The notes under the pieces were generated by a model. That model was not told the origin of the DNA. It did no database searches and worked only from the letters and a program-made list of their open reading frames with translations. Made by a program: the position numbers and the translations under genes. A stretch of 64,000 bases of DNA from positions 135,883 to 199,882 of the forward strand of contig CAZRGC010000002.1 in NCBI GenBank assembly GCA_964599625.1. Reading direction: 5' to 3'. This document shows, in pieces, positions 1 to 64,000 of the stretch. How positions within the stretch are numbered: the stretch's first letter is position 1; each line of letters opens with the position of its first letter. This stretch comes from an uncultured Gammaproteobacteria bacterium. GTDB taxonomy: Bacteria > Patescibacteriota > Microgenomatia > UBA8517.

Positions 1-1
1 A

Positions 2-1339
2 TTATTTCCTGCTGCTACCGGATGATAGAGGATTGTTGCCGGAGTTTAGCTGTTTTTGGACGTCTTTGGCGGCTTTGGCGGCATCTTTTGCTTTCTTTTT
101 CTCAGCCATTGCAGCCTGTTGTTCTTTCCACCATGTACTAACTTTTTCTGCCAGTGCTGCACTTCCGAGTTTGGTTCCTTTGTATGTTGCAAGTCCGATT
201 GCCGGTCCCAAGACGAGTCCCAAGGGAACTGCAATAAGCGGATTGCTCATAAGACCTGTGGCCAAAAGTAGGTAAACTGTACCACTGGCACCTGCTACAG
301 CAGAAATTGGCTCCATTTTATCTTTTGCGTCGTCAATTTGATGTCCTACCCATTTTCCGATTTCCAACGGTACACTTGTTACTGCAATTGCAGGACTTGT
401 GAGTATGGGAACCAAAATACTTTGAATTCCTTCTCCCAAAGCTTTGCCTTTTAGTCTTCTTTCTTCAATAATGTTATCTGCTATCTCAATATATTTTTGA
501 GCTCTTTCAGACTGGGCTTCCATTTTGGCCAAAGCCAGTTCATTTCTTGCCGGGATGAGTTCAAGTTGGCCTCTGATGTCTGCTTTTTCACCGGCAATTT
601 CAAACATAGGGAGAATTTGCTCTGCGGTACTAATGTAGAAGTTTCTGAAAGCAATAAGGCCTTCACCTGTGCTAATAGAAGGGTTGTCCGGGTTTGCAAC
701 GTATTTGGCCAACACGCTTGTGGGCTTACCCTCAAGTCGGGACAAAGCCTGGTTTATGTCACCCATTTGACGAGCGAATGCTTCGAGTTTGAATCTGTCG
801 TTTCTGCTTGCAGCTTCAAGATATGCAGACTCCGCTCTTTCCTGAATAACTGCTTCAAGAGCCTGTCTTGTTTCGGGGCTGGTTCTTATAAGTTGAGTAA
901 GCATGCTTTTGGCCATAAGCATGCCGTTATGGGTGTTTTGAAGCCAACCGTGACCTTTCACTGCAGGATGAGATTCGTCGTCGAGCGGGATAACCTCTCC
1001 AAAAATAGTATTTCCGGAGTCTGGTCTGCTTGTGGTGGGTTGGGGTATATCAAAGTCCGAAGCGGGGGCTTGGTCTGATTCCAGCATTACTTCTTGAACA
1101 TCTTGAAATGTTTCTGAGTCAACATGCACAGTCTCTACCTCAACTTTACCTGATTCGGGATTGAGTTCTGCCTCGATTGCTTTTAGAAGATCTTCCTGTG
1201 AGAGTTCAGGCTGCGCGCCAGCCTCGATCTGTTGCATTCTAGACCTTTTCTCTCCGTCTCCGGCTGGTGCCTCTTGTAGTAAGCCCATTTTTTTTCTAAA
1301 CGATACGGGAAGTCTATTCCTGGCTTTTTGCTTTGTCAA
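2..1339 (-). CDS. hypothetical membrane-associated protein with a long hydrophilic N-terminal region and C-terminal hydrophobic helices
   Basis: ORF of 445 aa with stop codon TAA at 2-4 (complement). The C-terminal ~110 aa contain several hydrophobic stretches (ILVPILTSPAIAV..., LLLATGLMSNPLIAVPLGLVLGPAIGLA), followed by a K/A-rich tail. No recognisable catalytic motif. Confidence 0.5.
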   Translation of the reverse strand: MTKQKARNRLPVSFRKKMGLLQEAPAGDGEKRSRMQQIEAGAQPELSQEDLLKAIEAELNPESGKVEVETVHVDSETFQDVQEVMLESDQAPASDFDIPQPTTSRPDSGNTIFGEVIPLDDESHPAVKGHGWLQNTHNGMLMAKSMLTQLIRTSPETRQALEAVIQERAESAYLEAASRNDRFKLEAFARQMGDINQALSRLEGKPTSVLAKYVANPDNPSISTGEGLIAFRNFYISTAEQILPMFEIAGEKADIRGQLELIPARNELALAKMEAQSERAQKYIEIADNIIEERRLKGKALGEGIQSILVPILTSPAIAVTSVPLEIGKWVGHQIDDAKDKMEPISAVAGASGTVYLLLATGLMSNPLIAVPLGLVLGPAIGLATYKGTKLGSAALAEKVSTWWKEQQAAMAEKKKAKDAAKAAKDVQKQLNSGNNPLSSGSSRK

Positions 1340-1443
1340 CCATCAATTTTTAAAACTACAAAAACCCACATTTCGGAGCTTTTTAAGGCTTTCCCGTGAA
1401 TGCGGTCGGGCTCAGATTGTAGCAGATTAAATAGCCGATACAA

Positions 1444-2121
1444 TCAGATCTTTTTGGCTGCGTTTTTCAAGTCCTTGCCAACTGTCTTTATCACAACTTT
1501 CTTGATGTCTTCGGCTATTTTCTCACCCGACGCAACTACTTCCAAATCGCTTCCAACTGTTTTGACAACAGTTTTTTCAAGGTCTTTGCCAAGCTCGCCT
1601 GCGATGTCTTGGTTTTTGGAGGCAACACGCTTCAGCTGTGTCTCCAGTTGGCGCTCGATATATGAAATATCGGTCTTTTTGATCATCTCATTAAGCTCGG
1701 CGTCGTCGAATCCTATCTTTTGATGCTGCAAAATAAGCCTCAAAAGCTCCAGGGCTTTGGAAATCTCCCTCTCTGCAATAAGATTGACCTGCATATCAAG
1801 CTCTTCTCTTAAGGTTGAAATATAACTTTGCCTGCTTTGGCTCATAAGTACTATTATGGAAAGGAATATGGCCTCAAGTGACACCACCATTGTAAGAAAT
1901 GTAAACGGATAGGGATCAAATGACGGAATTCCCTGTATATGACCGGTGTTGGCGCCTATCCAGATCACAAAAAAGAGACAGTTTCCAACCAAAAACCAAA
2001 TGCTTCCAAAAGAGGAAGTTAACCAGTCGGCGATCTTTATAGATAACGGTCTGTTCCTTTGTTCTTTTGCCTCCAGGCTGACTATTATATTGTGGCTTGT
2101 CTGTTTATCTTCGTAGGTCAT
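1444..2121 (-). CDS. DUF1003-family membrane protein
   Basis: 225 aa with two adjacent TM helices and the DUF1003-like block SFGSIWF...IWIGANT...FDPYPFTFLTMVVSLEAIFLSIIVLMSQSRQ, followed by a coiled C-terminal tail. Confidence 0.55.
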   Translation of the reverse strand: MTYEDKQTSHNIIVSLEAKEQRNRPLSIKIADWLTSSFGSIWFLVGNCLFFVIWIGANTGHIQGIPSFDPYPFTFLTMVVSLEAIFLSIIVLMSQSRQSYISTLREELDMQVNLIAEREISKALELLRLILQHQKIGFDDAELNEMIKKTDISYIERQLETQLKRVASKNQDIAGELGKDLEKTVVKTVGSDLEVVASGEKIAEDIKKVVIKTVGKDLKNAAKKI

Positions 2122-2192
2122 GTCTCATTGTAGTTCCGTCAAAACATTTACTGCAAGATGCAATGATTATTTTTTCTGATACAATCAACTTG

Positions 2193-3467
2193 ATGAATTT
2201 CAAGCTTAAAAAACTAAAAAGCGGACTCAGGGTATTGATTGTGCCCATGCCTTCACTTTCGTCGGTTACTTCAACCATTTGGGTGGCAACAGGCAGTCGC
2301 AACGAGGACAAAAAAGTAAATGGAATCTCGCATTTTTTGGAACATATGGTATTCAAAGGTTCGGCAAAACGCCCCACCGCACGCGAAATAAGCACAGCCG
2401 TTGATTCAATTGGTGGTGAGTTCAATGCAGGCACCTCCAAAGATTGGACAAATTTTTATATCAAATCCGGCAGCAACAATATTGAAACGGCATTTGACGT
2501 TCTTAGCGATATGGTTTTGAACCCAATACTTTCAGCTGAAGAAATTGAACGCGAAAAGGGTACCATTGTCGAGGAAATAAAAATGTACGAAGACACTCCA
2601 ATGTATAGGATTGGCGATGTTTTTGAACAATTGATGTTTAAAGGTGGTCCACTAGGATGGGACATTGCGGGGACCGAAGAAACTGTAAGGGGTGTCAAAA
2701 GAAACGATTTTGTTAAATACCGTGACACACACTATCACCCTGATAATATGTTGATTACCGTCACAGGTAATGTTACAGAGGCCAAGGTAGATAAATTAGT
2801 AGAAAAATATTTTGGAACACTCAAAAAGTCAAAATCTGAATTCGTCTCCAAAAAATTCGAGGTAACACAAACAAAGCCAAGATTTTTACTTCACTCAAAG
2901 AAAAAAGAGCAAGCACATCTGATATTTGGATTTTACTCTGAGGGTAGGGGTTACAAAGATAGGTTTGCCCAAAGTATATTATCCGCAATTTTGGGTGGCG
3001 GTATGAGCTCCAGGCTTTTTATAGAGGTCCGAGAAAGAAGGGGCTTGGCTTATTCAGTCAGAACCAGCATAGATAGATACAACGAAGTAGGGTATATATC
3101 TACTTACGCAGGTGTTGATCCCAAAAAAGCCGATGAGGCAGTCAAAATAATTGCGGAACAATGTTACGGATTGGCGAGTGGTAAATATCCAATTTCAAAA
3201 GAAGAACTCAATAAGGCAAAAGAATTCCTCAAGGGACACCTGGCATTGGTCTTGGAGGATACTAAAGATGTTTCCACCTATTTTGGGGAGCAGGCGCTTT
3301 TTTTGGAAAAAGTAGTTACACCCGAGGAGGTCTACAAAAGCATAGACAATGTTTCCTTGGATGAAGTATTGGAGCAAGCCAAAAAACTTTTTGTTTCCAA
3401 GCATGCCAATCTGGCAATGATAGGACCATACAAATCAGGCGCGAAGTTTGAGAAGGCGATACGATAA
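2193..3467 (+). CDS. M16-family (pitrilysin/insulinase-like) zinc peptidase
   Basis: Inverted zinc-binding motif HFLEHMVFKGS (HxxEH) near the N-terminus, ~425 aa. The N-terminus MNFKLKKLKSGLRVLIV matches the typical M16 start. The start is chosen at an internal Met because the longer ORF overlaps the upstream convergent gene. Confidence 0.8.
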   Translation: MNFKLKKLKSGLRVLIVPMPSLSSVTSTIWVATGSRNEDKKVNGISHFLEHMVFKGSAKRPTAREISTAVDSIGGEFNAGTSKDWTNFYIKSGSNNIETAFDVLSDMVLNPILSAEEIEREKGTIVEEIKMYEDTPMYRIGDVFEQLMFKGGPLGWDIAGTEETVRGVKRNDFVKYRDTHYHPDNMLITVTGNVTEAKVDKLVEKYFGTLKKSKSEFVSKKFEVTQTKPRFLLHSKKKEQAHLIFGFYSEGRGYKDRFAQSILSAILGGGMSSRLFIEVRERRGLAYSVRTSIDRYNEVGYISTYAGVDPKKADEAVKIIAEQCYGLASGKYPISKEELNKAKEFLKGHLALVLEDTKDVSTYFGEQALFLEKVVTPEEVYKSIDNVSLDEVLEQAKKLFVSKHANLAMIGPYKSGAKFEKAIR

Positions 3468-3473
3468 ACTATT

Positions 3474-3917
3474 CTAGATCAGATCCTCCAAATCAAGTAT
3501 TAGCTTGGTTTTAGGCAAGTCTTCCGGTCTTCCACCATCGGATACATAATCAAGTAGCATTTTAGAATTGTGCTCTATGGCTCTTTGTATAAAATATACC
3601 TTGGTGTCTTCATCGGCATTTGTAGGTATAACCAAGTCTATAAGTGGGGGTGGGATTGGTCTTTTTTCGCTTGCGATCCTCACCATCTCGCGTATTGGTA
3701 CACCCCTTGTCCTTATTGCGGCCTGAGGATAACGACCGGAATCTTCCGGTGTTTTTCCTGTCCAGGGAATCATTTGCCCATCTTTATAATAAAAGTTGAC
3801 AGAGCCAGAATGTTCACCAGAGTTTCCGCCGAAGCTCTCTTTTAGAAGTGTTTCATTTAGGCCGTCTATCTCTTTTGGAGAAAAGTTTTCAAAATCATCT
3901 TTTCCTTGTATTTCCAT
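3474..3917 (-). CDS. hypothetical protein
   Basis: ORF 3474..4148 trimmed to Met at 3917 (MEIQGKDDF...), because the longer form would overlap the ndk start. No motif recognised. Confidence 0.4.
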   Translation of the reverse strand: MEIQGKDDFENFSPKEIDGLNETLLKESFGGNSGEHSGSVNFYYKDGQMIPWTGKTPEDSGRYPQAAIRTRGVPIREMVRIASEKRPIPPPLIDLVIPTNADEDTKVYFIQRAIEHNSKMLLDYVSDGGRPEDLPKTKLILDLEDLI

Positions 3918-3989
3918 TGATGAGATTATCCTATCATACAATACAGGACTGTTGATAAATTTGATAAATTTGAATACAATTAACAACTG

Positions 3990-4607
3990 ATGAAAACACT
4001 TTTGCATGAAAGAACTTTGATTTTGGTAAAGCCCGACGGGGTTCAAAGGGGATTGATTGGTGAGATCATTACTAGATTTGAAAGAAAAGGACTCAAATTG
4101 GTTGCTCTTAAGATGGTTTGGCCGGACAAATCCTTGGCTCAAAAGCACTACGACATGCCCGAAAGTGACAAGATTGCACTTGGTGAGCGCACGATCGCGT
4201 CATACAAAGAAAAGGGAGTAGATCTTGGCAAAACCGCAATTCAAATTGCCGAAGACGTTCAAAAAAGACTTGTTAAATATATTACCACCGGCCCTGTTGT
4301 TGCTATGGTTATAGAAGGTGCTCACGCGGTTGCTCATGTAAGAAAGATTAGGGGAGCCACAAATCCTCTAAGCGCGGATGTAGGAACTATTACAGCGGAC
4401 TATACAATTGATTCATATTTTGTATCAGACCCTGATGAGCGAGCAATTAGAAATTTGGTACATGCATCGGGAAGCACGGTAGAGGCAGAAAGAGAGATTA
4501 AGTTATGGTTTGATACAAAAGAAATTCACGACTATGACCTTGCAATAGAAAAAATTCTTTACGCCAAAGAATGGGAAGAGGCAAGGGAAGAACTCACCCA
4601 GAAGTAA
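3990..4607 (+). CDS. ndk: nucleoside diphosphate kinase with ~50-aa C-terminal extension
   Basis: N-terminal LILVKPDGVQRGLIGEIITRFERKGLKLVALKM is a canonical NDK signature. 205 aa is longer than typical NDK (~140 aa). Confidence 0.9.
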   Translation: MKTLLHERTLILVKPDGVQRGLIGEIITRFERKGLKLVALKMVWPDKSLAQKHYDMPESDKIALGERTIASYKEKGVDLGKTAIQIAEDVQKRLVKYITTGPVVAMVIEGAHAVAHVRKIRGATNPLSADVGTITADYTIDSYFVSDPDERAIRNLVHASGSTVEAEREIKLWFDTKEIHDYDLAIEKILYAKEWEEAREELTQK

Positions 4608-4610
4608 TTA

Positions 4611-5261
4611 CTATTTATCTTCTTTGCTTTCACCGTCTTTGCCCTTCATTTTTTTCAGAAGATATTCTGCATATGTTTTCAAATCACCTTCAAATACTGG
4701 TGCAATTTGGCCATCTAATCCAACTTTAAATTTGCGGGAAAGATTAAGATTCAACTTTTGGTCTTTGGTTTTTTCTGGACCGTTTTTCGATGAATTCTTG
4801 GTAGCACTACGGATTTCATTCAAAAAATCCGGCTTCATAAATTTTTCGAAGTTTGCCATTTGTTCTTTTTTCCTGGCTTCTTTTTCTGTTTGAAGCCTTA
4901 TTGCCTCTGCATGTTTTTTGGCTGCGTAACCTTGCAAAATTTTGAAGAAAGAGTCCGGGCTTACGTTTCTGATAAAAAGACCCTCCATTATGTCAAAGAC
5001 TCTTGCTGCGTCTACGTGGCCTGTTTTGGCTATTTCCTCAAATTGCTGATTTGCTTCCATTCCTTGAACCTTTTCCACCATCCTTTTTGCCTCTGATGCC
5101 ATTAGGCCGGCAGACAAGTGTTGTTTAAATGAGTTGAAGGGATCTCTTTGTGAGGCAAGCCAGTTGATTCCCGCTTCAAAAGCTTTGGCAAGTTCTTCAC
5201 CCTCTTTGCTTGGTTTATATTCACCTTCGCCACTGGAAGGTTGATGGTCTGCTGACTCCAT
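4611..5261 (-). CDS. hypothetical charged/coiled-coil protein
   Basis: 216-aa ORF, Lys/Glu-rich, with no recognisable domain. Confidence 0.45.
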   Translation of the reverse strand: MESADHQPSSGEGEYKPSKEGEELAKAFEAGINWLASQRDPFNSFKQHLSAGLMASEAKRMVEKVQGMEANQQFEEIAKTGHVDAARVFDIMEGLFIRNVSPDSFFKILQGYAAKKHAEAIRLQTEKEARKKEQMANFEKFMKPDFLNEIRSATKNSSKNGPEKTKDQKLNLNLSRKFKVGLDGQIAPVFEGDLKTYAEYLLKKMKGKDGESKEDK

Positions 5262-5509
5262 GTTTGTATATTACTACTTTACTTGTGGAAAACCCAGGCG
5301 CCTGGTCGGGGTGGCAGAATTCCTGCCTGCCGGCAGGCAGGGAACTCAAAGTCGAGAATCAGAAAATTATCACGAACTTTACAACCATATTATAGAACAT
5401 CTGGACTGGTTAAGTATAACCAAAGAGGAAATTGAGGCTATTTCATCAAAAGAAGCTGAATTAGATCAACCGCTATTCATCACCTACTGACATTAGTTAT
5501 AATGAAAGC

Positions 5510-5773
5510 ATGGCAAAAGTTAAAAAAGATAACCTTACAGATCTAGTGGGTGAAGTTACGGAGCCTAAAGAAGCTACTCCTGCCAAGCCAGATAACAACC
5601 CAAAGCCACAGCAAGGATTAGACGACTACCAAGTGACTACTCCCGATGGTGAAGTCATAGATTTAGCTTTAATGACTGTTGATAAAAGCAAAGATTTGAA
5701 TCAGACATTGATGAGAGGAACAGATCAAAAGGGAAACCATTACCTACTCATAGTGCAGAAGAAAACTCCATAA
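5510..5773 (+). CDS. hypothetical small protein
   Basis: 87-aa ORF, hydrophilic, with no homology signal recognisable by eye. Confidence 0.3.
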   Translation: MAKVKKDNLTDLVGEVTEPKEATPAKPDNNPKPQQGLDDYQVTTPDGEVIDLALMTVDKSKDLNQTLMRGTDQKGNHYLLIVQKKTP

Positions 5774-6020
5774 ATCACACTAGCTCGAATCCTCCCGAAC
5801 TTAGTATATCTAGGGATATTAGGAAATGAATCATCAATGATGGAAGTGGTAGACGGGGTGGTTATTTTAGGTGTTGAACTTTTGTTACAATTGATTAGTG
5901 GCCTCTAAAATTTACGGCTCTTTTTGAAATTGAGTTTTTCAGGCTAAATAGTCTTAGGTAGAGTCTTTTCAAAGCAGGTTTTGAGTATGAGTCAAACTAT
6001 CAAATTCTTAACAATTATTT

Positions 6021-6521
6021 ATGGATGCAAAATTAATCACCAATTCCAAACGGGATCGGTTGCTGACTAAGTGTGAGAGCTTGATGCTTCAAGGCTTTGA
6101 CTCGCCAACGGATATCTCAGACGAGCTTAATATCACATACAACACCGCCAAAGGCTATATAACGCTGGTAAGGGAACGCTGGGCATCCTCGTTAAGTGTA
6201 GATGAGATGCAAGCTAAAAGGCAAGAACTCATCAGGCGTACAGAGGAGATAGCCAAAGAAGCGTGGCTACTCAAAAGTAAGGCCAAGAACACTACCGAGG
6301 CTGTATCAGCCCTCAGAACCGCCCTAATGTGCGTAGAACGCTTAGAGAAGCTCCAAGGTATCAATTCGCTACCACTACCTATCGACAAGCCTAAAGTGAA
6401 TCCAATGTACGAATTAGCCCAAAAGATTAACGCCCTACCACCAGAGGAGAAACAGAAGTATGTGTTGCGGATCAAAGAGGAAATTAAAAAACGGGGCATT
6501 GAACTTTCATTCCCGTATTAG
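6021..6521 (+). CDS. hypothetical protein, possible HTH DNA-binding (first gene of recombinase-linked block)
   Basis: 166 aa. The segment DISDELNITYNTAKGYITLVRER resembles a helix-turn-helix (sigma region-4 / small-terminase-like). Coiled C-terminal half. Confidence 0.45.
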   Translation: MDAKLITNSKRDRLLTKCESLMLQGFDSPTDISDELNITYNTAKGYITLVRERWASSLSVDEMQAKRQELIRRTEEIAKEAWLLKSKAKNTTEAVSALRTALMCVERLEKLQGINSLPLPIDKPKVNPMYELAQKINALPPEEKQKYVLRIKEEIKKRGIELSFPY

Positions 6522-6569
6522 CTATGCATCTCAAGTCAAAATTTAGTAGAATACAACCATAGGAGAATT

Positions 6570-7061
6570 ATGAGAATAGCAATCATGTCAGATTCCCATG
6601 ACAGATGGGATAACTTAGAAAAGGCTGTCAACCTAGCAAATGAGGCGAATTGTGGAACTCTGCTGTTTGCAGGCGACTTTAATGCTCCTCCTGGAATTCC
6701 TATACTTGAGAAATTTAATGGCGAGGTGAAGCTTGTTTGGGGCAACAACGAAGCCGAAAGAATGGGATTAACAAGAAAATTTGATGCCTCAGAAAAAATT
6801 GAGTTGTGCGGTGATATTTATGAGGGTGAACTTGGTGGTTTGAGAGTATTTATGAACCATTATCCTCGTATTGCAGAATTAGCCGCTAAGTCTGGCGAGT
6901 TTGACTTGTGCGTGTTTGGCCACACACATGAATATAAAGAGGAGAAAATTGGAAGTTGCTTACTTGTCAATCCAGGTGAGATACAAGGCTATAAAACTGG
7001 TGAATCCTCATTTATTATTTTTGATACTAAGTCTAAAAAGGTTGAAAAGATTGTCATATGA
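6570..7061 (+). CDS. calcineurin-like metallophosphoesterase (YfcE/MJ0936 family)
   Basis: Metal-ligand motifs in order: MSDSHD, GDFNAPP, GNNE, GHTHE. 163 aa. Confidence 0.8.
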   Translation: MRIAIMSDSHDRWDNLEKAVNLANEANCGTLLFAGDFNAPPGIPILEKFNGEVKLVWGNNEAERMGLTRKFDASEKIELCGDIYEGELGGLRVFMNHYPRIAELAAKSGEFDLCVFGHTHEYKEEKIGSCLLVNPGEIQGYKTGESSFIIFDTKSKKVEKIVI

Positions 7062-7840
7062 ATACAACGCAGGCTGTTAGAATATCAACCTCAGATACAT
7101 TGAGACTGGCTGGGATTTGGCATTTTCCAAAGAATAAAACAAAGAAAGCCGTTATCCTCGCACATGGAATTACAGTCGACAAAGATGAAGATGGAGTATT
7201 CATAAAATTAGCAAACTCCCTCGAAAAAGCAGGATTTGCAGTTATGAGATTTGACTTTCGTGGACATGGCGAAAGTGATGGAAAGTCAATTGATATGACG
7301 GTTAGTGGTGAGATGCTGGACTTAGAGGCGGTGATGGCATATGTAAGAAAACAAGGCTATCTTGATGTAGGTTTATTAGGTGCTAGTTTTGGTGGCGGAT
7401 CATCTACTCTATATGCTTCAGAACACCAAAAAGATATTGCCTGCCTGTGTTTATGGAATCCTGTACTAAATTACGATCATACTTTTTTAAATCCAACTTT
7501 ACCGTGGATCAAAGCAAAAAAAGCACATATGCAAAAGGATATTCATGAAAAAGGCTGGACAACTTTGGGTAGTAGGAAGTTTGTTATCGGGAAAGTCTTG
7601 TTTGATGAGATGGCAAAATATAAGCCATATGATGCTTTACAAATTATTAAACTACCCACAGCTATTATTCATGGTACCAGGGACACAAAGGTTCCATATG
7701 AGGATTCTAAGAAATATGTTTCTTCACTCCAATCTGGATCTTTGATAACTATTGAGGATGCTGAACATGGATTCCATGAACCGAAAGAAAGAGCTAAAGC
7801 TATTGATGCTACAGTAGGTTTTTTTGTTTCTAACCTCTAA
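7058..7840 (+). CDS. alpha/beta-fold hydrolase
   Basis: Nucleophile elbow GASFGGGSS (GxSxG), His near the C-terminus (EDAEHGFHEP) and length 260 aa fit the dienelactone-hydrolase/esterase fold. Start overlaps the previous gene by 4 bp (ATGA). Confidence 0.75.
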   Translation: MNTTQAVRISTSDTLRLAGIWHFPKNKTKKAVILAHGITVDKDEDGVFIKLANSLEKAGFAVMRFDFRGHGESDGKSIDMTVSGEMLDLEAVMAYVRKQGYLDVGLLGASFGGGSSTLYASEHQKDIACLCLWNPVLNYDHTFLNPTLPWIKAKKAHMQKDIHEKGWTTLGSRKFVIGKVLFDEMAKYKPYDALQIIKLPTAIIHGTRDTKVPYEDSKKYVSSLQSGSLITIEDAEHGFHEPKERAKAIDATVGFFVSNL

Positions 7841-7945
7841 GAATCAGATATAACTAAGTGAGCCTAGCTGGCCATCCGAGCCTTATTTTCGCTATAATAG
7901 ATATATCAATCCGTAATCAGGATTGAGTAGAAAATTAAGAAAATT

Positions 7946-9607
7946 ATGGCCACCACACAGGACTTGTTGTCTATCTTGGAAAAATTGCAGGGCAAGGATC
8001 AAGAACGGGATACTTCACAATACCGCTATGTCATTTATGCCAGGAAATCCACAGAGGGGGAGGAACGGCAAGCCAGATCACTAGGCGATCAGGTTATTGA
8101 ATGTACCAAGCTGGCAAATAGTCGAGGATTAAAGTTACTCGCTCGTCCTATTAGCCCAATTGAAGAGAAGCAAAGTGCCAAAGAGCCTGACATCAGGCCG
8201 AAGTTTCGCAAGATGCTAGACGACATCAAACAGGGAAAATATGAGGGTATTATTGCCTGGCATCCTGATAGATTAGCTCGTAATATGAAAGATGCGGGAG
8301 AGATTATCGACTTACTGGACAAGCAAATCATAAAAGATTTACAGTTTGTGAGCTTCACTTTTGAGAATGACACGGCTGGCAAGATGCTTCTAGGTATGTC
8401 GTTTGTCCTCTCCAAGCAATATTCAGACAAGCTACGAGATGATGTTAAGCGTGGTATCAGGCGAAGCATTGAGGATGGTAAGTACTTGAGCAAAGCCAAG
8501 CACGGCTATTATCGGGATCGTAACATGATGCTTAGGCCGGACGGCAACAACTTTACTTTACTCAAAGAAGCCTGGCAGTTGAGGTTACAAGGGAAAACTC
8601 AAAAGGATATTGCCAAGTATCTGGCTGATAAAAATTACAAGCGAAGCGAGGGGGTTGGTGATATCACCCACAAGACAACAAAAATAACGGATAAAGTCTT
8701 ATCAGAGGTGTTTAAGGACACGTTTTACACTGGTGTCTTGAATTATGGCACAACTGGCTTGGTAGACTTAACCGAAGTTTACGATTTTGTTCCGATGGTG
8801 ACAGTTGATGAGTTTTTGAGGATCAACCGCTTTAGCGATATTAAGAAAGCCTTTGAGGTGAAGCGTAGAGGACTTAAAACAGATATTAAGGCTGACTTCT
8901 TGCGTAGGATCGTTTACTGTGGCCATTGTAACGAGCAGATGAGTACTGGCATCACTGTTAAGTACTCCAAGACTGGTAAAACCAACTATTTTAACTTTAG
9001 ATGCGATACTCCTGGATGCAAAATAACTCTACCAAGTGGCAGGAAAGTCAATCAGAACGTGCGTGGCAAGATTGTTTTAGACTTTGTGTACCAGTTCCTA
9101 GAGGAAAACAAATTCACCGATAAGCGAGCCTACAACCATTACTTACAGGAAATGAAGCACGTACAAGAGAACGAACGAAAGGAGCTTGAAGCCAGGAGAA
9201 AATCAATCCAAATAGCGGTTAAAGAGCTTGAGGAACGCATCAACCTCATAAAAGAATCACTATACAAGGAAACTGACAGTGAGATCAAAGATGAGTACAA
9301 GGCTGACTTGAAAGCCAAGAAAGCCCAACTTAAACAAGCCAACGATGAATTAACTAAGATTAAGGAGGCTAAAGCTAAAGGAAGCAAGGTTATATTGACT
9401 TACAAGGAGTTTGTCGAACTTTTCAATGAATTGCCCGATATATTGAGAAAAACGAAAACCATGGAGGGTAAAGATCAGATCATCCGAAAAATCTTCTCGA
9501 ACTTCATTCTCAAGGATAAAAAAGTGGCGTCATATAGGCTAAATCAACCATTCAAAGACTTCATTGATAAGGGCTATTTCGCCTCTAGTCGGGGTGCTGA
9601 GAATTGA
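7946..9607 (+). CDS. large serine recombinase (resolvase/invertase N-domain + recombinase domain + zinc ribbon + coiled coil)
   Basis: N-terminal YVIYARKSTEGEE carries the catalytic Ser of the resolvase fold. A Cys cluster CGHCNEQMS...FRCDTPGC forms a zinc ribbon. A long C-terminal coiled coil (ELEARRKSIQIAVKELEERINLIKE...) is typical of large serine integrases. 553 aa. Confidence 0.85.
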   Translation: MATTQDLLSILEKLQGKDQERDTSQYRYVIYARKSTEGEERQARSLGDQVIECTKLANSRGLKLLARPISPIEEKQSAKEPDIRPKFRKMLDDIKQGKYEGIIAWHPDRLARNMKDAGEIIDLLDKQIIKDLQFVSFTFENDTAGKMLLGMSFVLSKQYSDKLRDDVKRGIRRSIEDGKYLSKAKHGYYRDRNMMLRPDGNNFTLLKEAWQLRLQGKTQKDIAKYLADKNYKRSEGVGDITHKTTKITDKVLSEVFKDTFYTGVLNYGTTGLVDLTEVYDFVPMVTVDEFLRINRFSDIKKAFEVKRRGLKTDIKADFLRRIVYCGHCNEQMSTGITVKYSKTGKTNYFNFRCDTPGCKITLPSGRKVNQNVRGKIVLDFVYQFLEENKFTDKRAYNHYLQEMKHVQENERKELEARRKSIQIAVKELEERINLIKESLYKETDSEIKDEYKADLKAKKAQLKQANDELTKIKEAKAKGSKVILTYKEFVELFNELPDILRKTKTMEGKDQIIRKIFSNFILKDKKVASYRLNQPFKDFIDKGYFASSRGAEN

Positions 9608-9786
9608 ACTCAGTGCCTCTTGTACCCGAAACAAGCGGTCTACCGATGACCTACACCCCGATCTCGTCGAAACTCGAATCGCTGGCCGCACTAAAAATTT
9701 CTAATTTTCAGTGCTGACGCTCATCGGTTTCTCCTCTCAAATTTTCTTTGCAAATTTGGTTAAACACAAAACAGGAAACTGCTCTG

Positions 9787-9858
9787 TGCCCCCAGCAGGA
9801 ATCGAACTTGCATCTTGCCCTTAGGACGGGCCTACTCTGTCCATTGAGCTATGGGGGC
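9787..9858 (-). tRNA. tRNA-Arg (anticodon CCU)
   Basis: The reverse complement folds as a cloverleaf: acceptor GCCCCCA/TGGGGGC, D-arm GCTC/GAGT, anticodon stem GCCC/GGGC with loop GTCCTAA (anticodon CCT), T-loop TTCGATT. 72 nt with no encoded CCA. The T-stem has one A-C mismatch. Confidence 0.75.
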
Positions 9859-9894
9859 ATCTTAGACTGCAAAATTATAACACGGAGGCTAACT

Positions 9895-11115
9895 TTACTT
9901 AACCGTTAGAGTAAATAAATTTGAAGGTGTAGTTCCACCAAGATTTGTAAGTATCAAAAGCTTAGTGGCGTTTGAAAACGGAAAAGCAAAAGGTGAAACA
10001 TACGATCCTGAATATACAACCTGTCTATTGGTCCCGTCGTAGTCCATAACATAAACTTTACCTTCCTCTGCAAATATCAGATGCCTGCTTGTAGTAAGCC
10101 ATCTGACTGCGGGGGGAGACTTGGCAATTACCGGATTGCCCAAGATTACAGGTTTGTCGGATATAAGAAAGTTTTTATCTTCTTTTGTGTCATAAATATA
10201 TGTGTGCCCTGCAACAATTTCTCTTTCTTCGGCCTGAGTAGAGGCTCCTGGGAGGGGAGCTATGAGCTTTTCTTTAAGTACTGCGGATGCGCTAGCAGTA
10301 TAAAGTATCATTGTGTCATCAGGAGCAAAAACATATGCGGAAGATTTTCTAGTCAGTACATCAGAAAATTCTTGAGGAAGACTCCTCATCAGGCTTTCAT
10401 CTTTGACTTTCTTTTCTTTTGCCCAACCTTCCAATATAGCTTCCTTTCTTGCTGATACATTTGTCATCTGGCTTTGTGGTGTAAATGATCCAGAATCAAT
10501 CAGAAATACACTGTTAGATGTAGTCAAAAGCATTTGTCTGCCGTCTGGGGAAAAGACGTAGCTGGTGTCTGTGAGATCGCCGTCTATTAGTCTCTTGGGG
10601 TCATTTGAGAATCCCAACGGAAGACTTAGGACATCCATTGTCCAAAGGCCAGGTTTTCCCGGATCTATTTCTTTGCTATATGGAATACTGAAGGCAATCT
10701 TAGTGCCGTCGGCAGACATCACCGGGTTTTGTGCACCGTAAAAAGTGACTGGTGACAATGAGGGCGCGTTCCTAAAAAGAGACACGTTTGCGGAGGTTAC
10801 TATTTCTTTTTCAATAGTTAGGCGCTTTTTCCAACTGAAAAAACCGTCTTTTTTGACCTCAACATCGTATATGCCTGGTGGAATCGATATGCTTGCGTTT
10901 GTGGCAGTCTTGAGATCGCCATTTATGTAAACAGATGCTCCGTCAGGTTCTGATTTGATTACAAGAATCCCGTTTGGCTCGAACCTTATTTGTCCCTGGG
11001 AAAAAAGTGTCTTAAAGTTAAGTCGGTAACCCCTTGCGTAAAATGAAGCTATTACGCCAACAACTCCAACAACTAAAAGTGTCGAAAAAAACACAAAAAC
11101 GCGTATTTTGGCCAT
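9895..11115 (-). CDS. membrane-anchored PEGA-domain / beta-propeller (TolB-like) protein
   Basis: N-terminal signal anchor MAKIRVFVFFSTLLVVGVVGVIA. PEGA-like block PDGASVYINGDLKTATNASISIPPGIYDVEVKKDGF. The remainder is rich in beta-strand repeats. 406 aa. Confidence 0.6.
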   Translation of the reverse strand: MAKIRVFVFFSTLLVVGVVGVIASFYARGYRLNFKTLFSQGQIRFEPNGILVIKSEPDGASVYINGDLKTATNASISIPPGIYDVEVKKDGFFSWKKRLTIEKEIVTSANVSLFRNAPSLSPVTFYGAQNPVMSADGTKIAFSIPYSKEIDPGKPGLWTMDVLSLPLGFSNDPKRLIDGDLTDTSYVFSPDGRQMLLTTSNSVFLIDSGSFTPQSQMTNVSARKEAILEGWAKEKKVKDESLMRSLPQEFSDVLTRKSSAYVFAPDDTMILYTASASAVLKEKLIAPLPGASTQAEEREIVAGHTYIYDTKEDKNFLISDKPVILGNPVIAKSPPAVRWLTTSRHLIFAEEGKVYVMDYDGTNRQVVYSGSYVSPFAFPFSNATKLLILTNLGGTTPSNLFTLTVK

Positions 11116-11242
11116 GGGCTAATTATACAACAACCTCAGGCGGGACTCATGCTCTAATAACCTGTTATACTCAGGAAATTTGGTTTAGAACAAAGTGGTT
11201 GGGGAGTATATAATGCCCTTTGGTGCCTAATTAATTCAAAGA

Positions 11243-12250
11243 ATGCTACGTAAAAATATTGCCATAGATCTTGGAACGGCCAATACATTGGTTTGGGTTG
11301 CCGGTGAAGGTTTGGTGGTAAACGAACCTACAGTTGTGGCTATTTCAGCGGATGACAGCAAAGTTGTGGCTGTCGGTGAGGATGCAAAACGAATGCTTGG
11401 AAGAACTCCTGAGACATTGATAGCCAGTAGGCCGATGCGTGATGGTGTAATTGCCGATTACCAGGTGACAGAAGCAATGCTTAGGTACTTTATTGGTAAA
11501 GTTGTAGGAAGGTTCCAATTTTTTAAGCCAGAAGTTATGGTTTGCGTGCCTGCCGGGTGTACTCAGGTAGAACGCCGCGCAGCATTGGATGCCACACTGT
11601 CTGCGGGTGCAGCCCACGCATACTTAATAGATGAGCCGCTTGCGGCAGCCATAGGTGCAGGAATACCCGTATCAGCACCTTCCGGACATATGATCGTCGA
11701 CATTGGCGGCGGTTCTACCGAGGCTGCGGTTATATCGCTTGGTGGTGTTGTAACTCACAAATCTGTAAGGGTGGCTGGCAACAAGATAGACGAGGCGATT
11801 CAAAGTTTTCTTAAAAAGAAACACAATCTTATTGTGGGGGATCAAACAGCAGAAGAGATTAAGCTAAAACTAGGTTCAGCGATTCCGCTCGAGAAAGAGG
11901 AAAAGATCGAAATATCAGGACGTGATCTGGTGTTTGGGCTTCCACGAAGCGTTCCAATATCCTCAAACGAAGTAAATGAAGCAATAATGCCAGTACTTAT
12001 GCAAATAGTAAGCGGAGTCAAAGGTGTTTTGGAAGATACGCCGCCGGAGCTGGCAGCGGATATAATAGATAAAGGAATAGTTATGAGTGGTGGAACATCA
12101 CTTTTGAGAAACTTTGACAAGCTAATGACCAAAGAAACTGGAGTTCCGGCGCACGTTGCTGACGAGTCGTTACTTTGTGTTGTTCGGGGTACAGGTCTCG
12201 TTTTGGAAAATATAGAACTTTGGAAGCGCAGTGTTACAACAAAAAGGTAA
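11243..12250 (+). CDS. mreB: rod-shape determining protein MreB (actin-like ATPase)
   Basis: N-terminus IAIDLGTANTLVWV with phosphate-1 motif, then DIGGGSTE phosphate-2 and the ...GIVMSGGTSLLRNFDKLM adenosine motif. 335 aa. Confidence 0.9.
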   Translation: MLRKNIAIDLGTANTLVWVAGEGLVVNEPTVVAISADDSKVVAVGEDAKRMLGRTPETLIASRPMRDGVIADYQVTEAMLRYFIGKVVGRFQFFKPEVMVCVPAGCTQVERRAALDATLSAGAAHAYLIDEPLAAAIGAGIPVSAPSGHMIVDIGGGSTEAAVISLGGVVTHKSVRVAGNKIDEAIQSFLKKKHNLIVGDQTAEEIKLKLGSAIPLEKEEKIEISGRDLVFGLPRSVPISSNEVNEAIMPVLMQIVSGVKGVLEDTPPELAADIIDKGIVMSGGTSLLRNFDKLMTKETGVPAHVADESLLCVVRGTGLVLENIELWKRSVTTKR

Positions 12251-12730
12251 ACTGCTGGCAGGTTTTAGTGATTGTTATCAGCTTAAACCCCGCGGTATCA
12301 ATTTGACAATATAGGGTAGTAGTTTTTTATAAATGTTTTATAAATTATAGGTATATTACACATTCTTTAATATATAAAATTAGTATACAAAAGGGATCTG
12401 GCACTTTTCACAAAACATAAATAATTTACTATCACACAAGAGAACTATAGTAAAATAATATTTTGTAGTTATTTTTGAGGATGGGTTGAGGATAAGTATA
12501 AAAAAGTAGCTACAAAAAATCGAACTAAAAATTTGAACAAATTTAAGTTTATTAAGTAAAAATTATTTCTAGAAAATTCCTGTAGTATCTAAACAACAAG
12601 ATATCAGAAAAATTAAACATAATACACTATCGGAAAATTTAATAAATTTTTTATAGGTTAAACTTGTTTGCGGAGAATATGAGATAATTGTTGTATTCCA
12701 AATAAATTATAAGATAATTACCAGAATCAA

Positions 12731-13651
12731 ATGTCAAAAAATATAAAAAAAACAGTAAAAAAATCCCGTGAATACGCCACTATCATGGGAATTAAAGTTC
12801 TTAGCACTTCAAATGCTAAAGTGCTAACGAGAGTAAGTGATTTTATATCCCATAATAGGTCAAACAACAAAAACAAGGCTAAAATATACATCGTTACCCC
12901 CAATCCCGAGATTGTCCTTATGTCTCAGAAAAACCCCAGGTTGAAAAGCGCAATAAATAACGCAGATATCTCAATTCCGGACGGTGTAGGCCTTTCCCAG
13001 GCGGATTCTTTTTTAAGAAAAGACCTCGGTAATAGTTTTTTGGAACGTTTTATCAGGGGACTTTTTTACGGCTTGAAACTTGGGTATCAAACAATTGTCC
13101 GAAAGCCGATCGCGGGCGACGGCCTAAATATTATAAAAGGAAGAGTACTTTTTTCTGAACTTATCTCGCTTGCTTCTCAAAAAGGTTGGAAAGTCTTTTT
13201 ACTTGGCGGTCTTTCGGGAGAGGCCCAGGAGTGTCAGGAGACATTGGTCAAAATTTATCCCAAATTAAAAGTGCAAAGTTTTCAGGGGCCTTATTTAGAT
13301 AAAAATGCAAAACCTGTTACAGATTTTGATATAAAGTTACATTATGATGCAGTCAAATTAATCAATAATTACAAACCGGAACTTCTTTTTGTGGCATTTG
13401 AAAATCCAAAACAGGAAATTTGGATATCGGAAAATCTTTCGAAACTTAATACAAAAGTGGCAATGGCTGTTGGTGGAACCTTCCGTTATGTTGCGGGCCA
13501 TAGAAGACTTCCATCAGAGGGGTTTGAAAACTCCGGGCTTGAATGGTTGTGGAGGCTTGCAACTGAGCCAAAAAGGTTCAAAAGAGTTTGGAATGCGTTC
13601 CCTGTGTTCCCGTTAAAAATATTTTTGATGAAGATCTCGAACAAAACCTAA
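12731..13651 (+). CDS. WecB/TagA/CpsF-family glycosyltransferase (N-acetylmannosaminyltransferase-like)
   Basis: C-terminal block GLEWLWRLATEPKRFKRVWNAFPVFPLKIF matches the WecG/TagA family signature. 306 aa. Preceded by a 480-bp AT-rich non-coding region. Confidence 0.75.
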   Translation: MSKNIKKTVKKSREYATIMGIKVLSTSNAKVLTRVSDFISHNRSNNKNKAKIYIVTPNPEIVLMSQKNPRLKSAINNADISIPDGVGLSQADSFLRKDLGNSFLERFIRGLFYGLKLGYQTIVRKPIAGDGLNIIKGRVLFSELISLASQKGWKVFLLGGLSGEAQECQETLVKIYPKLKVQSFQGPYLDKNAKPVTDFDIKLHYDAVKLINNYKPELLFVAFENPKQEIWISENLSKLNTKVAMAVGGTFRYVAGHRRLPSEGFENSGLEWLWRLATEPKRFKRVWNAFPVFPLKIFLMKISNKT

Positions 13652-14598
13652 GAATATTTTTTAACCAGCTCGCTTCCAACCCTCCTTATATCTTTTAGTT
13701 TATTCTCTTTATTGGATTGTCCTATGTTGGTCAACTGTTTCCAGATACTGTCAACTTCATCTTGACTTATCTTCGATGTTACTTTGTTTATTTCTGTGAT
13801 CGCGCGATCATTCAAACCTGTTTTCTCAATAACAGCTGTTGATATGAGAAAGGTTTGAATAAAGGCTTTTTTATAGTCGTAGTCGCTTATATATTTTTCC
13901 GGATTGTAATTCAGGGCGCGAGTGATTTGTATAGAAAGCGGATAAACAACCAGCGGCTTATACATTATTCGCCTTGCAGAGGTGTTTCCTGTTTTTTTAA
14001 CATACTCCCGGTGGGTGGCTGTGTGTGTAGCGCCCTGAATAACCAAAACCGATTTTCCAGACCATCTATCTTTGTTTTGCTGTTCGAGTTGAGACACCTG
14101 TTCTGCAACAGCCCTTTCGCGATCCCTGTTTGCCACAGCTTCGAGTACCATGTAGTTTTTGTACTCAGCAAACGCCTCGTCAATATCTCCAAATTCTAAT
14201 GCCGTTTCGCAGTCAAGCATTTTTAGGCCGGCTTTGAAACTGGATTCGTCAGCCTGGCTTTCCCAGGAAGCGTCAACTATGTGGAACTCCTTTTGATGTT
14301 TGATGCAACTATTGGCGATATTTTCAAAAATGTTGTTTCCGGTGGATCTTAGCATTGTCTGGAGTTTAACGGCCTCTGGTGAGTTTGGGTTTTTGGTTGC
14401 AAAAGTAATTTGTTCTTCCAAAAGTCTTCTGTCTTCATCTGTCTGTCCCATTCCTTCCATCAAAACAATGTCGTGTCTTTTGATAACACCAATGATGCTA
14501 CCAGCTGAACTTTTTGAATGTTCGGTGTAATAGAAATCAATTTGAGGTGGTTTTACTTTTTCCTCAATTACACCTGCGTCTATTGGGTGCTCGCTCAT
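13648..14598 (-). CDS. hypothetical protein
   Basis: 316-aa ORF, divergently oriented from the RelA/SpoT-like gene. No motif recognised. Confidence 0.45.
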   Translation of the reverse strand: MSEHPIDAGVIEEKVKPPQIDFYYTEHSKSSAGSIIGVIKRHDIVLMEGMGQTDEDRRLLEEQITFATKNPNSPEAVKLQTMLRSTGNNIFENIANSCIKHQKEFHIVDASWESQADESSFKAGLKMLDCETALEFGDIDEAFAEYKNYMVLEAVANRDRERAVAEQVSQLEQQNKDRWSGKSVLVIQGATHTATHREYVKKTGNTSARRIMYKPLVVYPLSIQITRALNYNPEKYISDYDYKKAFIQTFLISTAVIEKTGLNDRAITEINKVTSKISQDEVDSIWKQLTNIGQSNKENKLKDIRRVGSELVKKYS

Positions 14599-14654
14599 GC
14601 TTTAATCTTATCATCAAAAACTGTCTTGACATTCATGTTACACTTCGGATACTT

Positions 14655-15230
14655 ATGGCTGAAAAATTAAAAGTATATCCTCCAAGAATGCCCTTTAATG
14701 CTTATGAACAAATACAAATACTTCCAGATTTTGATTTCAGAATGCGAATCTCCAGCAACCTTTTTGCGGGTGTGGGTTATTATTTGAATCTATTGGGTGT
14801 TTCTTTTGATAAAGATTTGAGTACGTTCCGTGCAAAAGATGTAGAGCGGATTCAGGAGAAGATAACAAGAAGAAATTCGGCAGTTCCGGTGCGAGACATC
14901 TATGGTATAAGAATTATCACAGAAGACCCCAGGCGTAGTTGGATTAAAGACATTCTGCAAAAAGCCTATCCGCTGACTCCGGATATGTTTCCTGACGGCA
15001 AACCAAGTGTTCGTGAATATGCAAACCCAACAATTAGGGAATTCTTTAGGGAAAAACATAATCCGCATACAAGCCCTTTGTACAGCGCCTTGCACGTAAA
15101 TGTTGTATTCGAACGCCTGGGCTCCCATCTTTTGGACATTGCCGAGATACAAATTATGAACAAAAGGGAGTTGGAGATATACAACGATACGCGCGAGGAA
15201 TATCTCAGAAATCGGACTTCGGGTTCCTAG
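14655..15230 (+). CDS. stand-alone RelA/SpoT-synthetase-domain nucleotidyltransferase (small alarmone synthetase-like)
   Basis: Blocks match the Rel/Spo synthetase fold in order: RAKDVERIQEKITRR (G-R-x-K helper), DIYGIRIIT (D-x-x-G-x-R-V-I), REYANPTIREF...YSALHVNVVF (K-D-Y-I...Y-x-S-L-H), IAEIQIMNKRELEIY (E-I-Q-I-R-T). ATG at 14655 chosen from the longer ORF 14514..15230. Confidence 0.6.
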   Translation: MAEKLKVYPPRMPFNAYEQIQILPDFDFRMRISSNLFAGVGYYLNLLGVSFDKDLSTFRAKDVERIQEKITRRNSAVPVRDIYGIRIITEDPRRSWIKDILQKAYPLTPDMFPDGKPSVREYANPTIREFFREKHNPHTSPLYSALHVNVVFERLGSHLLDIAEIQIMNKRELEIYNDTREEYLRNRTSGS

Positions 15231-15732
15231 GATTTTCGGACCAGGCCTTAGCAAAAGAATGTTTGGCTCTGTAAATTTTTCCCTCCACAGCACGCTCCGA
15301 GATTCCCAGTATTTTTGATATTTCTGTATAAGAAAGGTTGTACCAGTACCTAAACTGCAAAAGCCTCCTTTTGTCGGGGGGTAAAAGGTCCAAACAATCG
15401 TTTACCGACGCCCTCAGGTCATTAAGTGCGGTCAGTTCTTCGGGTGAGAGCGAGTCGGAGTCCGCATTTGCCATTGCGTCAATCAAGGGGACAACGAGGC
15501 GAGATCTTCTGTTGACTTGATCGTGGTAATAGTCCGCTATTTTGTTAAGCGCTATCCTACAAAGCCATGTAAAAAACGAAGATTTGTTTTTGAAGCTTTT
15601 ATAGCCTTTCCATGCGGCCTCGAATGTTTGTGCAATTATATCCTCTGCGGTATCAGGATCGCTACCGATCTTTTTGAACACAAACTTTGTCAAAGGCCCA
15701 ACAAATTGTTTGTATAACTTTTCGAATTGCAT
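15205..15732 (-). CDS. ECF-type RNA polymerase sigma factor (sigma-70 regions 2 and 4)
   Basis: Region 2: LYKQFVGPLTKFVFKKIGSDPDTAEDIIAQTFEAAWKGY. Region 4 HTH: RLLQFRYWYNLSYTEISKILGISERAVEGKIYRAKH. Start taken at MQFEKLYKQ (15732). The 3' end overlaps the convergent RelA/SpoT-like gene by 26 bp. Confidence 0.75.
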   Translation of the reverse strand: MQFEKLYKQFVGPLTKFVFKKIGSDPDTAEDIIAQTFEAAWKGYKSFKNKSSFFTWLCRIALNKIADYYHDQVNRRSRLVVPLIDAMANADSDSLSPEELTALNDLRASVNDCLDLLPPDKRRLLQFRYWYNLSYTEISKILGISERAVEGKIYRAKHSFAKAWSENPRNPKSDF

Positions 15733-15820
15733 GGTACACAGTATATACCTAATTGCAGGTTGTGACAGTTTGGAATACACATTCGTAACAAGGTAACCGG
15801 CTGGTGATAGAATACGCATA

Positions 15821-16603
15821 ATGAAAGATCTTGTACTCATCAAACTTGGAGGGAGTGTTATTACAGATAAAAGTAAACCCTTTACCGCCAGATTGGATGT
15901 TATAGATAGGCTTGCACGCAGGATAAAAAACAAATATATAAGCCGTGACTTTGATTTGATAGTCGGTCATGGGGGTGGGAGTTTCCCACACGTGCCTGCC
16001 GCAAAATATCAGACCCAAAAAGGCATTGTAAATGACAAAAGTGTCTGGGGTTTTTGCCTTACTGCAGACGCTGCTATTCAAATAAATCGAATAGTTTTGG
16101 CCAGGCTTCTAAAATATAAAATCCCAGCAGTTTCATTTGCTCCATTAAGTTTTATTACTCAAAAGTCGGTTTCAACCATGCATATTCAAAAAGCATTACA
16201 AATAGGCATCGTTCCTGTTGTTTACGGTGATCTGGTGATGAATGAAAAACAAGGGTTTCAGATATACTCGGGGGAAAAGACACTGGATGTGTTGGCAAAT
16301 AAACTTAGAAAGAATTACAAAAAAGTCACAATAATCTACTATACAGACACATTTGGGGTTTATGACAACAAAGGAAAAACAATTCCAGTTATCACACCAT
16401 CAAACTATCTCAGTATCAAGAAATTTTTGGTGGGTAGCTCCCATACCGATGTAACTGGGGGAATGCTTCACAAAGTCGAAGAAAGTTTGGCGTTTGTAAA
16501 GAAATTTGATGCACAAATTTATATTTTGAATGGTTTAAGTAAAGGTCCTTTTACCAAAATATCAAAACATATCCGTGTCAACGCTCATGATTTTGAGCCA
16601 TAA
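15821..16603 (+). CDS. isopentenyl phosphate kinase (amino-acid-kinase fold)
   Basis: N-terminal LVLIKLGGSVITDK glycine loop, IVGHGGGSFPH, and the IPK-characteristic DVTGGM block near the C-terminus. 260 aa. Sits beside two prenyltransferase genes. Confidence 0.7.
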   Translation: MKDLVLIKLGGSVITDKSKPFTARLDVIDRLARRIKNKYISRDFDLIVGHGGGSFPHVPAAKYQTQKGIVNDKSVWGFCLTADAAIQINRIVLARLLKYKIPAVSFAPLSFITQKSVSTMHIQKALQIGIVPVVYGDLVMNEKQGFQIYSGEKTLDVLANKLRKNYKKVTIIYYTDTFGVYDNKGKTIPVITPSNYLSIKKFLVGSSHTDVTGGMLHKVEESLAFVKKFDAQIYILNGLSKGPFTKISKHIRVNAHDFEP

Positions 16604-16914
16604 CATTTCGGTTTCAGTAATCTCCATACCCATTCTTGCTTTTGCTTTCAATGTTTCTTTTGCATCAGCTATTTCGGTGGGTGGCTTCTTTCCCCAAATA
16701 AATTCCCAGGCAATGCCGTAAAGAGTGATGTCTCCGCCGGGATCGGGAATGGGATTTTGCTCCAAAAATTTGTCCAGGGTAAGTGCGTTTTCAGAAACCC
16801 AGCTTTCGGCTGCCGGAACCCCTGTTTGCATGCCGTAGAATTCAAATTTGCGGTTCATTCTTTGGATCTCGGTTCCCAGTATTCCGCCCAATAGTATTTC
16901 TTTTGATTTCATTT
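16562..16914 (-). CDS. hypothetical protein
   Basis: ORF 16562..17095 trimmed to MKSKEILLGG (16914). The upstream part of the long ORF is AT-rich and low-complexity. No motif. Confidence 0.35.
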
Positions 16915-17192
16915 CGTGGGTGTTTTGTTGCAAAAACAGACTAATGAGTATACCACTTGGTAAAAATACAATTTTATGAAAGAAAATATGCATATAGAAA
17001 TCGATATAAAAGAATTTTTGGATGATCTTACTATAGAAAGCGGAAGAAGAATGGTGGCCAAAGGTCAAGATGTGGATACCCGGAGCCTTGCACAACGAAG
17101 GAAAGAAGCTTTAGAAAGTCAAAATGAAGCCAAAGGCCAAAATGCCAGGTCGCACGGGGTGCTTGATTAGCTTCAGGTGTTATAATTGCGCC

Positions 17193-17519
17193 ATGACGGA
17201 AAGGGTTGTGACAATCGGTGTTAATCCGCAGGTAATGAGAGAAGTGGCGGCCTACAAAAGGATGGGAGATCCGATTAACGAAGAAATGGTCCAAACGACT
17301 GTGGAAGATGTTGTAGACGAACTCCACTTTCTGGGGGCAATAGATAAGAAAGAGGATGTGGTTAAGGTTGTGTTTGTTGAAGACAAAAATGTGCCGGTAG
17401 ACTCGACCTCGCGCATTGTAACTGTAGGCACTCCGGTTATGGATGAATACGGAGAAACAGAAATTGGTGTCTCGGAGCAAATTTATACTTTTGATTTTGA
17501 TATCGATTTAGGTAATTAA
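17193..17519 (+). CDS. hypothetical protein
   Basis: ORF 17124..17519. The internal Met MTERVV is the likelier start. Acidic C-terminus. Confidence 0.35.
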   Translation: MTERVVTIGVNPQVMREVAAYKRMGDPINEEMVQTTVEDVVDELHFLGAIDKKEDVVKVVFVEDKNVPVDSTSRIVTVGTPVMDEYGETEIGVSEQIYTFDFDIDLGN

Positions 17520-17531
17520 TTATATTTTTAT

Positions 17532-18608
17532 ATGAAAGGTGATTTAGGAAAAGAATATCTCAAAAAGTATCTCAGACTATCAGACCCACTTTTTGAAAAA
17601 TATCTTAAAAACAAGGAAAAAGAGTCGGCTGCAAACGACCCTTTGGCCGGAGAAATTATAAAACGCTTTACCCAGATTGCCAGGCGGGGTAAAAAGATCA
17701 GAGGAGCTTTGGTGACTTTGGCGTATCAGGTGGGTGGTGGAAAATATGACAAAAAGATAATAGACACAAGTCTTTTTATCGAACTATTCCATGCCGGAGT
17801 TCTGGTGCAGGACGATGTACAGGACAGGGGAGACTTTAGGCGCGGAATACCCACACTTCATAGGCAATTTGAAAAAAGAGCAAAACAGATTGGGGTAAAG
17901 ATCAACAAATATCACTATGGTGAAGCGATTGCCATCGACGCCTGCACATCAGCTTATTATTATTCCTGGGAAAAACTATTAGCATCCGATTTTACCCACG
18001 ATAGGCTTATAAAAACAGGCTTAATGTATTCAAAATTTATTCAAAGGTTGAGTGATGGCCAATCCTTAGATATCACAGGAGCAAGCACCAAAAAGACCAA
18101 CGAACGCTTCGTTCTTAACATGCTTAAGCTTAAATCAGCCGAATACACAGGAGTTTTGCCTCTTTTGGCTGGGGCAACGTTAGCAGGAATAACGGACAAA
18201 AAACGCCTCAATGCAATCGAAAAGTACGGCTTGGCTTTTGGCTGGGCTTTCCAAATTCAGGACGATATTTTGGGACTTTTTGGTGACGAAAAGGAATTTG
18301 GCAAGCCTGTCGGCAGCGATATTATCGAGGGCAAAAATACACTCTTTATGCTATATCTGGCCGAACACGGAACGCCAATTCAAATTAAGTTCATGAAGAA
18401 AGTTTTGGGAAATCCTAAAGCCAAACTCACCGAAATAAAAAAGCTCAAAAAGATTTTGGTGGATTCGGGGGCATACGACTACGTGGTTTCAAAGGGTTGG
18501 AAATACGTAGAACAGGGTAAGAAATATATCCCCAACATGACAAACGATCCAAAAATCAGGGAAATTTTGGAGTCCCTGATTATTTACATGATGGAAAGAA
18601 CACTTTAA
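17532..18608 (+). CDS. trans-polyprenyl diphosphate synthase (GGPP/FPP synthase family)
   Basis: First Asp-rich motif LVQDDVQDRGDFRRG (DDxxD) and second Asp-rich motif FQIQDDILGLFGDEKEFGKPVGSDIIEGK. 358 aa. Confidence 0.85.
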   Translation: MKGDLGKEYLKKYLRLSDPLFEKYLKNKEKESAANDPLAGEIIKRFTQIARRGKKIRGALVTLAYQVGGGKYDKKIIDTSLFIELFHAGVLVQDDVQDRGDFRRGIPTLHRQFEKRAKQIGVKINKYHYGEAIAIDACTSAYYYSWEKLLASDFTHDRLIKTGLMYSKFIQRLSDGQSLDITGASTKKTNERFVLNMLKLKSAEYTGVLPLLAGATLAGITDKKRLNAIEKYGLAFGWAFQIQDDILGLFGDEKEFGKPVGSDIIEGKNTLFMLYLAEHGTPIQIKFMKKVLGNPKAKLTEIKKLKKILVDSGAYDYVVSKGWKYVEQGKKYIPNMTNDPKIREILESLIIYMMERTL

Positions 18609-18626
18609 AGCTTATACACTTTACCT

Positions 18627-19910
18627 ATGCCAAAGAATTCACTTATAAATTTACCCAAAGGAACCGCAGTCCCAAATCATATTGCAATGATTCTTGACGG
18701 CAATCGCCGTTGGGCCCGTTCACGCGGCCTTGAACCATGGAAGGGGCATTTCTACGGATATCAGGCTGTCAGAAAGCTTGCCCAAAGTGCCAGGCAGCTT
18801 GGCGTTCATACTTTTACGGTCTGGGCGTTCTCAACAGAGAATTGGGATAGGGCAGAGAGGGAAATTTCCGAAATAATGAATCTTTTTAGAAAGGGCTTAC
18901 TCGAGACAGAAAAAGATTTCCACAAAGATAAAGTTGCCTTTGTTCATTTGGGAAGGAAAGACAGACTCCCCAAAGATCTTTTGGCAGAAGTTACAAGGAT
19001 CGAGAAAGAGACGTCAAAGTATGCCAGAAATCATATATTCAATGTGGCAGTGGACTACGGAGGGCGCGATGAGATCTTGAGAGTGGTCAGAAAAATAGTT
19101 GACTCAGGTGTTTCTTCGAGCGAGGTCGACGATAAACTGTTCGAAAGCTATTTGGATACCAGGAACCAGCCCTACCCAAATCCCGATCTTTTTATAAGAA
19201 CAAGCGGAGAACAAAGAACTAGCGGACTTTTGCCTTGGCAGATGGTTTATAGCGAATTTTATTTTGAAAATGAACACCTTCCGGACTTTACACCGGAAAA
19301 ATTAAGAGAAGCAATTCTGGACTATTCCAGAAGGAGAAGGCGGTTTGGCGGCAATGATGCAGTCGAACATTTTAAGTTCCGCCCGGAACTTGTAGCCAAG
19401 TTTGAACTTTCCTGGTGGAGACTTAGAAACCTTCCTGATGGTGTAAGGCTTAGGGATTATGCAATGAAGCATCTTAAAGAGCAATTTGGACTTTCAGCAA
19501 AACTTGCAAAAGACGCAGCACTTTTGATGGCCGAAGCCATGATCAATGAAAATGCTGGCAAGTATGACGAAGCAAAAAAGAAGTTAAAAAAGTTTTACGT
19601 TTTAGTAAAAAATGAATTAAAGTTGGCTTTTGAACCCGATGTTGTAGCTTCACTCGAAGTAAAAATGAACAAAGAACTTGCAGGAAAAGATTCAATCGAG
19701 TCAAGTTTTGAAGCAGAAAAAACAGCCAAGGAGTTAACTGCCGAAGTCTACAGAATTTCTTTGTTCCAGGCGGCAAAAGCTGCGCATCTTAGGGTTTTGG
19801 CGGCAATAGAAAGAAATCTGGCAGAGCGTGGATTTGGGGAGAAACATTGGGCCCGCGCGGAAGACTATTTGGTTAAATACTACAATGCACTCAAAGAAAG
19901 GGTTGCATAA
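18627..19910 (+). CDS. uppS: undecaprenyl (cis-isoprenyl) diphosphate synthase with ~180-aa helical C-terminal extension
   Basis: HIAMILDGNRRWA substrate-binding motif and the remaining UPPS core (...RTSGEQRTSGLLPWQMVYSEFYF) occupy the first ~245 aa. A further ~180 aa K/E/A-rich helical region follows in the same ORF. Confidence 0.85.
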   Translation: MPKNSLINLPKGTAVPNHIAMILDGNRRWARSRGLEPWKGHFYGYQAVRKLAQSARQLGVHTFTVWAFSTENWDRAEREISEIMNLFRKGLLETEKDFHKDKVAFVHLGRKDRLPKDLLAEVTRIEKETSKYARNHIFNVAVDYGGRDEILRVVRKIVDSGVSSSEVDDKLFESYLDTRNQPYPNPDLFIRTSGEQRTSGLLPWQMVYSEFYFENEHLPDFTPEKLREAILDYSRRRRRFGGNDAVEHFKFRPELVAKFELSWWRLRNLPDGVRLRDYAMKHLKEQFGLSAKLAKDAALLMAEAMINENAGKYDEAKKKLKKFYVLVKNELKLAFEPDVVASLEVKMNKELAGKDSIESSFEAEKTAKELTAEVYRISLFQAAKAAHLRVLAAIERNLAERGFGEKHWARAEDYLVKYYNALKERVA

Positions 19911-19990
19911 AATGAGTGCAGTGCCAAGCTTTGCTTACAATGCACCAAAGGAGAGAGTTGCGTGACAATAAGGCAGATGATTATAAAAGC

Positions 19991-20578
19991 ATGAATATAA
20001 GAGACGCCAAAGAAAGTGATTTAAGTCAGCTCCAGGATCTTCACACGAAATTGCAATTGGATTTGTCCAAACTGGGAGAAACGACGTACGACACAGAAGT
20101 TCAAAAGAAGGGTTTTATGTTGGGAACAGACGGTGTACATGACATGACAGAGGAGCTTTCGAAAGCTTATAAGTTCCTGGTGGCGGAGGATAACGGAATA
20201 ATTCTTGGGTTTTTGATAGCGGATCATCGCAATGAACAAAAATTTTATGACGATGAATACAAAACCTGGTTTGATACAAAACTTAAGGACTTCTATTACA
20301 CAAGTGACAAGGGAATGACAGTTGCCACAATTCTTGTGGACCCGGAAAGCACCAAAAAAGGAGTGGCAACAACACTTCTGGAAGAATTGGAGAAAGATTT
20401 GAAATCGAATGGTTTTGAATATCTTTTTTCAATAGTGGTTGTGGCACCTGTAACAAACACACCGTCAATCATCTGGCATACAAAACAAGGCTTCAAGCGC
20501 CTGGCAATGGGGCGTCCCAGAAGACTTTTTGAGTTGGATAATTTTGTAAGTGTATTGTTTTGCAAAAAAATAAGTTGA
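19991..20578 (+). CDS. GNAT-family N-acetyltransferase (probable)
   Basis: The block ILGFLIADH...GMTVATILVDPESTKKGVATTLLEELEKDLKSNGFEYLF resembles the acetyl-CoA binding motif (Q/RxxGxG/A). Start uncertain: ORF begins 19916, and the Met at 19991 is preferred for length. Confidence 0.45.
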   Translation: MNIRDAKESDLSQLQDLHTKLQLDLSKLGETTYDTEVQKKGFMLGTDGVHDMTEELSKAYKFLVAEDNGIILGFLIADHRNEQKFYDDEYKTWFDTKLKDFYYTSDKGMTVATILVDPESTKKGVATTLLEELEKDLKSNGFEYLFSIVVVAPVTNTPSIIWHTKQGFKRLAMGRPRRLFELDNFVSVLFCKKIS

Positions 20579-20609
20579 AAGGACTGTCGCCATAAAGTAG
20601 AATCACCCC

Positions 20610-22109
20610 ATGGCCTTTCGAAACAAAAAAGTAAAAGAAATTTTGGAATACTACAAGCTTCCTTGGGCACTTTCTTATGTATCAGGAGTTGCTCATTGGG
20701 ATCTCGAGACTTACATGCCGGCCAAAGGTGCATCCTACCGGGGTGAGGCTCTGGCAAAAATTTCATCACTAAGGCAAAAAATATTTTTGGATAAAAAGTT
20801 TACTTCGCTAATCCATTCGGCTGCCAAAGAAAAAGGACTGAATGATGCAGAAAAGGGTGTTGTCCGTATACTTCTCAGGGCACTCCATGACTACGAAAAA
20901 TTACCTTCGGAGTTTATAGAGTCTTTTGAAAAGTTAACCAACGAAGCAACTGTTGTTTGGAGGAGTGCCAAAGAAAAGAGTGACTTCAAACTCTTTGAGC
21001 CATATCTCAAAAAGATATTTGATATGAACCGTAAGTCAGCAGATTATCTGGGGTACAAAGATTCTCCGTACGATGCGCTTTTGAATGAATTCGAAGAAGG
21101 ATTAACAAGTGGGGAAGTAAATAGTTTCTTTGAAACAATAAAAACACCCCTGGCCTTGCTTTTGAAGAACATCCAAAAATCAAAAAACTACAACAAAAAC
21201 CATTTTTTGGAGAGGCAGGCATATAACAAAGAAAAGCTAGAAAAATTAAATACCAAAATACTAAAGCTTTTCTGGGAAGATTTTGGCCGATTCAGACTCG
21301 ATGTATCAAGTCATCCTTTTACCACCTCCTTTTCGGGCAACGATACCCGTATAACTACATGGTACCACAAGGAAGACTTTGCCAGGAGTTTGTTGGCAAC
21401 TGTTCATGAATTCGGGCATGCCCTGTATGACCTTCAAAGCGATCCCGATTTGGAAATGACACCCATTGCCGGCGGAAGCTCTTTGGTGATTCACGAAAGC
21501 CAAAGCAGGTTTTGGGAAAACTTTGTAGGCAGAAGTGAAAGTTTTATTAAATATTTCAAAAAAGATTTTGAGGATGCAGTCGGTAAAAAGTTGGAAGTTG
21601 ATGATATAAGCCGTTATTTCAACAAAGTTTCTCCAAGTATGCTTAGGGTTGAGGCTGACGAGGTTACATATCACTTCCACATAATGCTTAGGTTTGAAAT
21701 AGAAAAGGGAATGATTGAAGGAAGATTCAAGATTAAGGATTTAAGAGAGATCTGGAATGCAAAGATGAAAGAATATCTTGGAGTTACTCCAAGAAGTGAT
21801 TCAGAAGGAGTTTTGCAAGATATTCATTGGAGCGGTGGGGCAGTGGGGTATTTCCCAACATATTCACTTGGAACATTTTTGGGCGCCCAGTGGGAGGAAA
21901 AAATGGGGAAAGTTATAACAGGCAAAAACCTTGGTAAAGATGTAGAAAAAATTAAAGCCTGGTTGGGGGAGAATATACACCAATACGGTTCCACATATAC
22001 ACTTTCTGAGCTTCTCAAAAAGAACAAAATGGAATTTGATCCAATGGTTAACCTTAAATATTTGGAGGAAAAATACTCAAGAATATACGGCTTCAAAAAT
22101 TCTCAGTGA
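20610..22109 (+). CDS. M32 carboxypeptidase (Taq-type metallocarboxypeptidase)
   Basis: HPF motif (SHPFTTSF), DxRxT (NDTRITT), HEXXH (HEFGHALYD), a second HESQSRFWEN block, IHWSGGAVGYFPTY and RVEADEVTYHFHIMLRFEIE. 499 aa. Confidence 0.85.
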   Translation: MAFRNKKVKEILEYYKLPWALSYVSGVAHWDLETYMPAKGASYRGEALAKISSLRQKIFLDKKFTSLIHSAAKEKGLNDAEKGVVRILLRALHDYEKLPSEFIESFEKLTNEATVVWRSAKEKSDFKLFEPYLKKIFDMNRKSADYLGYKDSPYDALLNEFEEGLTSGEVNSFFETIKTPLALLLKNIQKSKNYNKNHFLERQAYNKEKLEKLNTKILKLFWEDFGRFRLDVSSHPFTTSFSGNDTRITTWYHKEDFARSLLATVHEFGHALYDLQSDPDLEMTPIAGGSSLVIHESQSRFWENFVGRSESFIKYFKKDFEDAVGKKLEVDDISRYFNKVSPSMLRVEADEVTYHFHIMLRFEIEKGMIEGRFKIKDLREIWNAKMKEYLGVTPRSDSEGVLQDIHWSGGAVGYFPTYSLGTFLGAQWEEKMGKVITGKNLGKDVEKIKAWLGENIHQYGSTYTLSELLKKNKMEFDPMVNLKYLEEKYSRIYGFKNSQ

Positions 22110-22335
22110 GGTATAAATTTTTTGGCTTTACACCTCACTGATTTTGCTAACCGCGTCTTCCTCCGCCGGATTTTATGATGCTCCAAAGTACAAGCCCAAT
22201 GGGAACAAGTATCCAGGCACCGTTCAAGTTAAATACTGGCATCAGAAAGAAAAACAGGGCTGCGATGATCAAGAGAGTCATGCTATCAAGCTTGATTTTC
22301 ACTTATGCCTCCGTACCTTTTCCGGTTGAATTATA

Positions 22336-23148
22336 TCAGGAGTTTTTGAAGACTTCCCATTTTGCCTTAAATGCCTCAGTGAGAGCCGGGTGGTTTATCT
22401 CTTTTCCTTTCCACTCTGTATGTGTCATAAGCCATGGTTCGGAAAACTCTAACATTTTATCAATCAAGGGAGCGGAACACCTAAATAGCTCACCAATTGA
22501 GTCCGGAAACTTGGGAGCATAAACATCCAGAACTTTAGCCAGGTCGATTACAAGCACACGCCCGACAAGCGCAAGTTCCATTTCGGGATTTAACCCCGGT
22601 AAGCCTTGTGCTTCCAGTTTTCTTTGGTTTTGGAACACTTTCATGGCTGTGATAACGTATTCTGATTTTTCGATTGCTTTAAATGCGAAGTGAAGTTCGG
22701 GGTCTTTGCCGTTTATTACCTGATCATATCCATACCTTAATTTTTCTTTAAGGCTATCTTTCAAATTTAGCGACTTTATAACCCTTTTTGCCATTCGGGA
22801 CTCTGCTTTTTCGTCTTCTTCTGTTTTAACTTGTGCTGAAACATCTCCAACACCTTTGCCGTTTAATTTTGCTTCCCCTGTGTCGTGTGGACCAACTCCG
22901 TACAAGAAAGTCTGCCATTTATCCGGTGTAAATCTTGAAGCTTCCTTTCTGGCAAACCATTTTCCTATTCCGTAAAAGAGAACACTGTGGGTGAATACCT
23001 GTCCGGTTGCGCCAAAAACGCGTCTCCATGTTTCGTTATCTTCATCTGTTCTGAAGTGAGATTCCCAGCGGTAAGTGGTTAGAAGTGATTGTCCTGCCTC
23101 ACTAGTTTTTAGTGCGTTTGCAAATTCGGGAAAATATTCCTTACTCAT
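22336..23148 (-). CDS. hypothetical protein
   Basis: 270-aa ORF with no recognised motif. Confidence 0.45.
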   Translation of the reverse strand: MSKEYFPEFANALKTSEAGQSLLTTYRWESHFRTDEDNETWRRVFGATGQVFTHSVLFYGIGKWFARKEASRFTPDKWQTFLYGVGPHDTGEAKLNGKGVGDVSAQVKTEEDEKAESRMAKRVIKSLNLKDSLKEKLRYGYDQVINGKDPELHFAFKAIEKSEYVITAMKVFQNQRKLEAQGLPGLNPEMELALVGRVLVIDLAKVLDVYAPKFPDSIGELFRCSAPLIDKMLEFSEPWLMTHTEWKGKEINHPALTEAFKAKWEVFKNS

Positions 23149-23264
23149 TGGTGCTAATTTAATATCATTAGGGTAAGTGGAGAGTCAATAGGAAAAAAAG
23201 AACACAGGCGGTTAAGGATGAAATTTGAAAATTCCATAACCGGCCTGTGTTGGTAAATGCAATA

Positions 23265-23420
23265 TCAGTCGCGGCTGAAAACGATTGTGATCAGTCCGCC
23301 GGCAAGTGCCAGAAAGCCCAGCCACTTGAGGAGAGCTATGCTTGTGAATGCAAGCGCAGCCACTCCGGCCAAAATGAATATAACGCCAAAAAGGCGTTTC
23401 CAGAACACGTTAATCGACAT
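23265..23420 (-). CDS. possible small two-helix membrane protein
   Basis: Internal Met of ORF 23265..23468 gives MSINVFWKRLFGVIFILAGVAALAFTSIALLKWLGFLALAGGLITIVFSRD. Overlaps the 3' end of the upstream gene by 11 bp. Confidence 0.3.
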   Translation of the reverse strand: MSINVFWKRLFGVIFILAGVAALAFTSIALLKWLGFLALAGGLITIVFSRD

Positions 23421-23673
23421 GAGTCGGATTCTCCAGAGCGTTGGTGGATGTCGCCAGAATTCCGGCATCGGTGATCCATTCGCCGTGACGTTCGCTTTTG
23501 ATCATACCCTTGGTAACCAGTTCGAGATAAGCGGCGTAGTTGTCGCGCTCAGCCTCGACTTCGCGGCTACCCATCGGAAACACTGTTACGATGTTTTTGG
23601 GTTGACTCTCGGTGGTTTCAAACAGGAATTCCAGCATGGCTTGCTGAATATCGTTGGGAAGGAAATCGGCCAT
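23410..23673 (-). CDS. hypothetical small protein
   Basis: 87 aa. Strong RBS GGAGGCTAAAATG directly upstream on the minus strand. Confidence 0.45.
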   Translation of the reverse strand: MADFLPNDIQQAMLEFLFETTESQPKNIVTVFPMGSREVEAERDNYAAYLELVTKGMIKSERHGEWITDAGILATSTNALENPTHVD

Positions 23674-23865
23674 TTTAGCCTCCGTTATTGATAAATATGT
23701 GCAAATTACAACCTATATTATATCAGAATTCCTAAGTAACTGTTTTTATCTCAAACTAAGACTTGACATGTATGTACCCCTTTGTTATCTTGTGATTAAG
23801 TTAGATAGCACTTAGGCAGGGGACAGTATCAAAGTAGTATTAAGTATTTTAAAAAGTATTAACAA

Positions 23866-24084
23866 ATGAACGACGAACCAAAAAAGAAAGTAAAACTAGA
23901 TTCACTTCCTGATCTTCTTACGGTTCGTGAAGTTGCAGACGTATTAAGAGTTTCTCCGTTAACAATCAAAAGGTGGGGCAAAAGGGGTAAACTTCCGGCA
24001 ATAAGAATTAACTCCAGAGGTGACCGTCGCTACAAAAAGGAAGCAGTTCTTTGGCTTCTGGGAATGCAGGGTAACACTGGTTAA
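23866..24084 (+). CDS. excisionase/MerR-type helix-turn-helix DNA-binding protein
   Basis: LLTVREVADVLRVSPLTIKRWGKRGKLPAIRINSRGDRRYKKEAV matches the excisionase-family HTH domain. 72 aa. A TTGACA hexamer lies ~100 bp upstream, with no good -10 at standard spacing. Confidence 0.6.
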   Translation: MNDEPKKKVKLDSLPDLLTVREVADVLRVSPLTIKRWGKRGKLPAIRINSRGDRRYKKEAVLWLLGMQGNTG

Positions 24085-25166
24085 GCTTCTGAAGATTCGG
24101 TGGCAAGTCCCCAGTTATTTTTCATTTCCGTGTCCATATTCTCAAATGCATTATCAGGGATTTTTTCCCAATCCAGCTTTACAGGGATTTGATTTTGCGC
24201 AAGATCCAGTCCTTGCATTTCGTCTGTGCGTATAGGGACTATACTTCCAGATGCGGGATACATTTTGAATTTGGAAAAGTCCTGAGTGTCCCATCCAAAA
24301 CTAACATAAAATATTCCTTTCTCTTTTTGGATAATTGAACCACCCAAAAAGTAATCAACACCAGGCTTTATTCCATAACTATTTTTGGCTTCAACTTTAT
24401 AAACAGACTTCCACCTATCAACTGCCAAGATCCGGTTAAGTTTTCTGAATTTTAGTTCCTCGGTGCGGTAGTTGGGATATCCTTCTTCGCCGATGGTAAC
24501 AAACATTGCGGCAAGAGGGTTGGGATTTTCCATATCAAGGTTGCCTGCGAGTTTGGGCGGGGGTGGGGAATAAATGCCTCCAAATTCGGGTTGAGGTTTT
24601 TCGTCTGGTGACATGCCTTTTGCCCTCATTTCTTCGTTTTTGATCTCCTCCAGAACTTCCATATAAGCACCCATGTAGTCGGTGGCGGTTGGTTTCGGTA
24701 GTGAAGATGTGCCTGTTGCCATGAAATTGCCGGTGCTGTTTTGATTGCTTTTATAAAACAAACCTTGTTTTTGGGGTTTGGGGGAGCTGTTTGTACCGTG
24801 AATGCTATCGGCCAAGCTTCCAGTGTCGGGTATCAAACCGCGTTCTTTCTTGACAGCATTCAGATGGAATTGTTTTTGTCTTTCGCGAGAAGCTGCGTCT
24901 CGTTTGCAGTAACCTCGGCTAACATCAACAGTAGTTCTGAACTCCGCCTCCTCCTCGGGTGATCTTTGTTTTTTGAACCTTTCCAGAATTGACATCCTGT
25001 AATAATACTCCTGAGCCTCGAATTTGGCAAATTTGGTGTATAATCCCGACATGAACATGGAATTTTTGAGAGGCTTGGAAACCTGTCCCGAGCACGACAT
25101 TGTGGGTGAGTATGTTGCCCGCGGTAACGACTCGCGGGTTATCAGGGTAGCTGGCAAAATCCACAA
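24081..25166 (-). CDS. hypothetical protein
   Basis: 361-aa ORF. 3' end overlaps the HTH gene by 4 bp (convergent). Start uncertain, with several in-frame Met in the first 60 codons. Confidence 0.4.
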   Translation of the reverse strand: MWILPATLITRESLPRATYSPTMSCSGQVSKPLKNSMFMSGLYTKFAKFEAQEYYYRMSILERFKKQRSPEEEAEFRTTVDVSRGYCKRDAASRERQKQFHLNAVKKERGLIPDTGSLADSIHGTNSSPKPQKQGLFYKSNQNSTGNFMATGTSSLPKPTATDYMGAYMEVLEEIKNEEMRAKGMSPDEKPQPEFGGIYSPPPPKLAGNLDMENPNPLAAMFVTIGEEGYPNYRTEELKFRKLNRILAVDRWKSVYKVEAKNSYGIKPGVDYFLGGSIIQKEKGIFYVSFGWDTQDFSKFKMYPASGSIVPIRTDEMQGLDLAQNQIPVKLDWEKIPDNAFENMDTEMKNNWGLATESSEA

Positions 25167-25596
25167 AATTTACGACCAGGACCATCTACGCTTTATGGTG
25201 GGAAAAGAGAATGTTGCTTCACACGTCTCTTTGTATATGGGTATTCAAAATGCCGCCTCAATGCTTGCTGAAGCTGAAAAGTGGGAAATGTCACTGCCTA
25301 ATCTGAAAAAGCACCATCCCATGCGTGTTTTGAAATTTGATGAGGGGCACTTATGCAATGATTGTGGTGTTGTAACTGGTGTCCAGGCGGAAATAACCGG
25401 GCCGAATTTGGAGGATGACCCCAGGTTTCCCGACAAAGAAAGTCTGCAAAAAACATTAGAGGTCACTAGTGAGTGGATAGCTATGCGTATTCGGGTTTCA
25501 GGAATTTATTTATCAGTTAACAATATAAAGTTCCAAAACGACATAATGATGATTACCGACTTGGCATCTGTTGTAGGTGCGGTAAAACTTCAATAA
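25051..25596 (+). CDS. hypothetical protein
   Basis: ORF 25024..25596. Start uncertain because it overlaps the divergent upstream ORF. Confidence 0.3.
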   Translation: MNMEFLRGLETCPEHDIVGEYVARGNDSRVIRVAGKIHKIYDQDHLRFMVGKENVASHVSLYMGIQNAASMLAEAEKWEMSLPNLKKHHPMRVLKFDEGHLCNDCGVVTGVQAEITGPNLEDDPRFPDKESLQKTLEVTSEWIAMRIRVSGIYLSVNNIKFQNDIMMITDLASVVGAVKLQ

Positions 25597-25605
25597 AATT
25601 GAATT

Positions 25606-26307
25606 ATGGAAGGACAAAAAACCAGGATAGAAAAAAGAAGCGAATACGGAACAAGAGCTTATGCCTATAAAGTCTTAGAAAAAGTTAGATATAACGGAGA
25701 GCCTGTTGTCCCTGCAATTATCAAACAGTATACAGATGCTCGAGGGGAAATAACCGAGGTGGAAGAAATCGAAGGCAGAGAGCTTAAATACTTTTTAGCT
25801 GATCAAAAGCCGTCAACCACAGAGAAGCTTGAAGTGTTGGATGATATCGTGGGACAGTTGCAGGCAATTGACAAAGCGGGATTTGTGATTTTTGACAGAG
25901 TGCCAAGTATGGGAAACATAATGGTTACTCGCTGGGGCAAAAAAGGTATTTCTACAAGACAGATCGACATCGAATACATATATGTAAAAGCAGCTGGTGC
26001 AATGTATACGGATAAGCCCAACTCTGCAGTTGTTGGTAAATCGGATGCTTGCAAAAGGCTTAGAATTAACCAGTGGAGCGAAGAAGTTTTTGACTTTGCC
26101 CAGCTTATCAAGGCAAGTTTCGACGACGATCCTTATATTGCCAAAGTTGTTATGTCTGATGAGTTTATGAATAAATATAGGAAGATGTCACTTTATGGTT
26201 ATAATACAGATTTGTCCCAAAATGAATTTAACACAAAAAACGTTCTTGCCATACTCCGTGGTGATATACAAATGCTTATTAAGGAAGCCAAAACTAATCA
26301 AGCTTAA
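25606..26307 (+). CDS. putative atypical protein-kinase-like protein
   Basis: N-lobe-like YAYKVLEKV...VVPAIIKQY (possible beta-3 Lys) and catalytic-loop-like FVIFDRVPSMGNIMV (compare DLKPSNILV of RIO/Kdo-type kinases). 233 aa. Confidence 0.35.
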   Translation: MEGQKTRIEKRSEYGTRAYAYKVLEKVRYNGEPVVPAIIKQYTDARGEITEVEEIEGRELKYFLADQKPSTTEKLEVLDDIVGQLQAIDKAGFVIFDRVPSMGNIMVTRWGKKGISTRQIDIEYIYVKAAGAMYTDKPNSAVVGKSDACKRLRINQWSEEVFDFAQLIKASFDDDPYIAKVVMSDEFMNKYRKMSLYGYNTDLSQNEFNTKNVLAILRGDIQMLIKEAKTNQA

Positions 26308-28102
26308 TCTGTAAATTCCAGAAGTGGGAATATAACCCCTTTTTGTCTTTTAGGAGTTCTTCGTGGGTTCCTGATTCTTTTATTTTTCCGTTTTCCATAA
26401 CCACAATTTTGTCTGCGCGCATTACTGTAGACAAACGGTGGGCAATAATGATTGTTGTTTTGCCGCGCCTTGCTTTCCAAAAAGCATCTTGGATAAGCTT
26501 TTCACTTTCACTGTCCAGATGGCTTGTGGCCTCATCAAAAACCACAATATCAGGGTTTTTGAGAATCATTCTAGCAATGGCCAGTCTTTGTTTTTGTCCT
26601 CCGGAGAGTTTGACCCCGCGTTCACCGACTTCTGTTTCGTATTTTTCGGGAAGAGCTTCTATAAACTTATCAATATTGGCAATTTTGGCGGCATCCTTGA
26701 TTTCTTTTGCGGTTGCATTATCTTTGCCGTAGGCAATATTGTAGGCAATAGTATTATTGAAAAGTATTGGCTCTTGGGGGACAACTCCAATGAAACTTCT
26801 TAGCCTGCTTTTTGTAAAGTCTTTAATATTGTATCCGTCAATCAGGATACGGCCGCCAGTGAGGTCGTAAAACCTCATCAGGAGTTTGGCCAAAGTAGTT
26901 TTGCCGCTGCCGCTTCTGCCGACAAGCGCAATGGATTGTCCTTTTTCTATCTTTAGATCCATGCCGTTAATTGCGTTTTTGTTTCTGTTTTTGTATTTAA
27001 AATTGACGTTTTCAAAACTGAGAACACCTTGGACCTTTTTAACATTCAGTGGGGAATCTGGATCTTTTACTTCTATTTCGTAGTCCAAAAGCTCCAAATA
27101 CTTTTTCAAGTCTGCATAACTTACGGATATATCTTTGATTCCATAAATAAGATCAAAGAGTCTTGGGAAAAATACGTTAACGTATCCCACAACAAGAACA
27201 AAGTCCCCAACGCTTATCTGTGTTTTGGAAAGCAGATTGGTTGCAAATATCAAGACAAGAAGAATCGATAAATTAATGAGTGACCCCACACTCATATCGA
27301 TCACGCGGTAAGTGATAAAGTGTTTCCAAAGATACTTTTTCCAGTCCACAAAAGTACTTTTTAGCCTGCTTTGTTCCCATTCTTCCCGGGCAAAAAGTTT
27401 GACAGTCTCAAAGTTTATTAAGTTATCGGTAAGAATCCCTGACACTTTATCCTCCCAGTCGTTGAACACTTCGCGGGTTTTGATGTTTTGTCCTGCCAAA
27501 TACTTTGTGGCAATAAGTGTGAGAATCATGGAAACAATAAATATTGCTATGAACCTTGGGTCGATTTTTACAAAAAAGTATCCCATTACAATGAAGCCGA
27601 TAAATATCTGCCACATGTTGTGGTTTATTTTGTCGTATATATGCCAAAAAGCATTGTCTCCGCGCTTAAAGGCGGAAATCAAAGAACCTGTGCTTTTGCC
27701 TGTATGGAATGTGAAGTCCAAATCCTGGACATAACGGAAAACTTTTGATCGGATGTCTATTGCCGTGTCTACAGCCACAATGTCCGCCGTAAACCACTTG
27801 AGGTTATAAAAAATTAGTCCTGCAAACTGAAATCCGGCAAACACCCAAATAAGGTAGGTTAGATGTGCTATGTCATTTTTTTGAATTGCCTCCACAAACA
27901 ACTTGAAAAAGTAAGGTGTAGCCAAGTCCAATGTAAAAGCCACAGTGGCAATGGACATACTGAGTAGGTACATCCATTTCTTTCTCCAAACAAAGCCAAA
28001 ATATCTTCTAAAAATCTGATACATATTTTTTGGGAACGCAAAAAGCCCCTTTCGGGGAGTCTTGTGGCGCTGGACTTTTATAGTAGCAGAATTTTTTTCC
28101 AA
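26294..28102 (-). CDS. ABC transporter, fused permease/ATP-binding (MsbA-like exporter)
   Basis: Six predicted TM helices in the N-terminal half. Walker A GRSGSGKTT, signature LSGGQKQRLAIAR, Walker B VVFDEATSHLD. 602 aa, though the real start may be the Met at 28024. Confidence 0.9.
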   Translation of the reverse strand: MEKNSATIKVQRHKTPRKGLFAFPKNMYQIFRRYFGFVWRKKWMYLLSMSIATVAFTLDLATPYFFKLFVEAIQKNDIAHLTYLIWVFAGFQFAGLIFYNLKWFTADIVAVDTAIDIRSKVFRYVQDLDFTFHTGKSTGSLISAFKRGDNAFWHIYDKINHNMWQIFIGFIVMGYFFVKIDPRFIAIFIVSMILTLIATKYLAGQNIKTREVFNDWEDKVSGILTDNLINFETVKLFAREEWEQSRLKSTFVDWKKYLWKHFITYRVIDMSVGSLINLSILLVLIFATNLLSKTQISVGDFVLVVGYVNVFFPRLFDLIYGIKDISVSYADLKKYLELLDYEIEVKDPDSPLNVKKVQGVLSFENVNFKYKNRNKNAINGMDLKIEKGQSIALVGRSGSGKTTLAKLLMRFYDLTGGRILIDGYNIKDFTKSRLRSFIGVVPQEPILFNNTIAYNIAYGKDNATAKEIKDAAKIANIDKFIEALPEKYETEVGERGVKLSGGQKQRLAIARMILKNPDIVVFDEATSHLDSESEKLIQDAFWKARRGKTTIIIAHRLSTVMRADKIVVMENGKIKESGTHEELLKDKKGLYSHFWNLQIKLD

Positions 28103-28161
28103 AAAAAAGCCCCCTCGTGCAAACGATCCTTTCGCAAGTTGCGAAAAAATCTCCGAGGGGG
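28092..28161. repeat. copy 1 of exact ~70-bp structured repeat (long-stem hairpin, minus-strand terminator-like)
   Basis: tttttttccaaaaaaaagccccctcgtgcaaacgatcctttcgcaagttgcgaaaaaatctccgaggggg recurs identically at 29680-29750. Outer arms gccccctcg/cgaggggg and inner arms tttcgcaa/ttgcgaaa form a nested hairpin. On the minus strand the stem is followed by a U-tract. Confidence 0.8.
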
Positions 28162-28180
28162 GAGAGAAAACTCTCTGAAT

Positions 28181-29131
28181 CTATCCGCGGTAGCGGATTG
28201 TCACTGTGGCGTTTGAGCCTTTGTCGATTGAAGGTTGGTTGACAACCCGGTTGACAACGACGTGTGCATTGCTGGAAAGTTCCAGATCTGCATCGGTAGC
28301 CGTTCCTTCAAATGTGACAGTTGCGTTACTTGCAGCGTCAACCACAAGTTTGGCTACCTCACCGGAACCTATGACAGCATGGCTATTGCTGGCAATATCA
28401 AGATTGAGCGTTCGGCCCATTGCTCGCTTGACACCAAATGTGGTGCCTGAAGCATTGTCTGCAACCGCGTTGAAGGCAGTCCCGCCAAAGTCAAACAGTG
28501 AGTTTGAAGCCTGTTCCACATCAAGCGATGTTGCAATTCCTTCGCCGATTGTCAGTGTTCCGTTGGAACCAATCTTGGCTTTAACCGCTCCATTAACTCG
28601 CTTCACATTAACTTTGGAGTTGGAGGGCACGGATACCTCAAGTGCAGTCACCTGACCGATGTTGGTGATCTCGCCCTTGGCCTTCATGCTTAGTGCGCAT
28701 TCAACATCTTCGACATTTACTTCGCCGCTTACGCTTCCAATTTCCAGACTCAGGCTTTTGGGAACGTAAACAGTGACACTGATGGGATCAACCTTTTGGC
28801 TTATCGAAATGGCCGAAAAGTTTCCACCGCCACTTAAGCTGAGTATGGTTGAATCAGTGACACCGCCTTCGATAATGAGCGTTGACGAGGCTTTGCCGTT
28901 TTCATCCTCACTCTGCAGGTTTATGACCGTTTGTTTCTTTTGCGGCCCGCCTGAAATGTGGAGTTTGGCTTCGCGTATGCCTGCGACAACACCCGAGATC
29001 GCTTCTTTATTGCCTTCAATTTCTACAACGATCTCGCGACCGATGATTGGTTTGATGGTAAGATTCCCGACCAAGTCGGTGACAACGACAGGCACAAGTG
29101 TGAACTTTTTGCTGATTTTGTCAGAGGCCAT
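28181..29131 (-). CDS. DUF4097-like beta-helical putative adhesin
   Basis: 316 aa of repetitive Gly/Val/Ser/Thr-rich beta strands (...VEIEGNKEAISGVVAGIREAKLHISGG...TVTIRYRG), characteristic of DUF4097/YvlB-type beta-helix proteins. Confidence 0.55.
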   Translation of the reverse strand: MASDKISKKFTLVPVVVTDLVGNLTIKPIIGREIVVEIEGNKEAISGVVAGIREAKLHISGGPQKKQTVINLQSEDENGKASSTLIIEGGVTDSTILSLSGGGNFSAISISQKVDPISVTVYVPKSLSLEIGSVSGEVNVEDVECALSMKAKGEITNIGQVTALEVSVPSNSKVNVKRVNGAVKAKIGSNGTLTIGEGIATSLDVEQASNSLFDFGGTAFNAVADNASGTTFGVKRAMGRTLNLDIASNSHAVIGSGEVAKLVVDAASNATVTFEGTATDADLELSSNAHVVVNRVVNQPSIDKGSNATVTIRYRG

Positions 29132-29305
29132 ATGGGCCCTCCATTCATTAAGATTCAGAATAATTGAAAGTGCTAACTCGAAGTCAAGATTATATCACTT
29201 CAAGCTCAAAAATCAACACTACAGGACATAATATATTTGATTAATAGCTTGTTATTGGGTAAAATTCGCACAAGCAAGAAATATATTGCAGATAAGGAGT
29301 CTTTC

Positions 29306-29644
29306 ATGTCTCTGCGAGCGAAAGTTTTGCTTTTCCTTGCGGCACTTTTAGTGTTATTTGGTTGCTGTTTTTGCGCTTATATCGGTTTCCAATCCGAGGT
29401 TGCCTATATGGAAGCCAATACCAAAGCTTTTGTGGCTTGGGGATGGGAAAGGGAAGTGGTGACACTTTTGGTTCCAGGCGCACAAACGTTCAGTACTCAG
29501 GCCGAAGCACTGGAATATTTGTCGCAATTTGAGAACGACCAGTTTGCATACAAATGCAACGGCGATAGCCAAACCCGCGAAGTAACATATTCGGAACTTG
29601 TTTCTGATTATTGCGAAAAGGGCCTGGTTGCTGTTTACGAGTAG
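29306..29644 (+). CDS. small secreted/membrane-anchored Cys-containing protein
   Basis: Starting at MSLRAKVLLFLAALLVLFGCCFCAYIG (signal/anchor), ~110 aa, with several Cys (CNGDS...DYCEKG). Confidence 0.45.
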   Translation: MSLRAKVLLFLAALLVLFGCCFCAYIGFQSEVAYMEANTKAFVAWGWEREVVTLLVPGAQTFSTQAEALEYLSQFENDQFAYKCNGDSQTREVTYSELVSDYCEKGLVAVYE

Positions 29645-29650
29645 GGTATG

Positions 29651-29690
29651 ACCCGCAGGTTAAAAATACTTGCGGGTTATTTTTTTTCCA
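29651..29690 (+). terminator. rho-independent terminator for 29306-29644
   Basis: acccgcagg-ttaaaaatact-tgcgggt hairpin followed by tattttttttcc. Confidence 0.55.
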
Positions 29691-29750
29691 AAAAAAAGCC
29701 CCCTCGTGCAAACGATCCTTTCGCAAGTTGCGAAAAAATCTCCGAGGGGG
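29680..29750. repeat. copy 2 of exact ~70-bp structured repeat
   Basis: Identical to 28092-28161. Lies immediately 3' of minus-strand gene 29756-29986, where stem plus U-tract on the minus strand gives a terminator configuration. Confidence 0.8.
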
Positions 29751-29755
29751 TGTGG

Positions 29756-29986
29756 TCAGCGACCAACACTTTTTTGATACCAAAGAAACACAAGCCAGCC
29801 TATAAAACTGAGCACAGCACTTGCTGCGATTGCCCAGTAGTTTCCGGGAAAGTGTTCGTAGGCTGCCCAGGCAATGCAAATAACTTGTGCGATTGGCCAG
29901 TTTTCTGCCCAATCTTCTTTAGCAATGGCAATGCCAAAGCTGCCCAAGAGTCCTGCTAAAAAAGAACCTATGACTAGTCCAGCCAT
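29756..29986 (-). CDS. small hydrophobic membrane protein
   Basis: 76 aa with two hydrophobic helices (LVIGSFLAGLLGSFGIAIA / IAASAVLSFIGWLVFLWY). Confidence 0.4.
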   Translation of the reverse strand: MAGLVIGSFLAGLLGSFGIAIAKEDWAENWPIAQVICIAWAAYEHFPGNYWAIAASAVLSFIGWLVFLWYQKSVGR

Positions 29987-30074
29987 GCTAACCTCACAAA
30001 GCGAAATTTTTGAATTTGCTCCGCCGGTTACTTTTTAAATAACCGATGGAACGAATTCAAATTTATTTGTATCG

Positions 30075-30112
30075 GTACCGTCTACAAGTTCAAAAAATTG
30101 TAGACGGTACCA
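30075..30112. repeat. perfect 14-bp inverted repeat ggtaccgtctacaa-N10-ttgtagacggtacc
   Basis: Read directly from the sequence. Located 19 bp 3' of the GC-rich gene 30131-30802. Confidence 0.8.
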
Positions 30113-30130
30113 TTGATACCTTACTTCAGA

Positions 30131-30802
30131 CTAGTTGTCGGCGAGAGCTTTGAACACATACGGTGCAATGCGAACGATGAAGTTCACGAGCGCCAGATAG
30201 ATGTTCATGGAAATCTCGACGGCGGCGGGCCAGGAATCTTCGGTGTACTGAAAGACAATCCGGTTGAAATGGAAGATCAGGTACACAAACCAGAACCCCG
30301 AGGCAAAGATGCCGATGAACCATTCAGCGCGTTGGCTTACAAACCCAACAAGCCCACCAATGGACAAGCCAAGGAGGACAATGAGGATGTAATAGAGCGG
30401 TCTCGCCAGAAACAGGAGGTTTACTCCGCTGAAAAGGCCGATCAATGACGCAACGAGGGTGGCACCAAATGCAATGCCCAACACGGTCAGGGTGGCGCGG
30501 TTGGTTTCTTCAGGGTCCATCTTGTTGAGAGCGCCCAATGCGGCAAAGAAACCACCGAGGTCAGCGGCCACTGCGGCTCCAAACACAAAGAGTGTGCCGT
30601 AGATGAGGAACGCGTTGCCTGTGGCCACGACCGGAGGAATCACAAACCAGATCATGACCAGGGCGAGCACGAAGCTTCCCAAAATCACAAGCCAGTTGAA
30701 GTAGTTCCGGAAAATGTAGGCGGCAATGGTTCCACCGATGAGCATGGTTACGAGCAACTCAAGTGAGCGCTCGAGCAAAGCGATTTGATCAGGTGTGATC
30801 AT
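30131..30802 (-). CDS. polytopic membrane protein (GC-rich gene)
   Basis: 223 aa with at least six hydrophobic helices. Local GC is visibly higher (~55%) than the flanks. Confidence 0.55.
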   Translation of the reverse strand: MITPDQIALLERSLELLVTMLIGGTIAAYIFRNYFNWLVILGSFVLALVMIWFVIPPVVATGNAFLIYGTLFVFGAAVAADLGGFFAALGALNKMDPEETNRATLTVLGIAFGATLVASLIGLFSGVNLLFLARPLYYILIVLLGLSIGGLVGFVSQRAEWFIGIFASGFWFVYLIFHFNRIVFQYTEDSWPAAVEISMNIYLALVNFIVRIAPYVFKALADN

Positions 30803-30998
30803 ATTTTTTTAAACCTTTCGCCGGTTGATTGAGGAATATACAGAAAAACAGAGGGTTTAATTCCGTTTTACTCCTATCCCTCAATCAGTTGTCTGAAGCT
30901 GTAAAAGTACCAAGGTGGATTTTGTCCACCAAGGCTGAATAATAACACAAACAAGCCTAAAAGTCAAGTTATAGGATATAAATATCACGTTTTGGTTA

Positions 30999-31037
30999 CA
31001 AAAAAAGCCCCGGGCAATTTGCTGTCTTGCCTGGGGC
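30999..31037 (-). terminator. rho-independent terminator downstream of 31043-31252
   Basis: Minus-strand reading gccccaggcaagacagcaaattgcccggggc followed by tttttttgt. Confidence 0.5.
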
Positions 31038-31042
31038 GTGTG

Positions 31043-31252
31043 TCAAAAGGAGTTGGCGATAGCGCTTACCAAAAGGTAAATCAGATACCCAATGAGTACT
31101 GCTATCCCCGCAAGCCCTTCGACTAAAAGCGTAAACCACGCAGTCTCGTGTGCTTCGTCGCCGAAAACTCCCAGGAGTCCCAAAAGATGCACAATCGGGA
31201 AGTTTAGGTATACGAAAAACCAAATACAGCCCATAAAAACTCCTAAAAACAC
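31043..31252 (-). CDS. small membrane protein
   Basis: 69 aa, two hydrophobic helices. Abuts the upstream gene (31253). Confidence 0.35.
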   Translation of the reverse strand: MFLGVFMGCIWFFVYLNFPIVHLLGLLGVFGDEAHETAWFTLLVEGLAGIAVLIGYLIYLLVSAIANSF

Positions 31253-31705
31253 CTATGAGTCGTAGGTGAAATGTATGTCTGCAGACTGAGCCAAAAATGT
31301 TTGTGAGCCTGGTTCGTATATCTGAACATTAAACTTCAAGTCGGCATGTCCTTTTGCCATGTGCAACTCGTCGTATGGCATAAATATAACCAGATCGTTG
31401 TAATGGCTGTTTACATACGGCAGGTTTAACTTTTGGGAAACGCTAACCTCACCGGTTACTGTTCGGTAAGCTTTGTTAGTGTCCTTTAGGGCTTGGCCGC
31501 TCTTGTAATAAAAGTAAGCCACTGCTTTGACATCCAATCCTTGGCAACCATTTACATCGAAACGTAAATGAATACGCATACCTTTGACGCCACCTTCGTG
31601 TACGTTGTGATCTACCCAAACATTCTCGAATTTGGCGGATTTAGGCGTTTGAGTACTTGGTTTCTGGGCATTGCGGATTACTATTTTAAAGTTTGGAATT
31701 AACAT
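31253..31705 (-). CDS. hypothetical protein
   Basis: ORF 31253..31843 trimmed to MLIPNF (31705), so it starts 2 bp after the upstream stop codon rather than overlapping 137 bp. Confidence 0.45.
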   Translation of the reverse strand: MLIPNFKIVIRNAQKPSTQTPKSAKFENVWVDHNVHEGGVKGMRIHLRFDVNGCQGLDVKAVAYFYYKSGQALKDTNKAYRTVTGEVSVSQKLNLPYVNSHYNDLVIFMPYDELHMAKGHADLKFNVQIYEPGSQTFLAQSADIHFTYDS

Positions 31706-31706
31706 C

Positions 31707-32501
31707 TCAGAATCCTGCCTTTTGGATTGCGACGTCCCAAGTCCGCATTTCATTGTAGATAATCTGCGCCGAGGATCTTGCTCCATATTGTTGGACAGCC
31801 AGATTTGGGTCAACCAATAATTTACTGGTCCGGCTTGGGTCATAAAGGTCCATTACATGTGTTACCAATGTGTTGTAGGCAACTGCTTGACCATAAATAA
31901 CCTTATTAACACCGTATGCAGCTGTATCATAAATACTGACTACAGGGATGAGTGCGGCAGCACCAACAGATATTCCGAGAGCTCCCGCGGTCGTCTTGTC
32001 GTACCCGTCTTTCAATGCAAGGTCGACAATTTCCTTTGCACCAAAAGTAGCTCCTGCAACACTCAACGCTTTATCCGGGACGTTCACCATTTGTATAAGC
32101 TTTTGCATAGCTTGGTAAGCTTCGCCGTAGGCCTTAAGGCTTGAAACTATGAAACCGGCTCCGCTAGCAAACTGATTTAAGGCTTCAATCTGTGCCTTGG
32201 TCAGTTGCTTGGTTTCGTTGGGTTGCGGAAAGACCAACTGCGTTTTTGGATCAGGGCTCGTTGAGTTTCGGCCGCTGCTTAATGGGTTAAAATCTGCTTT
32301 ACTCATCTCACGAATCGACGGCCCACTGCTCATTCTGAGGTCGTTATCGGCATGCGGATTATTTTTCCAAAACTCTGTTGCTTTCTGCTTCATTTTTTTG
32401 TCGCAGGAAGGACAAAGTTCGGGAGGGACGTCAAACATTCCCCCACCTTCATATTGAAAATCTTTACCACATTTTCCACATTTCTTGGTATAGATAGCCA
32501 T
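31707..32501 (-). CDS. hypothetical protein with N-terminal CxxC...CxxC zinc ribbon
   Basis: N-terminus MAIYTKKCGKCGKDFQYEGGGMFDVPPELCPSCDKKMK has 2x CxxC. Remainder Ala/Gly-rich. 264 aa. Confidence 0.5.
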   Translation of the reverse strand: MAIYTKKCGKCGKDFQYEGGGMFDVPPELCPSCDKKMKQKATEFWKNNPHADNDLRMSSGPSIREMSKADFNPLSSGRNSTSPDPKTQLVFPQPNETKQLTKAQIEALNQFASGAGFIVSSLKAYGEAYQAMQKLIQMVNVPDKALSVAGATFGAKEIVDLALKDGYDKTTAGALGISVGAAALIPVVSIYDTAAYGVNKVIYGQAVAYNTLVTHVMDLYDPSRTSKLLVDPNLAVQQYGARSSAQIIYNEMRTWDVAIQKAGF

Positions 32502-32645
32502 ATATACTCCTATCTGTTAAAGTACTCTGCAAAATTGCAGGGCGAGCGCAGTTTATCCTATCTGCCTATTTTTTCCAAGTAAGCCCGTTGGTGCTTGTTT
32601 CATCACGATTTGGTATAATACACATACTTTCTTTAAGTCATTCCG

Positions 32646-33521
32646 ATGCGAAAATTCTTAGCGGTACTGATTGCGTTTTTTGGCCTTTTAGCCTTTGGGG
32701 CAACCTCTTTGGTGGCCAAAACCCCAACACCATCCCCCACGCCTACTGCTGTTGCCACACCCACACCCGAACCTCCCAGGGTGGACATTACCCAAAAGAG
32801 TGAAGAAAGCCTTGGACCTTTGGAAATGCTACTTAAAACTCAGGAAGTTGGCCCAACTTGGCCGTGGAATCCTGTCAAAACCGCCATCAGGGGGGCAGTG
32901 GATAGCGGGGTTCCTGCAAACACAATTGTACTTCTCCTTCTTTTACCGATTGTGGCTTTTGTTATCGCCTTTTCCAGAAACGTTGTAGGTATTCGCGGAT
33001 TCGGTATTTTTATGCCCGCGGCACTTTCTGTGGTGTTTGTGGCCACGGGGCCGGTTGTGGGGATTGCCGTATTTTTGGTGATCGTTATTGTTTCCACCGC
33101 GGTGAGACTTGCACTCAGAAAAGTCAAACTCAGACTCCAGTATTTGCCCAGGATGGCATTTATATTGTGGGGGGTGGTTCTTGGGGTTTTGGGAGTCCTT
33201 TTTACCGCACCCATTATCAAATATCCCGACCTTTCAAATGTTTCTATTTTTGCAATTCTGATCATGATTCTTTTGGCGGAGGACTTTACCCGAGTTCAGC
33301 TTGGCAAAAGTGCCAAAACAGCCCTAGGGCTTACATTTGAAACTTTGATTTTGGCACTTATTTCATTCCTGTTTTTGACTCTACAGCCTTTGCAAAATTA
33401 CGTTCTTCTTAATCCCGAGGCGTCCCTTATCGGTATAGCCATCTTGGACCTCCTTCTTGGGAAATATACTGGGCTTAGGGCAATGGAGTTCTACAGGTTC
33501 AGAAAACTTATCAAAAACTAA
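32646..33521 (+). CDS. secreted 7TM-type membrane protein (first gene of ATP-grasp operon)
   Basis: Signal peptide MRKFLAVLIAFFGLLAFGATSLVA, Pro/Thr linker TPTPSPTPTAVATPTPEPP, a ~50-aa extracytoplasmic segment, then about seven hydrophobic helices to the C-terminus. 291 aa. Confidence 0.6.
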   Translation: MRKFLAVLIAFFGLLAFGATSLVAKTPTPSPTPTAVATPTPEPPRVDITQKSEESLGPLEMLLKTQEVGPTWPWNPVKTAIRGAVDSGVPANTIVLLLLLPIVAFVIAFSRNVVGIRGFGIFMPAALSVVFVATGPVVGIAVFLVIVIVSTAVRLALRKVKLRLQYLPRMAFILWGVVLGVLGVLFTAPIIKYPDLSNVSIFAILIMILLAEDFTRVQLGKSAKTALGLTFETLILALISFLFLTLQPLQNYVLLNPEASLIGIAILDLLLGKYTGLRAMEFYRFRKLIKN

Positions 33522-33533
33522 AAACTGACTTAA

Positions 33534-34829
33534 ATGAAAATCTCATCCATCTTGGGTTTGAACGCCAGAACTCAGCTTTTTGCTTACCGCTACAACTCAA
33601 AGGCAGGCAAAAAAGTTGCGGATTCCAAATTGCAAACTGCAAGAGTTCTTAAGCACGAGGGTGTGCCTCATCCTACAATCTACAAAAAGTTTCGCGACCC
33701 GCAACAGGTGTTGGATTTTGATTGGATGCGCCTTCCCGAAAAGTTTGCCCTAAAGCCAAGCAGGGGTTTGGGTGGTGCCGGAATAATTGTTGTAAAGAAA
33801 AAGTCTGCAGACGGGAAAGGGTGGTTCACCACTCAAAAAGAAAAAGTAACACCCGATGATCTTAAACTTCATACTTTGGATATTCTCGAGGGTGCTTTTT
33901 CGTTGGGTAGTGAGCCCGATGTTGCTTTTGTCCAGGAGTATGTAGGTCGGCACGAAGCTTTCCGTAAATGGGCATTCAGAGGCACCCCCGATGTACGTGT
34001 AATTGTATTCAACAAAGTCCCGATTATGGCAATGTTAAGACTTCCCACCAGGGAATCGGGGGGGCGTGCCAACTTGCACCAAGGCGCACTTGGTGTGGGT
34101 GTAGATATTGCAACAGGTGTAACAACACGGGCAATATGGCATGGCGACCCGATTGTTTTCAAACCCGGCACGGACAAAAAACTCAGGGGAATTAAAGTTC
34201 CTGAGTGGGAGAATGTACTAATGACTGCAGTTAATGCCCAGGTGGCATCAGGATTGACATATATTGGTGTAGACATCGTGCTTCATCCAACAAAAGGCCC
34301 AATGGTTTTGGAGCTTAACGCCCAACCCGGACTTCAAATTCAGCTTGCCAATATGGAAGGCCTCAAAAAACGCCTGGAAAGGGTGGAAGACTTGGATGTA
34401 AGTGACGCCAAACATGGAGTCATGATTGCCAAGGCTCTTTTTGCTGGGCGATTTGCCAGCGCAAAGGCAATGGAAGCCGGGGTTAAGACTATTAAAAACG
34501 ATGAAGTAGTAAAAATACTTCTGCCCAACGGCAGGCGTGTGACGGTAAATGCCAAAGTGGACACCGGTGCGTGGAGAAGCTCGATTGATAAGTCGTTTGC
34601 CGAACGTCACGGTTTATTGGATAATGAAAATGTACTTTGGACCAAGGTTTTCAAAAGTGCATTGGGAAGTGAAAAACGCCCTGTAATCAACCTGAGTTAT
34701 TATCTGGCGGGAAACAAGATCAATACAATGGCGTCAGTAGCCAATAGGGGCAACCTCAAAAAAGAATTCATAATTGGCAGACGGGATTTGCAGGGATTTG
34801 TTGTAAAAGTTAACGATTACACGAAGTGA
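33534..34829 (+). CDS. ATP-grasp ligase fused to C-terminal retropepsin-like aspartic peptidase domain
   Basis: The N-terminal ~300 aa show the ATP-grasp pattern (KPSRGLGGAGIIVV, VQEYVGRHEAFR, DVRVIVFNKVPIMAMLR). The C-terminal ~110 aa have VTVNAKVDTGAWRSSID (D-T-G-A active-site motif of retropepsin-like 'Zn_protease' domains) and ...IIGRRDLQGFVVKV. Confidence 0.65.
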   Translation: MKISSILGLNARTQLFAYRYNSKAGKKVADSKLQTARVLKHEGVPHPTIYKKFRDPQQVLDFDWMRLPEKFALKPSRGLGGAGIIVVKKKSADGKGWFTTQKEKVTPDDLKLHTLDILEGAFSLGSEPDVAFVQEYVGRHEAFRKWAFRGTPDVRVIVFNKVPIMAMLRLPTRESGGRANLHQGALGVGVDIATGVTTRAIWHGDPIVFKPGTDKKLRGIKVPEWENVLMTAVNAQVASGLTYIGVDIVLHPTKGPMVLELNAQPGLQIQLANMEGLKKRLERVEDLDVSDAKHGVMIAKALFAGRFASAKAMEAGVKTIKNDEVVKILLPNGRRVTVNAKVDTGAWRSSIDKSFAERHGLLDNENVLWTKVFKSALGSEKRPVINLSYYLAGNKINTMASVANRGNLKKEFIIGRRDLQGFVVKVNDYTK

Positions 34830-34848
34830 TGAAATACACAAAAAGATA

Positions 34849-35745
34849 ATGGAGCAAAAGAAAATACTAATACTGGTAACCAAAATAAGTGAAACCAAAA
34901 ACAGGTTTTACGATGCCATAAGTGCAAAAATCTCCAAAGATGTAAAAGTTGATTTAGCCGTTTTTTCGGATATTGGAGTAGTTATTGATGGAGAAAAGAC
35001 TTCGGTTTTCATTGATGACACAGACATCAAAAATTACAACCTTATATACATAAGGAGATCTGGTGAGGAATACAAAAAGCTGGCTTCAATTGTTGCGCTT
35101 TATTGCCATTCCAAGGGGGTCAAGTGTTTGGATTCCGCCAACAGGGAAGCGGGAACTTTTTCCAACAAGTTGTATTCACTTCTTAAACTTCACAACGAAG
35201 GTTTTCCTGTCATACCCACCGTTATGGTCAACAGGAAAAAAGTTTTGCAGGAGGCGGACGGACTTGTTGCCAGATTTGGTTTACCGATGGTTGCCAAAGA
35301 TACTCATTCCCAACGCGGTAAAGGAGTTTTTTTGATCAAAGAAAAAGATGACTTCCAAACGGTTTTGGACAAAGTTTCCGACAATCAGCTGATGTTTCAA
35401 AAGTTTATAGAAAAGAAAAGAGAATACAGGGTTCTTGTTCTCAGAAACAAAATAGGTTGTTTCGAAGAAAAAGTAGCAGACCCTGGAGAGTTTCGGAACA
35501 ATGTTTCCCTGGGTGCTGCCGAGCTTTTTTTGGACATAGATTCTATCCCCACAACACTCAAAGACTTGGCTGTAAATGCCGCGGGGGCATTGGGGATTGA
35601 GATTGCAGGCGTAGACATTATAGAAGCGGTTGATGGCAACGATTACATTTTGGAAGTAAACAGGGGCCCGGGACTTACGTATGATTCTTCCGAATCTCCC
35701 GAAACCGCTAACATAGCAAAATTCCTGGAGGAGGAAGTCCAATGA
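34849..35745 (+). CDS. RimK-like ATP-grasp ligase (alpha-L-glutamate-ligase family)
   Basis: Pre-ATP-grasp region LIYIRRSGE..., GLPMVAKDTHSQRGKGVFLIKEKDDF and FQKFIEKKREYRVLVLRNK (central domain), GVDIIEAVDGNDYILEVNRGPGL (catalytic Mg site). 298 aa. Confidence 0.75.
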   Translation: MEQKKILILVTKISETKNRFYDAISAKISKDVKVDLAVFSDIGVVIDGEKTSVFIDDTDIKNYNLIYIRRSGEEYKKLASIVALYCHSKGVKCLDSANREAGTFSNKLYSLLKLHNEGFPVIPTVMVNRKKVLQEADGLVARFGLPMVAKDTHSQRGKGVFLIKEKDDFQTVLDKVSDNQLMFQKFIEKKREYRVLVLRNKIGCFEEKVADPGEFRNNVSLGAAELFLDIDSIPTTLKDLAVNAAGALGIEIAGVDIIEAVDGNDYILEVNRGPGLTYDSSESPETANIAKFLEEEVQ

Positions 35746-36680
35746 AAAATATCGGCATCTGTTTCTCCAAAGAATTTGAAGGTGATAACCCCCTGGGTCA
35801 CATTGGCGTAAAACTTCCTGTTTATACAAGGCTTTTAGATCTTTTGGTTAAAGCGGGTTATTCGGCATTTGTATTGACAAAAAAGACATATGTTGGCGGC
35901 GGTGTCTTTGATGGTGTTTGGGAGTGGGGGGATATGGGTTTTGAAAAGCTGGACGAAAAAGTGCAGATGGATTTGGTGTATGACAGAAGCGCAGGCGTGG
36001 GTTTCCCACCCGAAGATGACGGGGTAATCTGGGTCAATAGAATCAGTTTTAAGACACTTTGCTGGGATAAATGGGCTGGGTTTAAAGAAATCGGTGAATA
36101 TATGCCTCAAACAGTGTTAGTTGAGTCGGAATCTGACATATCTAAAGCTGTGGAAGAAATAAAAACCGATTGGGTAGTTCTCAAACCTTTCAACGGACTC
36201 AAAGGTCTTGGGGTATTTATCGGACCAAAAGATGAAGCCGTAAGGTTTAAGTTCCCCGAAAAATACAAAAAATACATTGCACAGGAATTTGTGGACACAT
36301 CAAAAGGTATTACCGGTGTGACACCGGGTAAACACGACTTGAGAGTGGCGGTGGTAAATAGAGAACCTGTTTGGTGCCATGTAAGAGTCCCGGCAGAAGG
36401 AACATATTTGGCAAATGCGGCTCAGGGCGGAAACCTAACCGAAGTTGATTACAATAATGTTCCATCTGAGATAAAAAAGGTCGTGGAATCGGTTTCGGAG
36501 AAGTTCTATCAAGAACACGACAACCCCATTTTCAGTTTAGATTTCGGCATGAATTTTGACGGAAGGCCTTTGATTTTTGAAATAAATGATCAAATAGGTT
36601 TTCCCAAATGGGAAATGAACAATAGAGATATTTTTTTGAAAGCATTGGTTGCAAACTTCAGTTCAAAGCTTGGCAAGTGA
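35742..36680 (+). CDS. ATP-grasp-fold ligase (third, divergent)
   Basis: VLKPFNGLKGLGVFIGPKDEAV and ...KHDLRVAVVNREPVWCHVRVP...LDFGMNFDGRPLIFEINDQIGFP follow the ATP-grasp order. Start overlaps the previous gene by 4 bp. Confidence 0.6.
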   Translation: MKNIGICFSKEFEGDNPLGHIGVKLPVYTRLLDLLVKAGYSAFVLTKKTYVGGGVFDGVWEWGDMGFEKLDEKVQMDLVYDRSAGVGFPPEDDGVIWVNRISFKTLCWDKWAGFKEIGEYMPQTVLVESESDISKAVEEIKTDWVVLKPFNGLKGLGVFIGPKDEAVRFKFPEKYKKYIAQEFVDTSKGITGVTPGKHDLRVAVVNREPVWCHVRVPAEGTYLANAAQGGNLTEVDYNNVPSEIKKVVESVSEKFYQEHDNPIFSLDFGMNFDGRPLIFEINDQIGFPKWEMNNRDIFLKALVANFSSKLGK

Positions 36681-36692
36681 TACAATTGCGGT

Positions 36693-37259
36693 ATGGAAAA
36701 AGTCACATATAGGACCCCTGAACAAAGCTATGAAACATTTAATAAATGGCTTCAAGATTTAACTGTTGAAGGAAAAGTGGGGGATATAGAACCCTCCGTG
36801 GTACGTTTTGTTTTGGAAGGAATGGGGGCCAATTTTGAAATAAGCGAAAGCGAAAGGGAGTCTTTGGGCAAGTATTCCAACAAAGGAAAAAGGGAGGGAC
36901 TCAATGCAGTTTGGGGAACAGATAAGATAGACACTTTTAAATCCTGGGTGATAGGCGAGTATATTCCGTATATAGAGAAAGCAGCAGGTCGGGATCTCCA
37001 CACTTTGTATGACAAAAAGACTGATACATATGACGATGTAAAACATTCAGGGATGATGCAATTTTTGGGAGAGCTAACTGCATATGCATCTGAGCAGATG
37101 GATTTTGATAAGTACAAAAGAATAACTGAGAACCGGTATTCAAAAGGGAAACATTGGCAATACGGAGATCGTGAAGAAAAATACGTCCCAAGCAAAAATT
37201 CCTCGTTCCCGGTAGATTTTCCACGCAAGGCGATAGACAGACTTAGTGCCTCATTTTAG
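36693..37259 (+). CDS. hypothetical protein (last gene of ATP-grasp operon)
   Basis: 188 aa, 12 bp after the preceding gene. Acidic/aromatic. No motif. Confidence 0.45.
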   Translation: MEKVTYRTPEQSYETFNKWLQDLTVEGKVGDIEPSVVRFVLEGMGANFEISESERESLGKYSNKGKREGLNAVWGTDKIDTFKSWVIGEYIPYIEKAAGRDLHTLYDKKTDTYDDVKHSGMMQFLGELTAYASEQMDFDKYKRITENRYSKGKHWQYGDREEKYVPSKNSSFPVDFPRKAIDRLSASF

Positions 37260-37370
37260 GCCTTTTTTATCATTTTTGAATACATACTTAGAACTTCACT
37301 TTGTGAAAATAACAATACTTTCACGGACCGAAGTTAATACGAACCATTTTTGAGTAATAAATTAATGCCA

Positions 37371-37400
37371 CAAAAAATCCCGCCTCCTCGGCGGGATAAT
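37371..37400 (-). terminator. rho-independent terminator after rplL
   Basis: Minus-strand atcccgcc-gagga-ggcgggat followed by tttttgtgg. Confidence 0.65.
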
Positions 37401-37420
37401 TTGTTGTCAGTTAAACCAAA

Positions 37421-37825
37421 TTACTTTAGTTCAACTGTTGCTCCTGCCGCTTTAAGTTTTTCTGCGGCTGCTTTGGCATCTTCTGCTTTTGCATCCTTCA
37501 AAATCTCTGCGGGGACTGCCTCGGTCATTCCTTTGGCGTCCATAAGAGTCAAGTTTTGGTTAATCTCACGGAGTGCTTTGATAACGCCGATCTTGTTGGC
37601 ACCTGCGTTGGTCATAACGACCGTTTGATTTCCACCTTCTTCAGCTGCGGGGGCTGCTGCGGCACCTGCTGCTGCGGGGGCTGCGGCTGCTGCTACCGGC
37701 ATAGCGGTAACACCGAGTTTGTCCTGAAGAGCGTTTACGAGCTCAGAAAGCTCGAGGACTGTAAGTCCGGAAACTTCCTCAACCAATTTTTCTACTTTTG
37801 CTGAAACTTTAACTTCGTCTGTCAT
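37421..37825 (-). CDS. rplL: 50S ribosomal protein L7/L12
   Basis: N-terminal dimerisation helix, an Ala/Pro hinge (AAAAAPAAAGAAAAPAAEE) and a C-terminal domain IGVIKALREI...KEAKDLVE-like. Confidence 0.95.
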   Translation of the reverse strand: MTDEVKVSAKVEKLVEEVSGLTVLELSELVNALQDKLGVTAMPVAAAAAPAAAGAAAAPAAEEGGNQTVVMTNAGANKIGVIKALREINQNLTLMDAKGMTEAVPAEILKDAKAEDAKAAAEKLKAAGATVELK

Positions 37826-37911
37826 AATTATTTCACCTCCCTTCGCCCTGCCGTAGCTTTAGCGAAGGAGGGTTGGTTATATTCCTTCGGGCTACGGAGA
37901 GGCAAGCCTCC

Positions 37912-38436
37912 TTACGGAGTTTTTTTACTCGCCTCACTTAAGATATAGACTAACTTCTGCATATTTGCATTCAATGTTCCCACCAGTCCGTATTGGGGAG
38001 CGACCAATGCTCCAAGGACCTGAGCCAAAAGGGCATCACGACCAGGAAGTGTTGAGAGTTTTCCAAGGTTTGTCTCGTCTTGGAACATTCCTTCGACAAC
38101 ACCGACTTTGAACTTTGGTTTTTCGAATTCTTTAGCAAATTTACCAAGAACTTGAATAGGGGCGATTGCGTCTGTGTCTGCAATTACCAAGGCGGTTTGT
38201 CCGGAGAGCACTGTGTCTGTTAATACTTTTTCGTCTATCTTGGCGGCTTCACCTGCTCTTTTGAGAAGTGTGTTTTTGACGACAACCATGCGACCTCCGA
38301 CTTCGGAAAGTCTGGCTTTGAGATCTTGCTGGGCCTTAACTGAAAGGCCTGAGTAGTTAACCAAAACCAAAGACTTGGCGTCTTTAAGCTCTTTTGTAAG
38401 ATCTTCTACAAATGTAATCTTGTCTGCTTTTAACAT
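37912..38436 (-). CDS. rplJ: 50S ribosomal protein L10
   Basis: MLKADKITFVEDLTKELKDAKSLVLVNYSGLSVKAQQDLKARL is typical L10. Operon position is immediately upstream of rplL. Confidence 0.9.
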   Translation of the reverse strand: MLKADKITFVEDLTKELKDAKSLVLVNYSGLSVKAQQDLKARLSEVGGRMVVVKNTLLKRAGEAAKIDEKVLTDTVLSGQTALVIADTDAIAPIQVLGKFAKEFEKPKFKVGVVEGMFQDETNLGKLSTLPGRDALLAQVLGALVAPQYGLVGTLNANMQKLVYILSEASKKTP

Positions 38437-38582
38437 GTTTTAGTTTCTGTGCCCAAATGGAGTAAAAAGAAGTCTTTTTGCCTCCAGCGTGTCTTATTAC
38501 TTAGGGGCGAACCCCTTTGATTGCGCGCTTTCTTAGGACAAAGGAATTGTAACAGGAAGATTTAGATTAGGCAAGGGGAGCG

Positions 38583-39005
38583 TCAGCCGTCGGTTCGGGC
38601 ACGTTTAATCGTTTTAACGTAGTCAATGTCTCCTTGATCTGTCATATTGAGTCCTTGTCTAACAGCTTCGTCGTAGTCAGCTTTGGTTAAGCCCGAATAA
38701 TCCAACCCTTTTGGTTTTGAGTCCATTTGTCCAAATTTGACAGTGGCTCTGCCCACCTTGCGGCGATAATCCTCTGCGGTCACTGGTTGGCTGTGTGGAG
38801 CATTGCTTTCCCTAAGTTGTTTATCGGTTAATTTGGACCCTGTGTGTTCTTTCAATCCTTCTGTTTTAACCGTTACCGGGTGCCAGTTTGCCCATGCTTC
38901 GTTTCCTGTATCTTCACCGTACTCTCGGGTGGTTTTTTCTGCTTCCATCAGGGGGCTAGGGTGGGTGTTGGCATCAAAATTATCGCTTTTATTGTTGTCC
39001 ATCAA
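38583..39005 (-). CDS. hypothetical protein inserted between rplA and rplJ
   Basis: 140 aa, hydrophilic. Start overlaps the upstream ORF by 4 bp. Confidence 0.45.
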   Translation of the reverse strand: MMDNNKSDNFDANTHPSPLMEAEKTTREYGEDTGNEAWANWHPVTVKTEGLKEHTGSKLTDKQLRESNAPHSQPVTAEDYRRKVGRATVKFGQMDSKPKGLDYSGLTKADYDEAVRQGLNMTDQGDIDYVKTIKRARTDG

Positions 39006-39622
39006 AGCTTTTTATTTTCTGGAAGTAAATCATATGCTCTTACTACATTCCAACCTTCTTTAACCAAAGTGTCTTTTTGAGCAGGAAGCATAAACTCTAT
39101 AAATTTTGGATGATCAGAAGATGGGGTTCTACCTTTCAGTAGGCGACTGGTTAGTGCGCCTGATTCTTTGAAATATCTTGGCCCCAGTTTCGTGTTCACC
39201 TCAAGAATTGAATTCTCAGGCATTGAATGGATTCTGATTGGTTGTTCATCTTCCGATCCTGGGAATATTCCAAAAAAGGGAGTAGCTTCCAGAACCGGTT
39301 GTGTGGAAACAGTAAAATAGTCGTAAATTGTTTCGTCTTTTGGCTTTTCTTTTGATAATGGGAGTGTGGCCTCGTGTGAGCTTGAGGCCGACTTGGCAGC
39401 AACTTCTTTACTAAGCATTTCAACATATCTGGTTTGTGGATTGTCGGGCGGGGCGCCTTGTCCGGTTGTTTCTGCGTCTTTCCTTTGCCTTTCGCGGAGT
39501 GCCCCAAGCTCTGCTTGTCTTTTGTTGTGAATATCCAGCGATTCTTGCCAGAGATTTTCCTCCATTGCGGGAACTTGAGCAAAACTTGTTATTTTTTCAT
39601 CACCACTGGTAGATTCAGCCAT
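39002..39622 (-). CDS. hypothetical protein inserted between rplA and rplJ
   Basis: 206 aa, acidic N-terminus, no motif. Confidence 0.45.
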   Translation of the reverse strand: MAESTSGDEKITSFAQVPAMEENLWQESLDIHNKRQAELGALRERQRKDAETTGQGAPPDNPQTRYVEMLSKEVAAKSASSSHEATLPLSKEKPKDETIYDYFTVSTQPVLEATPFFGIFPGSEDEQPIRIHSMPENSILEVNTKLGPRYFKESGALTSRLLKGRTPSSDHPKFIEFMLPAQKDTLVKEGWNVVRAYDLLPENKKL

Positions 39623-39667
39623 AATACATCCATACTATTAAACTGCGTGAAAATTGTCAAAAGGGGA

Positions 39668-40423
39668 TTAAACTATGGCAAGTTTGACACTGGGGGACAT
39701 TGTGGACTTGATGTAGCCCCTAACGATGCTTCTGGCGCCTCCTAGGGCCTTTAGAATGGCTTCCACGTTCTCTTTTATCTCTATATCGCTTTGGCTGTTT
39801 TTACCTACAACTGTGTGTACCAAAGGAGCTTCTTTCTCGGTTTTGATTGTCACAGTTCCTGCCGAGAAGCTTTTGGCTTTTTTGGGATCTGCAACCAATG
39901 TTCCGTTTTTGGGATTAGGCATAAGTCCTTTAGGTCCCAAGACTCTGGCAAAAGGTACCAATTTGGGCATCATGTCGGGTGTGGCTACCAATACATCAAA
40001 GTCAATTTTTCCTGCTTTGATGTTTTCGATTGTTTCGTCTGTGGCTATTTCCACTTTTTTCTCTTTTCCTGCAGAATGGGGAAGACTTACCTGAACACTA
40101 ACCCCAACTTTTTTGACAACCAAATGCAGTTCCATTGTTCCGTCAAACTTGGAGTAAGAAGTTTCTTTGACTAAAGTGATAGCTTTCTCGATGGAGTATG
40201 CTTTTCCTGCTTCAATCTTGGATTTAACACCCTGGTATTTTTGGGATCTGACCTTTTCCTTACCACTTTTTTTGGCTTCTGCTGCCTGTGTTTCAGTGGT
40301 TTGAGATTCATCGACTGCTGCATCAACCATTTTTACTCTGGCTCCGCCTTTGAGACCTGCAATGTGAACTTTGTTTTCGTCTGCTTTGGTTGCCTGTTTG
40401 TGTTTGTCGTCGTTTTTGGACAT
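39668..40423 (-). CDS. rplA: 50S ribosomal protein L1 (with Lys-rich N-terminal extension)
   Basis: ...YSIEKAITLVKETSYSKFDGTMELHLVV...VLVATPDMMPKLVPFARVLGPKGLMPNPKNGT... matches L1. The first ~60 aa are an extra Lys-rich extension, or the start is a later Met. Confidence 0.9.
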   Translation of the reverse strand: MSKNDDKHKQATKADENKVHIAGLKGGARVKMVDAAVDESQTTETQAAEAKKSGKEKVRSQKYQGVKSKIEAGKAYSIEKAITLVKETSYSKFDGTMELHLVVKKVGVSVQVSLPHSAGKEKKVEIATDETIENIKAGKIDFDVLVATPDMMPKLVPFARVLGPKGLMPNPKNGTLVADPKKAKSFSAGTVTIKTEKEAPLVHTVVGKNSQSDIEIKENVEAILKALGGARSIVRGYIKSTMSPSVKLAIV

Positions 40424-40424
40424 A

Positions 40425-40847
40425 TTAGTTTGTTTTCACTCCCATGCTTCTGGCTGTTCCTTCTACTATTTTCATTGCTGCGTCAACATTTTTGGTGTTC
40501 AAATCGTCCATTTTTTCTTCTGCGATTTGTTTGACTTGTTCTTTGGTGAGCGTTCCTGCAACCTCTCGGGGGGCTTTGCCGGCGCCTTTTTCGATACCTA
40601 AAACTTTTTTGATCATGTCTGCAACCGGCGCTTTTTTGATCACAAAATCGAAGCTTCTGTCCTCGTAAATTGTGATAACTGCAGGAACAACTTGTCCTCT
40701 CAAATCTTTAGTTTTGTCATTGTAAGCTTTGACAAATTCCATGATGGCAACACCGTGTTGCCCAAGTGCGGTTCCCACTGGGGGAGCTGGGGTGGCCTCT
40801 GCTGCCTTAAGATTGATTTTGACGACTGTTTTGACTTTCTTTGCCAT
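40425..40847 (-). CDS. rplK: 50S ribosomal protein L11
   Basis: MAKKVKTVVKINLKAAEATPAPPVGTALGQHGVAIMEFVKAYN is canonical L11. Confidence 0.95.
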   Translation of the reverse strand: MAKKVKTVVKINLKAAEATPAPPVGTALGQHGVAIMEFVKAYNDKTKDLRGQVVPAVITIYEDRSFDFVIKKAPVADMIKKVLGIEKGAGKAPREVAGTLTKEQVKQIAEEKMDDLNTKNVDAAMKIVEGTARSMGVKTN

Positions 40848-40988
40848 TTTTTAAGTTTAAATACGCATGAGGAAACCTAAAAAGAAGTTTCGACTTGCGC
40901 CCTTCGACAAGCTCGGGGTAAATCTGCCACAAATTAATGTGGTAGTGGAAATATATCATGTACAACCAAAAATATCAACGATTTGTGG

Positions 40989-42224
40989 TTACCAGGGAAG
41001 GAGTGTCAAAATGAATCTCTTGGAAGCGGCCCCTCCTGCCTGGTCACGTGCGGTAGTTGTTAATCTAAACGTTCCAAACTTTCTCGGTGCAATGCCTGAA
41101 TAAGTGCATTTGTATGTTTTCCTGGTAGCTGTGACGTTTGCGGTGCAAGTCACATTGTTGAGCCATTTAGGAAGGCCGGAGGTGTTTATTGCAACGGTGT
41201 CCCCGACGTTTAAATCGTAAACTGTAATTGTCATCGAATATCTTCTTCCTCCGTGTGCAACAGGAATGCTTCTTGTCGTTATTACTGGTGCAACGTTTGC
41301 AACCGGTGTTGCAGAGGGGGTGGGTGACGCAGAAGGCGTAGATGATGGTGTTGCGGTTGGTGCAACAGTCGGGCTTGGTGTTGGTGTTGCAACATTAAGC
41401 ATTGTGCCTGTTGCGTAGTAATTGTCAAAATAACCTATGGTGTCAGGATATGTGCCTGTGTTTTCCACAACCAATCTGGGAAATGTTCCGTCTCCCAAAA
41501 GTGGGCTGTAAAGCATATCGAGAATGTTTACAAATGTACCGTTTGTTGCATCATAGAGATAAACAAGGATCTCGTTTCCACTTCTTTGCAACTTAACTCT
41601 TTGGGGAGAATTAAATTGTATAGATCTGGAAACAATCTTTGTAGAATTTGCAGGTGTGTTGTCCGGGCTTGTCCACACCTCAATGAATTCGGAAGATCCG
41701 ACTTTTGCGCGTCTTACTGATATTGATCCACTTGGGGCGAATTTCAATTCCTGCCATCCGTTTTCTGAAGTCACACCAAGAAGGTCAACCTCAGCCGAGA
41801 AATCTCCTGTAATTTGGGGAATTTGATAATTAACAAGTGCCTGGACAACAACATCGTTTCCTCCGACGCCGTCTTGTCCTTGGCTGACAGATGCTTTAAG
41901 TCTTTGGTTATCGATGCTTGCGTCTGACCCAACTGTGCCTGACCAATTCCACTTAGCAGGGTCCAAAAGGTTAAATGGTTCATATATCGAAACGGGTGTA
42001 GCAGGTCTGGGTGTGGGCGTTGGTGTACCGGTTGGTGTGAATACGGGTGTCGGGCTTGGTGTAAACGGAGGTGTTACGGGCAAAGTTGGCGTGGGTGTAA
42101 CAGGGGAAGTAACAGGAGCGGTAACAGGGTAGGCGCCATAAGCACCGGATGCCAAAAAGAATAGTGGTAATATTACAGTAGATGAGATAAGCGCCAAAAC
42201 GCCTGTCTTTGAATTTAATCTCAT
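40989..42224 (-). CDS. secreted protein with two Pro/Thr-rich linkers (inserted between nusG and rplK)
   Basis: Signal peptide MRLNSKTGVLALISSTVILPLFFLASGAYG, PT repeats (PVTAPVTSPVTPTPTLPVTPPFTPSPTPVFTPTGTPTPTP and ATPTPSPTVAPTATPSSTPSASPTPSATP) and a beta-rich middle domain. 411 aa. Confidence 0.6.
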   Translation of the reverse strand: MRLNSKTGVLALISSTVILPLFFLASGAYGAYPVTAPVTSPVTPTPTLPVTPPFTPSPTPVFTPTGTPTPTPRPATPVSIYEPFNLLDPAKWNWSGTVGSDASIDNQRLKASVSQGQDGVGGNDVVVQALVNYQIPQITGDFSAEVDLLGVTSENGWQELKFAPSGSISVRRAKVGSSEFIEVWTSPDNTPANSTKIVSRSIQFNSPQRVKLQRSGNEILVYLYDATNGTFVNILDMLYSPLLGDGTFPRLVVENTGTYPDTIGYFDNYYATGTMLNVATPTPSPTVAPTATPSSTPSASPTPSATPVANVAPVITTRSIPVAHGGRRYSMTITVYDLNVGDTVAINTSGLPKWLNNVTCTANVTATRKTYKCTYSGIAPRKFGTFRLTTTARDQAGGAASKRFILTLLPW

Positions 42225-42225
42225 A

Positions 42226-43380
42226 ATGCGGAATTATAGGAGATATATATTGTTAAGTCAAATCTTGTTTGCGTGCGTGATTTTGATCTTTGGCAATTGG
42301 GCAGTTGTAACTTATGAGATACCCAAAGTCATCGCCTTCCAATGGTTTGTAAGGTTTTTGGTTCTGGTTTTGGCTGTGTCTTTTTTCAAAAAACCCAAAA
42401 AGTGGAAAGTTGATAGCAAAGTGTCAAAGCCTGTTTTGATTTTTACCGGTGTTGCTATTGTAAGTTCGATTTTAGGGGTGAACGTAACAAAAAGTTTTAC
42501 AGGCAATTTTTACAGGGGCGATGGTCTTATAACTTTTTTGAGTTTGGTTGGATTTGCATTTGTGGTCAGTTACTTTTGGAAAGAGGAGTTTAATAAATAT
42601 TTTGCAGAGGTTATTTTTTGGACTTCCACTTTGCTGTCCGGATTTTATATTGTATCGACTGTTACTCCGCAACTTTCACATATAAGTGCAGCAGGATTCG
42701 GTAATTCCGTATTTTTGGCAGGATTTCTGGTCACGGCTTTGCCATTCTCATTTTTTTATCTGCGGGAAAAAACAGATAAATATTTACGCCTGGGGCTTTT
42801 TGTTCAAGTAATTTCCTTGTTCTTTATGAGCGCGACAGCGGCAGTAATAGTACTTTTTGTGTACGCTTTGATGCTTGTCGGGCGCTTTGTAAAAATTGGC
42901 TTTAGACGTTTTTTAGCCACAGGGCTATTGATTGCCGCTTTGGCCACAGGCTTTGTTTGGGTAAGAAATTACCGGTTGGAAAGTTCAAAATCGTTAATCG
43001 CGGAGGGCAGGGCAAGGATTTTTATAAACGGTCTTCAAGGGTTTGCAAGCCGCCCTGTGTTGGGATACGGCTGGAGCAATTTTGATGCAGCATTCCAAAA
43101 AGGTACATGGCCAATCAAGCTAAATAACGATGTTTATGTGGACAAAGCGCATTCGGAGTTTTTGGAAGTGCTGGTTTCAACCGGTGTGGTTGGAGTATCT
43201 GTGTATTTGGCTTTGCTTTTTGTTTTATACAAAAAGCTCAAAAGTATTTCCAATACAAACTGGGGTTTTACACTTTTTTCGGTGTTTGTAATTTATATTC
43301 TACATTCACAAACAAACGTAATATCAATTTCAGAGCAAATTCTGTTCTGGTTTGGGATGGGGTACGTCTTAAGAAGTTAG
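42226..43380 (+). CDS. O-antigen-ligase-family (Wzy_C-like) polytopic membrane protein
   Basis: About 10 TM helices plus the family-typical periplasmic loop RARIFINGLQGFASRPVLGYGWSNF...KAHSEFLEVLVSTG. 384 aa. Confidence 0.6.
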   Translation: MRNYRRYILLSQILFACVILIFGNWAVVTYEIPKVIAFQWFVRFLVLVLAVSFFKKPKKWKVDSKVSKPVLIFTGVAIVSSILGVNVTKSFTGNFYRGDGLITFLSLVGFAFVVSYFWKEEFNKYFAEVIFWTSTLLSGFYIVSTVTPQLSHISAAGFGNSVFLAGFLVTALPFSFFYLREKTDKYLRLGLFVQVISLFFMSATAAVIVLFVYALMLVGRFVKIGFRRFLATGLLIAALATGFVWVRNYRLESSKSLIAEGRARIFINGLQGFASRPVLGYGWSNFDAAFQKGTWPIKLNNDVYVDKAHSEFLEVLVSTGVVGVSVYLALLFVLYKKLKSISNTNWGFTLFSVFVIYILHSQTNVISISEQILFWFGMGYVLRS

Positions 43381-43385
43381 ATTTT

Positions 43386-43512
43386 TTGTCAAACAAAGTT
43401 TCGAAATGTGGTTTCACTTTTTGCCACCTGAAAGGTCAGAAGGTGTTTACACTTTTGTCAAACGAAGTTTCAAAAAGTCGTCAGACTTATTGTCATTCGA
43501 AGAATCAAAAGG
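43386..43512. repeat. three degenerate ~22-bp direct repeats (TTGTCAAAC-AAGTTTC-AAA)
   Basis: ttgtcaaacaaagtttcgaaa (43386), ttgtcaaacgaagtttcaaaaag (43452), ttgtcattcgaagaatcaaaagg (43488), plus the palindrome aaggttattaaacctt. In the gap between the ligase gene and the nusG stop. Confidence 0.6.
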
Positions 43513-43515
43513 TTA

Positions 43516-44160
43516 TTAAACCTTTTGTATTTGAAGAAAATCCAACTCTACAGGAGTCTCACGGCCAAAGATTGACACCAAGACTTTAACTTTGCCTTTT
43601 TCCTCGTCCATTTCATGAATGGTTCCCAAAAAATCAGAGAAAGGTCCGTCTGTGATCTTGACTGCTTCTCCAACAGAAAACTTGGTCTTGAATCTGGGAG
43701 CGGGGGAGCTTACGAACTTTTGAATATTGGCAACTTCCGTTTCGGAAAGAGGGGTGGGGTTGTTGCCAGCACCAACGAAACCAGTTATTCCTGCCGTTGT
43801 ACGAACTGCGAGCCAAGTAGGATCATCCAGAATCATTTTAACCAAAAGGTATCCTGGGAATATCTTTTCTTTGACTGTTGCTTTCTTGCCACCGCGGATG
43901 ATAACCCTGTCTTGTGTAGGCACAAGCATCTCAAAAACTTTACCCTGAAGATTCATAGTCTCTACTCTTTGTCGGAGGGTTTCCATGACTCTTATTTCAT
44001 GGCCCGAAGATGTGTGTACAACGTACCACTTGGCTTTGGGGTCTGTGGTTTCGGATACAACAATGTGGCCGGGGATTTTCTTTTTCCCGGTGCCACGCTC
44101 TGCAACTTCAATAACGTCTGTTGCCGGAACCTGAGTGTCTGTTTTTTGTGAATCGTCCAT
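43516..44160 (-). CDS. nusG: transcription termination/antitermination factor NusG
   Basis: NGN domain KWYVVHTSSGHE...FPGYLLVKM. KOW motif GEAVKITDGPFSDFLGTIHEMDEEKGKVKV. An acidic N-terminal extension is present. Confidence 0.9.
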   Translation of the reverse strand: MDDSQKTDTQVPATDVIEVAERGTGKKKIPGHIVVSETTDPKAKWYVVHTSSGHEIRVMETLRQRVETMNLQGKVFEMLVPTQDRVIIRGGKKATVKEKIFPGYLLVKMILDDPTWLAVRTTAGITGFVGAGNNPTPLSETEVANIQKFVSSPAPRFKTKFSVGEAVKITDGPFSDFLGTIHEMDEEKGKVKVLVSIFGRETPVELDFLQIQKV

Positions 44161-44345
44161 TATCTTGAAACTATTATAGATAAAAGTTTAGTGAATGCGT
44201 AGTCAAGTCCGCCTACATAAAGTCCAAGTACCAAAGAGACCAAAAGAACTATTGTGGTAAGCTTGATAACGTCGTTTCTACTAGGCCAAGTAACCTTAGT
44301 AAGTTCATTTCGAACCTCACCAATAAAACCAGTTACTTGTTTCAT
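44160..44345 (-). CDS. secE: preprotein translocase subunit SecE
   Basis: MKQVTGFIGEVRNELTKVTWPSRNDVIKLTTIVLLVSLVLGLYVGGLDYAFTKLLSII fits SecE with a single C-terminal TM. Start chosen at the internal Met of ORF 44160..44510. Adjacent to nusG. Confidence 0.75.
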   Translation of the reverse strand: MKQVTGFIGEVRNELTKVTWPSRNDVIKLTTIVLLVSLVLGLYVGGLDYAFTKLLSIIVSR

Positions 44346-44407
44346 CAGAAGTGAATTGTACCAAATATATAAAATGGGCACAAGTATCGCCTGACAAATG
44401 CTAATAT

Positions 44408-45085
44408 TTGGAAATGAGTGGAAAATTGCCTGATTTTGATTTGGAAAAAGGACTTTGGGATAGAGGAATTCTGAAAGTTTGTGGTGTAGACGAAGTTGGG
44501 CGGGGGGCATTTGCGGGACCTGTTTTTTGCGGCTGTGTAGTTTTTGACCCCAAAATCACGAACACCTTAGAGGTATTGGTGAACGACTCCAAAAAGCTTA
44601 CGAGTGTTCAAAGGGAAACTGCCTCCAATTGGATAAAGAAAAACTCTGTTGCGTGGGGAGTTGGGATGTCTAGCGTCTCCGAAATAAATAGCTGTGGAAT
44701 TGTGGGTGCGACAAACAAGGCTTTTAGAAGAGCGATTAAAATCGTGTCCCAGAATATGAATTCGGCTTTGGACCACTTAATATCTGACGCATTTTTCATA
44801 CCAAATGTAGTTGGGATTCCCAAAAATGTACAAACACCTGTTATTAGGGGTGATTCCAAATCTTTTAGTGTCGCCTCTGCGTCTATTGTCGCCAAGGTTG
44901 AGCGAGACCTGTTTATGAAAAGATTGGGCAATATCCCCGAGTTTTCCATTTACGCTTGGGGTAAAAACAAAGGTTATGGAACAAAAGAACACAGGGAGGC
45001 AATCAAAAGCCACGGAAAATCAGTACACCACAGAAACAAATATGTGGATACCTGGATTGCTAATATACAAAAAAGTGGAGCTTAA
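44408..45085 (+). CDS. rnhB: ribonuclease HII
   Basis: VCGVDEVGRGAFAGPVFCGCVVF (DEVGRG catalytic motif) and ...VIRGDSKSFSVASASIVAKVERD. 225 aa. Confidence 0.9.
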   Translation: MEMSGKLPDFDLEKGLWDRGILKVCGVDEVGRGAFAGPVFCGCVVFDPKITNTLEVLVNDSKKLTSVQRETASNWIKKNSVAWGVGMSSVSEINSCGIVGATNKAFRRAIKIVSQNMNSALDHLISDAFFIPNVVGIPKNVQTPVIRGDSKSFSVASASIVAKVERDLFMKRLGNIPEFSIYAWGKNKGYGTKEHREAIKSHGKSVHHRNKYVDTWIANIQKSGA

Positions 45086-45276
45086 TAGTTTCGCTTTTTC
45101 TCCAGTTCAATCTGATGTGCGATTCTGTATTTTTGCTCTTTCCTCTTTTCGGACGGCTTTTTGTAGTGTTCGCGGTCGCGGAACTCCTGCAAAACCCCTT
45201 CAATTATTGTTTTTTTGCGGAATCTGGCAATGAGTTTGTCATCGCTTTCTCCCTTTTTCTTTTTAATGATGAACAT
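45082..45276 (-). CDS. rpsU: 30S ribosomal protein S21
   Basis: 64 aa: ...ESDDKLIARFRKKTIIEGVLQEFRDREHYKKPSEKRKEQK... matches the S21 pattern (ALRRFKR...GVL.E.RRR..YEKPS..RKR). Confidence 0.8.
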   Translation of the reverse strand: MFIIKKKKGESDDKLIARFRKKTIIEGVLQEFRDREHYKKPSEKRKEQKYRIAHQIELEKKRNY

Positions 45277-45430
45277 AAGTTTTACAAATTTGTTTCAGCT
45301 GTTACGCTTTCAACATGATTTATATATTTTCGCCTCCTTCCCATGAAGAACCGGTAAAGCCCTTCGGTTAACTAACTGCTAATTGTATCATCGCTTTTGT
45401 TTTAGTCCAAGATGAATTTGGACCACACGG

Positions 45431-46459
45431 TCAGGGATTTGGGGGACTTAAGGGCTTATCCTCGTCGACTGGCGGAGGAGTCATCATAGGTGGTGGCATT
45501 GGCGGAAGCCCTTTTGGAGGCAAGTTTTTGCCGCTATGTTTCTTTAGGTATTTGAGTATCGCCAACAGAAGCGCGATTGCTATTACTATTAGAATTCCCC
45601 ATGCCAATAGCTGTTTGAGATTGATCTCCCTTGTTGCAACTTGTTCTTCCTCTGGCGCAGCTGTCGGCAAATTCAAAGGTGCTGGAGTATATTTCTTAAG
45701 AACCACCAACTGTGGTGTGGGTTTGACCGACGATGTGGGCCTTGGGGTGGAGGCTCTTGCTGCGGCTCTTGGTGTGGGGGTTGCGCTTTGGCAACCACAT
45801 GTGTTGTCGTTGGGACAGTCTGGGTTTCTGCAAAAACCGTCTGAGCAAAAAAGTCCGGCGTTACAGTTGTAGTGACTTCCGCAGGTTCCGTTACATGAGT
45901 TTGTCGGCCCTGGAGTGCTACTTGTCCCATCTGTGCCACCGCTACCGCCATCATCACTCCCGCCGTAGTTTATTCCCAGTGTATTGAGCGATGAACAGGA
46001 AAGTATGTTGTTTCCTGACGAATTTAAAATAAAAGTATCGTTGCCGCCGCCATCACAATTAAATGTTGTCTGGCCTGATCCGGAACTTTTGTTGGGAGTA
46101 AAAACAAGTGTTGCAAAATTATCTTTTCCAGACTTGGTTTGAAACGCGGCAGAAAAAAATCCATGAATCTCAACAACTGAACCGTTTTGGGCCTGAGAAA
46201 AGTCGGTAAAGAAATTGCCATTTGAAACAGACTTAAGTGTCATGTCTGCGGTGGGGAATTTGATAGACGCGTCTGCACCAAAAACCTGAGCACCTTCCGT
46301 GTCAATCATGACCTTCACCGTAAAATCTTGGCTGTATGAACTTGTGGTGGTGCTTGGTTCAAAATATAGCTTTGCAGCGCTTACCTTAGCGGGATGAATT
46401 GCCGCAAAAACAAACATAACAGCAAAAACCAACAATGATTTGGACAGATTAATTTTCAT
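45431..46459 (-). CDS. cell-surface protein: signal peptide, cohesin-like N-domain, Cys-rich module, Pro/Thr linker, C-terminal TM anchor and Pro-rich tail
   Basis: Signal MKINLSKSLLVFAVMFVFAAIHPAKVSA. Beta-sandwich region KLYFEPSTTTSSYSQDFTVKVMIDTEGAQVFGADASIKFPTADMTLKSV is cohesin-like. Cys-rich CNGTCGSHYNCNAGLFCSDGFCRNPDCPNDNTCGC. TM WGILIVIAIALLLAIL. Tail PPKGLPPMPPPMMTPPPV. Confidence 0.5.
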   Translation of the reverse strand: MKINLSKSLLVFAVMFVFAAIHPAKVSAAKLYFEPSTTTSSYSQDFTVKVMIDTEGAQVFGADASIKFPTADMTLKSVSNGNFFTDFSQAQNGSVVEIHGFFSAAFQTKSGKDNFATLVFTPNKSSGSGQTTFNCDGGGNDTFILNSSGNNILSCSSLNTLGINYGGSDDGGSGGTDGTSSTPGPTNSCNGTCGSHYNCNAGLFCSDGFCRNPDCPNDNTCGCQSATPTPRAAARASTPRPTSSVKPTPQLVVLKKYTPAPLNLPTAAPEEEQVATREINLKQLLAWGILIVIAIALLLAILKYLKKHSGKNLPPKGLPPMPPPMMTPPPVDEDKPLSPPNP

Positions 46460-48575
46460 CGTATTTGGTTTGTAAAGTCTGCCTCATCAAAAAGGCATCT
46501 TTTACATTTATAAATGTGTCGTAGTTAAGATCGCCCACCATAAGGTCTTCGTCGGTAAGGAGTGAGCTCGCTTTGCTCATTAAGGCTGTTACTTTTGCAA
46601 AGTCGGATGCGTCGGCTTTTCCGTCTTGAACGTACAGATCGCCCGGTTCCAAGGGAAGTCCGGTAAAGTCCAGAACAAAAGATGCCGGATTTGTAGACGG
46701 GGCGGGAATAACTATACTGCCGTTTCCAGAACATTCACTGGATTGCCCTGTAGCTTGACAGAACTTTCTTGCCAAGTGTTTTTCACCTTTAACATAAACC
46801 GCGTAACCTTGTCCGCCGGCACTAGGGGGGAGGTAATCGGGTGTGATTATTGCTTCATAAACACCGCTTCCAATGTGATGGAACTCAACAGGACCAGTGG
46901 AAAGGTCTGCAACGGGAACGCTTACAAATCTAATATTCGCTTTTGCGCCTTCCGCATCTCCACCGGTAACTCCGGCAAACCTAACTCTAATATCAAATGA
47001 TTGAGAAAGCTGATCGTTTGTTAAATTGTAAACAAAATTTGTTCCGCTTGTGTTTTGAGGAACATTGGGGGTGGTTGCTGTTATGTTTATAGAATGGTTT
47101 CCGAGTGCATAACTGCTGGTTGGAGAAGTTACATCTATATAGCTGGTATATGTAGCACCGGGTGCGACATTGAAACTTCCTGCACCAAAGTTTACGGTCC
47201 ACCCGTTAGCGGTTGAGTTACCGTCTGGCCAATTGACACTGCCAACTTGAAGGTTGACTGTGGGTGTTCCACAGTTAACATCGTCGTTATTTTTAACTGA
47301 CAAGTAATATCTTGCAGTGGTACCAGGGTTACCCTTTTGGTTTGCGGGTGTAACAGTAAGTTCAAGTGGTCTTGCAGTACATGCAGTTGGGGGAGGTGTG
47401 CCATTGGGTGTTGGCGAAGGACTACCGCTTGGGGGAGGTGTGCCACCGCAAGGGCCGATGTATCCCATATATCCAAAGTTGGCTACGTTACCAAAAATAA
47501 CGGGGGAGGTGGAATAAGGGCAATAAATATTATTTGTGGGGTTTAGTTGGGGATCTTGGGAAATATTATTATTGAGCCCTGTTTGATTTGCGTAACTATA
47601 ATAATTTGGGTTATTTCCAAAAATATCGTTGTAAACAAAAGTGCTGAATACAAGGCCGTTCTCTCCTCGGACACCTGGACCGTAGCCTTGGTTGACTATG
47701 TTATAAGAAAATTCATTGCTTGTTGCTTGATTGCCGCGCAAATAAACAGTGGGGTAACCAGAGTTGGATCCGTTTCTGACAAATGTATTTCGTGATATTT
47801 GAATATTGCTGTTGTCCGACGAAGTTATCCCTGTTTCTCTGTTTTGGTAAATAAGATTCCCAATGACCTGAACTCCCGAAGAGTTGTAAACCGAAATAGC
47901 GTTGGCAGCATCGTGTATCTTGTTGTTTGCAATGTTTATGTTTTGGGAGTTGCCAACCTCCAAAGCACCGGCCGAGCTTTGAATTTCGGTGTTATACACA
48001 CTAACGTCGTGTGAGTTGTGAATATCAACCGTGTGTGAAGTTTGTGAATTTACATTCATATATCCCAAGGAAAAGTTAGAAGAATTATTGATGCTAATCA
48101 TTCCGTTACTGGAACCGCCTTGTACTGTGAGCCACTGAATGGAACCCGAAGAGTTATCTACCCTGAAACCGTATCCACCGATGGTGAAATTCAAAACAGC
48201 AGCGCCGTTTCCTGCTGATGGGTTGCCGGTTATTGTAAGGTTTGTTTTTCCGGAAACATTCACAGTTGGGGGGACGTTGTATGTGCCGGGATCAATTTGT
48301 ATTGTGAACCCTGCACCCGTCACGGCATTAACTGCTGTCTGAATATCGTGGCAGGTTCCGTTCAGGTCGGTAACAGGCGTAACCGTTATAGTTTTGTTTT
48401 GAGCAATACAAACACCGGGTTCATTACTGGACGCTCGTTCGAAAGGATTAAAATTAAGATTAACTATTGCCCATATAAATAAAGGAAGAGCCAATACCAA
48501 CGCAATAATGATGCTCATGCTCATGAGTCTTTTGGAAGATTTTGGCAAAGCTTTATACTCCTTAAGTAGATTCAT
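46449..48575 (-). CDS. secreted right-handed beta-helix (pectate-lyase-fold) protein with C-terminal dockerin-like module
   Basis: N-terminal signal anchor. PbH1-type repeats (NIANNKIHDAANAISVYNSSGVQVIGNLIYQNRETGITSSDNSNIQISRNTFVRNGS). Pro-rich linker GGTPPPSGSPSPTPNGTPPPT. CARDB-like beta domain. C-terminal DGKADASDFAKVTALMSK...GDLNYDTFINVKDAFLMRQTL resembles dockerin Ca-binding repeats. 708 aa. Confidence 0.6.
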   Translation of the reverse strand: MNLLKEYKALPKSSKRLMSMSIIIALVLALPLFIWAIVNLNFNPFERASSNEPGVCIAQNKTITVTPVTDLNGTCHDIQTAVNAVTGAGFTIQIDPGTYNVPPTVNVSGKTNLTITGNPSAGNGAAVLNFTIGGYGFRVDNSSGSIQWLTVQGGSSNGMISINNSSNFSLGYMNVNSQTSHTVDIHNSHDVSVYNTEIQSSAGALEVGNSQNINIANNKIHDAANAISVYNSSGVQVIGNLIYQNRETGITSSDNSNIQISRNTFVRNGSNSGYPTVYLRGNQATSNEFSYNIVNQGYGPGVRGENGLVFSTFVYNDIFGNNPNYYSYANQTGLNNNISQDPQLNPTNNIYCPYSTSPVIFGNVANFGYMGYIGPCGGTPPPSGSPSPTPNGTPPPTACTARPLELTVTPANQKGNPGTTARYYLSVKNNDDVNCGTPTVNLQVGSVNWPDGNSTANGWTVNFGAGSFNVAPGATYTSYIDVTSPTSSYALGNHSINITATTPNVPQNTSGTNFVYNLTNDQLSQSFDIRVRFAGVTGGDAEGAKANIRFVSVPVADLSTGPVEFHHIGSGVYEAIITPDYLPPSAGGQGYAVYVKGEKHLARKFCQATGQSSECSGNGSIVIPAPSTNPASFVLDFTGLPLEPGDLYVQDGKADASDFAKVTALMSKASSLLTDEDLMVGDLNYDTFINVKDAFLMRQTLQTKYDEN

Positions 48576-48633
48576 TCCAACTTATATTAGTTCTCCCAAA
48601 AAGGCTTTGCAATAGGCGGTATATACTTAGTAA

Positions 48634-49677
48634 ATGTTTAATTATTTCTTAATTTTTTGGACTTCAACGCTCCCGTTTTTTGTATTAAACGGATACTACG
48701 AAAAGCCTAAATTTGCAGTTTTTTTGGCAGGAACTTTTATTACCTTTTTGTATTGGTTAAAAAACAAAATACCATTGATTCTGAATATTTCAAAGGCAGA
48801 CTATTTATATATAGGTTGGTTTTTGATACTTGTTGTTTCTTCGATGGTGTTTGGAGATGTTGATCGTTCGGTAACAGGGGAGGGTAACAGATATCTTGGA
48901 ATCCTGTTTTTTATGGGACTTTGGGTGGTTAGTAAATCTGTCCAAATAATGCCGGAAAAACATAAATCGCTAATGGGCAGCATTTTTGGGTATGCTGCTT
49001 TAATCCAAAGCATTATTCTTTTGGCGCAGATTGTTGCAGGCCAGGTTTACTTCTTAAGGCCTTTGGGAACCGTTGGGGATGCCAATCAGGCAGCTGGGCT
49101 TATTATTCTGGGTTTATATTTTGTAACCGAATATCTGCCTGGTGTTTTTGCTGTTTTTCCAGCTTTAGCAATACTTCTCACTTGGTCCAAATCCGGAATA
49201 ATCTCTATTCTGGTTTTTTCAGGAGCATTTTTTGGCAAAATGAATAAAAAGATTTCAGCAATATTTATTTTTGGTCTACTAACATTGTTTGTAATTTTTT
49301 CGGTATCAACTTCCCAAACATCTTCAAAATTTGAAGACAGAAAAGTGATCTGGCCCAAGTCCCTTGAGATTGTTTTGCAAAGTCCTGTTGTTGGTCACGG
49401 GTTGGGGATAACAGACAAGCTTTTTTCTGAGTCATTCAAAACCACAGGTACACCAATTGAATCATTAAGAATTGATAGCGCCCATAATATCTTTTTGGAT
49501 GTAGCCATTTGGTCGGGTGGAGTCGGCGTATTTGTGTTTCTATACTATATATACTCAATATTCAAAACGCTTGAAAACCGGAAAAGAATTGCTGCGTTGG
49601 CCTTTTTGGCGTTTGCAACATTCCAGCCTTTAAGTGTTTCTCATTGGTTGTGGTTTACAATTTTGATTTTTGTTTGA
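48634..49677 (+). CDS. O-antigen-ligase-family (Wzy_C-like) membrane protein
   Basis: About 10 TM helices. Loop motif SKSGIISILV...VGHGLGITDKLF...DSAHNIFLDVAIWSGGVG. 347 aa. Confidence 0.6.
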   Translation: MFNYFLIFWTSTLPFFVLNGYYEKPKFAVFLAGTFITFLYWLKNKIPLILNISKADYLYIGWFLILVVSSMVFGDVDRSVTGEGNRYLGILFFMGLWVVSKSVQIMPEKHKSLMGSIFGYAALIQSIILLAQIVAGQVYFLRPLGTVGDANQAAGLIILGLYFVTEYLPGVFAVFPALAILLTWSKSGIISILVFSGAFFGKMNKKISAIFIFGLLTLFVIFSVSTSQTSSKFEDRKVIWPKSLEIVLQSPVVGHGLGITDKLFSESFKTTGTPIESLRIDSAHNIFLDVAIWSGGVGVFVFLYYIYSIFKTLENRKRIAALAFLAFATFQPLSVSHWLWFTILIFV

Positions 49678-49715
49678 CAAAAAACCCTTAAAGTTGTGTT
49701 AATATAATAGTCTAA

Positions 49716-50720
49716 ATGGCCAAAAAAGCTTTGATTACAGGTATCACAGGGCAGGATGGAAGCTATCTTGCAGAACTTCTTTTGGAAAAGGGCTACGAAG
49801 TTTCCGGGATTGTCCGCAAAACATCACATGAGGAATATGCCAACATTGGCCACATACAGGATGAGCTTAAGCTTTTTCAGGGAGATCTTTTGGACCCCGT
49901 TTCCCTGAGGGAAATTATTCAAAGAGTCGAACCTGATGAGGTATACAACCTTGCATCCCAGTCCCATCCTTCTGAAAGTTTCAAACAACCCATTCATACA
50001 GCCGAGATCACGGGGATTGGGGCACATAGAGTTTTGGATGCAACACTTGATGTTAATCCAAGAACAAAGTTTTATCAGGCCAGCAGTAGTGAAATGTTTG
50101 GGTGGGTTAGGGAGATTCCACAAACAGAAGACACCCCGTTTAATCCTGCAAACCCTTATGCGGCAGCCAAACTGTATGCATATGCAATAACTCGTATCTA
50201 CAGAGAAAGTTACAATATGTTTGCTGCCAACGGAATACTTTTTAACCACGAATCACCCCGCAGGCATCTTGGTTTTGTAACACAAAAAGTAGCCTACGCC
50301 GCTGCGTGTGCCAAGCTCGATGTCAGAAATTCCGTACACCTTAACGAAGAAGGAGAACCAATTGTAAAAGATAGAAAAGTTTCTCTTGGTAACCTGGAAG
50401 CCAAAAGAGATTGGGGATATGCCAAAGATTATGTGGAAGCAATGTATTTGATGATGCAGGTAGATAAACCGGACGATTTTGTAGTGGCAACAGGCGAGAC
50501 TCATACAATCAAGGAACTTTGCGAAGAGGCGTTTAGCTATGTTGGTTTGGACTGGAACGACTACGTGATTGTCGATAAACGGTTTGTAAGACCAACAGAA
50601 ACTGGTCCGTTGGTGGGTAGTCCCAAAAAAGCAAAAGATATTTTGGGTTGGGAACCAAAAACAAGCTTCAAAGATTTGGTTCACCTAATGGTTGACTCGC
50701 ATGTTGCGAGATTGAAGTAA
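49716..50720 (+). CDS. gmd: GDP-mannose 4,6-dehydratase
   Basis: N-terminus KKALITGITGQDGSYLAELLLEKGYEVSGIVR (the canonical GMD Rossmann signature), YAAAKLYAY catalytic YxxxK, and FNHESPRR. 334 aa. Confidence 0.9.
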   Translation: MAKKALITGITGQDGSYLAELLLEKGYEVSGIVRKTSHEEYANIGHIQDELKLFQGDLLDPVSLREIIQRVEPDEVYNLASQSHPSESFKQPIHTAEITGIGAHRVLDATLDVNPRTKFYQASSSEMFGWVREIPQTEDTPFNPANPYAAAKLYAYAITRIYRESYNMFAANGILFNHESPRRHLGFVTQKVAYAAACAKLDVRNSVHLNEEGEPIVKDRKVSLGNLEAKRDWGYAKDYVEAMYLMMQVDKPDDFVVATGETHTIKELCEEAFSYVGLDWNDYVIVDKRFVRPTETGPLVGSPKKAKDILGWEPKTSFKDLVHLMVDSHVARLK

Positions 50721-50747
50721 TCTCTCTTTTTAATTTTTCAAAAACGT

Positions 50748-50790
50748 TCGGAAGGCGGTTTTGTGATTGTTAAAAAAACCGCCTTCCGGG
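50748..50790. terminator. bidirectional hairpin terminator between gmd and the Cys-rich gene
   Basis: ggaaggcggtttt-gtgattgttaa-aaaaccgccttcc. Convergent genes end on both sides. Confidence 0.55.
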
Positions 50791-50848
50791 TATTTCAAAT
50801 TACTATTTCTTGCCTGTTTTGGGATTGGTCTTCTGACCGGCTTTGATC

Positions 50849-51154
50849 TTACGCTTCTTGGACATCTTCAGTCTCCACGTCGAAGATGGCGTAAGGATCA
50901 TCTGCTTCAGATTCAACAGGCACCTGTAACCAGGGGAGGCGGCCAGTCGGGAGTGCGTTGTGTTGCTTGTTCTCGGCCGGGTTTTTCCGATCATGCAGGT
51001 TTGCGTGCTTCATCCAGGTGTGCGGGTGACATTTGCGGCAGGTGGGATCATCGCCTGAGTCCTTGGGGTCGCAGATGCATCTGGGATGACACTTCGGGCA
51101 TTTCTTCTTTTTGCCTGAGTTGACCGGGTCACAAATACACTTAATCGAATCCAT
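50849..51154 (-). CDS. Cys/His-rich small protein with duplicated C-x-C-D-P...C-P-K-C-H-P module (GC-rich gene)
   Basis: MDSIKCICDPVNSGKKKKCPKCHPRCICDPKDSGDDPTCRKCHPHTWMKH... has two copies of CICDP-x7-8-C(P/R)KCHP. Local GC is clearly elevated. 101 aa. Confidence 0.5.
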   Translation of the reverse strand: MDSIKCICDPVNSGKKKKCPKCHPRCICDPKDSGDDPTCRKCHPHTWMKHANLHDRKNPAENKQHNALPTGRLPWLQVPVESEADDPYAIFDVETEDVQEA

Positions 51155-51285
51155 AAATCTCTCCTGATAGTAGTGAAATCATCTCTAGTAACGTGCAAGA
51201 GAAAACAGCCTATTATACCCATAATTTGAGCAAGGTCAAACAATTAAGCCGTTGACCTTTCTAACCGGCGGGGGCATCATGAACT

Positions 51286-52530
51286 ATGGTTGGTAAACGT
51301 TTTATTGATGTTGTCAAAGACCCTTTGTGGTTAAAAGTTCTTTCGTTCTCCTTAATACTGTTTTTTCTGTTTTTGGGGGACGCCATCCTTTCGTTTTGGG
51401 TCCCAAACCTATTGGAAGATGTTATGGGGGATTCGCTTTTGATGGGGGTTGTAATGAGTTTTTCTTCCATGGTTGGGTTTGTAATGGACCTTGTTTTTCC
51501 TCAGCTTATTCAGGGTGTTACCGTTAAAAGGCTTGTGGCTTTTTCTGCAGGGACAAGCATCCTTTTTTCTATAACTTTGCTTGCCGCCCTAAAGCTTCCC
51601 GTAATTTGGATTCTTTTGTTGGCAATGGCGATTTGGGGGGTTTACTATGAATTTTTTGGCTTTGCAGAACAGCAGTTCATTGCCGACACTCTGCCGATAA
51701 AACTCCGATCAAGCGGATGGGCATTTTATGGTGTTTTTAAAAACTTAGCATATTTTTTGGGTCCTTTGATTGCTGCTTGGCTTGTTATAAAGGGTGAGTG
51801 GGCGCCGGCAGGTAGCGCAATATTCTTTGTAACTTTGGGGGCAATATTTTTGTTTTTGTTCAAAAGAACCCACGACCGAAAATTCGAAATCGAATTCAAA
51901 AAAGTGAATGTTGTTGCCGAAATCGGACATTGGAAAGTTTTGTTTGTACACGTTTGGCCAATGGTTCTTATGAGCCTGGTTTTAGGCCTTATTGATTCCA
52001 CTTTTTGGACTACAGGTACAGTGTTTACAGAAAAGCTGGCCAGAGAAAACTTTGCGGGAAGCTTTTTCCTTTCAATTTATCAGCTTCCGTCGATGTTTAT
52101 GGGATTGGTTATGAGTAAACTGGCAATATCCCAGGGAAAGAAAAAACTTTCCATGAAGTTTTTGTTTTTGGCGGGCCTCATGCTTATGACAATCGGGTTT
52201 GTTGGCAATGTCTATTTGGTTTTGGCCTTTGTTTTGCTTTCTAGCATTGCATTGGCAGTTTGTTATCCGCTCGTGAATGCTGTTTATTCAGACATTGTTG
52301 CCAGGATGGGTAGAGAAAGGAGGCATCTGATTGGGCTTACAAATTCTGCAATAAGTGTTGCTTATATCATTGGGCCTATTCTTGCAGGGTTTATAACTAA
52401 ATATGTGGGGGATGAAAAGACGTTTTCTGTAATGGGTGGGGTGAGTGTTGTAACGGCAGTTATTCTTCTTGTGGTTACTCCAAAAAAATTAAAACTTCCG
52501 GAGAGTGAAATAAAGGGCTGGGACAGGTAA
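51286..52530 (+). CDS. MFS transporter
   Basis: 414 aa with ~12 hydrophobic helices in 6+6 arrangement and a Lys/Arg-rich central loop (KRTHDRKFEIEFKK). Confidence 0.8.
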   Translation: MVGKRFIDVVKDPLWLKVLSFSLILFFLFLGDAILSFWVPNLLEDVMGDSLLMGVVMSFSSMVGFVMDLVFPQLIQGVTVKRLVAFSAGTSILFSITLLAALKLPVIWILLLAMAIWGVYYEFFGFAEQQFIADTLPIKLRSSGWAFYGVFKNLAYFLGPLIAAWLVIKGEWAPAGSAIFFVTLGAIFLFLFKRTHDRKFEIEFKKVNVVAEIGHWKVLFVHVWPMVLMSLVLGLIDSTFWTTGTVFTEKLARENFAGSFFLSIYQLPSMFMGLVMSKLAISQGKKKLSMKFLFLAGLMLMTIGFVGNVYLVLAFVLLSSIALAVCYPLVNAVYSDIVARMGRERRHLIGLTNSAISVAYIIGPILAGFITKYVGDEKTFSVMGGVSVVTAVILLVVTPKKLKLPESEIKGWDR

Positions 52531-52546
52531 ATCTTTGGTGCACACC

Positions 52547-52583
52547 TCTAAATTTCAAAAAGAGGTGTACACCAGGTATTAAT
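52547..52583. terminator. hairpin between convergent MFS gene and paralog 1
   Basis: ggtgcacacctct-aaatttcaaaa-agaggtgtacacc. No strong U-tract on either side. Confidence 0.35.
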
Positions 52584-52603
52584 AAAGATTTCTTGCGAGC
52601 AGG

Positions 52604-53005
52604 TTAGATCAGTCCAACTGCGGACAGGATGGTCATCTCATCAATGCCATGATCGGCAAAGAACTTGTCGATGTCATCAACGCTGTTCGCCTGACTGTCG
52701 ACCTCGTGGATCAACTCCGCAAAAAGCATCGCAACAGGCTTGCCGGCTTGGACTTCGTCTGCCAGTTGGGTGTGAGTCCAGCCGCGGCCCTTCATAACGA
52801 CTTCGTTGCGGGCTTTGCCTTGGTTCTCACCACGGATGCGTATGGTCATGTGCTCGACGGGTTCGTCTTTCTCGTTGTACGCCAGCGGGCGGTCGCAGAA
52901 AGGATTTCCGCAATCGCAGGGCGCCCAGTAAAAGACTTCGCCGTTGTAAAGGAACTTCTCACCTTCTTCGGGGAGAGCGTTCGGGTTACCATTCCATTCG
53001 TTCAT
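52604..53005 (-). CDS. paralog 1 of Zn-knuckle small-protein family (conserved N-domain, variable C-terminus)
   Basis: MNEWNGNPNALPEEGEKFLYNGEVFYWAPCDCGNPFCDRPLAYNEKDEPVEHMTIRIRGENQG... shares W-x-P-C-D-C-G-N-P-x-C-x-R-P and MT(I/V)R-x-RG-x-x-QG with three neighbours. RBS GGAGGCAGAAATG. Confidence 0.65.
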   Translation of the reverse strand: MNEWNGNPNALPEEGEKFLYNGEVFYWAPCDCGNPFCDRPLAYNEKDEPVEHMTIRIRGENQGKARNEVVMKGRGWTHTQLADEVQAGKPVAMLFAELIHEVDSQANSVDDIDKFFADHGIDEMTILSAVGLI

Positions 53006-53057
53006 TTCTGCCTCCAGATTTAAAGAATGACGGAAAATTTTGAATACTTACACTGGG

Positions 53058-53092
53058 GAGATGGTAGCACAAAAAATTGAGGAAGTCAACAT
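53058..53092 (-). promoter_or_regulatory. sigma-70-like promoter of paralog 1 (TTGACT-N17-TACCAT)
   Basis: Minus strand: ACCCCATAATGTTGACTTCCTCAATTTTTTGTGCTACCATCTCC. The same ATAATGTTGACTT block recurs upstream of paralogs 2 and 4. Confidence 0.5.
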
Positions 53093-53114
53093 TATGGGGT
53101 GTTTTTGGTTAAAG

Positions 53115-53162
53115 CTGTGCAGTTCTTCAAGTCTTTCAAATAAATGAAGAACTGCACTTTTT
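53115..53162. terminator. hairpin 3' of paralog 2 (gtgcagttcttca...tgaagaactgcac + T-run)
   Basis: 13-bp perfect stem. T-run on the plus side, A-run on the minus side. Confidence 0.4.
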
Positions 53163-53172
53163 TTGAGCAGAG

Positions 53173-53676
53173 TCAGTTATTGCCGAAGCTCCACGGACCG
53201 TTGGAAGACGGGCGAAGGCCGCCAAAACTGTTTTGAATCAGGTTTGCGCGCCTAAGCATGTCACCAAGGCCGAAAGCTTCCATGATCAGTGCTTGGATGT
53301 AGGTGTTGAATTCTTCGCGAGTGATCAAGCCTTTGCCGAACGGGTCCTGTTCAAGGTAATATTTGAATAATTCCAGGAGGGCCTCGTCGCCGCCGTTTTC
53401 AATCGCTTCAACAACTTCATCGGTGTTTGCGCCGATCTTGTATAACAGGTCGATTTCCGGCTTGCCCGTGTCGGTGCCGCGGACTCGGATTGTCATACCT
53501 CTTGCGGTCTTGCCATCTTCATGGAAGGCCAGGGGGCGTGTGCAATACGGGTTGCCGCAGTCGCAGGGGTGCCAGTAATAGACTGTCTGCTTGTACATGT
53601 ACAACTCGTCTGCCGGTGGCAGTTGAGTGGAATCCCCGTTCCATTCGTGGATTCCGAGAGGATTAGTCTTAGGCAT
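53173..53676 (-). CDS. paralog 2 of Zn-knuckle small-protein family
   Basis: ...HEWNGDSTQLPPADELYMYKQTVYYWHPCDCGNPYCTRPLAFHEDGKTARGMTIRVRGTDTGKP... 167 aa. C-terminal 90 aa unrelated to the other paralogs. Confidence 0.65.
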   Translation of the reverse strand: MPKTNPLGIHEWNGDSTQLPPADELYMYKQTVYYWHPCDCGNPYCTRPLAFHEDGKTARGMTIRVRGTDTGKPEIDLLYKIGANTDEVVEAIENGGDEALLELFKYYLEQDPFGKGLITREEFNTYIQALIMEAFGLGDMLRRANLIQNSFGGLRPSSNGPWSFGNN

Positions 53677-53711
53677 GTGAGCCTCCTTTGATAAAGAAAA
53701 ACCCTATGGAG

Positions 53712-53745
53712 GGGATTATAGCACTTTTGATTTCAAAGTCAACAT
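53712..53745 (-). promoter_or_regulatory. sigma-70-like promoter of paralog 2 (TTGACT-N16-TATAAT)
   Basis: Minus strand: CCTATAATGTTGACTTTGAAATCAAAAGTGCTATAATCCCC. Confidence 0.55.
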
Positions 53746-53795
53746 TATAGGTTGTATCTCATCTTTGAAACCGGGTACAATACCTACTTTTAGCC

Positions 53796-53838
53796 ACAAA
53801 AAAGAGACACGCCCCAAGTTTCAAAATGAGCGTGTCTC
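53796..53838 (-). terminator. rho-independent terminator 3' of paralog 3
   Basis: Minus strand: gagacacgc-tcattttgaaacttgggg-cgtgtctc followed by ttttttgtgg. Confidence 0.55.
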
Positions 53839-53867
53839 AAGTCCTAAAAAACAATTTTATGAACTTT

Positions 53868-54380
53868 TCAGTTCAAATGGCTATTTCGGCCCGGATCGTT
53901 GCCAAAATCTTCCCCGAGAATGTTTCTCAGAGCCGCCAGTGCATCGTCGCCGGTGAGAATCTGGAACGGGGATTCGTTGCCAATTTCGTCGAATTCTTCC
54001 TTGGCTTCCAGGTAATCTTCTTCGGTGATGTCATGGTCAGACAAAGCCGCCAGGTTGATGGTTCCGGTTGCTTCGATTTCTTCGACAAAGCCCAGCCAGA
54101 TCTCAACAATGTTCTCGCCACTTGCGCCGTGAGCCAGTGCAATGCGCTCAATGCCGTAGTACTTAACGAGAAGGTTCTCAAGATCCATGCCTTGATTTGT
54201 ACCGCGCAGGCGGACAGTCATGGGGAAGTCGGGAACTCCAAGTTCTCTGAATGCTTCGGGTCGGCCGCAGAAAGGATTTCCGCAGTTGCATCTTTCCCAA
54301 AAATAAGTTTGCCCTTCGTATTCAAAAGGCTCGCGTTCGGGTGGAAGAGGTGCGCCAACCGTCCATTTATTTAAATTCAT
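53868..54380 (-). CDS. paralog 3 of Zn-knuckle small-protein family
   Basis: MNLNKWTVGAPLPPEREPFEYEGQTYFWERCNCGNPFCGRPEAFRELGVPDFPMTVRLRGTNQG... The motif is varied to E-R-C-N-C-G-N-P-F-C-G-R-P. 170 aa with an acidic C-terminus. Confidence 0.6.
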   Translation of the reverse strand: MNLNKWTVGAPLPPEREPFEYEGQTYFWERCNCGNPFCGRPEAFRELGVPDFPMTVRLRGTNQGMDLENLLVKYYGIERIALAHGASGENIVEIWLGFVEEIEATGTINLAALSDHDITEEDYLEAKEEFDEIGNESPFQILTGDDALAALRNILGEDFGNDPGRNSHLN

Positions 54381-54455
54381 TTCAGCCTCCGTAAAGGATG
54401 GAAATATGTGCGAAGTCAGAAGGATATCACAAATTAAAGATAAAATTAAATTTCA

Positions 54456-54494
54456 AGCACACCGCCTCAGTCTTCAAAAATGAAGCGGCGTGCT
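54456..54494 (-). terminator. hairpin terminator 3' of paralog 4
   Basis: agcacaccgcctca-N11-tgaagcggcgtgct. U-rich on the minus strand after the stem (UGAAAUUUAAUUUUAUC). Confidence 0.45.
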
Positions 54495-54504
54495 TTGGGT
54501 TTGC

Positions 54505-54921
54505 CTACATCAAGGCCATCATGAAGCTGATGAATTCCATATTGTCAACGTTATTGTCCACCAAAAGTTTGGGACCAACTTCGCGGAATTCGGTGTCGAA
54601 TTTCTTGACGGCTTCGAGTATGGCTTCGGCATAGCCGCGATGGTCTTCGGCGGCCATCATCAGATTGATCTCAACCAGGCGTTCCATGTCGATGATTCCC
54701 GTCTTGAGAAGGACGTTTTCAACAGGGTTGCCCTGATCGGTGCCGCGCGCGCGGGTGGTGAGTGCATCGTCACGAGCTTCGGTGTCAACGCTGTAGACCA
54801 CCGGCCGTTTGCAGTACTCACTGCCACAATCGCAGGGATGCCAGACGTAGCGCTTGTCTTCGTAAAGGAACTGAACTCCCTCTGCGGGAAGTTCTTCTGC
54901 TTTACCATTCCATTGGATCAT
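54505..54921 (-). CDS. paralog 4 of Zn-knuckle small-protein family
   Basis: MIQWNGKAEELPAEGVQFLYEDKRYVWHPCDCGSEYCKRPVVYSVDTEARDDALTTRARGTDQG... 138 aa. RBS GGAGGCAGAAATG. Confidence 0.65.
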   Translation of the reverse strand: MIQWNGKAEELPAEGVQFLYEDKRYVWHPCDCGSEYCKRPVVYSVDTEARDDALTTRARGTDQGNPVENVLLKTGIIDMERLVEINLMMAAEDHRGYAEAILEAVKKFDTEFREVGPKLLVDNNVDNMEFISFMMALM

Positions 54922-54971
54922 TTCTGCCTCCGGTTATTTAAGGATAATGGTAGATTGAAAACACTAACAGG

Positions 54972-55006
54972 AAAATATTATAAGATAAACACAAAAAAGT
55001 CAAATT
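54972..55006 (-). promoter_or_regulatory. sigma-70-like promoter of paralog 4 (TTGACT-N15/17-TATAAT/TAATAT)
   Basis: Minus strand: CCCCATAATTTGACTTTTTTGTGTTTATCTTATAATATTTTCC. Confidence 0.5.
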
Positions 55007-55049
55007 ATGGGGTAATAGTGGAATGTTTGAGTAAAAAAATTGGGGAACT

Positions 55050-55145
55050 GAAGTAATTTGAAAAAATTACTTACGACGAAGGCGAAGTAATTAGAAAAAT
55101 TATTTACGTTGAAAACGAAGTAATTAGAAAAATTACTTAACAGGC
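55050..55145. repeat. three tandem ~33-bp repeats, each containing inverted repeat AAGTAATT-N6/7-AATTACTT
   Basis: gaagtaatttgaaaaaattacttacgacgaaggc / gaagtaattagaaaaattatttacgttgaaaac / gaagtaattagaaaaattacttaacaggc. Lies ~45-140 bp upstream of the paralog-4 promoter and just 3' of gene 55203-55595. Confidence 0.8.
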
Positions 55146-55180
55146 AACCAAACTTAAAAAAGTGGCTGCCTGTTAAGGCG
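55129..55180 (-). terminator. hairpin terminator 3' of 55203-55595 (cttaacaggca...tgcctgttaag)
   Basis: 11-bp perfect stem. On the minus strand the loop/stem region contains GCCACUUUUUUAAG. Confidence 0.45.
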
Positions 55181-55202
55181 CGATCATTGTCGGATGTTCC
55201 GA

Positions 55203-55595
55203 CTATGAAGGCTGTTCGTCGCTGGTGACGGGCTTCTTGGTGCGGGGCTTGCGAATGATGGTGGGCTTGCGAGCGGGTACGTCGCGAATGCCAGCCTTCT
55301 TGGCAGAGTCCTTGACCAAATTCAGAGCCGTTCCGGTTTCGACCTTGTTTTCCATCGCTTCGTAGAGCGCGCCGAGGTCGGCGACCAGTTTGCGATATTG
55401 AGCGGCGCGGGCATCGGAAGCCTCTTTGTCAGCCTTGGTGGCGTTGTACAAAGCGAGTTCGTTGATGCGGGCGGCATTGGGCAAACCGGCTTGGCGTAAC
55501 ACTTCGTCGAATGCGACTGCGTTGAACTTCTTGGCACCAGTCTTGGCGCGCAAGGTGGTCCACCACGTGCGGATAGCAATCCAAAGTCCGATCAT
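55203..55595 (-). CDS. hypothetical protein with N-terminal hydrophobic helix (GC-rich gene)
   Basis: MIGLWIAIRTWWTTL... then an Ala/Lys-rich soluble region. 130 aa. GC-rich like the paralog array. Confidence 0.45.
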   Translation of the reverse strand: MIGLWIAIRTWWTTLRAKTGAKKFNAVAFDEVLRQAGLPNAARINELALYNATKADKEASDARAAQYRKLVADLGALYEAMENKVETGTALNLVKDSAKKAGIRDVPARKPTIIRKPRTKKPVTSDEQPS

Positions 55596-55854
55596 TTCAT
55601 CCTCCGTAAAAAGGTTGATTTGAATATAATTGAGTGCAAACTAACTGCATTGCTTCTTCAGCAATGGGAACATACTAACATATCCTGTAGTATTTGTCAA
55701 GTACGACAACAACTTTTTTGCACAGAATGCCGAAAATATAAAGCAAAAACTCAGGGATGTCAAAATTTAGCCTTGTTATTGATACTTTTTGTCTGTGTTA
55801 CAATCTTTTGGGTTGCACTTTGTACAAGGAAATATATATCTAAGGAGACAGGAA

Positions 55855-56235
55855 ATGCCGAAGAAAAAGAAAAAGGACCCAGGTCTTCCCAAAGGTCCAA
55901 AAGTAACAATTTTCTTTCGTGGGGATTTGATCCAAGGGGTCAGGGCCAAAGACGGCTCGGTTTACGGCGAAAACGGTCACCGCTACCTTGCGGATGAAAC
56001 CGGTCGCTATCACTATGCCGACGGCACCCTGGAGGTAACTAGGCCCAAGTACACGATTGCCGATCTCGGGCGGTTCATATCAAGGGCCGATGGAATGTAC
56101 CAGGTTCAGGAATCAGACGGAGAGTTCAAGGCTGTAAAAGTCTTGGGTACGCCCGTACCAATTGTTTCTCTGAGTTTGGACAACATCCACCGTTACGGCC
56201 GTTATCCCGCAAGCAGAACAAAGGTGACTGGCTGA
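55855..56235 (+). CDS. hypothetical protein (Lys-rich N-terminus)
   Basis: ORF 55789..56235 started at MPKKKKKDPGLPKGPK, preceded by ggagacaggaa RBS. 126 aa. Confidence 0.45.
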   Translation: MPKKKKKDPGLPKGPKVTIFFRGDLIQGVRAKDGSVYGENGHRYLADETGRYHYADGTLEVTRPKYTIADLGRFISRADGMYQVQESDGEFKAVKVLGTPVPIVSLSLDNIHRYGRYPASRTKVTG

Positions 56236-56286
56236 TTTGCATACGGAAGGGGATCTTCACAAGAGTGGACATTCCCTTCCGAATTT

Positions 56287-56718
56287 TTAAACTTCAAGTT
56301 CTAGTATCTTGGCAATTTCTGAGGTTGAGGAAACACTTACCTTTGGAATTTCTACAACTTTTGCATTTACCTTTGTTGCATGATTCTTCTTTTTTTCAAG
56401 AATAGGGTCGCCCTGAGTTACTGCTACTACGTGTGGATAAACAGACAATACCAGTTCTTCATAATCTGAATCGGACATTTTATCTTTAAGAATAATTACT
56501 TCATTAACAAAACTTAAAGATTCAAGAATTTCCTTTCTTTGGTTTTGGTTGTGGAAAGGCCTTTTTTCTCCTTTCAACTTTTTTATGTTTGCATCCGATT
56601 CTATTGCCACAACCAAGTGGTCACCCAGTGCCTTGGCATTTTTAAGATAGTGAATGTGGCCAAAATGCAGAATATCAAAACATCCACCCGCCAAAACTAT
56701 TTTCTTTTTCATTTTCAA
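56287..56718 (-). CDS. TagD/RfaE-domain-II-like nucleotidyltransferase (cytidylyl/adenylyl-transferase, HxGH family)
   Basis: KKIVLAGGCFDILHFGHIHYLKNAKALGDHLVVAIESD (compare TagD GTFDLLHWGHIKLLERAKQLGD). 143 aa. Confidence 0.8.
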   Translation of the reverse strand: MKMKKKIVLAGGCFDILHFGHIHYLKNAKALGDHLVVAIESDANIKKLKGEKRPFHNQNQRKEILESLSFVNEVIILKDKMSDSDYEELVLSVYPHVVAVTQGDPILEKKKNHATKVNAKVVEIPKVSVSSTSEIAKILELEV

Positions 56719-56749
56719 TTAGTATAACTCCTTTTGCCTTTTTGCCCAT

Positions 56750-57898
56750 TTGTGTATTACAATCCCAAGTCTTGCCATTTGTGGGCAGCATTTTATGTTA
56801 CCTGAAAGACTAAATACAAAGGAAAAACTTCATCCCAACCAAGTCTTGAACCGTGCCATGAATTATTTCCTTTTGGAATCTATCGAAAAAGGAATCTTGC
56901 GTGGCAAAGGTGGCCCAAAAATAGTAACCGGAATTATCGAGCATTTTGCCAGAACAACGGATTTTGATTCGGGAACTTCAGACCTACCTTCAAAAGAAAT
57001 ATTTGAGGAGGATAAAAATACAATTTTGGCATTGGGAGAAGCAGCTTTCGAGGCATACTCAACCGGGAAAAGCATAAGGGAAGTTGCAAGAGGAAAGTTT
57101 GACCCAAGGCTTTTGGCGTATGCACCGCAAGCACTTTTGTTTTATTCATACCTTCCACTTTTGAGCAATCTTAAAGAAATATCTCTTGGGGAGGCGCAAT
57201 ACGGTTTGGGAAAAAAGTTCAATAGACTTCAACCCCACAACGCCTTGGCTGCCGGCGAAATGATGAAAGCGGCTTCACTCAGAGTTGCAGAATCGCTTGT
57301 GGAAGAATATAAGGACAAAGACACATCCAACTTGGCAATATTGGAATTTGGTTGCGGCAATGCTAGTTTTTCTGCGGCGGTAATCGAAGCGTTTACCAAT
57401 GCAGGACTTACTCCACCTGTGATTCTTGCAACAGATATTGATCCTGCCACTCAGATTGCGGCCCAAAAACTATTTAAGGAAAAGGGAATTTTGGACAAAC
57501 TTAAAGTGATGAAAGTTGATATGGGGGACTATGTAGATGTGGCCAAAGCCGCAAACACGCTTGAGGGCAAAGATGTCTTGGTTCATATCGGCTATATTCT
57601 TCATGAGAATAGGGAGTTGGCGGTAAATACTCTGAAAGCGCTTTCGGGAGTGTTCAAAGACAAAAAGGCTACTTTTGCATTCTCTGAATATTTTTTGCAG
57701 GACGAAGTATCAACGGAAGTACCCACTTGGTTCCAGACACTTCACCATATGACCCAAGAACTTTTCCAAAGGGAAGAGTTTATGTTGTTCAATAAACAAG
57801 AATTCCGGTTGAATCTGGTTAAAGAAGTTGCCCACAACATAAGGAGAGATAACGGTGAAGTTATAAACTCCACAACTTTTTGGTCTGTTGCTAGTTGA
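56750..57898 (+). CDS. hypothetical protein with class-I SAM-methyltransferase-like glycine motif
   Basis: ILEFGCGNASFSAAV (E/DxGxGxG motif I) followed by acidic ATDIDP (motif II-like). 382 aa. Start uncertain. Confidence 0.45.
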   Translation: MCITIPSLAICGQHFMLPERLNTKEKLHPNQVLNRAMNYFLLESIEKGILRGKGGPKIVTGIIEHFARTTDFDSGTSDLPSKEIFEEDKNTILALGEAAFEAYSTGKSIREVARGKFDPRLLAYAPQALLFYSYLPLLSNLKEISLGEAQYGLGKKFNRLQPHNALAAGEMMKAASLRVAESLVEEYKDKDTSNLAILEFGCGNASFSAAVIEAFTNAGLTPPVILATDIDPATQIAAQKLFKEKGILDKLKVMKVDMGDYVDVAKAANTLEGKDVLVHIGYILHENRELAVNTLKALSGVFKDKKATFAFSEYFLQDEVSTEVPTWFQTLHHMTQELFQREEFMLFNKQEFRLNLVKEVAHNIRRDNGEVINSTTFWSVAS

Positions 57899-57930
57899 TT
57901 TTCACAAGCTTTGGCGGCTAATATGGATAT

Positions 57931-59082
57931 ATGCTGCCCGCAAAAGAAAAACCAGAAGAAGTAAAGACTGATTCGGAGGTAAAAAAAACTTCAACCGAAT
58001 CAAAAAGTGAAACCAAAACGGTTTCAGAACCCAAAAAAGAAGTCAAAAAATCAGAGCCAAAAAATAAAGTTAAGCTTGCAATCGATTACTCCGCACTCAA
58101 GAAGTTCCGGTTGGTTGTGGTTGCTTACTCAAGTATTCAGCGCGAACACTTTGCAACAAAAGATGCCTATGAGGCAGAGATAGAAGTTGAACAAAGAGCG
58201 ATCGAGGTGTCGGAAGAAATCAGAAAATTGGGAGTTCCTGTGCGTACGCTTCCGGGGGACCAATATTTTTATACTAATTTATTAGTGGACAAACCCGACT
58301 TAGTTGTAAATTTGGTTGACACAATCAAGGGTCGCGATGTTTTGCAGACTTCAGTTCCTGCGGCACTCGAGCTTGCCAATATTCCCTATACAGGTGCAGG
58401 GATGGAAGGACTCGTAGTGGGGAACAATAGAAATCTTACCAAAAGACTTCTTATGGCTTACGATGTTCCAACGCCACCATTTCAGTTTATAAGGCGCGGT
58501 GGCACCAATATAGACGAGGACTTGGGTGTGCCCTTGATCGTTAAACTCAACGAAGGCGGGGGAAGTGTGGGAATAAATAATAATGCAGTCAAAGAATCTT
58601 CGCGCGCTGCAAAACTTAGAGCCAATAGTTTAATCTCCACCTATAAAGTTCCGATAATTGTAGAAAAATTTGTTGACGGACCCGAAGTTACAGCAGTTGT
58701 TTTTGATGACGGAATAAAAAGACATGTGTTTATGGCACAAAAGAAGTTTGGTATCAAACCCGATGGCAAACATGAATTTACAAGCATTGAATCATACAGA
58801 AACTGGAGGTCTTATAAATATGTTCCGGTTGATGAAAACAGTAAATATGAAATTACAAAACTTGCAGTAAGGGCTTTTGGAGGATTGCAACATAAAGATT
58901 ATGCAAAGTTTGATATAAGAATAGATGGAGACACTGGAATTCCATATTTTACAGACAGCAATCCCAACACAGCATTTGGTCCGGACAAAGGTTTGCCTAT
59001 GACAGAGGTGTTGGGAATGAATGGAGTTGATTTTTCCGATGTTTTGGCAAGTCTGCTTTCAAAATACGCCAAAGATCTCTAA
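57931..59082 (+). CDS. D-alanine--D-alanine-ligase-family ATP-grasp enzyme with Lys/Glu-rich N-terminal extension
   Basis: After ~50 aa of low complexity (KTDSEVKKTSTESKSETK...): VKLAIDYSALKKFRLVVVAYSS, GAGMEGLVVGNNRNLTKRLLMAYDVPTPPFQFI, PLIVKLNEGGGSVGI, KFDIRIDGDTGIPYFTDSNPN follow the Ddl-like ATP-grasp order. 383 aa. Confidence 0.65.
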   Translation: MLPAKEKPEEVKTDSEVKKTSTESKSETKTVSEPKKEVKKSEPKNKVKLAIDYSALKKFRLVVVAYSSIQREHFATKDAYEAEIEVEQRAIEVSEEIRKLGVPVRTLPGDQYFYTNLLVDKPDLVVNLVDTIKGRDVLQTSVPAALELANIPYTGAGMEGLVVGNNRNLTKRLLMAYDVPTPPFQFIRRGGTNIDEDLGVPLIVKLNEGGGSVGINNNAVKESSRAAKLRANSLISTYKVPIIVEKFVDGPEVTAVVFDDGIKRHVFMAQKKFGIKPDGKHEFTSIESYRNWRSYKYVPVDENSKYEITKLAVRAFGGLQHKDYAKFDIRIDGDTGIPYFTDSNPNTAFGPDKGLPMTEVLGMNGVDFSDVLASLLSKYAKDL

Positions 59083-59136
59083 AATCCCCAAACCTCGGTC
59101 AATTGGACAAAGACAGCCTCTATTCGTATAATTGCC

Positions 59137-59832
59137 TTGCCCGCTGTCAGGCAGGGCCCCAATATGGTACTTGAGAAAAACCCCAAAACCAGGCACCTGG
59201 TCAAAAAGATATTAGAGGCTGAGGATCACATCAAAGGCAAGCCTTTTCCCTCCATGCGGAGAGTGAGGCAAGTGTCCAAATCAACCTGTGGCCCGGCAAC
59301 TCTGGAAATGCTATTTTCTTTTGTTGGTGCTAGAGTTAGTCAACGAAATTTGATCAAACTTGGCAATTTATCCCGAAAAATAGACCTTTATGGTTTAAAC
59401 ATAAACGATATGGCCAAAGCCGCGAACGCCTTTGGTAAGAAAAATTTCTCCTTTTGGCGCAAACAAAACTCTACAATGTCCGACCTGGATAGGGTGATTA
59501 ACAAATACCATTTTCCTGTTGGGGTGGAATGGCAGGGTGTCTTTTACGAGAACGAGGATGAGGATTCGGGACACTATGGAGTTGTCACCAAGGTGGACAA
59601 AAAGCGTGATTCGATGAGAATAGCAGACCCATTCTTTAATGGCTACTTTGACTTCAAAGGAACCGACAGAAAGTTCAAGCTTAGCGAATTCAAAAAGAGA
59701 TGGTGGGATGTAAACGAAATCAAAGTTACAGGCAGCAAAAAAACCAGAACAATTAAAGACGTTAGGGTTATGTTTATTATTACTCCAAAGGGCGACGTCT
59801 GGCCTGAGAGCCTGGGGATGGTTAAGATTTAG
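59137..59832 (+). CDS. papain-fold C39-like / BtrH-like cysteine peptidase-domain protein
   Basis: QVSKSTCGPATLEMLFSFVG (Q...C-G-P-A motif with catalytic Cys) and later DSGHYGVVTKVD (catalytic His). 231 aa. Confidence 0.55.
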   Translation: MPAVRQGPNMVLEKNPKTRHLVKKILEAEDHIKGKPFPSMRRVRQVSKSTCGPATLEMLFSFVGARVSQRNLIKLGNLSRKIDLYGLNINDMAKAANAFGKKNFSFWRKQNSTMSDLDRVINKYHFPVGVEWQGVFYENEDEDSGHYGVVTKVDKKRDSMRIADPFFNGYFDFKGTDRKFKLSEFKKRWWDVNEIKVTGSKKTRTIKDVRVMFIITPKGDVWPESLGMVKI

Positions 59833-60754
59833 TTTTGTCTATTATCCAACTTCCGAATTTTCTTCCTTTGGCATTTTCTTTATAAAGAATTAAAAATGCA
59901 TTTATGTTCCAATCCCACAGTTTCCTAATTGCGGAGCCTCCCCCGAAGTTTACCAATGCAGGGCAACCAAAGGCTTCGTGATTATCTCTGGGCATGAGCG
60001 GCCTTTTGAGCTCTTTTTGGTCAGAAGCTTCTTTTACCCCAGGTTTGAAAACAAGCGCAAGCCCGTTATTTCTTTTTTCAAAAGTGTGATCTTTGGGGTC
60101 GGATCCCATTTCAAAAATATGTCTGTGATCAGAGGCTCTGGAAGCAATGTATGGCCAGGAATTTTCAGCAATAGTTTTAAACTCTTCGACTGTTAACTCT
60201 TTTCCGGGGAATTCCCGTTCGTAGATCTCGATTATATTTTCGAGTGTCCAGTTTAGTACATAAGTGGCAGTATTAAGGCCTGCATAAATGTTGATAATAG
60301 CGTCGGTGGAGGAAGCTAGGTTGTTTTGTGCAAAGTTGTAGAGATCGACATATCTTTTGTAAACCAAAACAATCGGATCTTTTGAACCTGATTTGGCTTT
60401 ATTGCCAAGGTCTTCCCACAACATGCTTTGAGATATGGAAAGTGAGTCTTTCATTGCCCGCCTCAGTTCTTGCGTATCTTCGAGATTCTCAACGGGGGTG
60501 CCTTTATGGCCAATCAAACCATAGGGAGGGTTTTTGCCGATACTTTCGACTGCCAAGTTTACAACCTGGTCAGCCAAAACTGCGCTAAGCTGGTAGCCTT
60601 CCTCAACATGCTTTTCCCAATAAGCTTCGGCTTCTTGGTCTGTGAATTTGGAACCCGCCTTTTTACCCTTTTCTTTTTGAGGGCCGTTTCCTGCAATACT
60701 GCGTGCGCCGGGGGAGATATTGTGACGGGTGAAAATAAGTTTTTCTTTATCCAT
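59822..60754 (-). CDS. hypothetical protein
   Basis: 310-aa ORF with no motif. Convergent overlap with the previous gene. Confidence 0.45.
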   Translation of the reverse strand: MDKEKLIFTRHNISPGARSIAGNGPQKEKGKKAGSKFTDQEAEAYWEKHVEEGYQLSAVLADQVVNLAVESIGKNPPYGLIGHKGTPVENLEDTQELRRAMKDSLSISQSMLWEDLGNKAKSGSKDPIVLVYKRYVDLYNFAQNNLASSTDAIINIYAGLNTATYVLNWTLENIIEIYEREFPGKELTVEEFKTIAENSWPYIASRASDHRHIFEMGSDPKDHTFEKRNNGLALVFKPGVKEASDQKELKRPLMPRDNHEAFGCPALVNFGGGSAIRKLWDWNINAFLILYKENAKGRKFGSWIIDKTKS

Positions 60755-60876
60755 CCGCGGAGTTTATCAAAAAGTGGTCACAAACACAAACTATAAGATA
60801 ATTTTTTAATCAAAAAAATCGGAGTGTGAAATTTTATTATTTTCCACACCCCGATGTGATAGTTTTCCGATTTACC

Positions 60877-61404
60877 TCATCTATCGATTACTGTTGCGCG
60901 TATTGTGCTTTTATTGCAGTCGTCTTGGTCGAAAACCGCATCTATTCGGACGATAACAGAGTCAAAGGTATGAGTAACGCTTTGTTTGGACGACATTCCG
61001 CCAAATGGGACTCTGTCAACTTCGATTATTCTTCCGCGGACCACATATACAATGTTTGCGAGCCAATAATGTCTCGTTTCATAACTGCAAAAGTCCGGGT
61101 GCACCAGAGCAACACCCCAGCCGTAGTTGGGAGTTGTAAAAGAGTTGGTATCGGTAAGAAGGGCGCGATCGGTGTTTGTATGGGATTCAAGAATCAAACC
61201 CGTAGCGTTTTGCTGTTTTGCGGTAAGACTTAATAAAAGTGCATCGTTCAAGTTTTTGGGAACCGCATTTGATTGTTCGGGTACCACTACTGTTTCCGTT
61301 TCGGCGTTTGCAATGCCGATGGGGTTAACGAATAGCGTAAGTGTAACAATCGCAGCAAAAAAGACGGCTCGAAGGTGTTGCAAAAGTGTTGCAACCTTGT
61401 TCAT
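60877..61404 (-). CDS. secreted hypothetical protein
   Basis: Signal peptide MNKVATLLQHLRAVFFAAIVTLTLFVNPIGIANA. 175 aa. Confidence 0.45.
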   Translation of the reverse strand: MNKVATLLQHLRAVFFAAIVTLTLFVNPIGIANAETETVVVPEQSNAVPKNLNDALLLSLTAKQQNATGLILESHTNTDRALLTDTNSFTTPNYGWGVALVHPDFCSYETRHYWLANIVYVVRGRIIEVDRVPFGGMSSKQSVTHTFDSVIVRIDAVFDQDDCNKSTIRATVIDR

Positions 61405-61550
61405 ATTCTTCTCCTTCTGGAGAAAGCCTCTCCTCTTTGTTTTTTTAGCCTAAAAAGTACTATATAGACAGACTAAAAAGTATATGCGAGTTTAAGTGTT
61501 GTGCGCAATAATTAATTGACAACCTATAGCCATGGTGATACCATTCCGGC

Positions 61551-62087
61551 ATGGAAAGAGATGCTTGGTTGGAGAAGTATTCGCAAGGCGCCAAACTCAA
61601 CTATGAGGCGGCTTTGGAATTTGGCAAAAGATGGGCAGATAGGATTGAAGCTGCTAACTCCATTTTAGAAAAAAAGATCCCTCACATGGCCAAAACCCTC
61701 AAAGACGAGAACTTCGAGGTTCAGCATGTCAAGACTACCGGTAGACCGGGTAATATTTCTGAATTTGCAGCGGTGGTAATTATTGGTAAAGGCGCCCAAA
61801 GGGAAATTTATGGGGTGCATTATTCCGATGAAGCTTATGCATCAATTGGTGTCAAAAAGGGTTTTACGGTCAGGGTTTGTCTGAAACCTTCGGAATATAC
61901 AAATGTAATAAGTTTTGCAGGTAAACCCGACATGTGGCAGGAGATGGGGAGTAGAACTCATAAATTTATGGAAGCGGTTGGATTGGTGCTTGATAACAGA
62001 CTCCCGATGCTTACAGAAGAACCGCACAGTGTAGACTTTAATCAAGTGATGGCCGTTTTGGAAGGCCAGGTTGGAAAACTTCCTTAG
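61551..62087 (+). CDS. hypothetical protein
   Basis: 178-aa ORF. Confidence 0.4.
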   Translation: MERDAWLEKYSQGAKLNYEAALEFGKRWADRIEAANSILEKKIPHMAKTLKDENFEVQHVKTTGRPGNISEFAAVVIIGKGAQREIYGVHYSDEAYASIGVKKGFTVRVCLKPSEYTNVISFAGKPDMWQEMGSRTHKFMEAVGLVLDNRLPMLTEEPHSVDFNQVMAVLEGQVGKLP

Positions 62088-62090
62088 AAT

Positions 62091-62561
62091 TCAAAATTCT
62101 TTTTCAAACTTGTATTTCCCACCAAAGGGCTTGTTGTTAATTTGGTCGTGAGCCTCAATTAATTTTCCGATTTCTTCTTCTGTTCCTGTAAAAAGAATAT
62201 GTTCGTAGGGTTCCCTGATGTGGTCAAAAGCGGCATATCCGCCATCTATTATTACGGCCGGCATTACATGGACGGGTGGTTTGTGTGCCCTGAAAAAACC
62301 ATCGGCATCCTTTTCTCTTAGTGCTGCCGCGGTAAATTCTACACACCCTTGCTCTGTTCTTCGGTACTCGTAAGCACGTTTCAAAAGATCGTCAGTTATG
62401 GGTAGTTTTCCAACAGCAAGTATGGTCTCCTGTTTGTATTCGTGAACTTTTGCTCCGTCCAACTTGAGGAGCGCTTCTTTTTCCGATGTTATTCTTTCGG
62501 TCATGGGTAGATTATACAACTTGGCTTGCAGGCCAGTGTATAATCCCGCTATGGATTCCAA
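62091..62561 (-). CDS. hypothetical protein
   Basis: 156-aa ORF. Its 5' end overlaps the divergent gene start at 62551, so the true start may be the Met at 62504. Confidence 0.35.
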   Translation of the reverse strand: MESIAGLYTGLQAKLYNLPMTERITSEKEALLKLDGAKVHEYKQETILAVGKLPITDDLLKRAYEYRRTEQGCVEFTAAALREKDADGFFRAHKPPVHVMPAVIIDGGYAAFDHIREPYEHILFTGTEEEIGKLIEAHDQINNKPFGGKYKFEKEF

Positions 62562-63060
62562 AAAGGAATGGGCAATAAAGGCGCTTCAGGAAGATAACTT
62601 CGGTTTTTTGGATAGAGACTATGTGGAAGCTTTGGCTAACGAAACATTGCCAAAGTATTACCACGACATATTTGGATTCTTTAGACTTCATTCGGACGAT
62701 CTTCCCAAAAAAGGTTTGGTTGGGGAGTGGCACCCTCACTATCCGCTTATGAAATGTCGAGGGAATGTGATTATTGGAATTTCTTTGAGCTTGAGGGGTG
62801 CGGTTACTGACGGTGTTTTTACAGAACCCGACGATTTATCTGTGGTGGAATACTTCAGGAATTACAATTGGACTTTTCAGACAGGTGCAAAGGGTGAAGT
62901 GTGGACTTCCAGGTATGAAATTGAGTTTATAAATACCACACTGGATTTTGCGATGAGTAGAATTAGAGAAAGGTATGGTGTGAAACACGATCAGGAATCA
63001 GTTCAAAAAAAGTTTTTTGACGAGCTTAAAAGGAGAAGGGAAAGCTATCCAAAAACTTAA
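62551..63060 (+). CDS. hypothetical protein
   Basis: ORF 62464..63060 started at MDSKKEWAIK. A TATAAT hexamer lies 7 bp upstream of the ATG. Confidence 0.4.
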   Translation: MDSKKEWAIKALQEDNFGFLDRDYVEALANETLPKYYHDIFGFFRLHSDDLPKKGLVGEWHPHYPLMKCRGNVIIGISLSLRGAVTDGVFTEPDDLSVVEYFRNYNWTFQTGAKGEVWTSRYEIEFINTTLDFAMSRIRERYGVKHDQESVQKKFFDELKRRRESYPKT

Positions 63061-63575
63061 CGCCTTCTTCGGCTTCTGTGTCCGCCCAGACCCGGTATAA
63101 CAGATCTGGATCTTCTGGAGTCACGTTTTTTTCTGCTTTCCATTCGCGCTCCGTTGGCCTTTGCAAAAATGGCAGCCTCCTGTGGTTCGTATTTTCTGTG
63201 TCTGCAAGTTGGGTTTCCCGCATAAGTTTTCAGAAATTCCAAATGCATTTCGTTAGCGGTACTTCTGGCTTTCCTTTTTAAATCAGAATAATCATCCGGA
63301 GATATATCAAAATGCTCTGCATAACCTCTATCTATTTTTGACTGCACACTTGGTAGATAAAGATCGTCGGTTGGGCAATAAAGTGGATTGTTTTTTACCT
63401 TTTCAATAGTTTCACTTTCGAGGTAAGCGTTGGCTTTGTCTAGTTTGGTCTGGTATATTCTGGCACGGCCTTCCGCGGTCCAACCCATTTGGTCGGCAAA
63501 TTCCTTGATTGCTTCTAGTGGTCTAAATCTTTCCGGCATAGCGGTATTTGTAATCTTTAATTGGAAAAATGTCAA
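63057..63575 (-). CDS. hypothetical protein
   Basis: 172-aa ORF with an Arg-rich C-terminus. Confidence 0.4.
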   Translation of the reverse strand: MTFFQLKITNTAMPERFRPLEAIKEFADQMGWTAEGRARIYQTKLDKANAYLESETIEKVKNNPLYCPTDDLYLPSVQSKIDRGYAEHFDISPDDYSDLKRKARSTANEMHLEFLKTYAGNPTCRHRKYEPQEAAIFAKANGARMESRKKRDSRRSRSVIPGLGGHRSRRRR

Positions 63576-63596
63576 TGTTTGGCAAACTTAGCTTAT

Positions 63597-63938
63597 TTAT
63601 TTGAAGTACTCTAAAGATAGTTTTTCAAATTTTTCATCCAGACTTTTTAGTTGTTTGTGGATATTTTGTAGGGTTTGCTTAAGCTCGGGTTTAAGTCTGA
63701 AGTCTATTACATTGCTTATTTCAGCATACTGTTGCAACAGTAAATGTCTTCTGTTTTCGATTCCGTTTCTAATAAATTGGAATTGAATATGTTTACTCAA
63801 AGTCAGCCATTCCGGAAAAGTAGATAAATAGCTTGGGTCATATTCGCCCATGTCCACAGCTTTCTGAAGAGTCATGGTTGGAGAGGGTTTACCGGGTTTT
63901 GATCCTTTTATGTTCTCGCCAAATTCATCCTGGTCCAT
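63597..63938 (-). CDS. hypothetical protein
   Basis: 113-aa ORF. Confidence 0.35.
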   Translation of the reverse strand: MDQDEFGENIKGSKPGKPSPTMTLQKAVDMGEYDPSYLSTFPEWLTLSKHIQFQFIRNGIENRRHLLLQQYAEISNVIDFRLKPELKQTLQNIHKQLKSLDEKFEKLSLEYFK

Positions 63939-64000
63939 TTGAGAAATTATATCACCAAGAGATTTTATGGAACGAAAGCTTAAGCATTAATCGGGGATTT

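Follow-up and report, generated by a model that had tools for sequence, protein, structure and literature searches.

The closest described system to the locus reported here is rloABC of P. aeruginosa, whose name and genetic analysis date from 2025 (Lormand et al., mBio 2025, PMC12239564). For cleavage by the protease RloA, at least 8 consecutive glutamates are needed, and the RloA residues K46, D48, R114 and R137 coordinate poly-Glu and are needed for function (PMC12239564). Deletion of rloB or rloC suppresses the loss of the proteases (PMC12239564), which puts the protease, the 7TM protein and the ligase in one pathway. The phenotypes of Rlo mutants concern cell shape, beta-lactams and osmotic conditions, and 96% of the RloB matches come from Proteobacteria (PMC12239564). 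A RloB mutant of Shewanella over-produces vesicles. Peptide-modification systems consisting of an ATP-grasp enzyme, a 7TM/inactive-transglutaminase protein and an aspartyl protease were reportedly predicted by Iyer, Abhiman, Burroughs and Aravind in Mol Biosyst in 2009, and that work is said to be the origin of PF14397, PF14402 and the peptide-ligation idea. Our full-text literature search on the Pfam family names found no paper.

The second related system is that of RimK, which makes poly-alpha-Glu, and RimB, which cuts poly-alpha-Glu and stimulates RimK (PMC11957791). A natural ligase-protease fusion, RimBK (Desulfotalea DP2392), is proteolytically active (JBC 2025, PMC11957791). Like RimK/RimB of Pseudomonas fluorescens and RimBK, the locus described here couples a cytoplasmic ATP-grasp ligase to a retropepsin, and one of its genes, g3, is of the RimK family. 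The protease is N-terminal in RimBK, whereas it is C-terminal in our fusion gene g2, and the g2 ligase, of the ATPgrasp_ST family, is without the ~100-residue N-terminal acceptor-binding domain of RimK. The locus also has an obligate 7TM partner, and S6 finds no support here as a target.

The five-gene cassette and its protein families

The window is a 64,000-nt stretch of contig CAZRGC010000002.1 (GCA_964599625.1), within which we listed the ORFs. Five co-directional genes, g1 to g5, occupy positions 32646-37259 of the + strand, each starting with ATG. The genes and their boundary elements are as follows.

32611..32619, + strand: extended -10 element TGGTATAAT, promoter-like, seen by inspection of the sequence ~27 nt 5' of the start codon of g1
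32646..33521, + strand: g1, 291 aa, RloB-like 7TM membrane protein (PF14402, RloB model, hydropathy)
33534..34829, + strand: g2, 431 aa, RloC-like ATP-grasp ligase with a C-terminal retropepsin (PF14397, TIGR02291, RloA structure matches)
34849..35745, + strand: g3, 298 aa, accessory full-length RimK-family ATP-grasp ligase (PF08443)
35742..36680, + strand: g4, 312 aa, accessory divergent ATP-grasp ligase, its start overlapping the g3 stop by 4 nt
36693..37259, + strand: g5, 188 aa, cassette-specific all-helical protein (no Pfam match)
37377..37397, no strand assigned: G+C-rich hairpin ATCCCGCC-TCCTC-GGCGGGAT, between g5 and the convergent rplL

The spacings of 12, 19, -4 and 12 bp from g1 to g5 in the ORF list are exactly those given for five same-strand genes in the initial annotation, and its domain assignments for g1 to g4 agree with Pfam. 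The element TGGTATAAT was missed by a consensus promoter scan because it has no good -35 box; a TATAAT box is found at a similar distance 5' of the g1 homologue in related loci (L002, L007, L009 and L037). The hairpin, with G-C in 6 of its 8 stem pairs, has a T-run 3' on the - strand and a weaker AATTTGTTGT 3' on the + strand, and is likely a bidirectional terminator closing the g1-g5 operon. Comparison with L002, a relative of 94% identity, gives dN/dS values of 0.04-0.05 for g1 and g3; for g2, g4 and g5, dS is saturated and dN is just 0.04-0.18. The five are real genes, all under purifying selection.

The g2 protein matches PF14397 ATPgrasp_ST (Pfam, E 1e-63) and TIGR02291, the 'alpha-L-glutamate ligase-like' family (E 4e-78), with the ATP-grasp domain at residues 14-285 (nt 33573-34388). 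A RimB/RloA-type retropepsin domain follows at residues ~332-428 (nt 34527-34817). This C-terminal domain has weak Zn_protease/Asp_protease matches (residues 332-427, Pfam) and also matches the RloA2/RloA3 retropepsin models, and its profile matches the RloA crystal structures 9G58 and 9G59 over the whole domain (E 1e-9). The D-T-G-A motif is at residues 343-346, with the codon of the catalytic D343 at 34560-34562, bearing out the earlier description of an ATP-grasp enzyme with a C-terminal retropepsin-like domain. We found more than 5000 g2 homologues, the best 120 of which are all at least 70% identical. Amongst 34 g2 homologues, K75 (LKP), R178-x-N (an Arg/Lys-x-Asn position), D247 and E260-x-N262 are invariant, and D-T/S-G-A is kept in 33/34. 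The residues K341, D343, R382 and R405, invariant or nearly so, correspond in the alignment to the RloA positions K-x-D, R-P-V and D-R, which in 9G58 have the spacing D+66 and D+89, the same as K46, D48, R114 and R137. From D343 to R382 there are 39 residues in g2 versus 66 in RloA, and the g2-type domain lacks ~27 residues of the RloA flap region; with its flap shortened, the protease could differ from RloA in specificity. The g2 protease is cytoplasmic and ligase-fused, not secreted.

The g1 protein matches PF14402 7TM_transglut (Pfam, E 1e-24). Only its C-terminal 7TM part aligns to the NCBIfam RloB model (model positions 312-508 of 508), and the family models find no transglutaminase-like domain in g1. 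Hydropathy gives a signal peptide at residues 1-26 (nt 32646-32723), then a P/T-rich linker and a conserved extracytoplasmic segment, seven hydrophobic helices at residues ~91-274 (nt 32916-33467) and a basic C-terminal tail. The helices are also present in a low-confidence AF2 model (pLDDT 50). The 7TM protein had been called 'secreted'; g1 is better described as a membrane protein with a signal peptide. Its invariant residues are concentrated in the predicted cytoplasmic loops, and it may act in export, anchoring or sensing.

For g3, the RimK match (PF08443) has an E-value of 3e-23 and the best PDB relatives are RimK structures (E 2e-11), with a score of 99 bits against TIGR00768, under the 143-bit cut-off. 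The catalytic K150, R216-x-N, D256 and E269-x-N271 are present. The g4 protein matches RimK, ATPgrasp_ST, GSH-S_ATP and YheCD in Pfam (E 1e-7 to 4e-10), and its sole PDB match is glutathione synthetase (E 0.008). Its K148, D199-L-R, D267 and E280-x-N282 are conserved; the Arg of R-x-N is replaced by L, F or K throughout the g4 family, orthologues of which are found in both Microgenomates and Parcubacteria cassettes. In each of the three ligases, g2, g3 and g4, we find the ATP-grasp Lys, Asp and Glu-x-Asn residues, and they are conserved.

The last gene, g5, had been described as an ORFan and suggested as the ligation substrate. It has no Pfam match, and we found no known fold relative for its all-helical family. 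The family is conserved and cassette-specific, with 39 clusters at 90% identity and 132 representatives at 50% identity, and its homologues are always inside this cassette. Within g5, conservation is lowest at the C-terminus, which is not acidic either; as a substrate for C-terminal tagging in the manner of RimK, the protein is thus unpromising.

Judged from its sequence, the g1-g5 cassette represents the Rlo cell-envelope stress system in a variant form from the Patescibacteria (CPR; Microgenomates/Woesebacteria-like). It has three protein families in common with RloABC of P. aeruginosa and other Gammaproteobacteria, in one operon (PF14402, ATPgrasp_ST/TIGR02291 and the RimB/RloA-type retropepsin), together with the DTG and the basic residues aligned to the poly-Glu-binding residues of RloA. 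Unlike RloABC, the CPR 7TM protein has no inactive-transglutaminase ectodomain, the protease is a C-terminal extension of a cytoplasmic ligase whereas RloA is secreted and stand-alone, the flap region is shorter in the lineage of the window, and 0-4 ATP-grasp ligases and a cassette-specific helical protein are added; the host is also of the Patescibacteria, not the Proteobacteria. The initial annotation had the domain architecture right, but it missed the identity of the 7TM, ATPgrasp_ST and retropepsin core with rloABC.

Cassettes in other Patescibacteria

We compared neighbourhoods at 33 related genome loci in Microgenomates, Parcubacteria, Saccharibacteria and Gracilibacteria, 25 of which are complete. 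A g1 homologue is directly upstream of a g2 homologue in 32/33 loci, across four CPR superlineages, and the two genes often have overlapping stop and start codons. The CPR 7TM proteins range from a bare 218-aa 7TM to P/T-linker or PKD-domain forms. The cassette genes occur together across at least 33 loci. The core pair is followed by 0-4 accessory ATP-grasp genes; amongst the complete loci, 22/25 have at least one, 14/25 at least two and 3/25 none, and the three-ligase version that had been singled out is one of a variable series.

Peptidases are also exchanged. In the Gracilibacteria locus L034, ISLGA stands where the DTG motif has been lost, and the fusion partner is instead a metallocarboxypeptidase domain of the MATCAP type (E 1e-50); L014 and L027 have stand-alone MATCAP-like genes. 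This swapping fits a 'ligase plus trimming peptidase' logic. In the tubulin code, the extension of acidic tails by TTL/TTLL ATP-grasp ligases is paired with their trimming by MATCAP/CCP carboxypeptidases, and the Gracilibacteria homologue likewise has a MATCAP-family domain in place of its degenerate retropepsin. The resemblance is solely one of logic: the organisms and the substrates are different, there is no known tubulin-like target, and the 64-kb window has no MATCAP gene.

Proposed mechanism and alternative readings

We put a probability of roughly 0.5 on g1-g5 being a machine for ATP-dependent, non-ribosomal peptide ligation that is anchored in the membrane and has its own trimming protease built in. 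The cassette probably builds and trims a short acidic (glutamate-rich) peptide at the membrane, with cell-envelope modification as the likely physiological output. Peptide building or peptide tagging by several ligases, as proposed initially, remains the most sensible reading. The g2 ATP-grasp domain, a member of the ATPgrasp_ST family, would ligate amino acids, likeliest alpha-linked L-glutamate, in the cytoplasm into an oligo- or poly-acidic chain that is free or carried by an acceptor. Since no ATPgrasp_ST/RloC member has a demonstrated substrate or product, we extrapolate the specificity for glutamate from RimK and the basic channel residues of the protease. The g2 retropepsin, with its catalytic and poly-Glu-binding residues intact, would dimerise and cut the acidic chain, setting its length or releasing the product. 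Like RimB with RimK, it may also stimulate the ligase. The strictly paired g1 would be an obligate partner: its basic loops on the cytoplasmic side, which are invariant, would serve as a membrane dock for the ligase, and g1 would either hand the product over to the envelope or present the acceptor. Ligases of the g3 and g4 kind, variable in number and type between lineages, may be interchangeable accessories that extend one common product with further residues; we infer that g2, g3 and g4 could act sequentially on one substrate. The g5 protein would be a cassette-specific helical adaptor or acceptor.

Several observations count against this mechanism. The g4 family is without one conserved catalytic Arg, g2 has no RimK-type acceptor-binding domain and its protease flap is shortened. 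No poly-acidic protein is encoded in the 64-kb window, and the 12-19 bp gaps between cassette genes leave no room for a precursor-peptide ORF. Ribosomal-protein neighbours in Microgenomates, and a PBP adjacency in Parcubacteria that is maybe inherited, are counted here as well.

Those ribosomal neighbours bear on a doubtful alternative, in which the cassette performs reversible RimK/RimB-style C-terminal tailing of a cytoplasmic protein (such as S6, another ribosomal protein or g5), with Glu or other residues attached by one or more of the ligases, and the fused retropepsin erases the tail. Microgenomates cassettes always adjoin rplL-rplJ-rplA-rplK, but the ribosomal genes are convergent and not co-transcribed, and the neighbours differ in Parcubacteria. 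The full-length RimK-family g3 has S6-glutamate ligases as its best PDB relatives, RimB and RimBK provide a precedent, and MATCAP-type carboxypeptidases, which trim acidic tails in eukaryotes, have been recruited to some cassettes. However, g3 is under the RimK family cut-off, not every cassette needs a g3-type gene (in three complete loci there are no accessory ligases), g5 has a C-terminal end ill suited to tailing, and the 7TM membrane protein, though the constant partner, would be superfluous for S6 tailing.

Somewhat less probable still is a modification of cell-wall peptides, in which residues are added to a stem peptide, cross-bridge or lipid-linked precursor at the inner membrane face, the 7TM protein handling a lipid-linked intermediate. 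Rlo mutants have shape defects and wall-antibiotic sensitivity, and their authors raise peptidoglycan homeostasis (PMC12239564). In 13 Parcubacteria loci, a class A PBP gene of the same orientation is directly 3' of the cassette, the L024 cassette includes a Mur-ligase-like gene, other cassettes include GNAT and glycosyltransferase genes, and D-Ala-D-Ala ligases are ATP-grasp relatives of g3. The PBP linkage is however absent in Microgenomates, the window included, and the unrelated yebC and ruvC flank the other side of the Parcubacteria cassettes, which suggests inherited gene order over shared function. No known wall-precursor enzyme family is amongst the core components, and a ligase-fused poly-Glu-type endopeptidase has no obvious part in stem-peptide synthesis.

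Quite improbable is a small soluble peptide or glutamylated metabolite (from an L-amino-acid-ligase cluster, or by MptN/CofF/GshB-type cofactor glutamylation) with the 7TM protein as exporter or sensor only: g3 and g4 are weakly similar to MptN, CofF, LysX and glutathione synthetase, a row of different ligases resembles stepwise short-peptide assembly, and some cassettes include GNAT and methyltransferase genes, but the similarities are all far under equivalog cut-offs, a relative of endopeptidases that need at least 8 Glu is a misfit with a di- or tripeptide, 0-4 ligases around a constant core argue against a fixed small product, and reduced Patescibacterial genomes are not known as makers of such cofactors.

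Returning to the membrane-anchored peptide-ligation machine, hints of the envelope recur in the PBP gene, in the glycosyltransferase, GNAT and Mur-ligase-like genes, and in the phenotypes of Rlo mutants.

The five-gene operon and the Rlo system

The operon is a variant of the known Rlo system that occurs widely in Patescibacteria and is strongly conserved there. Its five genes follow one another at spacings of 12, 19, -4 and 12 bp, in order from g1 to g5, and our ORF listing places all five at positions identical to those of the initial annotation.

Features of the operon in the window
32611-32619, extended -10 element TGGTATAAT, about 27 nt before g1, spotted by eye
32646-33521, + strand, g1, 291 aa, ATG start, 7TM membrane protein
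33534-34829, + strand, g2, 431 aa, ATG start, ligase-retropepsin fusion
34849-35745, + strand, g3, 298 aa, ATG start, RimK-like ligase
35742-36680, + strand, g4, 312 aa, ATG start, divergent ATP-grasp
36693-37259, + strand, g5, 188 aa, ATG start, helical protein
37377-37397, G+C-rich hairpin between g5 and the convergent rplL

All five are real genes under purifying selection, since protein identity to the closest relative, locus L002, is 74-94% when nucleotide identity is just 71-80% (g1-g5), with a dN/dS of 0.04-0.05 in g1 and g3; g2, g4 and g5 combine a saturated dS with a dN of 0.04-0.18. Several relatives have a TATAAT box similarly placed in the region upstream of g1; a sigma-70 consensus scan gives matches not above shuffled expectation. 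The window has a G+C content of about 43%, its composition does not change abruptly at the operon, we see no signs of mobile elements, and Rfam and tRNA scans give no match within or beside the operon. A reading of the operon as a defence system was dropped, as g1-g5 have no match to PADLOC models at E ≤ 0.01.

In Pseudomonas aeruginosa, the rloABC operon encodes the triad of a 7TM protein (RloB), an ATPgrasp_ST ligase (RloC) and a retropepsin (RloA) (Lormand et al., mBio 2025, PMC12239564). RloA proteases are secreted and cleave runs of at least 8 Glu; cells that have lost all three proteases have osmotic, biofilm, antibiotic (beta-lactam) and cell-shape defects, which deletion of rloB or rloC suppresses (PMC12239564). 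RloA residues K46, D48, R114 and R137 coordinate poly-Glu, R114A and R137A abolish function, and RloB is reported to be 96% proteobacterial (PMC12239564). A Shewanella RloB homologue influences membrane-vesicle production. RimB, the retropepsin partner of the S6 glutamate ligase RimK, cleaves poly-Glu tails and stimulates RimK in making poly-alpha-Glu; proteolytic activity is also known for a RimB-RimK fusion in which the protease is N-terminal (PMC11957791). A Patescibacterial form of Rlo did not appear in our literature search, whose coverage leaves out a 2009 comparative-genomics study, and neither did full-text literature under the Pfam family names. When the glutamate-ligase name was joined with CPR, that name was absent among the matches listed, and the main text of a Saccharibacteria Tn-seq paper does not mention the cassette genes.

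The 7TM protein and the ligase-retropepsin fusion

The g1 protein carries the 7TM module of the RloB family, PF14402 (7TM_transglut; 87.8 bits, cut-off 25, E 1e-24), but it does not have the periplasmic inactive-transglutaminase domain of RloB. It aligns to positions 312-508 of the 508 in the NCBIfam RloB model NF052267 (E 3.7e-15), which is the C-terminal 7TM part only, and its 55.6 bits are far under the 900-bit cut-off. A search for transglutaminase-like Pfam domains in g1 and five CPR homologues found none; the homologues have either nothing or a PKD domain there. The 7TM homologues span from 217-218 aa (a bare 7TM) to about 520 aa, the latter with an N-terminal PKD domain. By hydropathy, g1 starts with a signal peptide at residues 1-26, followed by a P/T-rich linker, by seven helices at about 91-274 and by a basic tail, a pattern that implies an N-out, C-in topology. 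The helices of an AF2 model built with 30 homologues at 70-97% identity coincide with the hydropathy helix positions; this is a low-confidence model (mean pLDDT 49.8), used for helix positions alone. Invariant g1 residues cluster in the predicted cytoplasmic loops and the tail.

The g2 protein has two domains, an ATP-grasp (residues 14-285) and a retropepsin (residues 332-428). The first is of the RloC type, with 215.7 bits to PF14397 ATPgrasp_ST (cut-off 31.4, E 1e-63) and 262.6 bits to TIGR02291, "alpha-L-glutamate ligase-like protein" (E 4e-78, 286 of 317 model positions, short of the equivalog cut-off of 314). From its description, we take TIGR02291 to be the family of P. aeruginosa RloC. 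Across 34 sequences of the g2 family, the motifs LKP...G.GG.GI, NKVPIMAMLRLPT..S.G(K/R)ANL, G(V/A)D and LE(L/I)NA.PGL are essentially invariant, catalytic residues included. The ~100-residue N-terminal domain of RimK is missing, such that g2 residue 31 pairs with RimK residue 99. [quoted passage not shown]

As a single sequence, the g2 C-terminus gives weak matches to Zn_protease/RimB-like and RloA2/RloA3 models, under the Pfam and NCBIfam cut-offs. A profile of 29 g2-type C-terminal domains matches PDB 9G58 and 9G59, which are RloA-family crystal structures, over the whole domain with E 1e-9. A retropepsin D-T/S-G-A together with IIGR(R/K)DL is present in 33 of the 34 g2-family sequences. The residues that bind poly-Glu in RloA, the basic ones included, also have counterparts: K341, D343, R382 and R405 are invariant or nearly so. 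In the alignment to the RloA structures they fall on K-x-D, R-P-V and D-R, and they correspond to K46, D48, R114 and R137 of P. aeruginosa RloA, whose D48, R114 and R137 have the same spacing as in 9G58 (D+66, D+89). In the flap region, the retropepsin of the window is about 27 residues shorter than RloA, and Parcubacteria homologues have a longer insert. RloA is encoded on its own and secreted by means of an N-terminal signal peptide, whereas the protease of g2 is the C-terminal domain of the ligase, as it is in all 33 related loci, and the N-terminus of the 431-aa g2 is not hydrophobic. There are more than 5000 g2 homologues, of which the best 120, at 70% identity or more, are 419-446 aa long except for one of 402 aa; the named members of these 120 are Woesebacteria, Microgenomates, Woykebacteria or Saccharimonadia.

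Accessory genes and variation of the cassette

A genome scan gave 33 loci with the g2-type cassette, in Microgenomates, Parcubacteria (Moranbacteria, Falkowbacteria, Kaiserbacteria), Saccharibacteria and Gracilibacteria. The pairing is strict: in 32 of the 33 loci the fusion gene is immediately preceded by a 7TM gene of the g1 type, whose stop codon often overlaps the start codon of the fusion gene, and in the one other locus the contig breaks off. The pair has at least 70% identity across Microgenomates, and is also found in Parcubacteria, Saccharibacteria and Gracilibacteria. In Microgenomates, including the window, the cassette is convergent with rplL-rplJ-rplA-rplK-nusG. Two loci (L037, L039) match the window in the order of all five genes and share its flanks, with an ABC transporter upstream and rplL downstream. 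Several cassette-bearing MAG records, L002, L005, L008 and L009 among them, are titled "uncultured Gammaproteobacteria", "Alphaproteobacteria" or "Bdellovibrionales" despite Patescibacteria-like ribosomal gene clusters, and these titles are probably taxonomic mislabels.

The number of accessory ligases, that is, ATP-grasp genes downstream of the pair, is variable. Amongst the 25 complete loci, three have none, eight have one, eight have two, five have three, and one has three or four; L006 is included in this count, and the MATCAP-like genes of L014 and L027, which cluster with the L034 fusion described below, are left out. In the window the accessory ligases are g3 and g4. The g3 protein is a full-length RimK-family protein, with RimK structures as its closest solved relatives (E 2e-11), which passes the cut-off of the general Pfam RimK domain only (82.8 bits, cut-off 21). 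It differs from RimK proper in staying under both the equivalog threshold (NF007764, 54.7 bits, cut-off 331) and the family threshold (TIGR00768, cut-off 143), to which g3, g4 and g2 score 99.1, 53.5 and 46.9 bits. The g4 protein is a divergent ATP-grasp whose sole PDB match is glutathione synthetase (E 0.008). As the initial annotation had proposed, all three ORFs are genuine ATP-grasps, with the ATP-binding Lys, Mg-binding Asp and Glu-x-Asn conserved across the homologues of each.

Conserved catalytic positions of the three ligases (ATP-binding; Mg-binding; Glu-x-Asn)
g2: K75; D247; E260-x-N262
g3: K150; D256; E269-x-N271
g4: K148; D267; E280-x-N282

The g4 family retains these residues and has the Arg of R-x-N swapped for L, F or K, a loss that may reflect an altered chemistry or a helper role.

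The last gene, g5, has no match in Pfam, NCBIfam or PADLOC. It had been called an ORFan, and in fact has a small family, which comprises 39 clusters and 132 representatives at 50% identity, every one of them a stand-alone protein. Family members with 37-50% identity are without exception encoded at the 3' end of the same cassette. Against 1.84 billion representatives, a g5 profile finds small stand-alone proteins only and no informative fusion. Its AF2 model is all-helical (pLDDT 90) and has no convincing fold relative in the PDB. The C-terminus is the least conserved region of g5 and is not acidic, so we ruled out a LysW-like carrier or a RimK-type substrate.

Other cassettes include further types of genes.

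Other genes in cassettes of related loci
L004, L014, L018: GNAT acetyltransferases
L007: methyltransferase
L014, L017: glycosyltransferases
L030: DUF3541
L024:9413-10672: Mur-ligase-like gene directly after the fusion gene (Mur_ligase_M and a weak Mur_ligase_C match)
L014:7432-8832, L027:10431-11774: stand-alone MATCAP/DUF1704-type metallopeptidases of Parcubacteria, 448-467 aa

The Mur-ligase-like gene would bring into a cassette a second type of amide ligase, unrelated to the first. The N-terminal ~200 residues of the two MATCAP-like proteins have no Pfam match. In Gracilibacteria, the g2 homologue at L034:1058-3391 (777 aa) joins ATPgrasp_ST to a degenerate retropepsin-like segment, in which the DTG is lost (ISLGA), and to a C-terminal MATCAP/DUF1704 metallocarboxypeptidase domain (E 1e-50). 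One peptidase has apparently been displaced by another, preserving the pairing of a ligase with a trimming peptidase.

Proposed mechanism and alternatives

The best-supported reading, to which we give a probability of about one half, is an ATP-grasp system that ligates peptides while anchored at the membrane and has a trimming endopeptidase built into it, the product being most likely glutamate-rich. The g1 protein would be the obligate membrane partner, g3 and g4 would be interchangeable accessory ligases, and g5 a cassette-specific adaptor. We infer which amino acid is used, what the acceptor is, that the envelope is the destination, and what the 7TM protein does; it may be an anchor, an exporter or a presenter of the acceptor. 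The interpretation in the initial annotation is thus supported in part: the ligase identities and the co-occurrence of the operon genes hold, the ORFan status of g5 does not, and action of the ligases in sequence is a step that we infer.

The alternatives are not fully mutually exclusive. The foremost, though unlikely, is a RimK-like tailing of a cytoplasmic protein; a search for encoded poly-acidic runs across the window found none, with an acidic C-terminus in one short ORF only, and no candidate protein substrate emerged from it. Modification of peptidoglycan peptides is a little less likely still. In 13 Parcubacteria loci (L014-L032), yebC-ruvC lies directly before the cassette and a class A PBP gene (transglycosylase and transpeptidase) directly after it on the same strand, as in L018:11858-14395; this adjacency may be functional or a matter of inherited gene order. 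The least probable alternative has a small soluble peptide or a glutamylated metabolite as its product.

Returning to the anchored ligation system with its own endopeptidase, the Patescibacterial form is Rlo stripped to essentials, in which a 7TM module of down to 218 aa and a ligase suffice and the transglutaminase-like ectodomain is dispensable. The putative protease can work on the cytoplasmic side while joined to the ligase. This stripped-down, fused form argues that the true substrate of the protease is the ligase's own product. The chief value of the minimal fused architecture is that it constrains how Rlo systems work, and the two-gene pair is a compact unit for reconstitution. Conservation of the pair across Patescibacteria lineages despite their reduced genomes suggests that it is important for their envelope or physiology, and the varying sets of accessory ligases, peptidases, GNATs and glycosyltransferases point to a product that differs from lineage to lineage through diversification. 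A more speculative proposal, which we hold to be doubtful, is that the pair is an unrecognised membrane-coupled, template-independent polypeptide synthase-exporter, delivering to the cell surface an acidic poly-amino-acid of defined length, maybe decorated or branched by the lineage-specific accessory ligases. If so, the ultrasmall Patescibacteria would have this product as a core polymer of their envelope, and the missing biochemical function of Rlo in pathogens would be supplied.

Some other genes in the window also have no Pfam match. Between rplJ and rplA, at 38583-39622 (- strand), two ORFs of 140 and 206 aa with a 4-nt overlap have no Pfam match, in an otherwise canonical rplK-rplA-rplJ-rplL cluster; this interval also has unannotated ORFs in L002, L004 and L037, and none in L003, L006, L009 and L039. 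At 40989-42224 (- strand) is a 411-aa secreted protein without Pfam match, with two long Pro/Thr-rich linkers in a style that recurs in g1, divergent from a Wzy_C (O-antigen-ligase-like) membrane protein at 42226-43380 (+ strand). Divergent from the operon, at 30131-32501 (- strand), are a 223-aa Bax1-I-like membrane protein, a 196-aa ORF with no match and a 264-aa protein that has a zinc ribbon at its N-terminus. The 196-aa and 264-aa ORFs as listed overlap by 137 nt, so one of the two probably starts further downstream; the gene call at this place in the related locus L001 is 150 aa.

Follow-up and report, generated by a model that had tools for sequence, protein, structure and literature searches.

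Four tandem paralogues of an undescribed, Cys3-motif protein family in Patescibacteria, encoded as separately transcribed genes

Four paralogues and the extent of their family

We asked what is encoded by four consecutive small genes on the minus strand of a 64,000-nucleotide stretch of Patescibacteria DNA (the whole of which is called the window here), which share an N-terminal module and differ strongly in their C-terminal halves. In the order of transcription, they are paralogue 1 (138-type, 138 aa, 54505..54921), which matches the family profile with an E value of 1.4e-31 and ends in ...MALM; paralogue 2 (170-type, 170 aa, 53868..54380), whose tail is very acidic (pI 4.05) and has the disordered end ...GRNSHLN; paralogue 3 (167-type, 167 aa, 53173..53676), with the disordered tail ...NGPWSFGNN; and paralogue 4 (133-type, 133 aa, 52604..53005), the copy that varies most between strains. 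An earlier note, made from the sequence alone, had described a shared module of ~60 aa. Multiple alignment showed that the module is real, with 17 invariant positions (W4, L11, P12, Y20, W27, C30, C32, G33, C37, R39, P40, T54, R56, R58, G59, G63 and K72), and that it is longer than claimed, ∼75–80 aa. Identity among the four paralogues was 40–44% over the first ∼75 aa and 33–35% overall. Between strains, dN/dS was 0.04–0.15 in the N-halves and 0–0.36 in the C-halves (0.11–0.22 for paralogue 1). Because these ratios are low and the module profile retrieves ∼55 further clusters, the four are real genes, and all of them are under purifying selection. Members of the family are 105–175 aa long and acidic (pI 4.3–4.8, tails ∼4.1–4.4), and by inspection they have no recognisable signal peptide or membrane segment.

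How widely is the family distributed? A word-indexed homologue search (59-sequence alignment) gave only 5 proteins, and it was an exhaustive HMMER profile search that revealed the family, as ∼55 related clusters (44 at E<=1e-10), all from metagenomes or Patescibacteria MAGs. Large multi-stretch matches of the family profile were cadherin, Ig and Calx-beta repeat proteins and were discarded as spurious. As far as the data go, the family is restricted to Patescibacteria (the candidate phyla radiation, CPR); nearly all other bacteria lack it, as do most of the Patescibacteria sampled. These organisms account for much of bacterial diversity and are reduced episymbionts with many genes without known function. 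Between relatives the number of family genes ranges from 1 to 6, with 1, 2, 3 or 6 copies and differing sets of subtypes. The earlier note could not assign the motif to a named domain, and this was borne out: the family had no match in Pfam, NCBIfam, PHROGs, PADLOC or PDB sequences. Likewise, scans of GTDB genome representatives, JGI metagenome contigs and IMG/VR gave no relatives, and INPHARED phages and PLSDB plasmids held no homologue. Each of the four genes is transcribed on its own, and the family to which these paralogues belong is undescribed.

Gene cassettes and the predicted fold

In line with the earlier note, the array is a tandem of paralogues whose N-halves are conserved and whose C-halves have diverged strongly. 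Every gene has a promoter and a hairpin of its own. Near-identical promoters were indeed found in three genes, which have CATAAT(G)TTGACTT and a −10 element in common: paralogue 1 (54975..55012, minus strand; CCCCATAAT-TTGACT, 17 nt, TAATAT), paralogue 3 (53715..53752, minus; CCTATAATG-TTGACT, 16 nt, (TG)TATAAT) and paralogue 4 (53061..53099, minus; CCCCATAATG-TTGACT, 17 nt, (TG)TACCAT). The family-specific promoter box directly abuts the −35 element and lies upstream of family genes in 13 of 15 occurrences in the lineage loci; paralogue 2 is without it. An RBS context said to be common to three genes, GGAGGCAGAAATG, was exact in two of them and had one mismatch in the third. Hairpins had been counted after three of the four genes, whereas a strong one follows all four; these lie on the minus strand, with ΔG between −21 and −27 kcal/mol and z between −4 and −6.2. 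That of paralogue 1 (54455..54495) has a 15-bp stem and an 11-nt loop, uuuuugaagac (ΔG −25.6, z −6.0); that of paralogue 2 (53804..53838) has an 11-bp stem and the loop auuuugaaacuug followed by UUUUUU, and is the only canonical intrinsic terminator of the four, with a proper U-tract; that of paralogue 3 (53116..53158) has a 14-bp stem and the 15-nt loop uuuauuugaaagacu; and that of paralogue 4 (52536..52574) has a 14-bp stem and the loop uuuugaaauuu. A large-loop hairpin was present in 21/21 family cassettes and the loop motif in 15 of them. Rfam gave nothing real in the locus, only chance mir-22 matches on one hairpin. From the common promoter box and type of 3′ hairpin the genes might, with low confidence, form a single regulon made up of autonomous cassettes. 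The promoter of paralogue 1 is closely preceded by three 33-nt tandem units (55050..55160), each with the palindrome AAGTAATT-N5/6-AATTACTT, which are possibly an operator array; two of the three are intact in strain L006, and the repeat is absent from L016 and L019.

We then considered the fold. In the AlphaFold model of the 167-aa protein (pLDDT 88, pTM 0.75, >94 for residues 1–130) the N-module forms a short β-hairpin that carries the Cys3 motif and packs on a helical bundle, so that N-module and helices make up a single, confidently predicted domain; no fold relative of the model was found in the PDB or in viral structure sets. The motif, C-x-C-x1-5-C, is conserved in 97–98% of members. 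A nearby His had been proposed to complete a zinc knuckle, but only 8% of members have a His before the first Cys, the fraction of H or C outside the three Cys columns is at most 0.08, which leaves no fourth ligand, and no column of the family alignment has a conserved His or Ser. The site is therefore a Cys3 site and not a classical zinc knuckle (CX2CX4HX4C). Metal binding is putative, and the N-half is probably metal-stabilised.

The C-halves had been called unrelated to each other. They are strongly diverged, but according to the model they are diverged helical halves of one domain and not unrelated modules. When the tails were compared separately as profiles, the types proved partly related: the 170-type and KLGKMEEL-type tails are related (88%) and the 133-type tail weakly so (∼40%), while no relatedness was detectable for the 167- and 138-type tails. 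A common tail motif occurs in 28 of 59 members (6.7 expected). Nor are the tails hypervariable in the sense first suggested, as every tail type is a conserved subtype present across genomes. In two of the four subtypes a disordered Gly/Ser/Pro tail ends in a conserved Asn. Over the family, an Asn follows a disordered tail at the C-terminus of 23/59 members, against an Asn background of 4.9%; among clusters grouped by tail similarity, it ends all 7 of the 170-type and 8 of the 11 of the 167-type. Both Asn codons are used at this position and all three stop codons follow it, and readthrough would enter the hairpins, which led us to reject stop-codon recoding as its cause.

Evolution, composition and setting of the locus

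Across genomes the four subtypes cluster by their position in the array (paralogue 1, for example, groups with L2_138, L19_137 and L8_135). The same order is kept in the relative L019, where the orthologues are only 30–45% identical, and the four subtypes are therefore old. The family also diverges far more than its surroundings: in one and the same genome pair its amino acid identity was ∼43%, compared to 93% for Ddl, 95% for GMD and 80% for MFS (neighbours 80–95%). Among strains the locus is a hotspot, with 54–89% nucleotide identity inside flanks of 97–100%. The lowest value, 54%, was reached in the C-half of paralogue 4, in strains whose flanks are ∼99–100% identical, for which dS was ∼1.5 in comparison with strain L001, while paralogue 3 is the copy best kept between strains (98% nucleotide identity) and is almost invariant. 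Average dN/dS was <1 everywhere and dS was raised too in the variable genes; the hotspot could thus reflect recombination with divergent alleles or relaxed constraint and not positive selection.

The block is GC-rich, as first noted (49.5% GC vs 42.3% for the window), and the four genes have a GC content of 0.51–0.55 and a GC3 of 0.53–0.67, compared to gene means of 0.437 and 0.431. The foreign composition read from this did not hold, since relatives keep both the same syntenic chromosomal site and the high GC and GC3. The site is common to relatives whose family proteins are only 37–45% identical, and high GC3 is a stable property of the family genes in every relative. This means that the locus is chromosomal and syntenic and not a foreign island, and recent horizontal transfer was rejected as the source of its GC content, as the same bias is found at the syntenic locus in all relatives. 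Translational selection is an unlikely cause of the high GC3, the L7/L12 gene having a GC3 of only 0.40. A recombination hotspot with GC-biased gene conversion may be responsible.

Next to the array there are two further genes without annotation. Immediately upstream lies p130 (55203..55595, minus strand), which encodes a 130-aa Ala/Lys-rich protein, is the GC3-richest gene of the window (0.71) and has a hairpin of the same type as the family hairpins (55136–55177); homologues occupy the same position in L006, L016 (46% identity) and L019. Divergently transcribed from the plus strand is a gene for a basic protein of 126 aa (MPKKKKKDPG..., 55855..56235), here called the partner. It is a recurrent neighbour of the array, with homologues adjoining the family in L006, L008, L013/L014 and L016 (34–70% identity), and is missing in L019, L012 and L018; its own family comprises only 9 proteins. 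PADLOC gave no match for the four proteins, p130, the partner or a Cys-rich neighbour; PHROG and Pfam gave none for the four genes, the partner or p130; and PDB sequence searches with the partner, p130 and the Cys-rich neighbour returned nothing significant. Genes for cell-envelope glycans surround the array, whose place on the chromosome is fixed. At a distance of 17 kb (33534–36680) there are three RimK-type ATP-grasp genes, which were not seen in related loci. In a Woesebacteria genome, two family members lie among ∼25 small unannotated ORFs near a VirD4/TraG-like ATPase.

Possible roles and known systems

Finally, we asked what the proteins might do. Our preferred reading, which is tentative and which we would not call probable, is that they are co-regulated intracellular binding or adaptor proteins, or antagonists, in an evolutionary conflict. 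In this picture the conserved N-half, which contains the invariant T-x-R-x-R-G-x-(D/N)-x-G loop, would bind one shared target, and the fast-evolving helical half would set specificity, joined, where present, by the terminal hydrophobic-x-x-Asn peptide. This specificity surface would be caught in conflict with phage, with the episymbiont's host bacterium or with competitors. Fast evolution, the strain hotspot and copy-number variation fit the general idea of a conflict, and rapid divergence, copy-number change and very divergent alleles in near-identical strains suggest that the specificity surface is involved. Against this stand the near-invariance of the 167-aa paralogue between strains and the absence of the recurrent basic partner from three of the loci examined. 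Should the variable face follow targets in host or phage, the family would mark strain-specific interactions of CPR bacteria and might help to determine them.

That four old subtypes keep their order is as compatible with a housekeeping hetero-complex as with a conflict system. A first alternative is that the subtypes serve as subunits or isoforms in a housekeeping or metal-handling module peculiar to the lineage (for example a hetero-oligomeric regulator, or a set of Cys3 metallochaperones or redox proteins), their divergence being due only to weak constraint on small helical proteins. Gene order kept across distant genomes, purifying selection throughout, the nearly invariant 167-type, the invariant Cys3 motif and a weak local likeness to the YHS/TRASH hairpin and the CxCxC zinc knuckle of DUF6527 all favour such a module, which would then define a lineage-specific cellular function. 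We nevertheless consider it rather unlikely, as relatives have 1, 2, 3 or 6 copies with differing subtype sets, alleles diverge to an extreme in otherwise near-identical strains, family identity is far below that of housekeeping neighbours in the same genome pair, and nearly all other bacteria, and most sampled Patescibacteria as well, do without it. An array of immunity proteins against polymorphic toxins, orphan immunity genes included, would account for small, acidic, cytoplasmic tandem paralogues with rapid evolution, strain polymorphism and variable copy number. However, no toxin-domain, secretion-system or Rhs/CDI-type gene was found among the annotated neighbours in the window and six related loci, nothing matched PADLOC or Pfam immunity families, the N-half is conserved far beyond what is usual for immunity proteins, and subtype order is kept over long distances; we regard this as improbable. 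More generally, the context of toxin and immunity, defence or anti-defence expected by the earlier note did not appear, as PADLOC, PHROG and Pfam gave no match and the annotated neighbours include no toxin or defence genes.

Could the proteins feed, as substrates or as tags, into a pathway that modifies or conjugates C-termini, the flexible Asn-ended tail being activated (in the way that MccB, an E1-like enzyme, activates the Asn end of MccA, or in the manner of Pup and Ubl C-termini) or extended by an ATP-grasp ligase? Asn ends 15 of the 18 clusters in two tail-similarity groups, the 167- and 170-aa proteins of the window counted, MccB adenylates a C-terminal Asn (PMC4010828, PMC6495379), RimK-type ATP-grasp genes are present at 33534–36680, and there are weak UBA-like matches in the tails besides the weak CxCxC likeness to BubE of Bub operons. 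Yet the window genes that were scanned and the related loci yielded nothing of the ThiF/E1, E2, JAB or MccB-like kind, the fold is not β-grasp, an Asn end is found in only ∼40% of members and, in the window, in two genes of the four, the ATP-grasp cluster is distant and not seen in related loci, and the proteins are 10–20 times longer than MccA, all of which makes the pathway very unlikely. Hardly any weight, in our view, falls to anti-defence genes (anti-CRISPRs or anti-restriction DNA mimics) or otherwise to accessory genes from a mobile element that now resides in the chromosome: the proteins are small and very acidic, each with its own strong promoter, GC content is deviant, and the Woesebacteria pair has its setting of small unannotated ORFs near a VirD4/TraG-like ATPase, but chromosomal position is identical in all relatives of the window's lineage, there is no integrase or phage gene within 10 kb and no adjacent HTH (aca-like) regulator, and the high GC3 has persisted over long divergence with no decay towards the genome average. 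A phage-derived or anti-CRISPR link, raised by the earlier note, found no counterpart either, the locus being chromosomal and IMG/VR, INPHARED and PLSDB holding no homologue.

The most far-reaching reading, which we think improbable, is a new Patescibacteria-specific system: a cassette regulon of promoter box, ORF and large-loop hairpin that would encode a new Cys3 metal-binding fold, with the Asn-ended tail as a handle for modification or conjugation, or as a dock on a conserved machine, and a hypervariable helical face that recognises changing host or phage targets. Episymbiotic bacteria would then have a module for protein tagging or host interaction that is new in kind. Whichever reading holds, the locus is compact and lends itself to structure determination and the mapping of interactions.

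How does the family compare with known systems? Its β-hairpin followed by a C-x-C-x-C type zinc knuckle resembles DUF6527/BubE (PF20137). BubE, the serine protease of bacterial Bub ubiquitination-like operons, has a β-sandwich, a fourth distal Cys and a Ser-His catalytic dyad (10.1101/2024.11.21.623953), whereas the family combines a hairpin with a helical bundle and has no conserved Ser, His or fourth Cys. The DUF6527 model matched 5 of 59 members weakly, over its first 30 positions (best score 17.9 bits vs the Pfam gathering threshold of 23.6; profile positions 4–30 of 63), and none of the four window proteins, and the neighbours in the window, L006, L008, L016 and L019 had no ThiF, E2, JAB or Ubl domains of a BubE-type operon. 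The likeness to the metal-binding YHS/TRASH domains (PF04945, PF08394) is a local one, a 'Y-x-G-x-x-Y-Y-aromatic-C...C' hairpin; two YHS-repeat proteins were among the weakest matches of the family profile, hhalign gave a probability of only 18% against a YHS protein, and the Pfam models matched none of the 59 members. TRASH cysteines are spaced C-X19-22-C-X3-C, compared to C-x-C-x1-5-C in the family. With polymorphic toxin immunity arrays the family has in common that it is tandem, small, acidic, cytoplasmic, fast-evolving and strain-polymorphic, with changing copy number, but it has neither a toxin or secretion partner nor a known immunity family, its N-half is strongly conserved and its subtype order is kept; no gene combining a toxin domain with a secretion-linked N-terminus was found within ∼10 kb in the window and six related loci. 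A conserved Asn at the end of a flexible peptide also recalls MccA precursors of microcin C-like compounds. These are 7–56 aa long and always adjoin the E1-like MccB (PMC4010828), whereas the proteins here are folded and 130–175 aa long, two of the four (167–170 aa) with the Asn end, and the window genes scanned include no MccB/ThiF-like gene. Size, charge and individual promoters are shared with small acidic anti-defence proteins of phages (DNA mimics, anti-CRISPRs), but the family is chromosomal and syntenic, without homologues in the phage and plasmid collections searched. A diversity-generating retroelement was rejected, as the window contains neither a repeat of the 3′ halves of the array nor an RT-like YxDD context, and so were integron cassettes, as the perfect 11–15-bp stems lack GTTRRRY (attC) cores and no tyrosine recombinase was seen near the array among the ORFs scanned. 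The defining features of the known families considered were thus tested and found lacking, so that the family class is new by exclusion; the handles that it offers are a confident fold without relative, the Cys3 site, the C-terminal Asn, the promoter and 3′-hairpin signature and hypervariability at a fixed site.

The four genes and their shared domain

The four consecutive ORFs, named here by length, all lie on the minus strand at 52604-53005 (133 aa), 53173-53676 (167 aa), 53868-54380 (170 aa) and 54505-54921 (138 aa), in agreement with the earlier note on this DNA. Compared with orthologues from three other assemblies, their dN/dS was 0.04-0.15 in the N-terminal half and 0-0.36 in the C-terminal half, indicating that all four are real genes. 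Three antisense ORFs overlap them on the plus strand, at 52649-53023 (124 aa), 53826-54374 (182 aa) and 54490-55056 (188 aa). They arise from the high GC3 of the minus-strand coding sequences; two of the three exceed the true genes in length, and they could mislead gene callers.

A multiple alignment of the four proteins confirmed the proposed common N-terminal module, with 17 invariant positions that include three Cys (C-x-C-x4-C), two Trp, an L-P pair, R-P and the loop T-x-R-x-R-G-x3-G. Pairwise identity of the paralogues was 40-44% in the first ∼75 residues and 33-35% over the full length. We modelled the 167-aa protein with AlphaFold from a 59-sequence alignment and obtained a confident structure (mean pLDDT 88, >94 for residues 1-130; pTM 0.75). 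The Cys motif is carried by short strands (26-28, 31-37 and 48-52), which pack on helices 59-66, 73-80, 85-109, 120-134 and 137-150, while residues 151-167 are disordered. The module and the C-terminal 'tail' thus belong to a single domain in this model.

Numbered as in the 167-aa protein, the residues conserved family-wide are W12, G14, L19, P20, F26, Y28, W35, C38, C40, C45, R47, P48, T62, R66, G67, D/N69 and G71. They include neither a fourth Cys nor a His; the nearby His that had been counted as part of the module occurs in only 8% of the members. The number of residues between the second and third Cys also varies across the family (4, 1, 3 or 2). A putative Cys3 metal site is plausible. 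Weak, sub-threshold local similarity to the DUF6527/BubE CxCxC knuckle was detected in 5 of 59 members, and hhalign gave 18% for a weak local likeness to the hairpin of YHS/TRASH; the proteins lack the defining features of both groups.

The module had not been assigned to a named domain in the earlier note, and no known family or fold matched it here either: searches of Pfam, PHROGs, NCBIfam and PADLOC with the four proteins, and of PDB sequences with a 59-member profile, gave no match. A word-indexed search of 5.8 billion proteins returned the window's own proteins and two variants only. When 1.84 billion cluster representatives were searched exhaustively with HMMER and the module profile, 70 hits were obtained. 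Of these, ∼55 are relatives of 78-239 aa (mostly 130-175 aa) that carry the module N-terminally; the remainder were repeat proteins, matched spuriously. All members come from metagenomes or MAGs. Two sources are named: a 'Patescibacteria group bacterium' (the name taken from the neighbouring MFS gene) and a complete 'Candidatus Woesebacteria' genome. We conclude that the feature is real and not ordinary, and that the family is new by exclusion, the defining features of every family considered having been tested and found absent.

Tail subtypes and the chromosomal locus

BLAST detected no mutual similarity among the tails of the four window proteins, but they are not unrelated, as had been proposed: over the family as a whole, the tails form conserved subtypes with partial profile links. 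We distinguished the 167-type (11 clusters), the 170-type (7 clusters), the 133-type (4 clusters) and a KLGKMEEL-type that is not present in the window (18 clusters). By tail similarity the 138-type comprises only the window protein and one strain variant; by whole-protein comparison it is joined by P0009 and P0015, which occupy the same array position in two related loci (L008 and L019). When tail profiles were compared, the 170-type matched the KLGKMEEL-type at 88% and the 133-type matched either of these at ∼40%, and the 167- and 138-types had no detectable relation to the other types. The motif [ILVM]-[STDN]-x-x-[EDQ]-hydrophobic, usually at positions 112-141, occurs in the tails of 28 of 59 members, compared to 6.7 ± 2.2 in shuffled tails.

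In a neighbour-joining tree (computed without bootstrap) the paralogues cluster across genomes by subtype, that is, by array position. The gene order in L019 (138-, 170-, 167-, 133-type) is the order in the window despite low identity, best-matching proteins of the window and its relatives being ∼37-45% identical where measured. The four-gene set is thus old and no product of a recent duplication burst at this site.

The window and related loci of other assemblies (L001/L006/L007, L002, L008, L016/L017, L019 and L013) carry the array at one and the same chromosomal position. The order there is a C39-like peptidase, Ddl, a methyltransferase-like gene of 370-426 aa, an RfaE-II-like nucleotidyltransferase, a basic partner of 125-130 aa on the divergent strand, the Ala/Lys-rich p130, 1-6 family genes, MFS, a Cys-rich protein of 98-101 aa, GDP-mannose dehydratase (GMD) and Wzy. 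The window has four family genes, L008 three, L016 two (both 170-type), L013 one and L019 six. The window's partner (126 aa, MPKKKKKDPG..., 55855-56235, plus strand) is transcribed divergently from the array. Its homologues, 34-70% identical, adjoin the family in five lineage loci and are absent from L019 and from the divergent contexts L012 and L018; the partner's own family has nine members, with no annotation and no PDB relative. In the Cys-rich protein (101 aa, 50849-51154, minus strand) the motif C-x-C-D-P...C-x-K-C-H-P is duplicated and the tail is acidic; in L019 the slot of this gene between MFS and GMD holds a 145-aa family member.

Two contexts differ. L012 carries, at 6614-7907, a triple tandem array of a divergent short subtype (104-121 aa, two of three ending in Asn). 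Its neighbours there are a glycosyltransferase-like membrane protein, a protein with a Macro domain and one that by eye resembles ParB. In L018, the complete Woesebacteria genome (CP066686.1, 1060755-1078985), two members lie amid ∼25 small unannotated ORFs, several of them paralogous pairs or membrane proteins; the run adjoins a 780-aa VirD4/TraG-like ATPase and may be a mobile or secretion-related island. In the window itself, at a distance of 43 kb from the array, tRNA-Pro(CGG) and tRNA-Arg(CCT) directly adjoin the gene of a 553-aa large serine recombinase with a Resolvase N-terminal domain (7946-9858); an integrated element may have its boundary here.

Between the window and L016, amino acid identity was 93% for Ddl, 95% for GMD, 90.5% for the C39 peptidase, 80% for MFS, 70% for the partner, 46% for p130 and ∼43% for the best-matching family members. 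The O-antigen polymerase/ligase-like Wzy_C proteins (window 48634-49677, L016 13416-14465) are only 45% identical, compared to the 93-95% of Ddl and GMD, and the array is thus located within a cell-surface glycan region that is variable in general. Against a strain with 97-100% identical flanks, nucleotide identity was only 54% in the C-terminal half of the 133-aa gene, and 85%, 89% and 98% in the 170-, 138- and 167-aa genes, respectively. There dS rose together with dN (1.5 for the 133-aa gene versus 0.07 for the 167-aa gene), which points to recombinational exchange of old alleles rather than simple positive selection.

The array is GC-rich, as had been noticed (49.5% versus 42.3% for the window), and GC3 of the four genes is 0.53-0.67 compared to a gene mean of 0.43 (SD 0.09). 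In every relative, high GC3 is common to the family genes, p130, the partner and the Cys-rich gene (0.62 for the last in the window), and the spacers between them are AT-rich (0.32-0.40); a recent foreign origin is therefore excluded. GC-biased gene conversion at a recombination hotspot is a possible cause.

Promoters, hairpins and leader elements

Three of the family genes share the near-identical promoter CATAAT(G)TTGACTT followed by a -10 element. The ribosome binding context GGAGGCAGAAATG, previously ascribed to three genes, is exact in two and has one mismatch in the third. Strong hairpins (dG -21 to -27 kcal/mol, z -4 to -6.2) follow all four genes and not three as first counted. The box [CT]ATA[AG]T-N0-3-TTGAC has four copies in the 64 kb, three of them upstream of family genes. 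In the lineage loci 13 of 15 copies are so placed, even at 30-45% protein identity, and the box is kept in two of the three L012 genes and found upstream of four small ORFs in L018. The fourth window copy (TATAATCTTGACTT, 29181-29194 within 29175-29206, minus strand) precedes ORF 28181-29131, which weakly matches the DUF2807 adhesin-head, and a 16-bp hairpin with a uuuuga loop (region 30074-30111) follows a GC3-rich Bax1-I-like gene (30131-30802). Both genes may be further members of the regulon.

At the 3' end of every family gene and of p130 (55203-55595, minus strand) lies a hairpin of 11-19 bp whose loop is unusually large; TTTGA or TTGAA occurs in 15 of 21 loops, and the arms vary in sequence between paralogues while complementarity is kept. 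Terminators elsewhere in the window have short loops with T-runs after them. Among the family hairpins a proper U-tract is seen only downstream of the 170-aa gene, and the remaining ones may therefore have functions besides termination. Three 33-nt tandem units at 55050-55160, each with the palindrome AAGTAATT-N5/6-AATTACTT, separate the p130 hairpin from the first paralogue's promoter. They resemble an operator or iteron array; strain L006 retains two of the three units intact, and the repeat is missing from L016 and L019. The p130 leader (55596-55780, minus strand) contains two tandem sigma-70-like promoters, followed by a short hairpin whose sequence differs between genomes and then by the box GTTAGTTTGCACTYAAT, which is invariant. 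L006, L016 and L019 all retain this leader, despite an identity of only 46% between the p130 proteins of the window and L016. The leader had no match in Rfam and may be a cis-regulatory RNA.

Possible roles and the C-terminal asparagine

Asn is the last residue of 23 of 59 members (Asn frequency 4.9%), including every one of the seven 170-type clusters and 8 of 11 in the 167-type. It follows a Gly/Ser/Pro-rich disordered linker and usually an aromatic residue or Leu (...SFGNN, ...SHLN, ...GIFN, ...FWPN). The codon is AAC or AAT, the stop is TGA, TAG or TAA, and readthrough would enter the 3' hairpin; the terminal Asn is thus a feature at the level of the protein. We know of no precedent for a conserved terminal Asn in folded proteins of comparable size.

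Our analysis defines a new lineage-restricted, single-domain Cys3 protein family. Its four old subtypes keep a fixed order, its genes have a promoter and hairpin signature in common, and it diverges rapidly and patchily at a fixed chromosomal locus. We tentatively favor the reading that these are co-regulated intracellular binding or adaptor proteins, while regarding it as somewhat short of probable. The conserved half of each protein would engage one common target, and the variable helical half together with the terminal peptide would determine specificity in some conflict. A housekeeping or metal-handling hetero-module, consistent with the putative Cys3 site and to be set against the rapid divergence, seems less likely. 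The earlier note was sound in recognizing the pattern, but its specific reading (unrelated effector tails on a foreign island, of toxin-immunity or anti-CRISPR type) found no support in the context or in the family structure. Immunity proteins, with which tandem variable paralogues would agree, are an unlikely explanation. We give least credence to anti-defence or mobile-element cargo: the Woesebacteria locus is the sole hint of a mobile context, and no relatives were found in IMG/VR, INPHARED phages or PLSDB plasmids.

That the proteins are substrates of a C-terminal modification pathway is scarcely more credible, although the Asn-ending tails fit such a role. At 32646-36680 the window encodes three ATP-grasp ligases, one ATPgrasp_ST and two RimK-like, together with a membrane protein of the 7TM inactive-transglutaminase type. 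The cluster is predicted to be a system for peptide ligation or modification, and any link between it and the Asn-ending tails is speculative. An MccB/E1-like enzyme was not found here. The nearest parallel to these tails is the terminal Asn of MccA, which is adenylated by the E1-like MccB (PMC4010828, PMC6495379).
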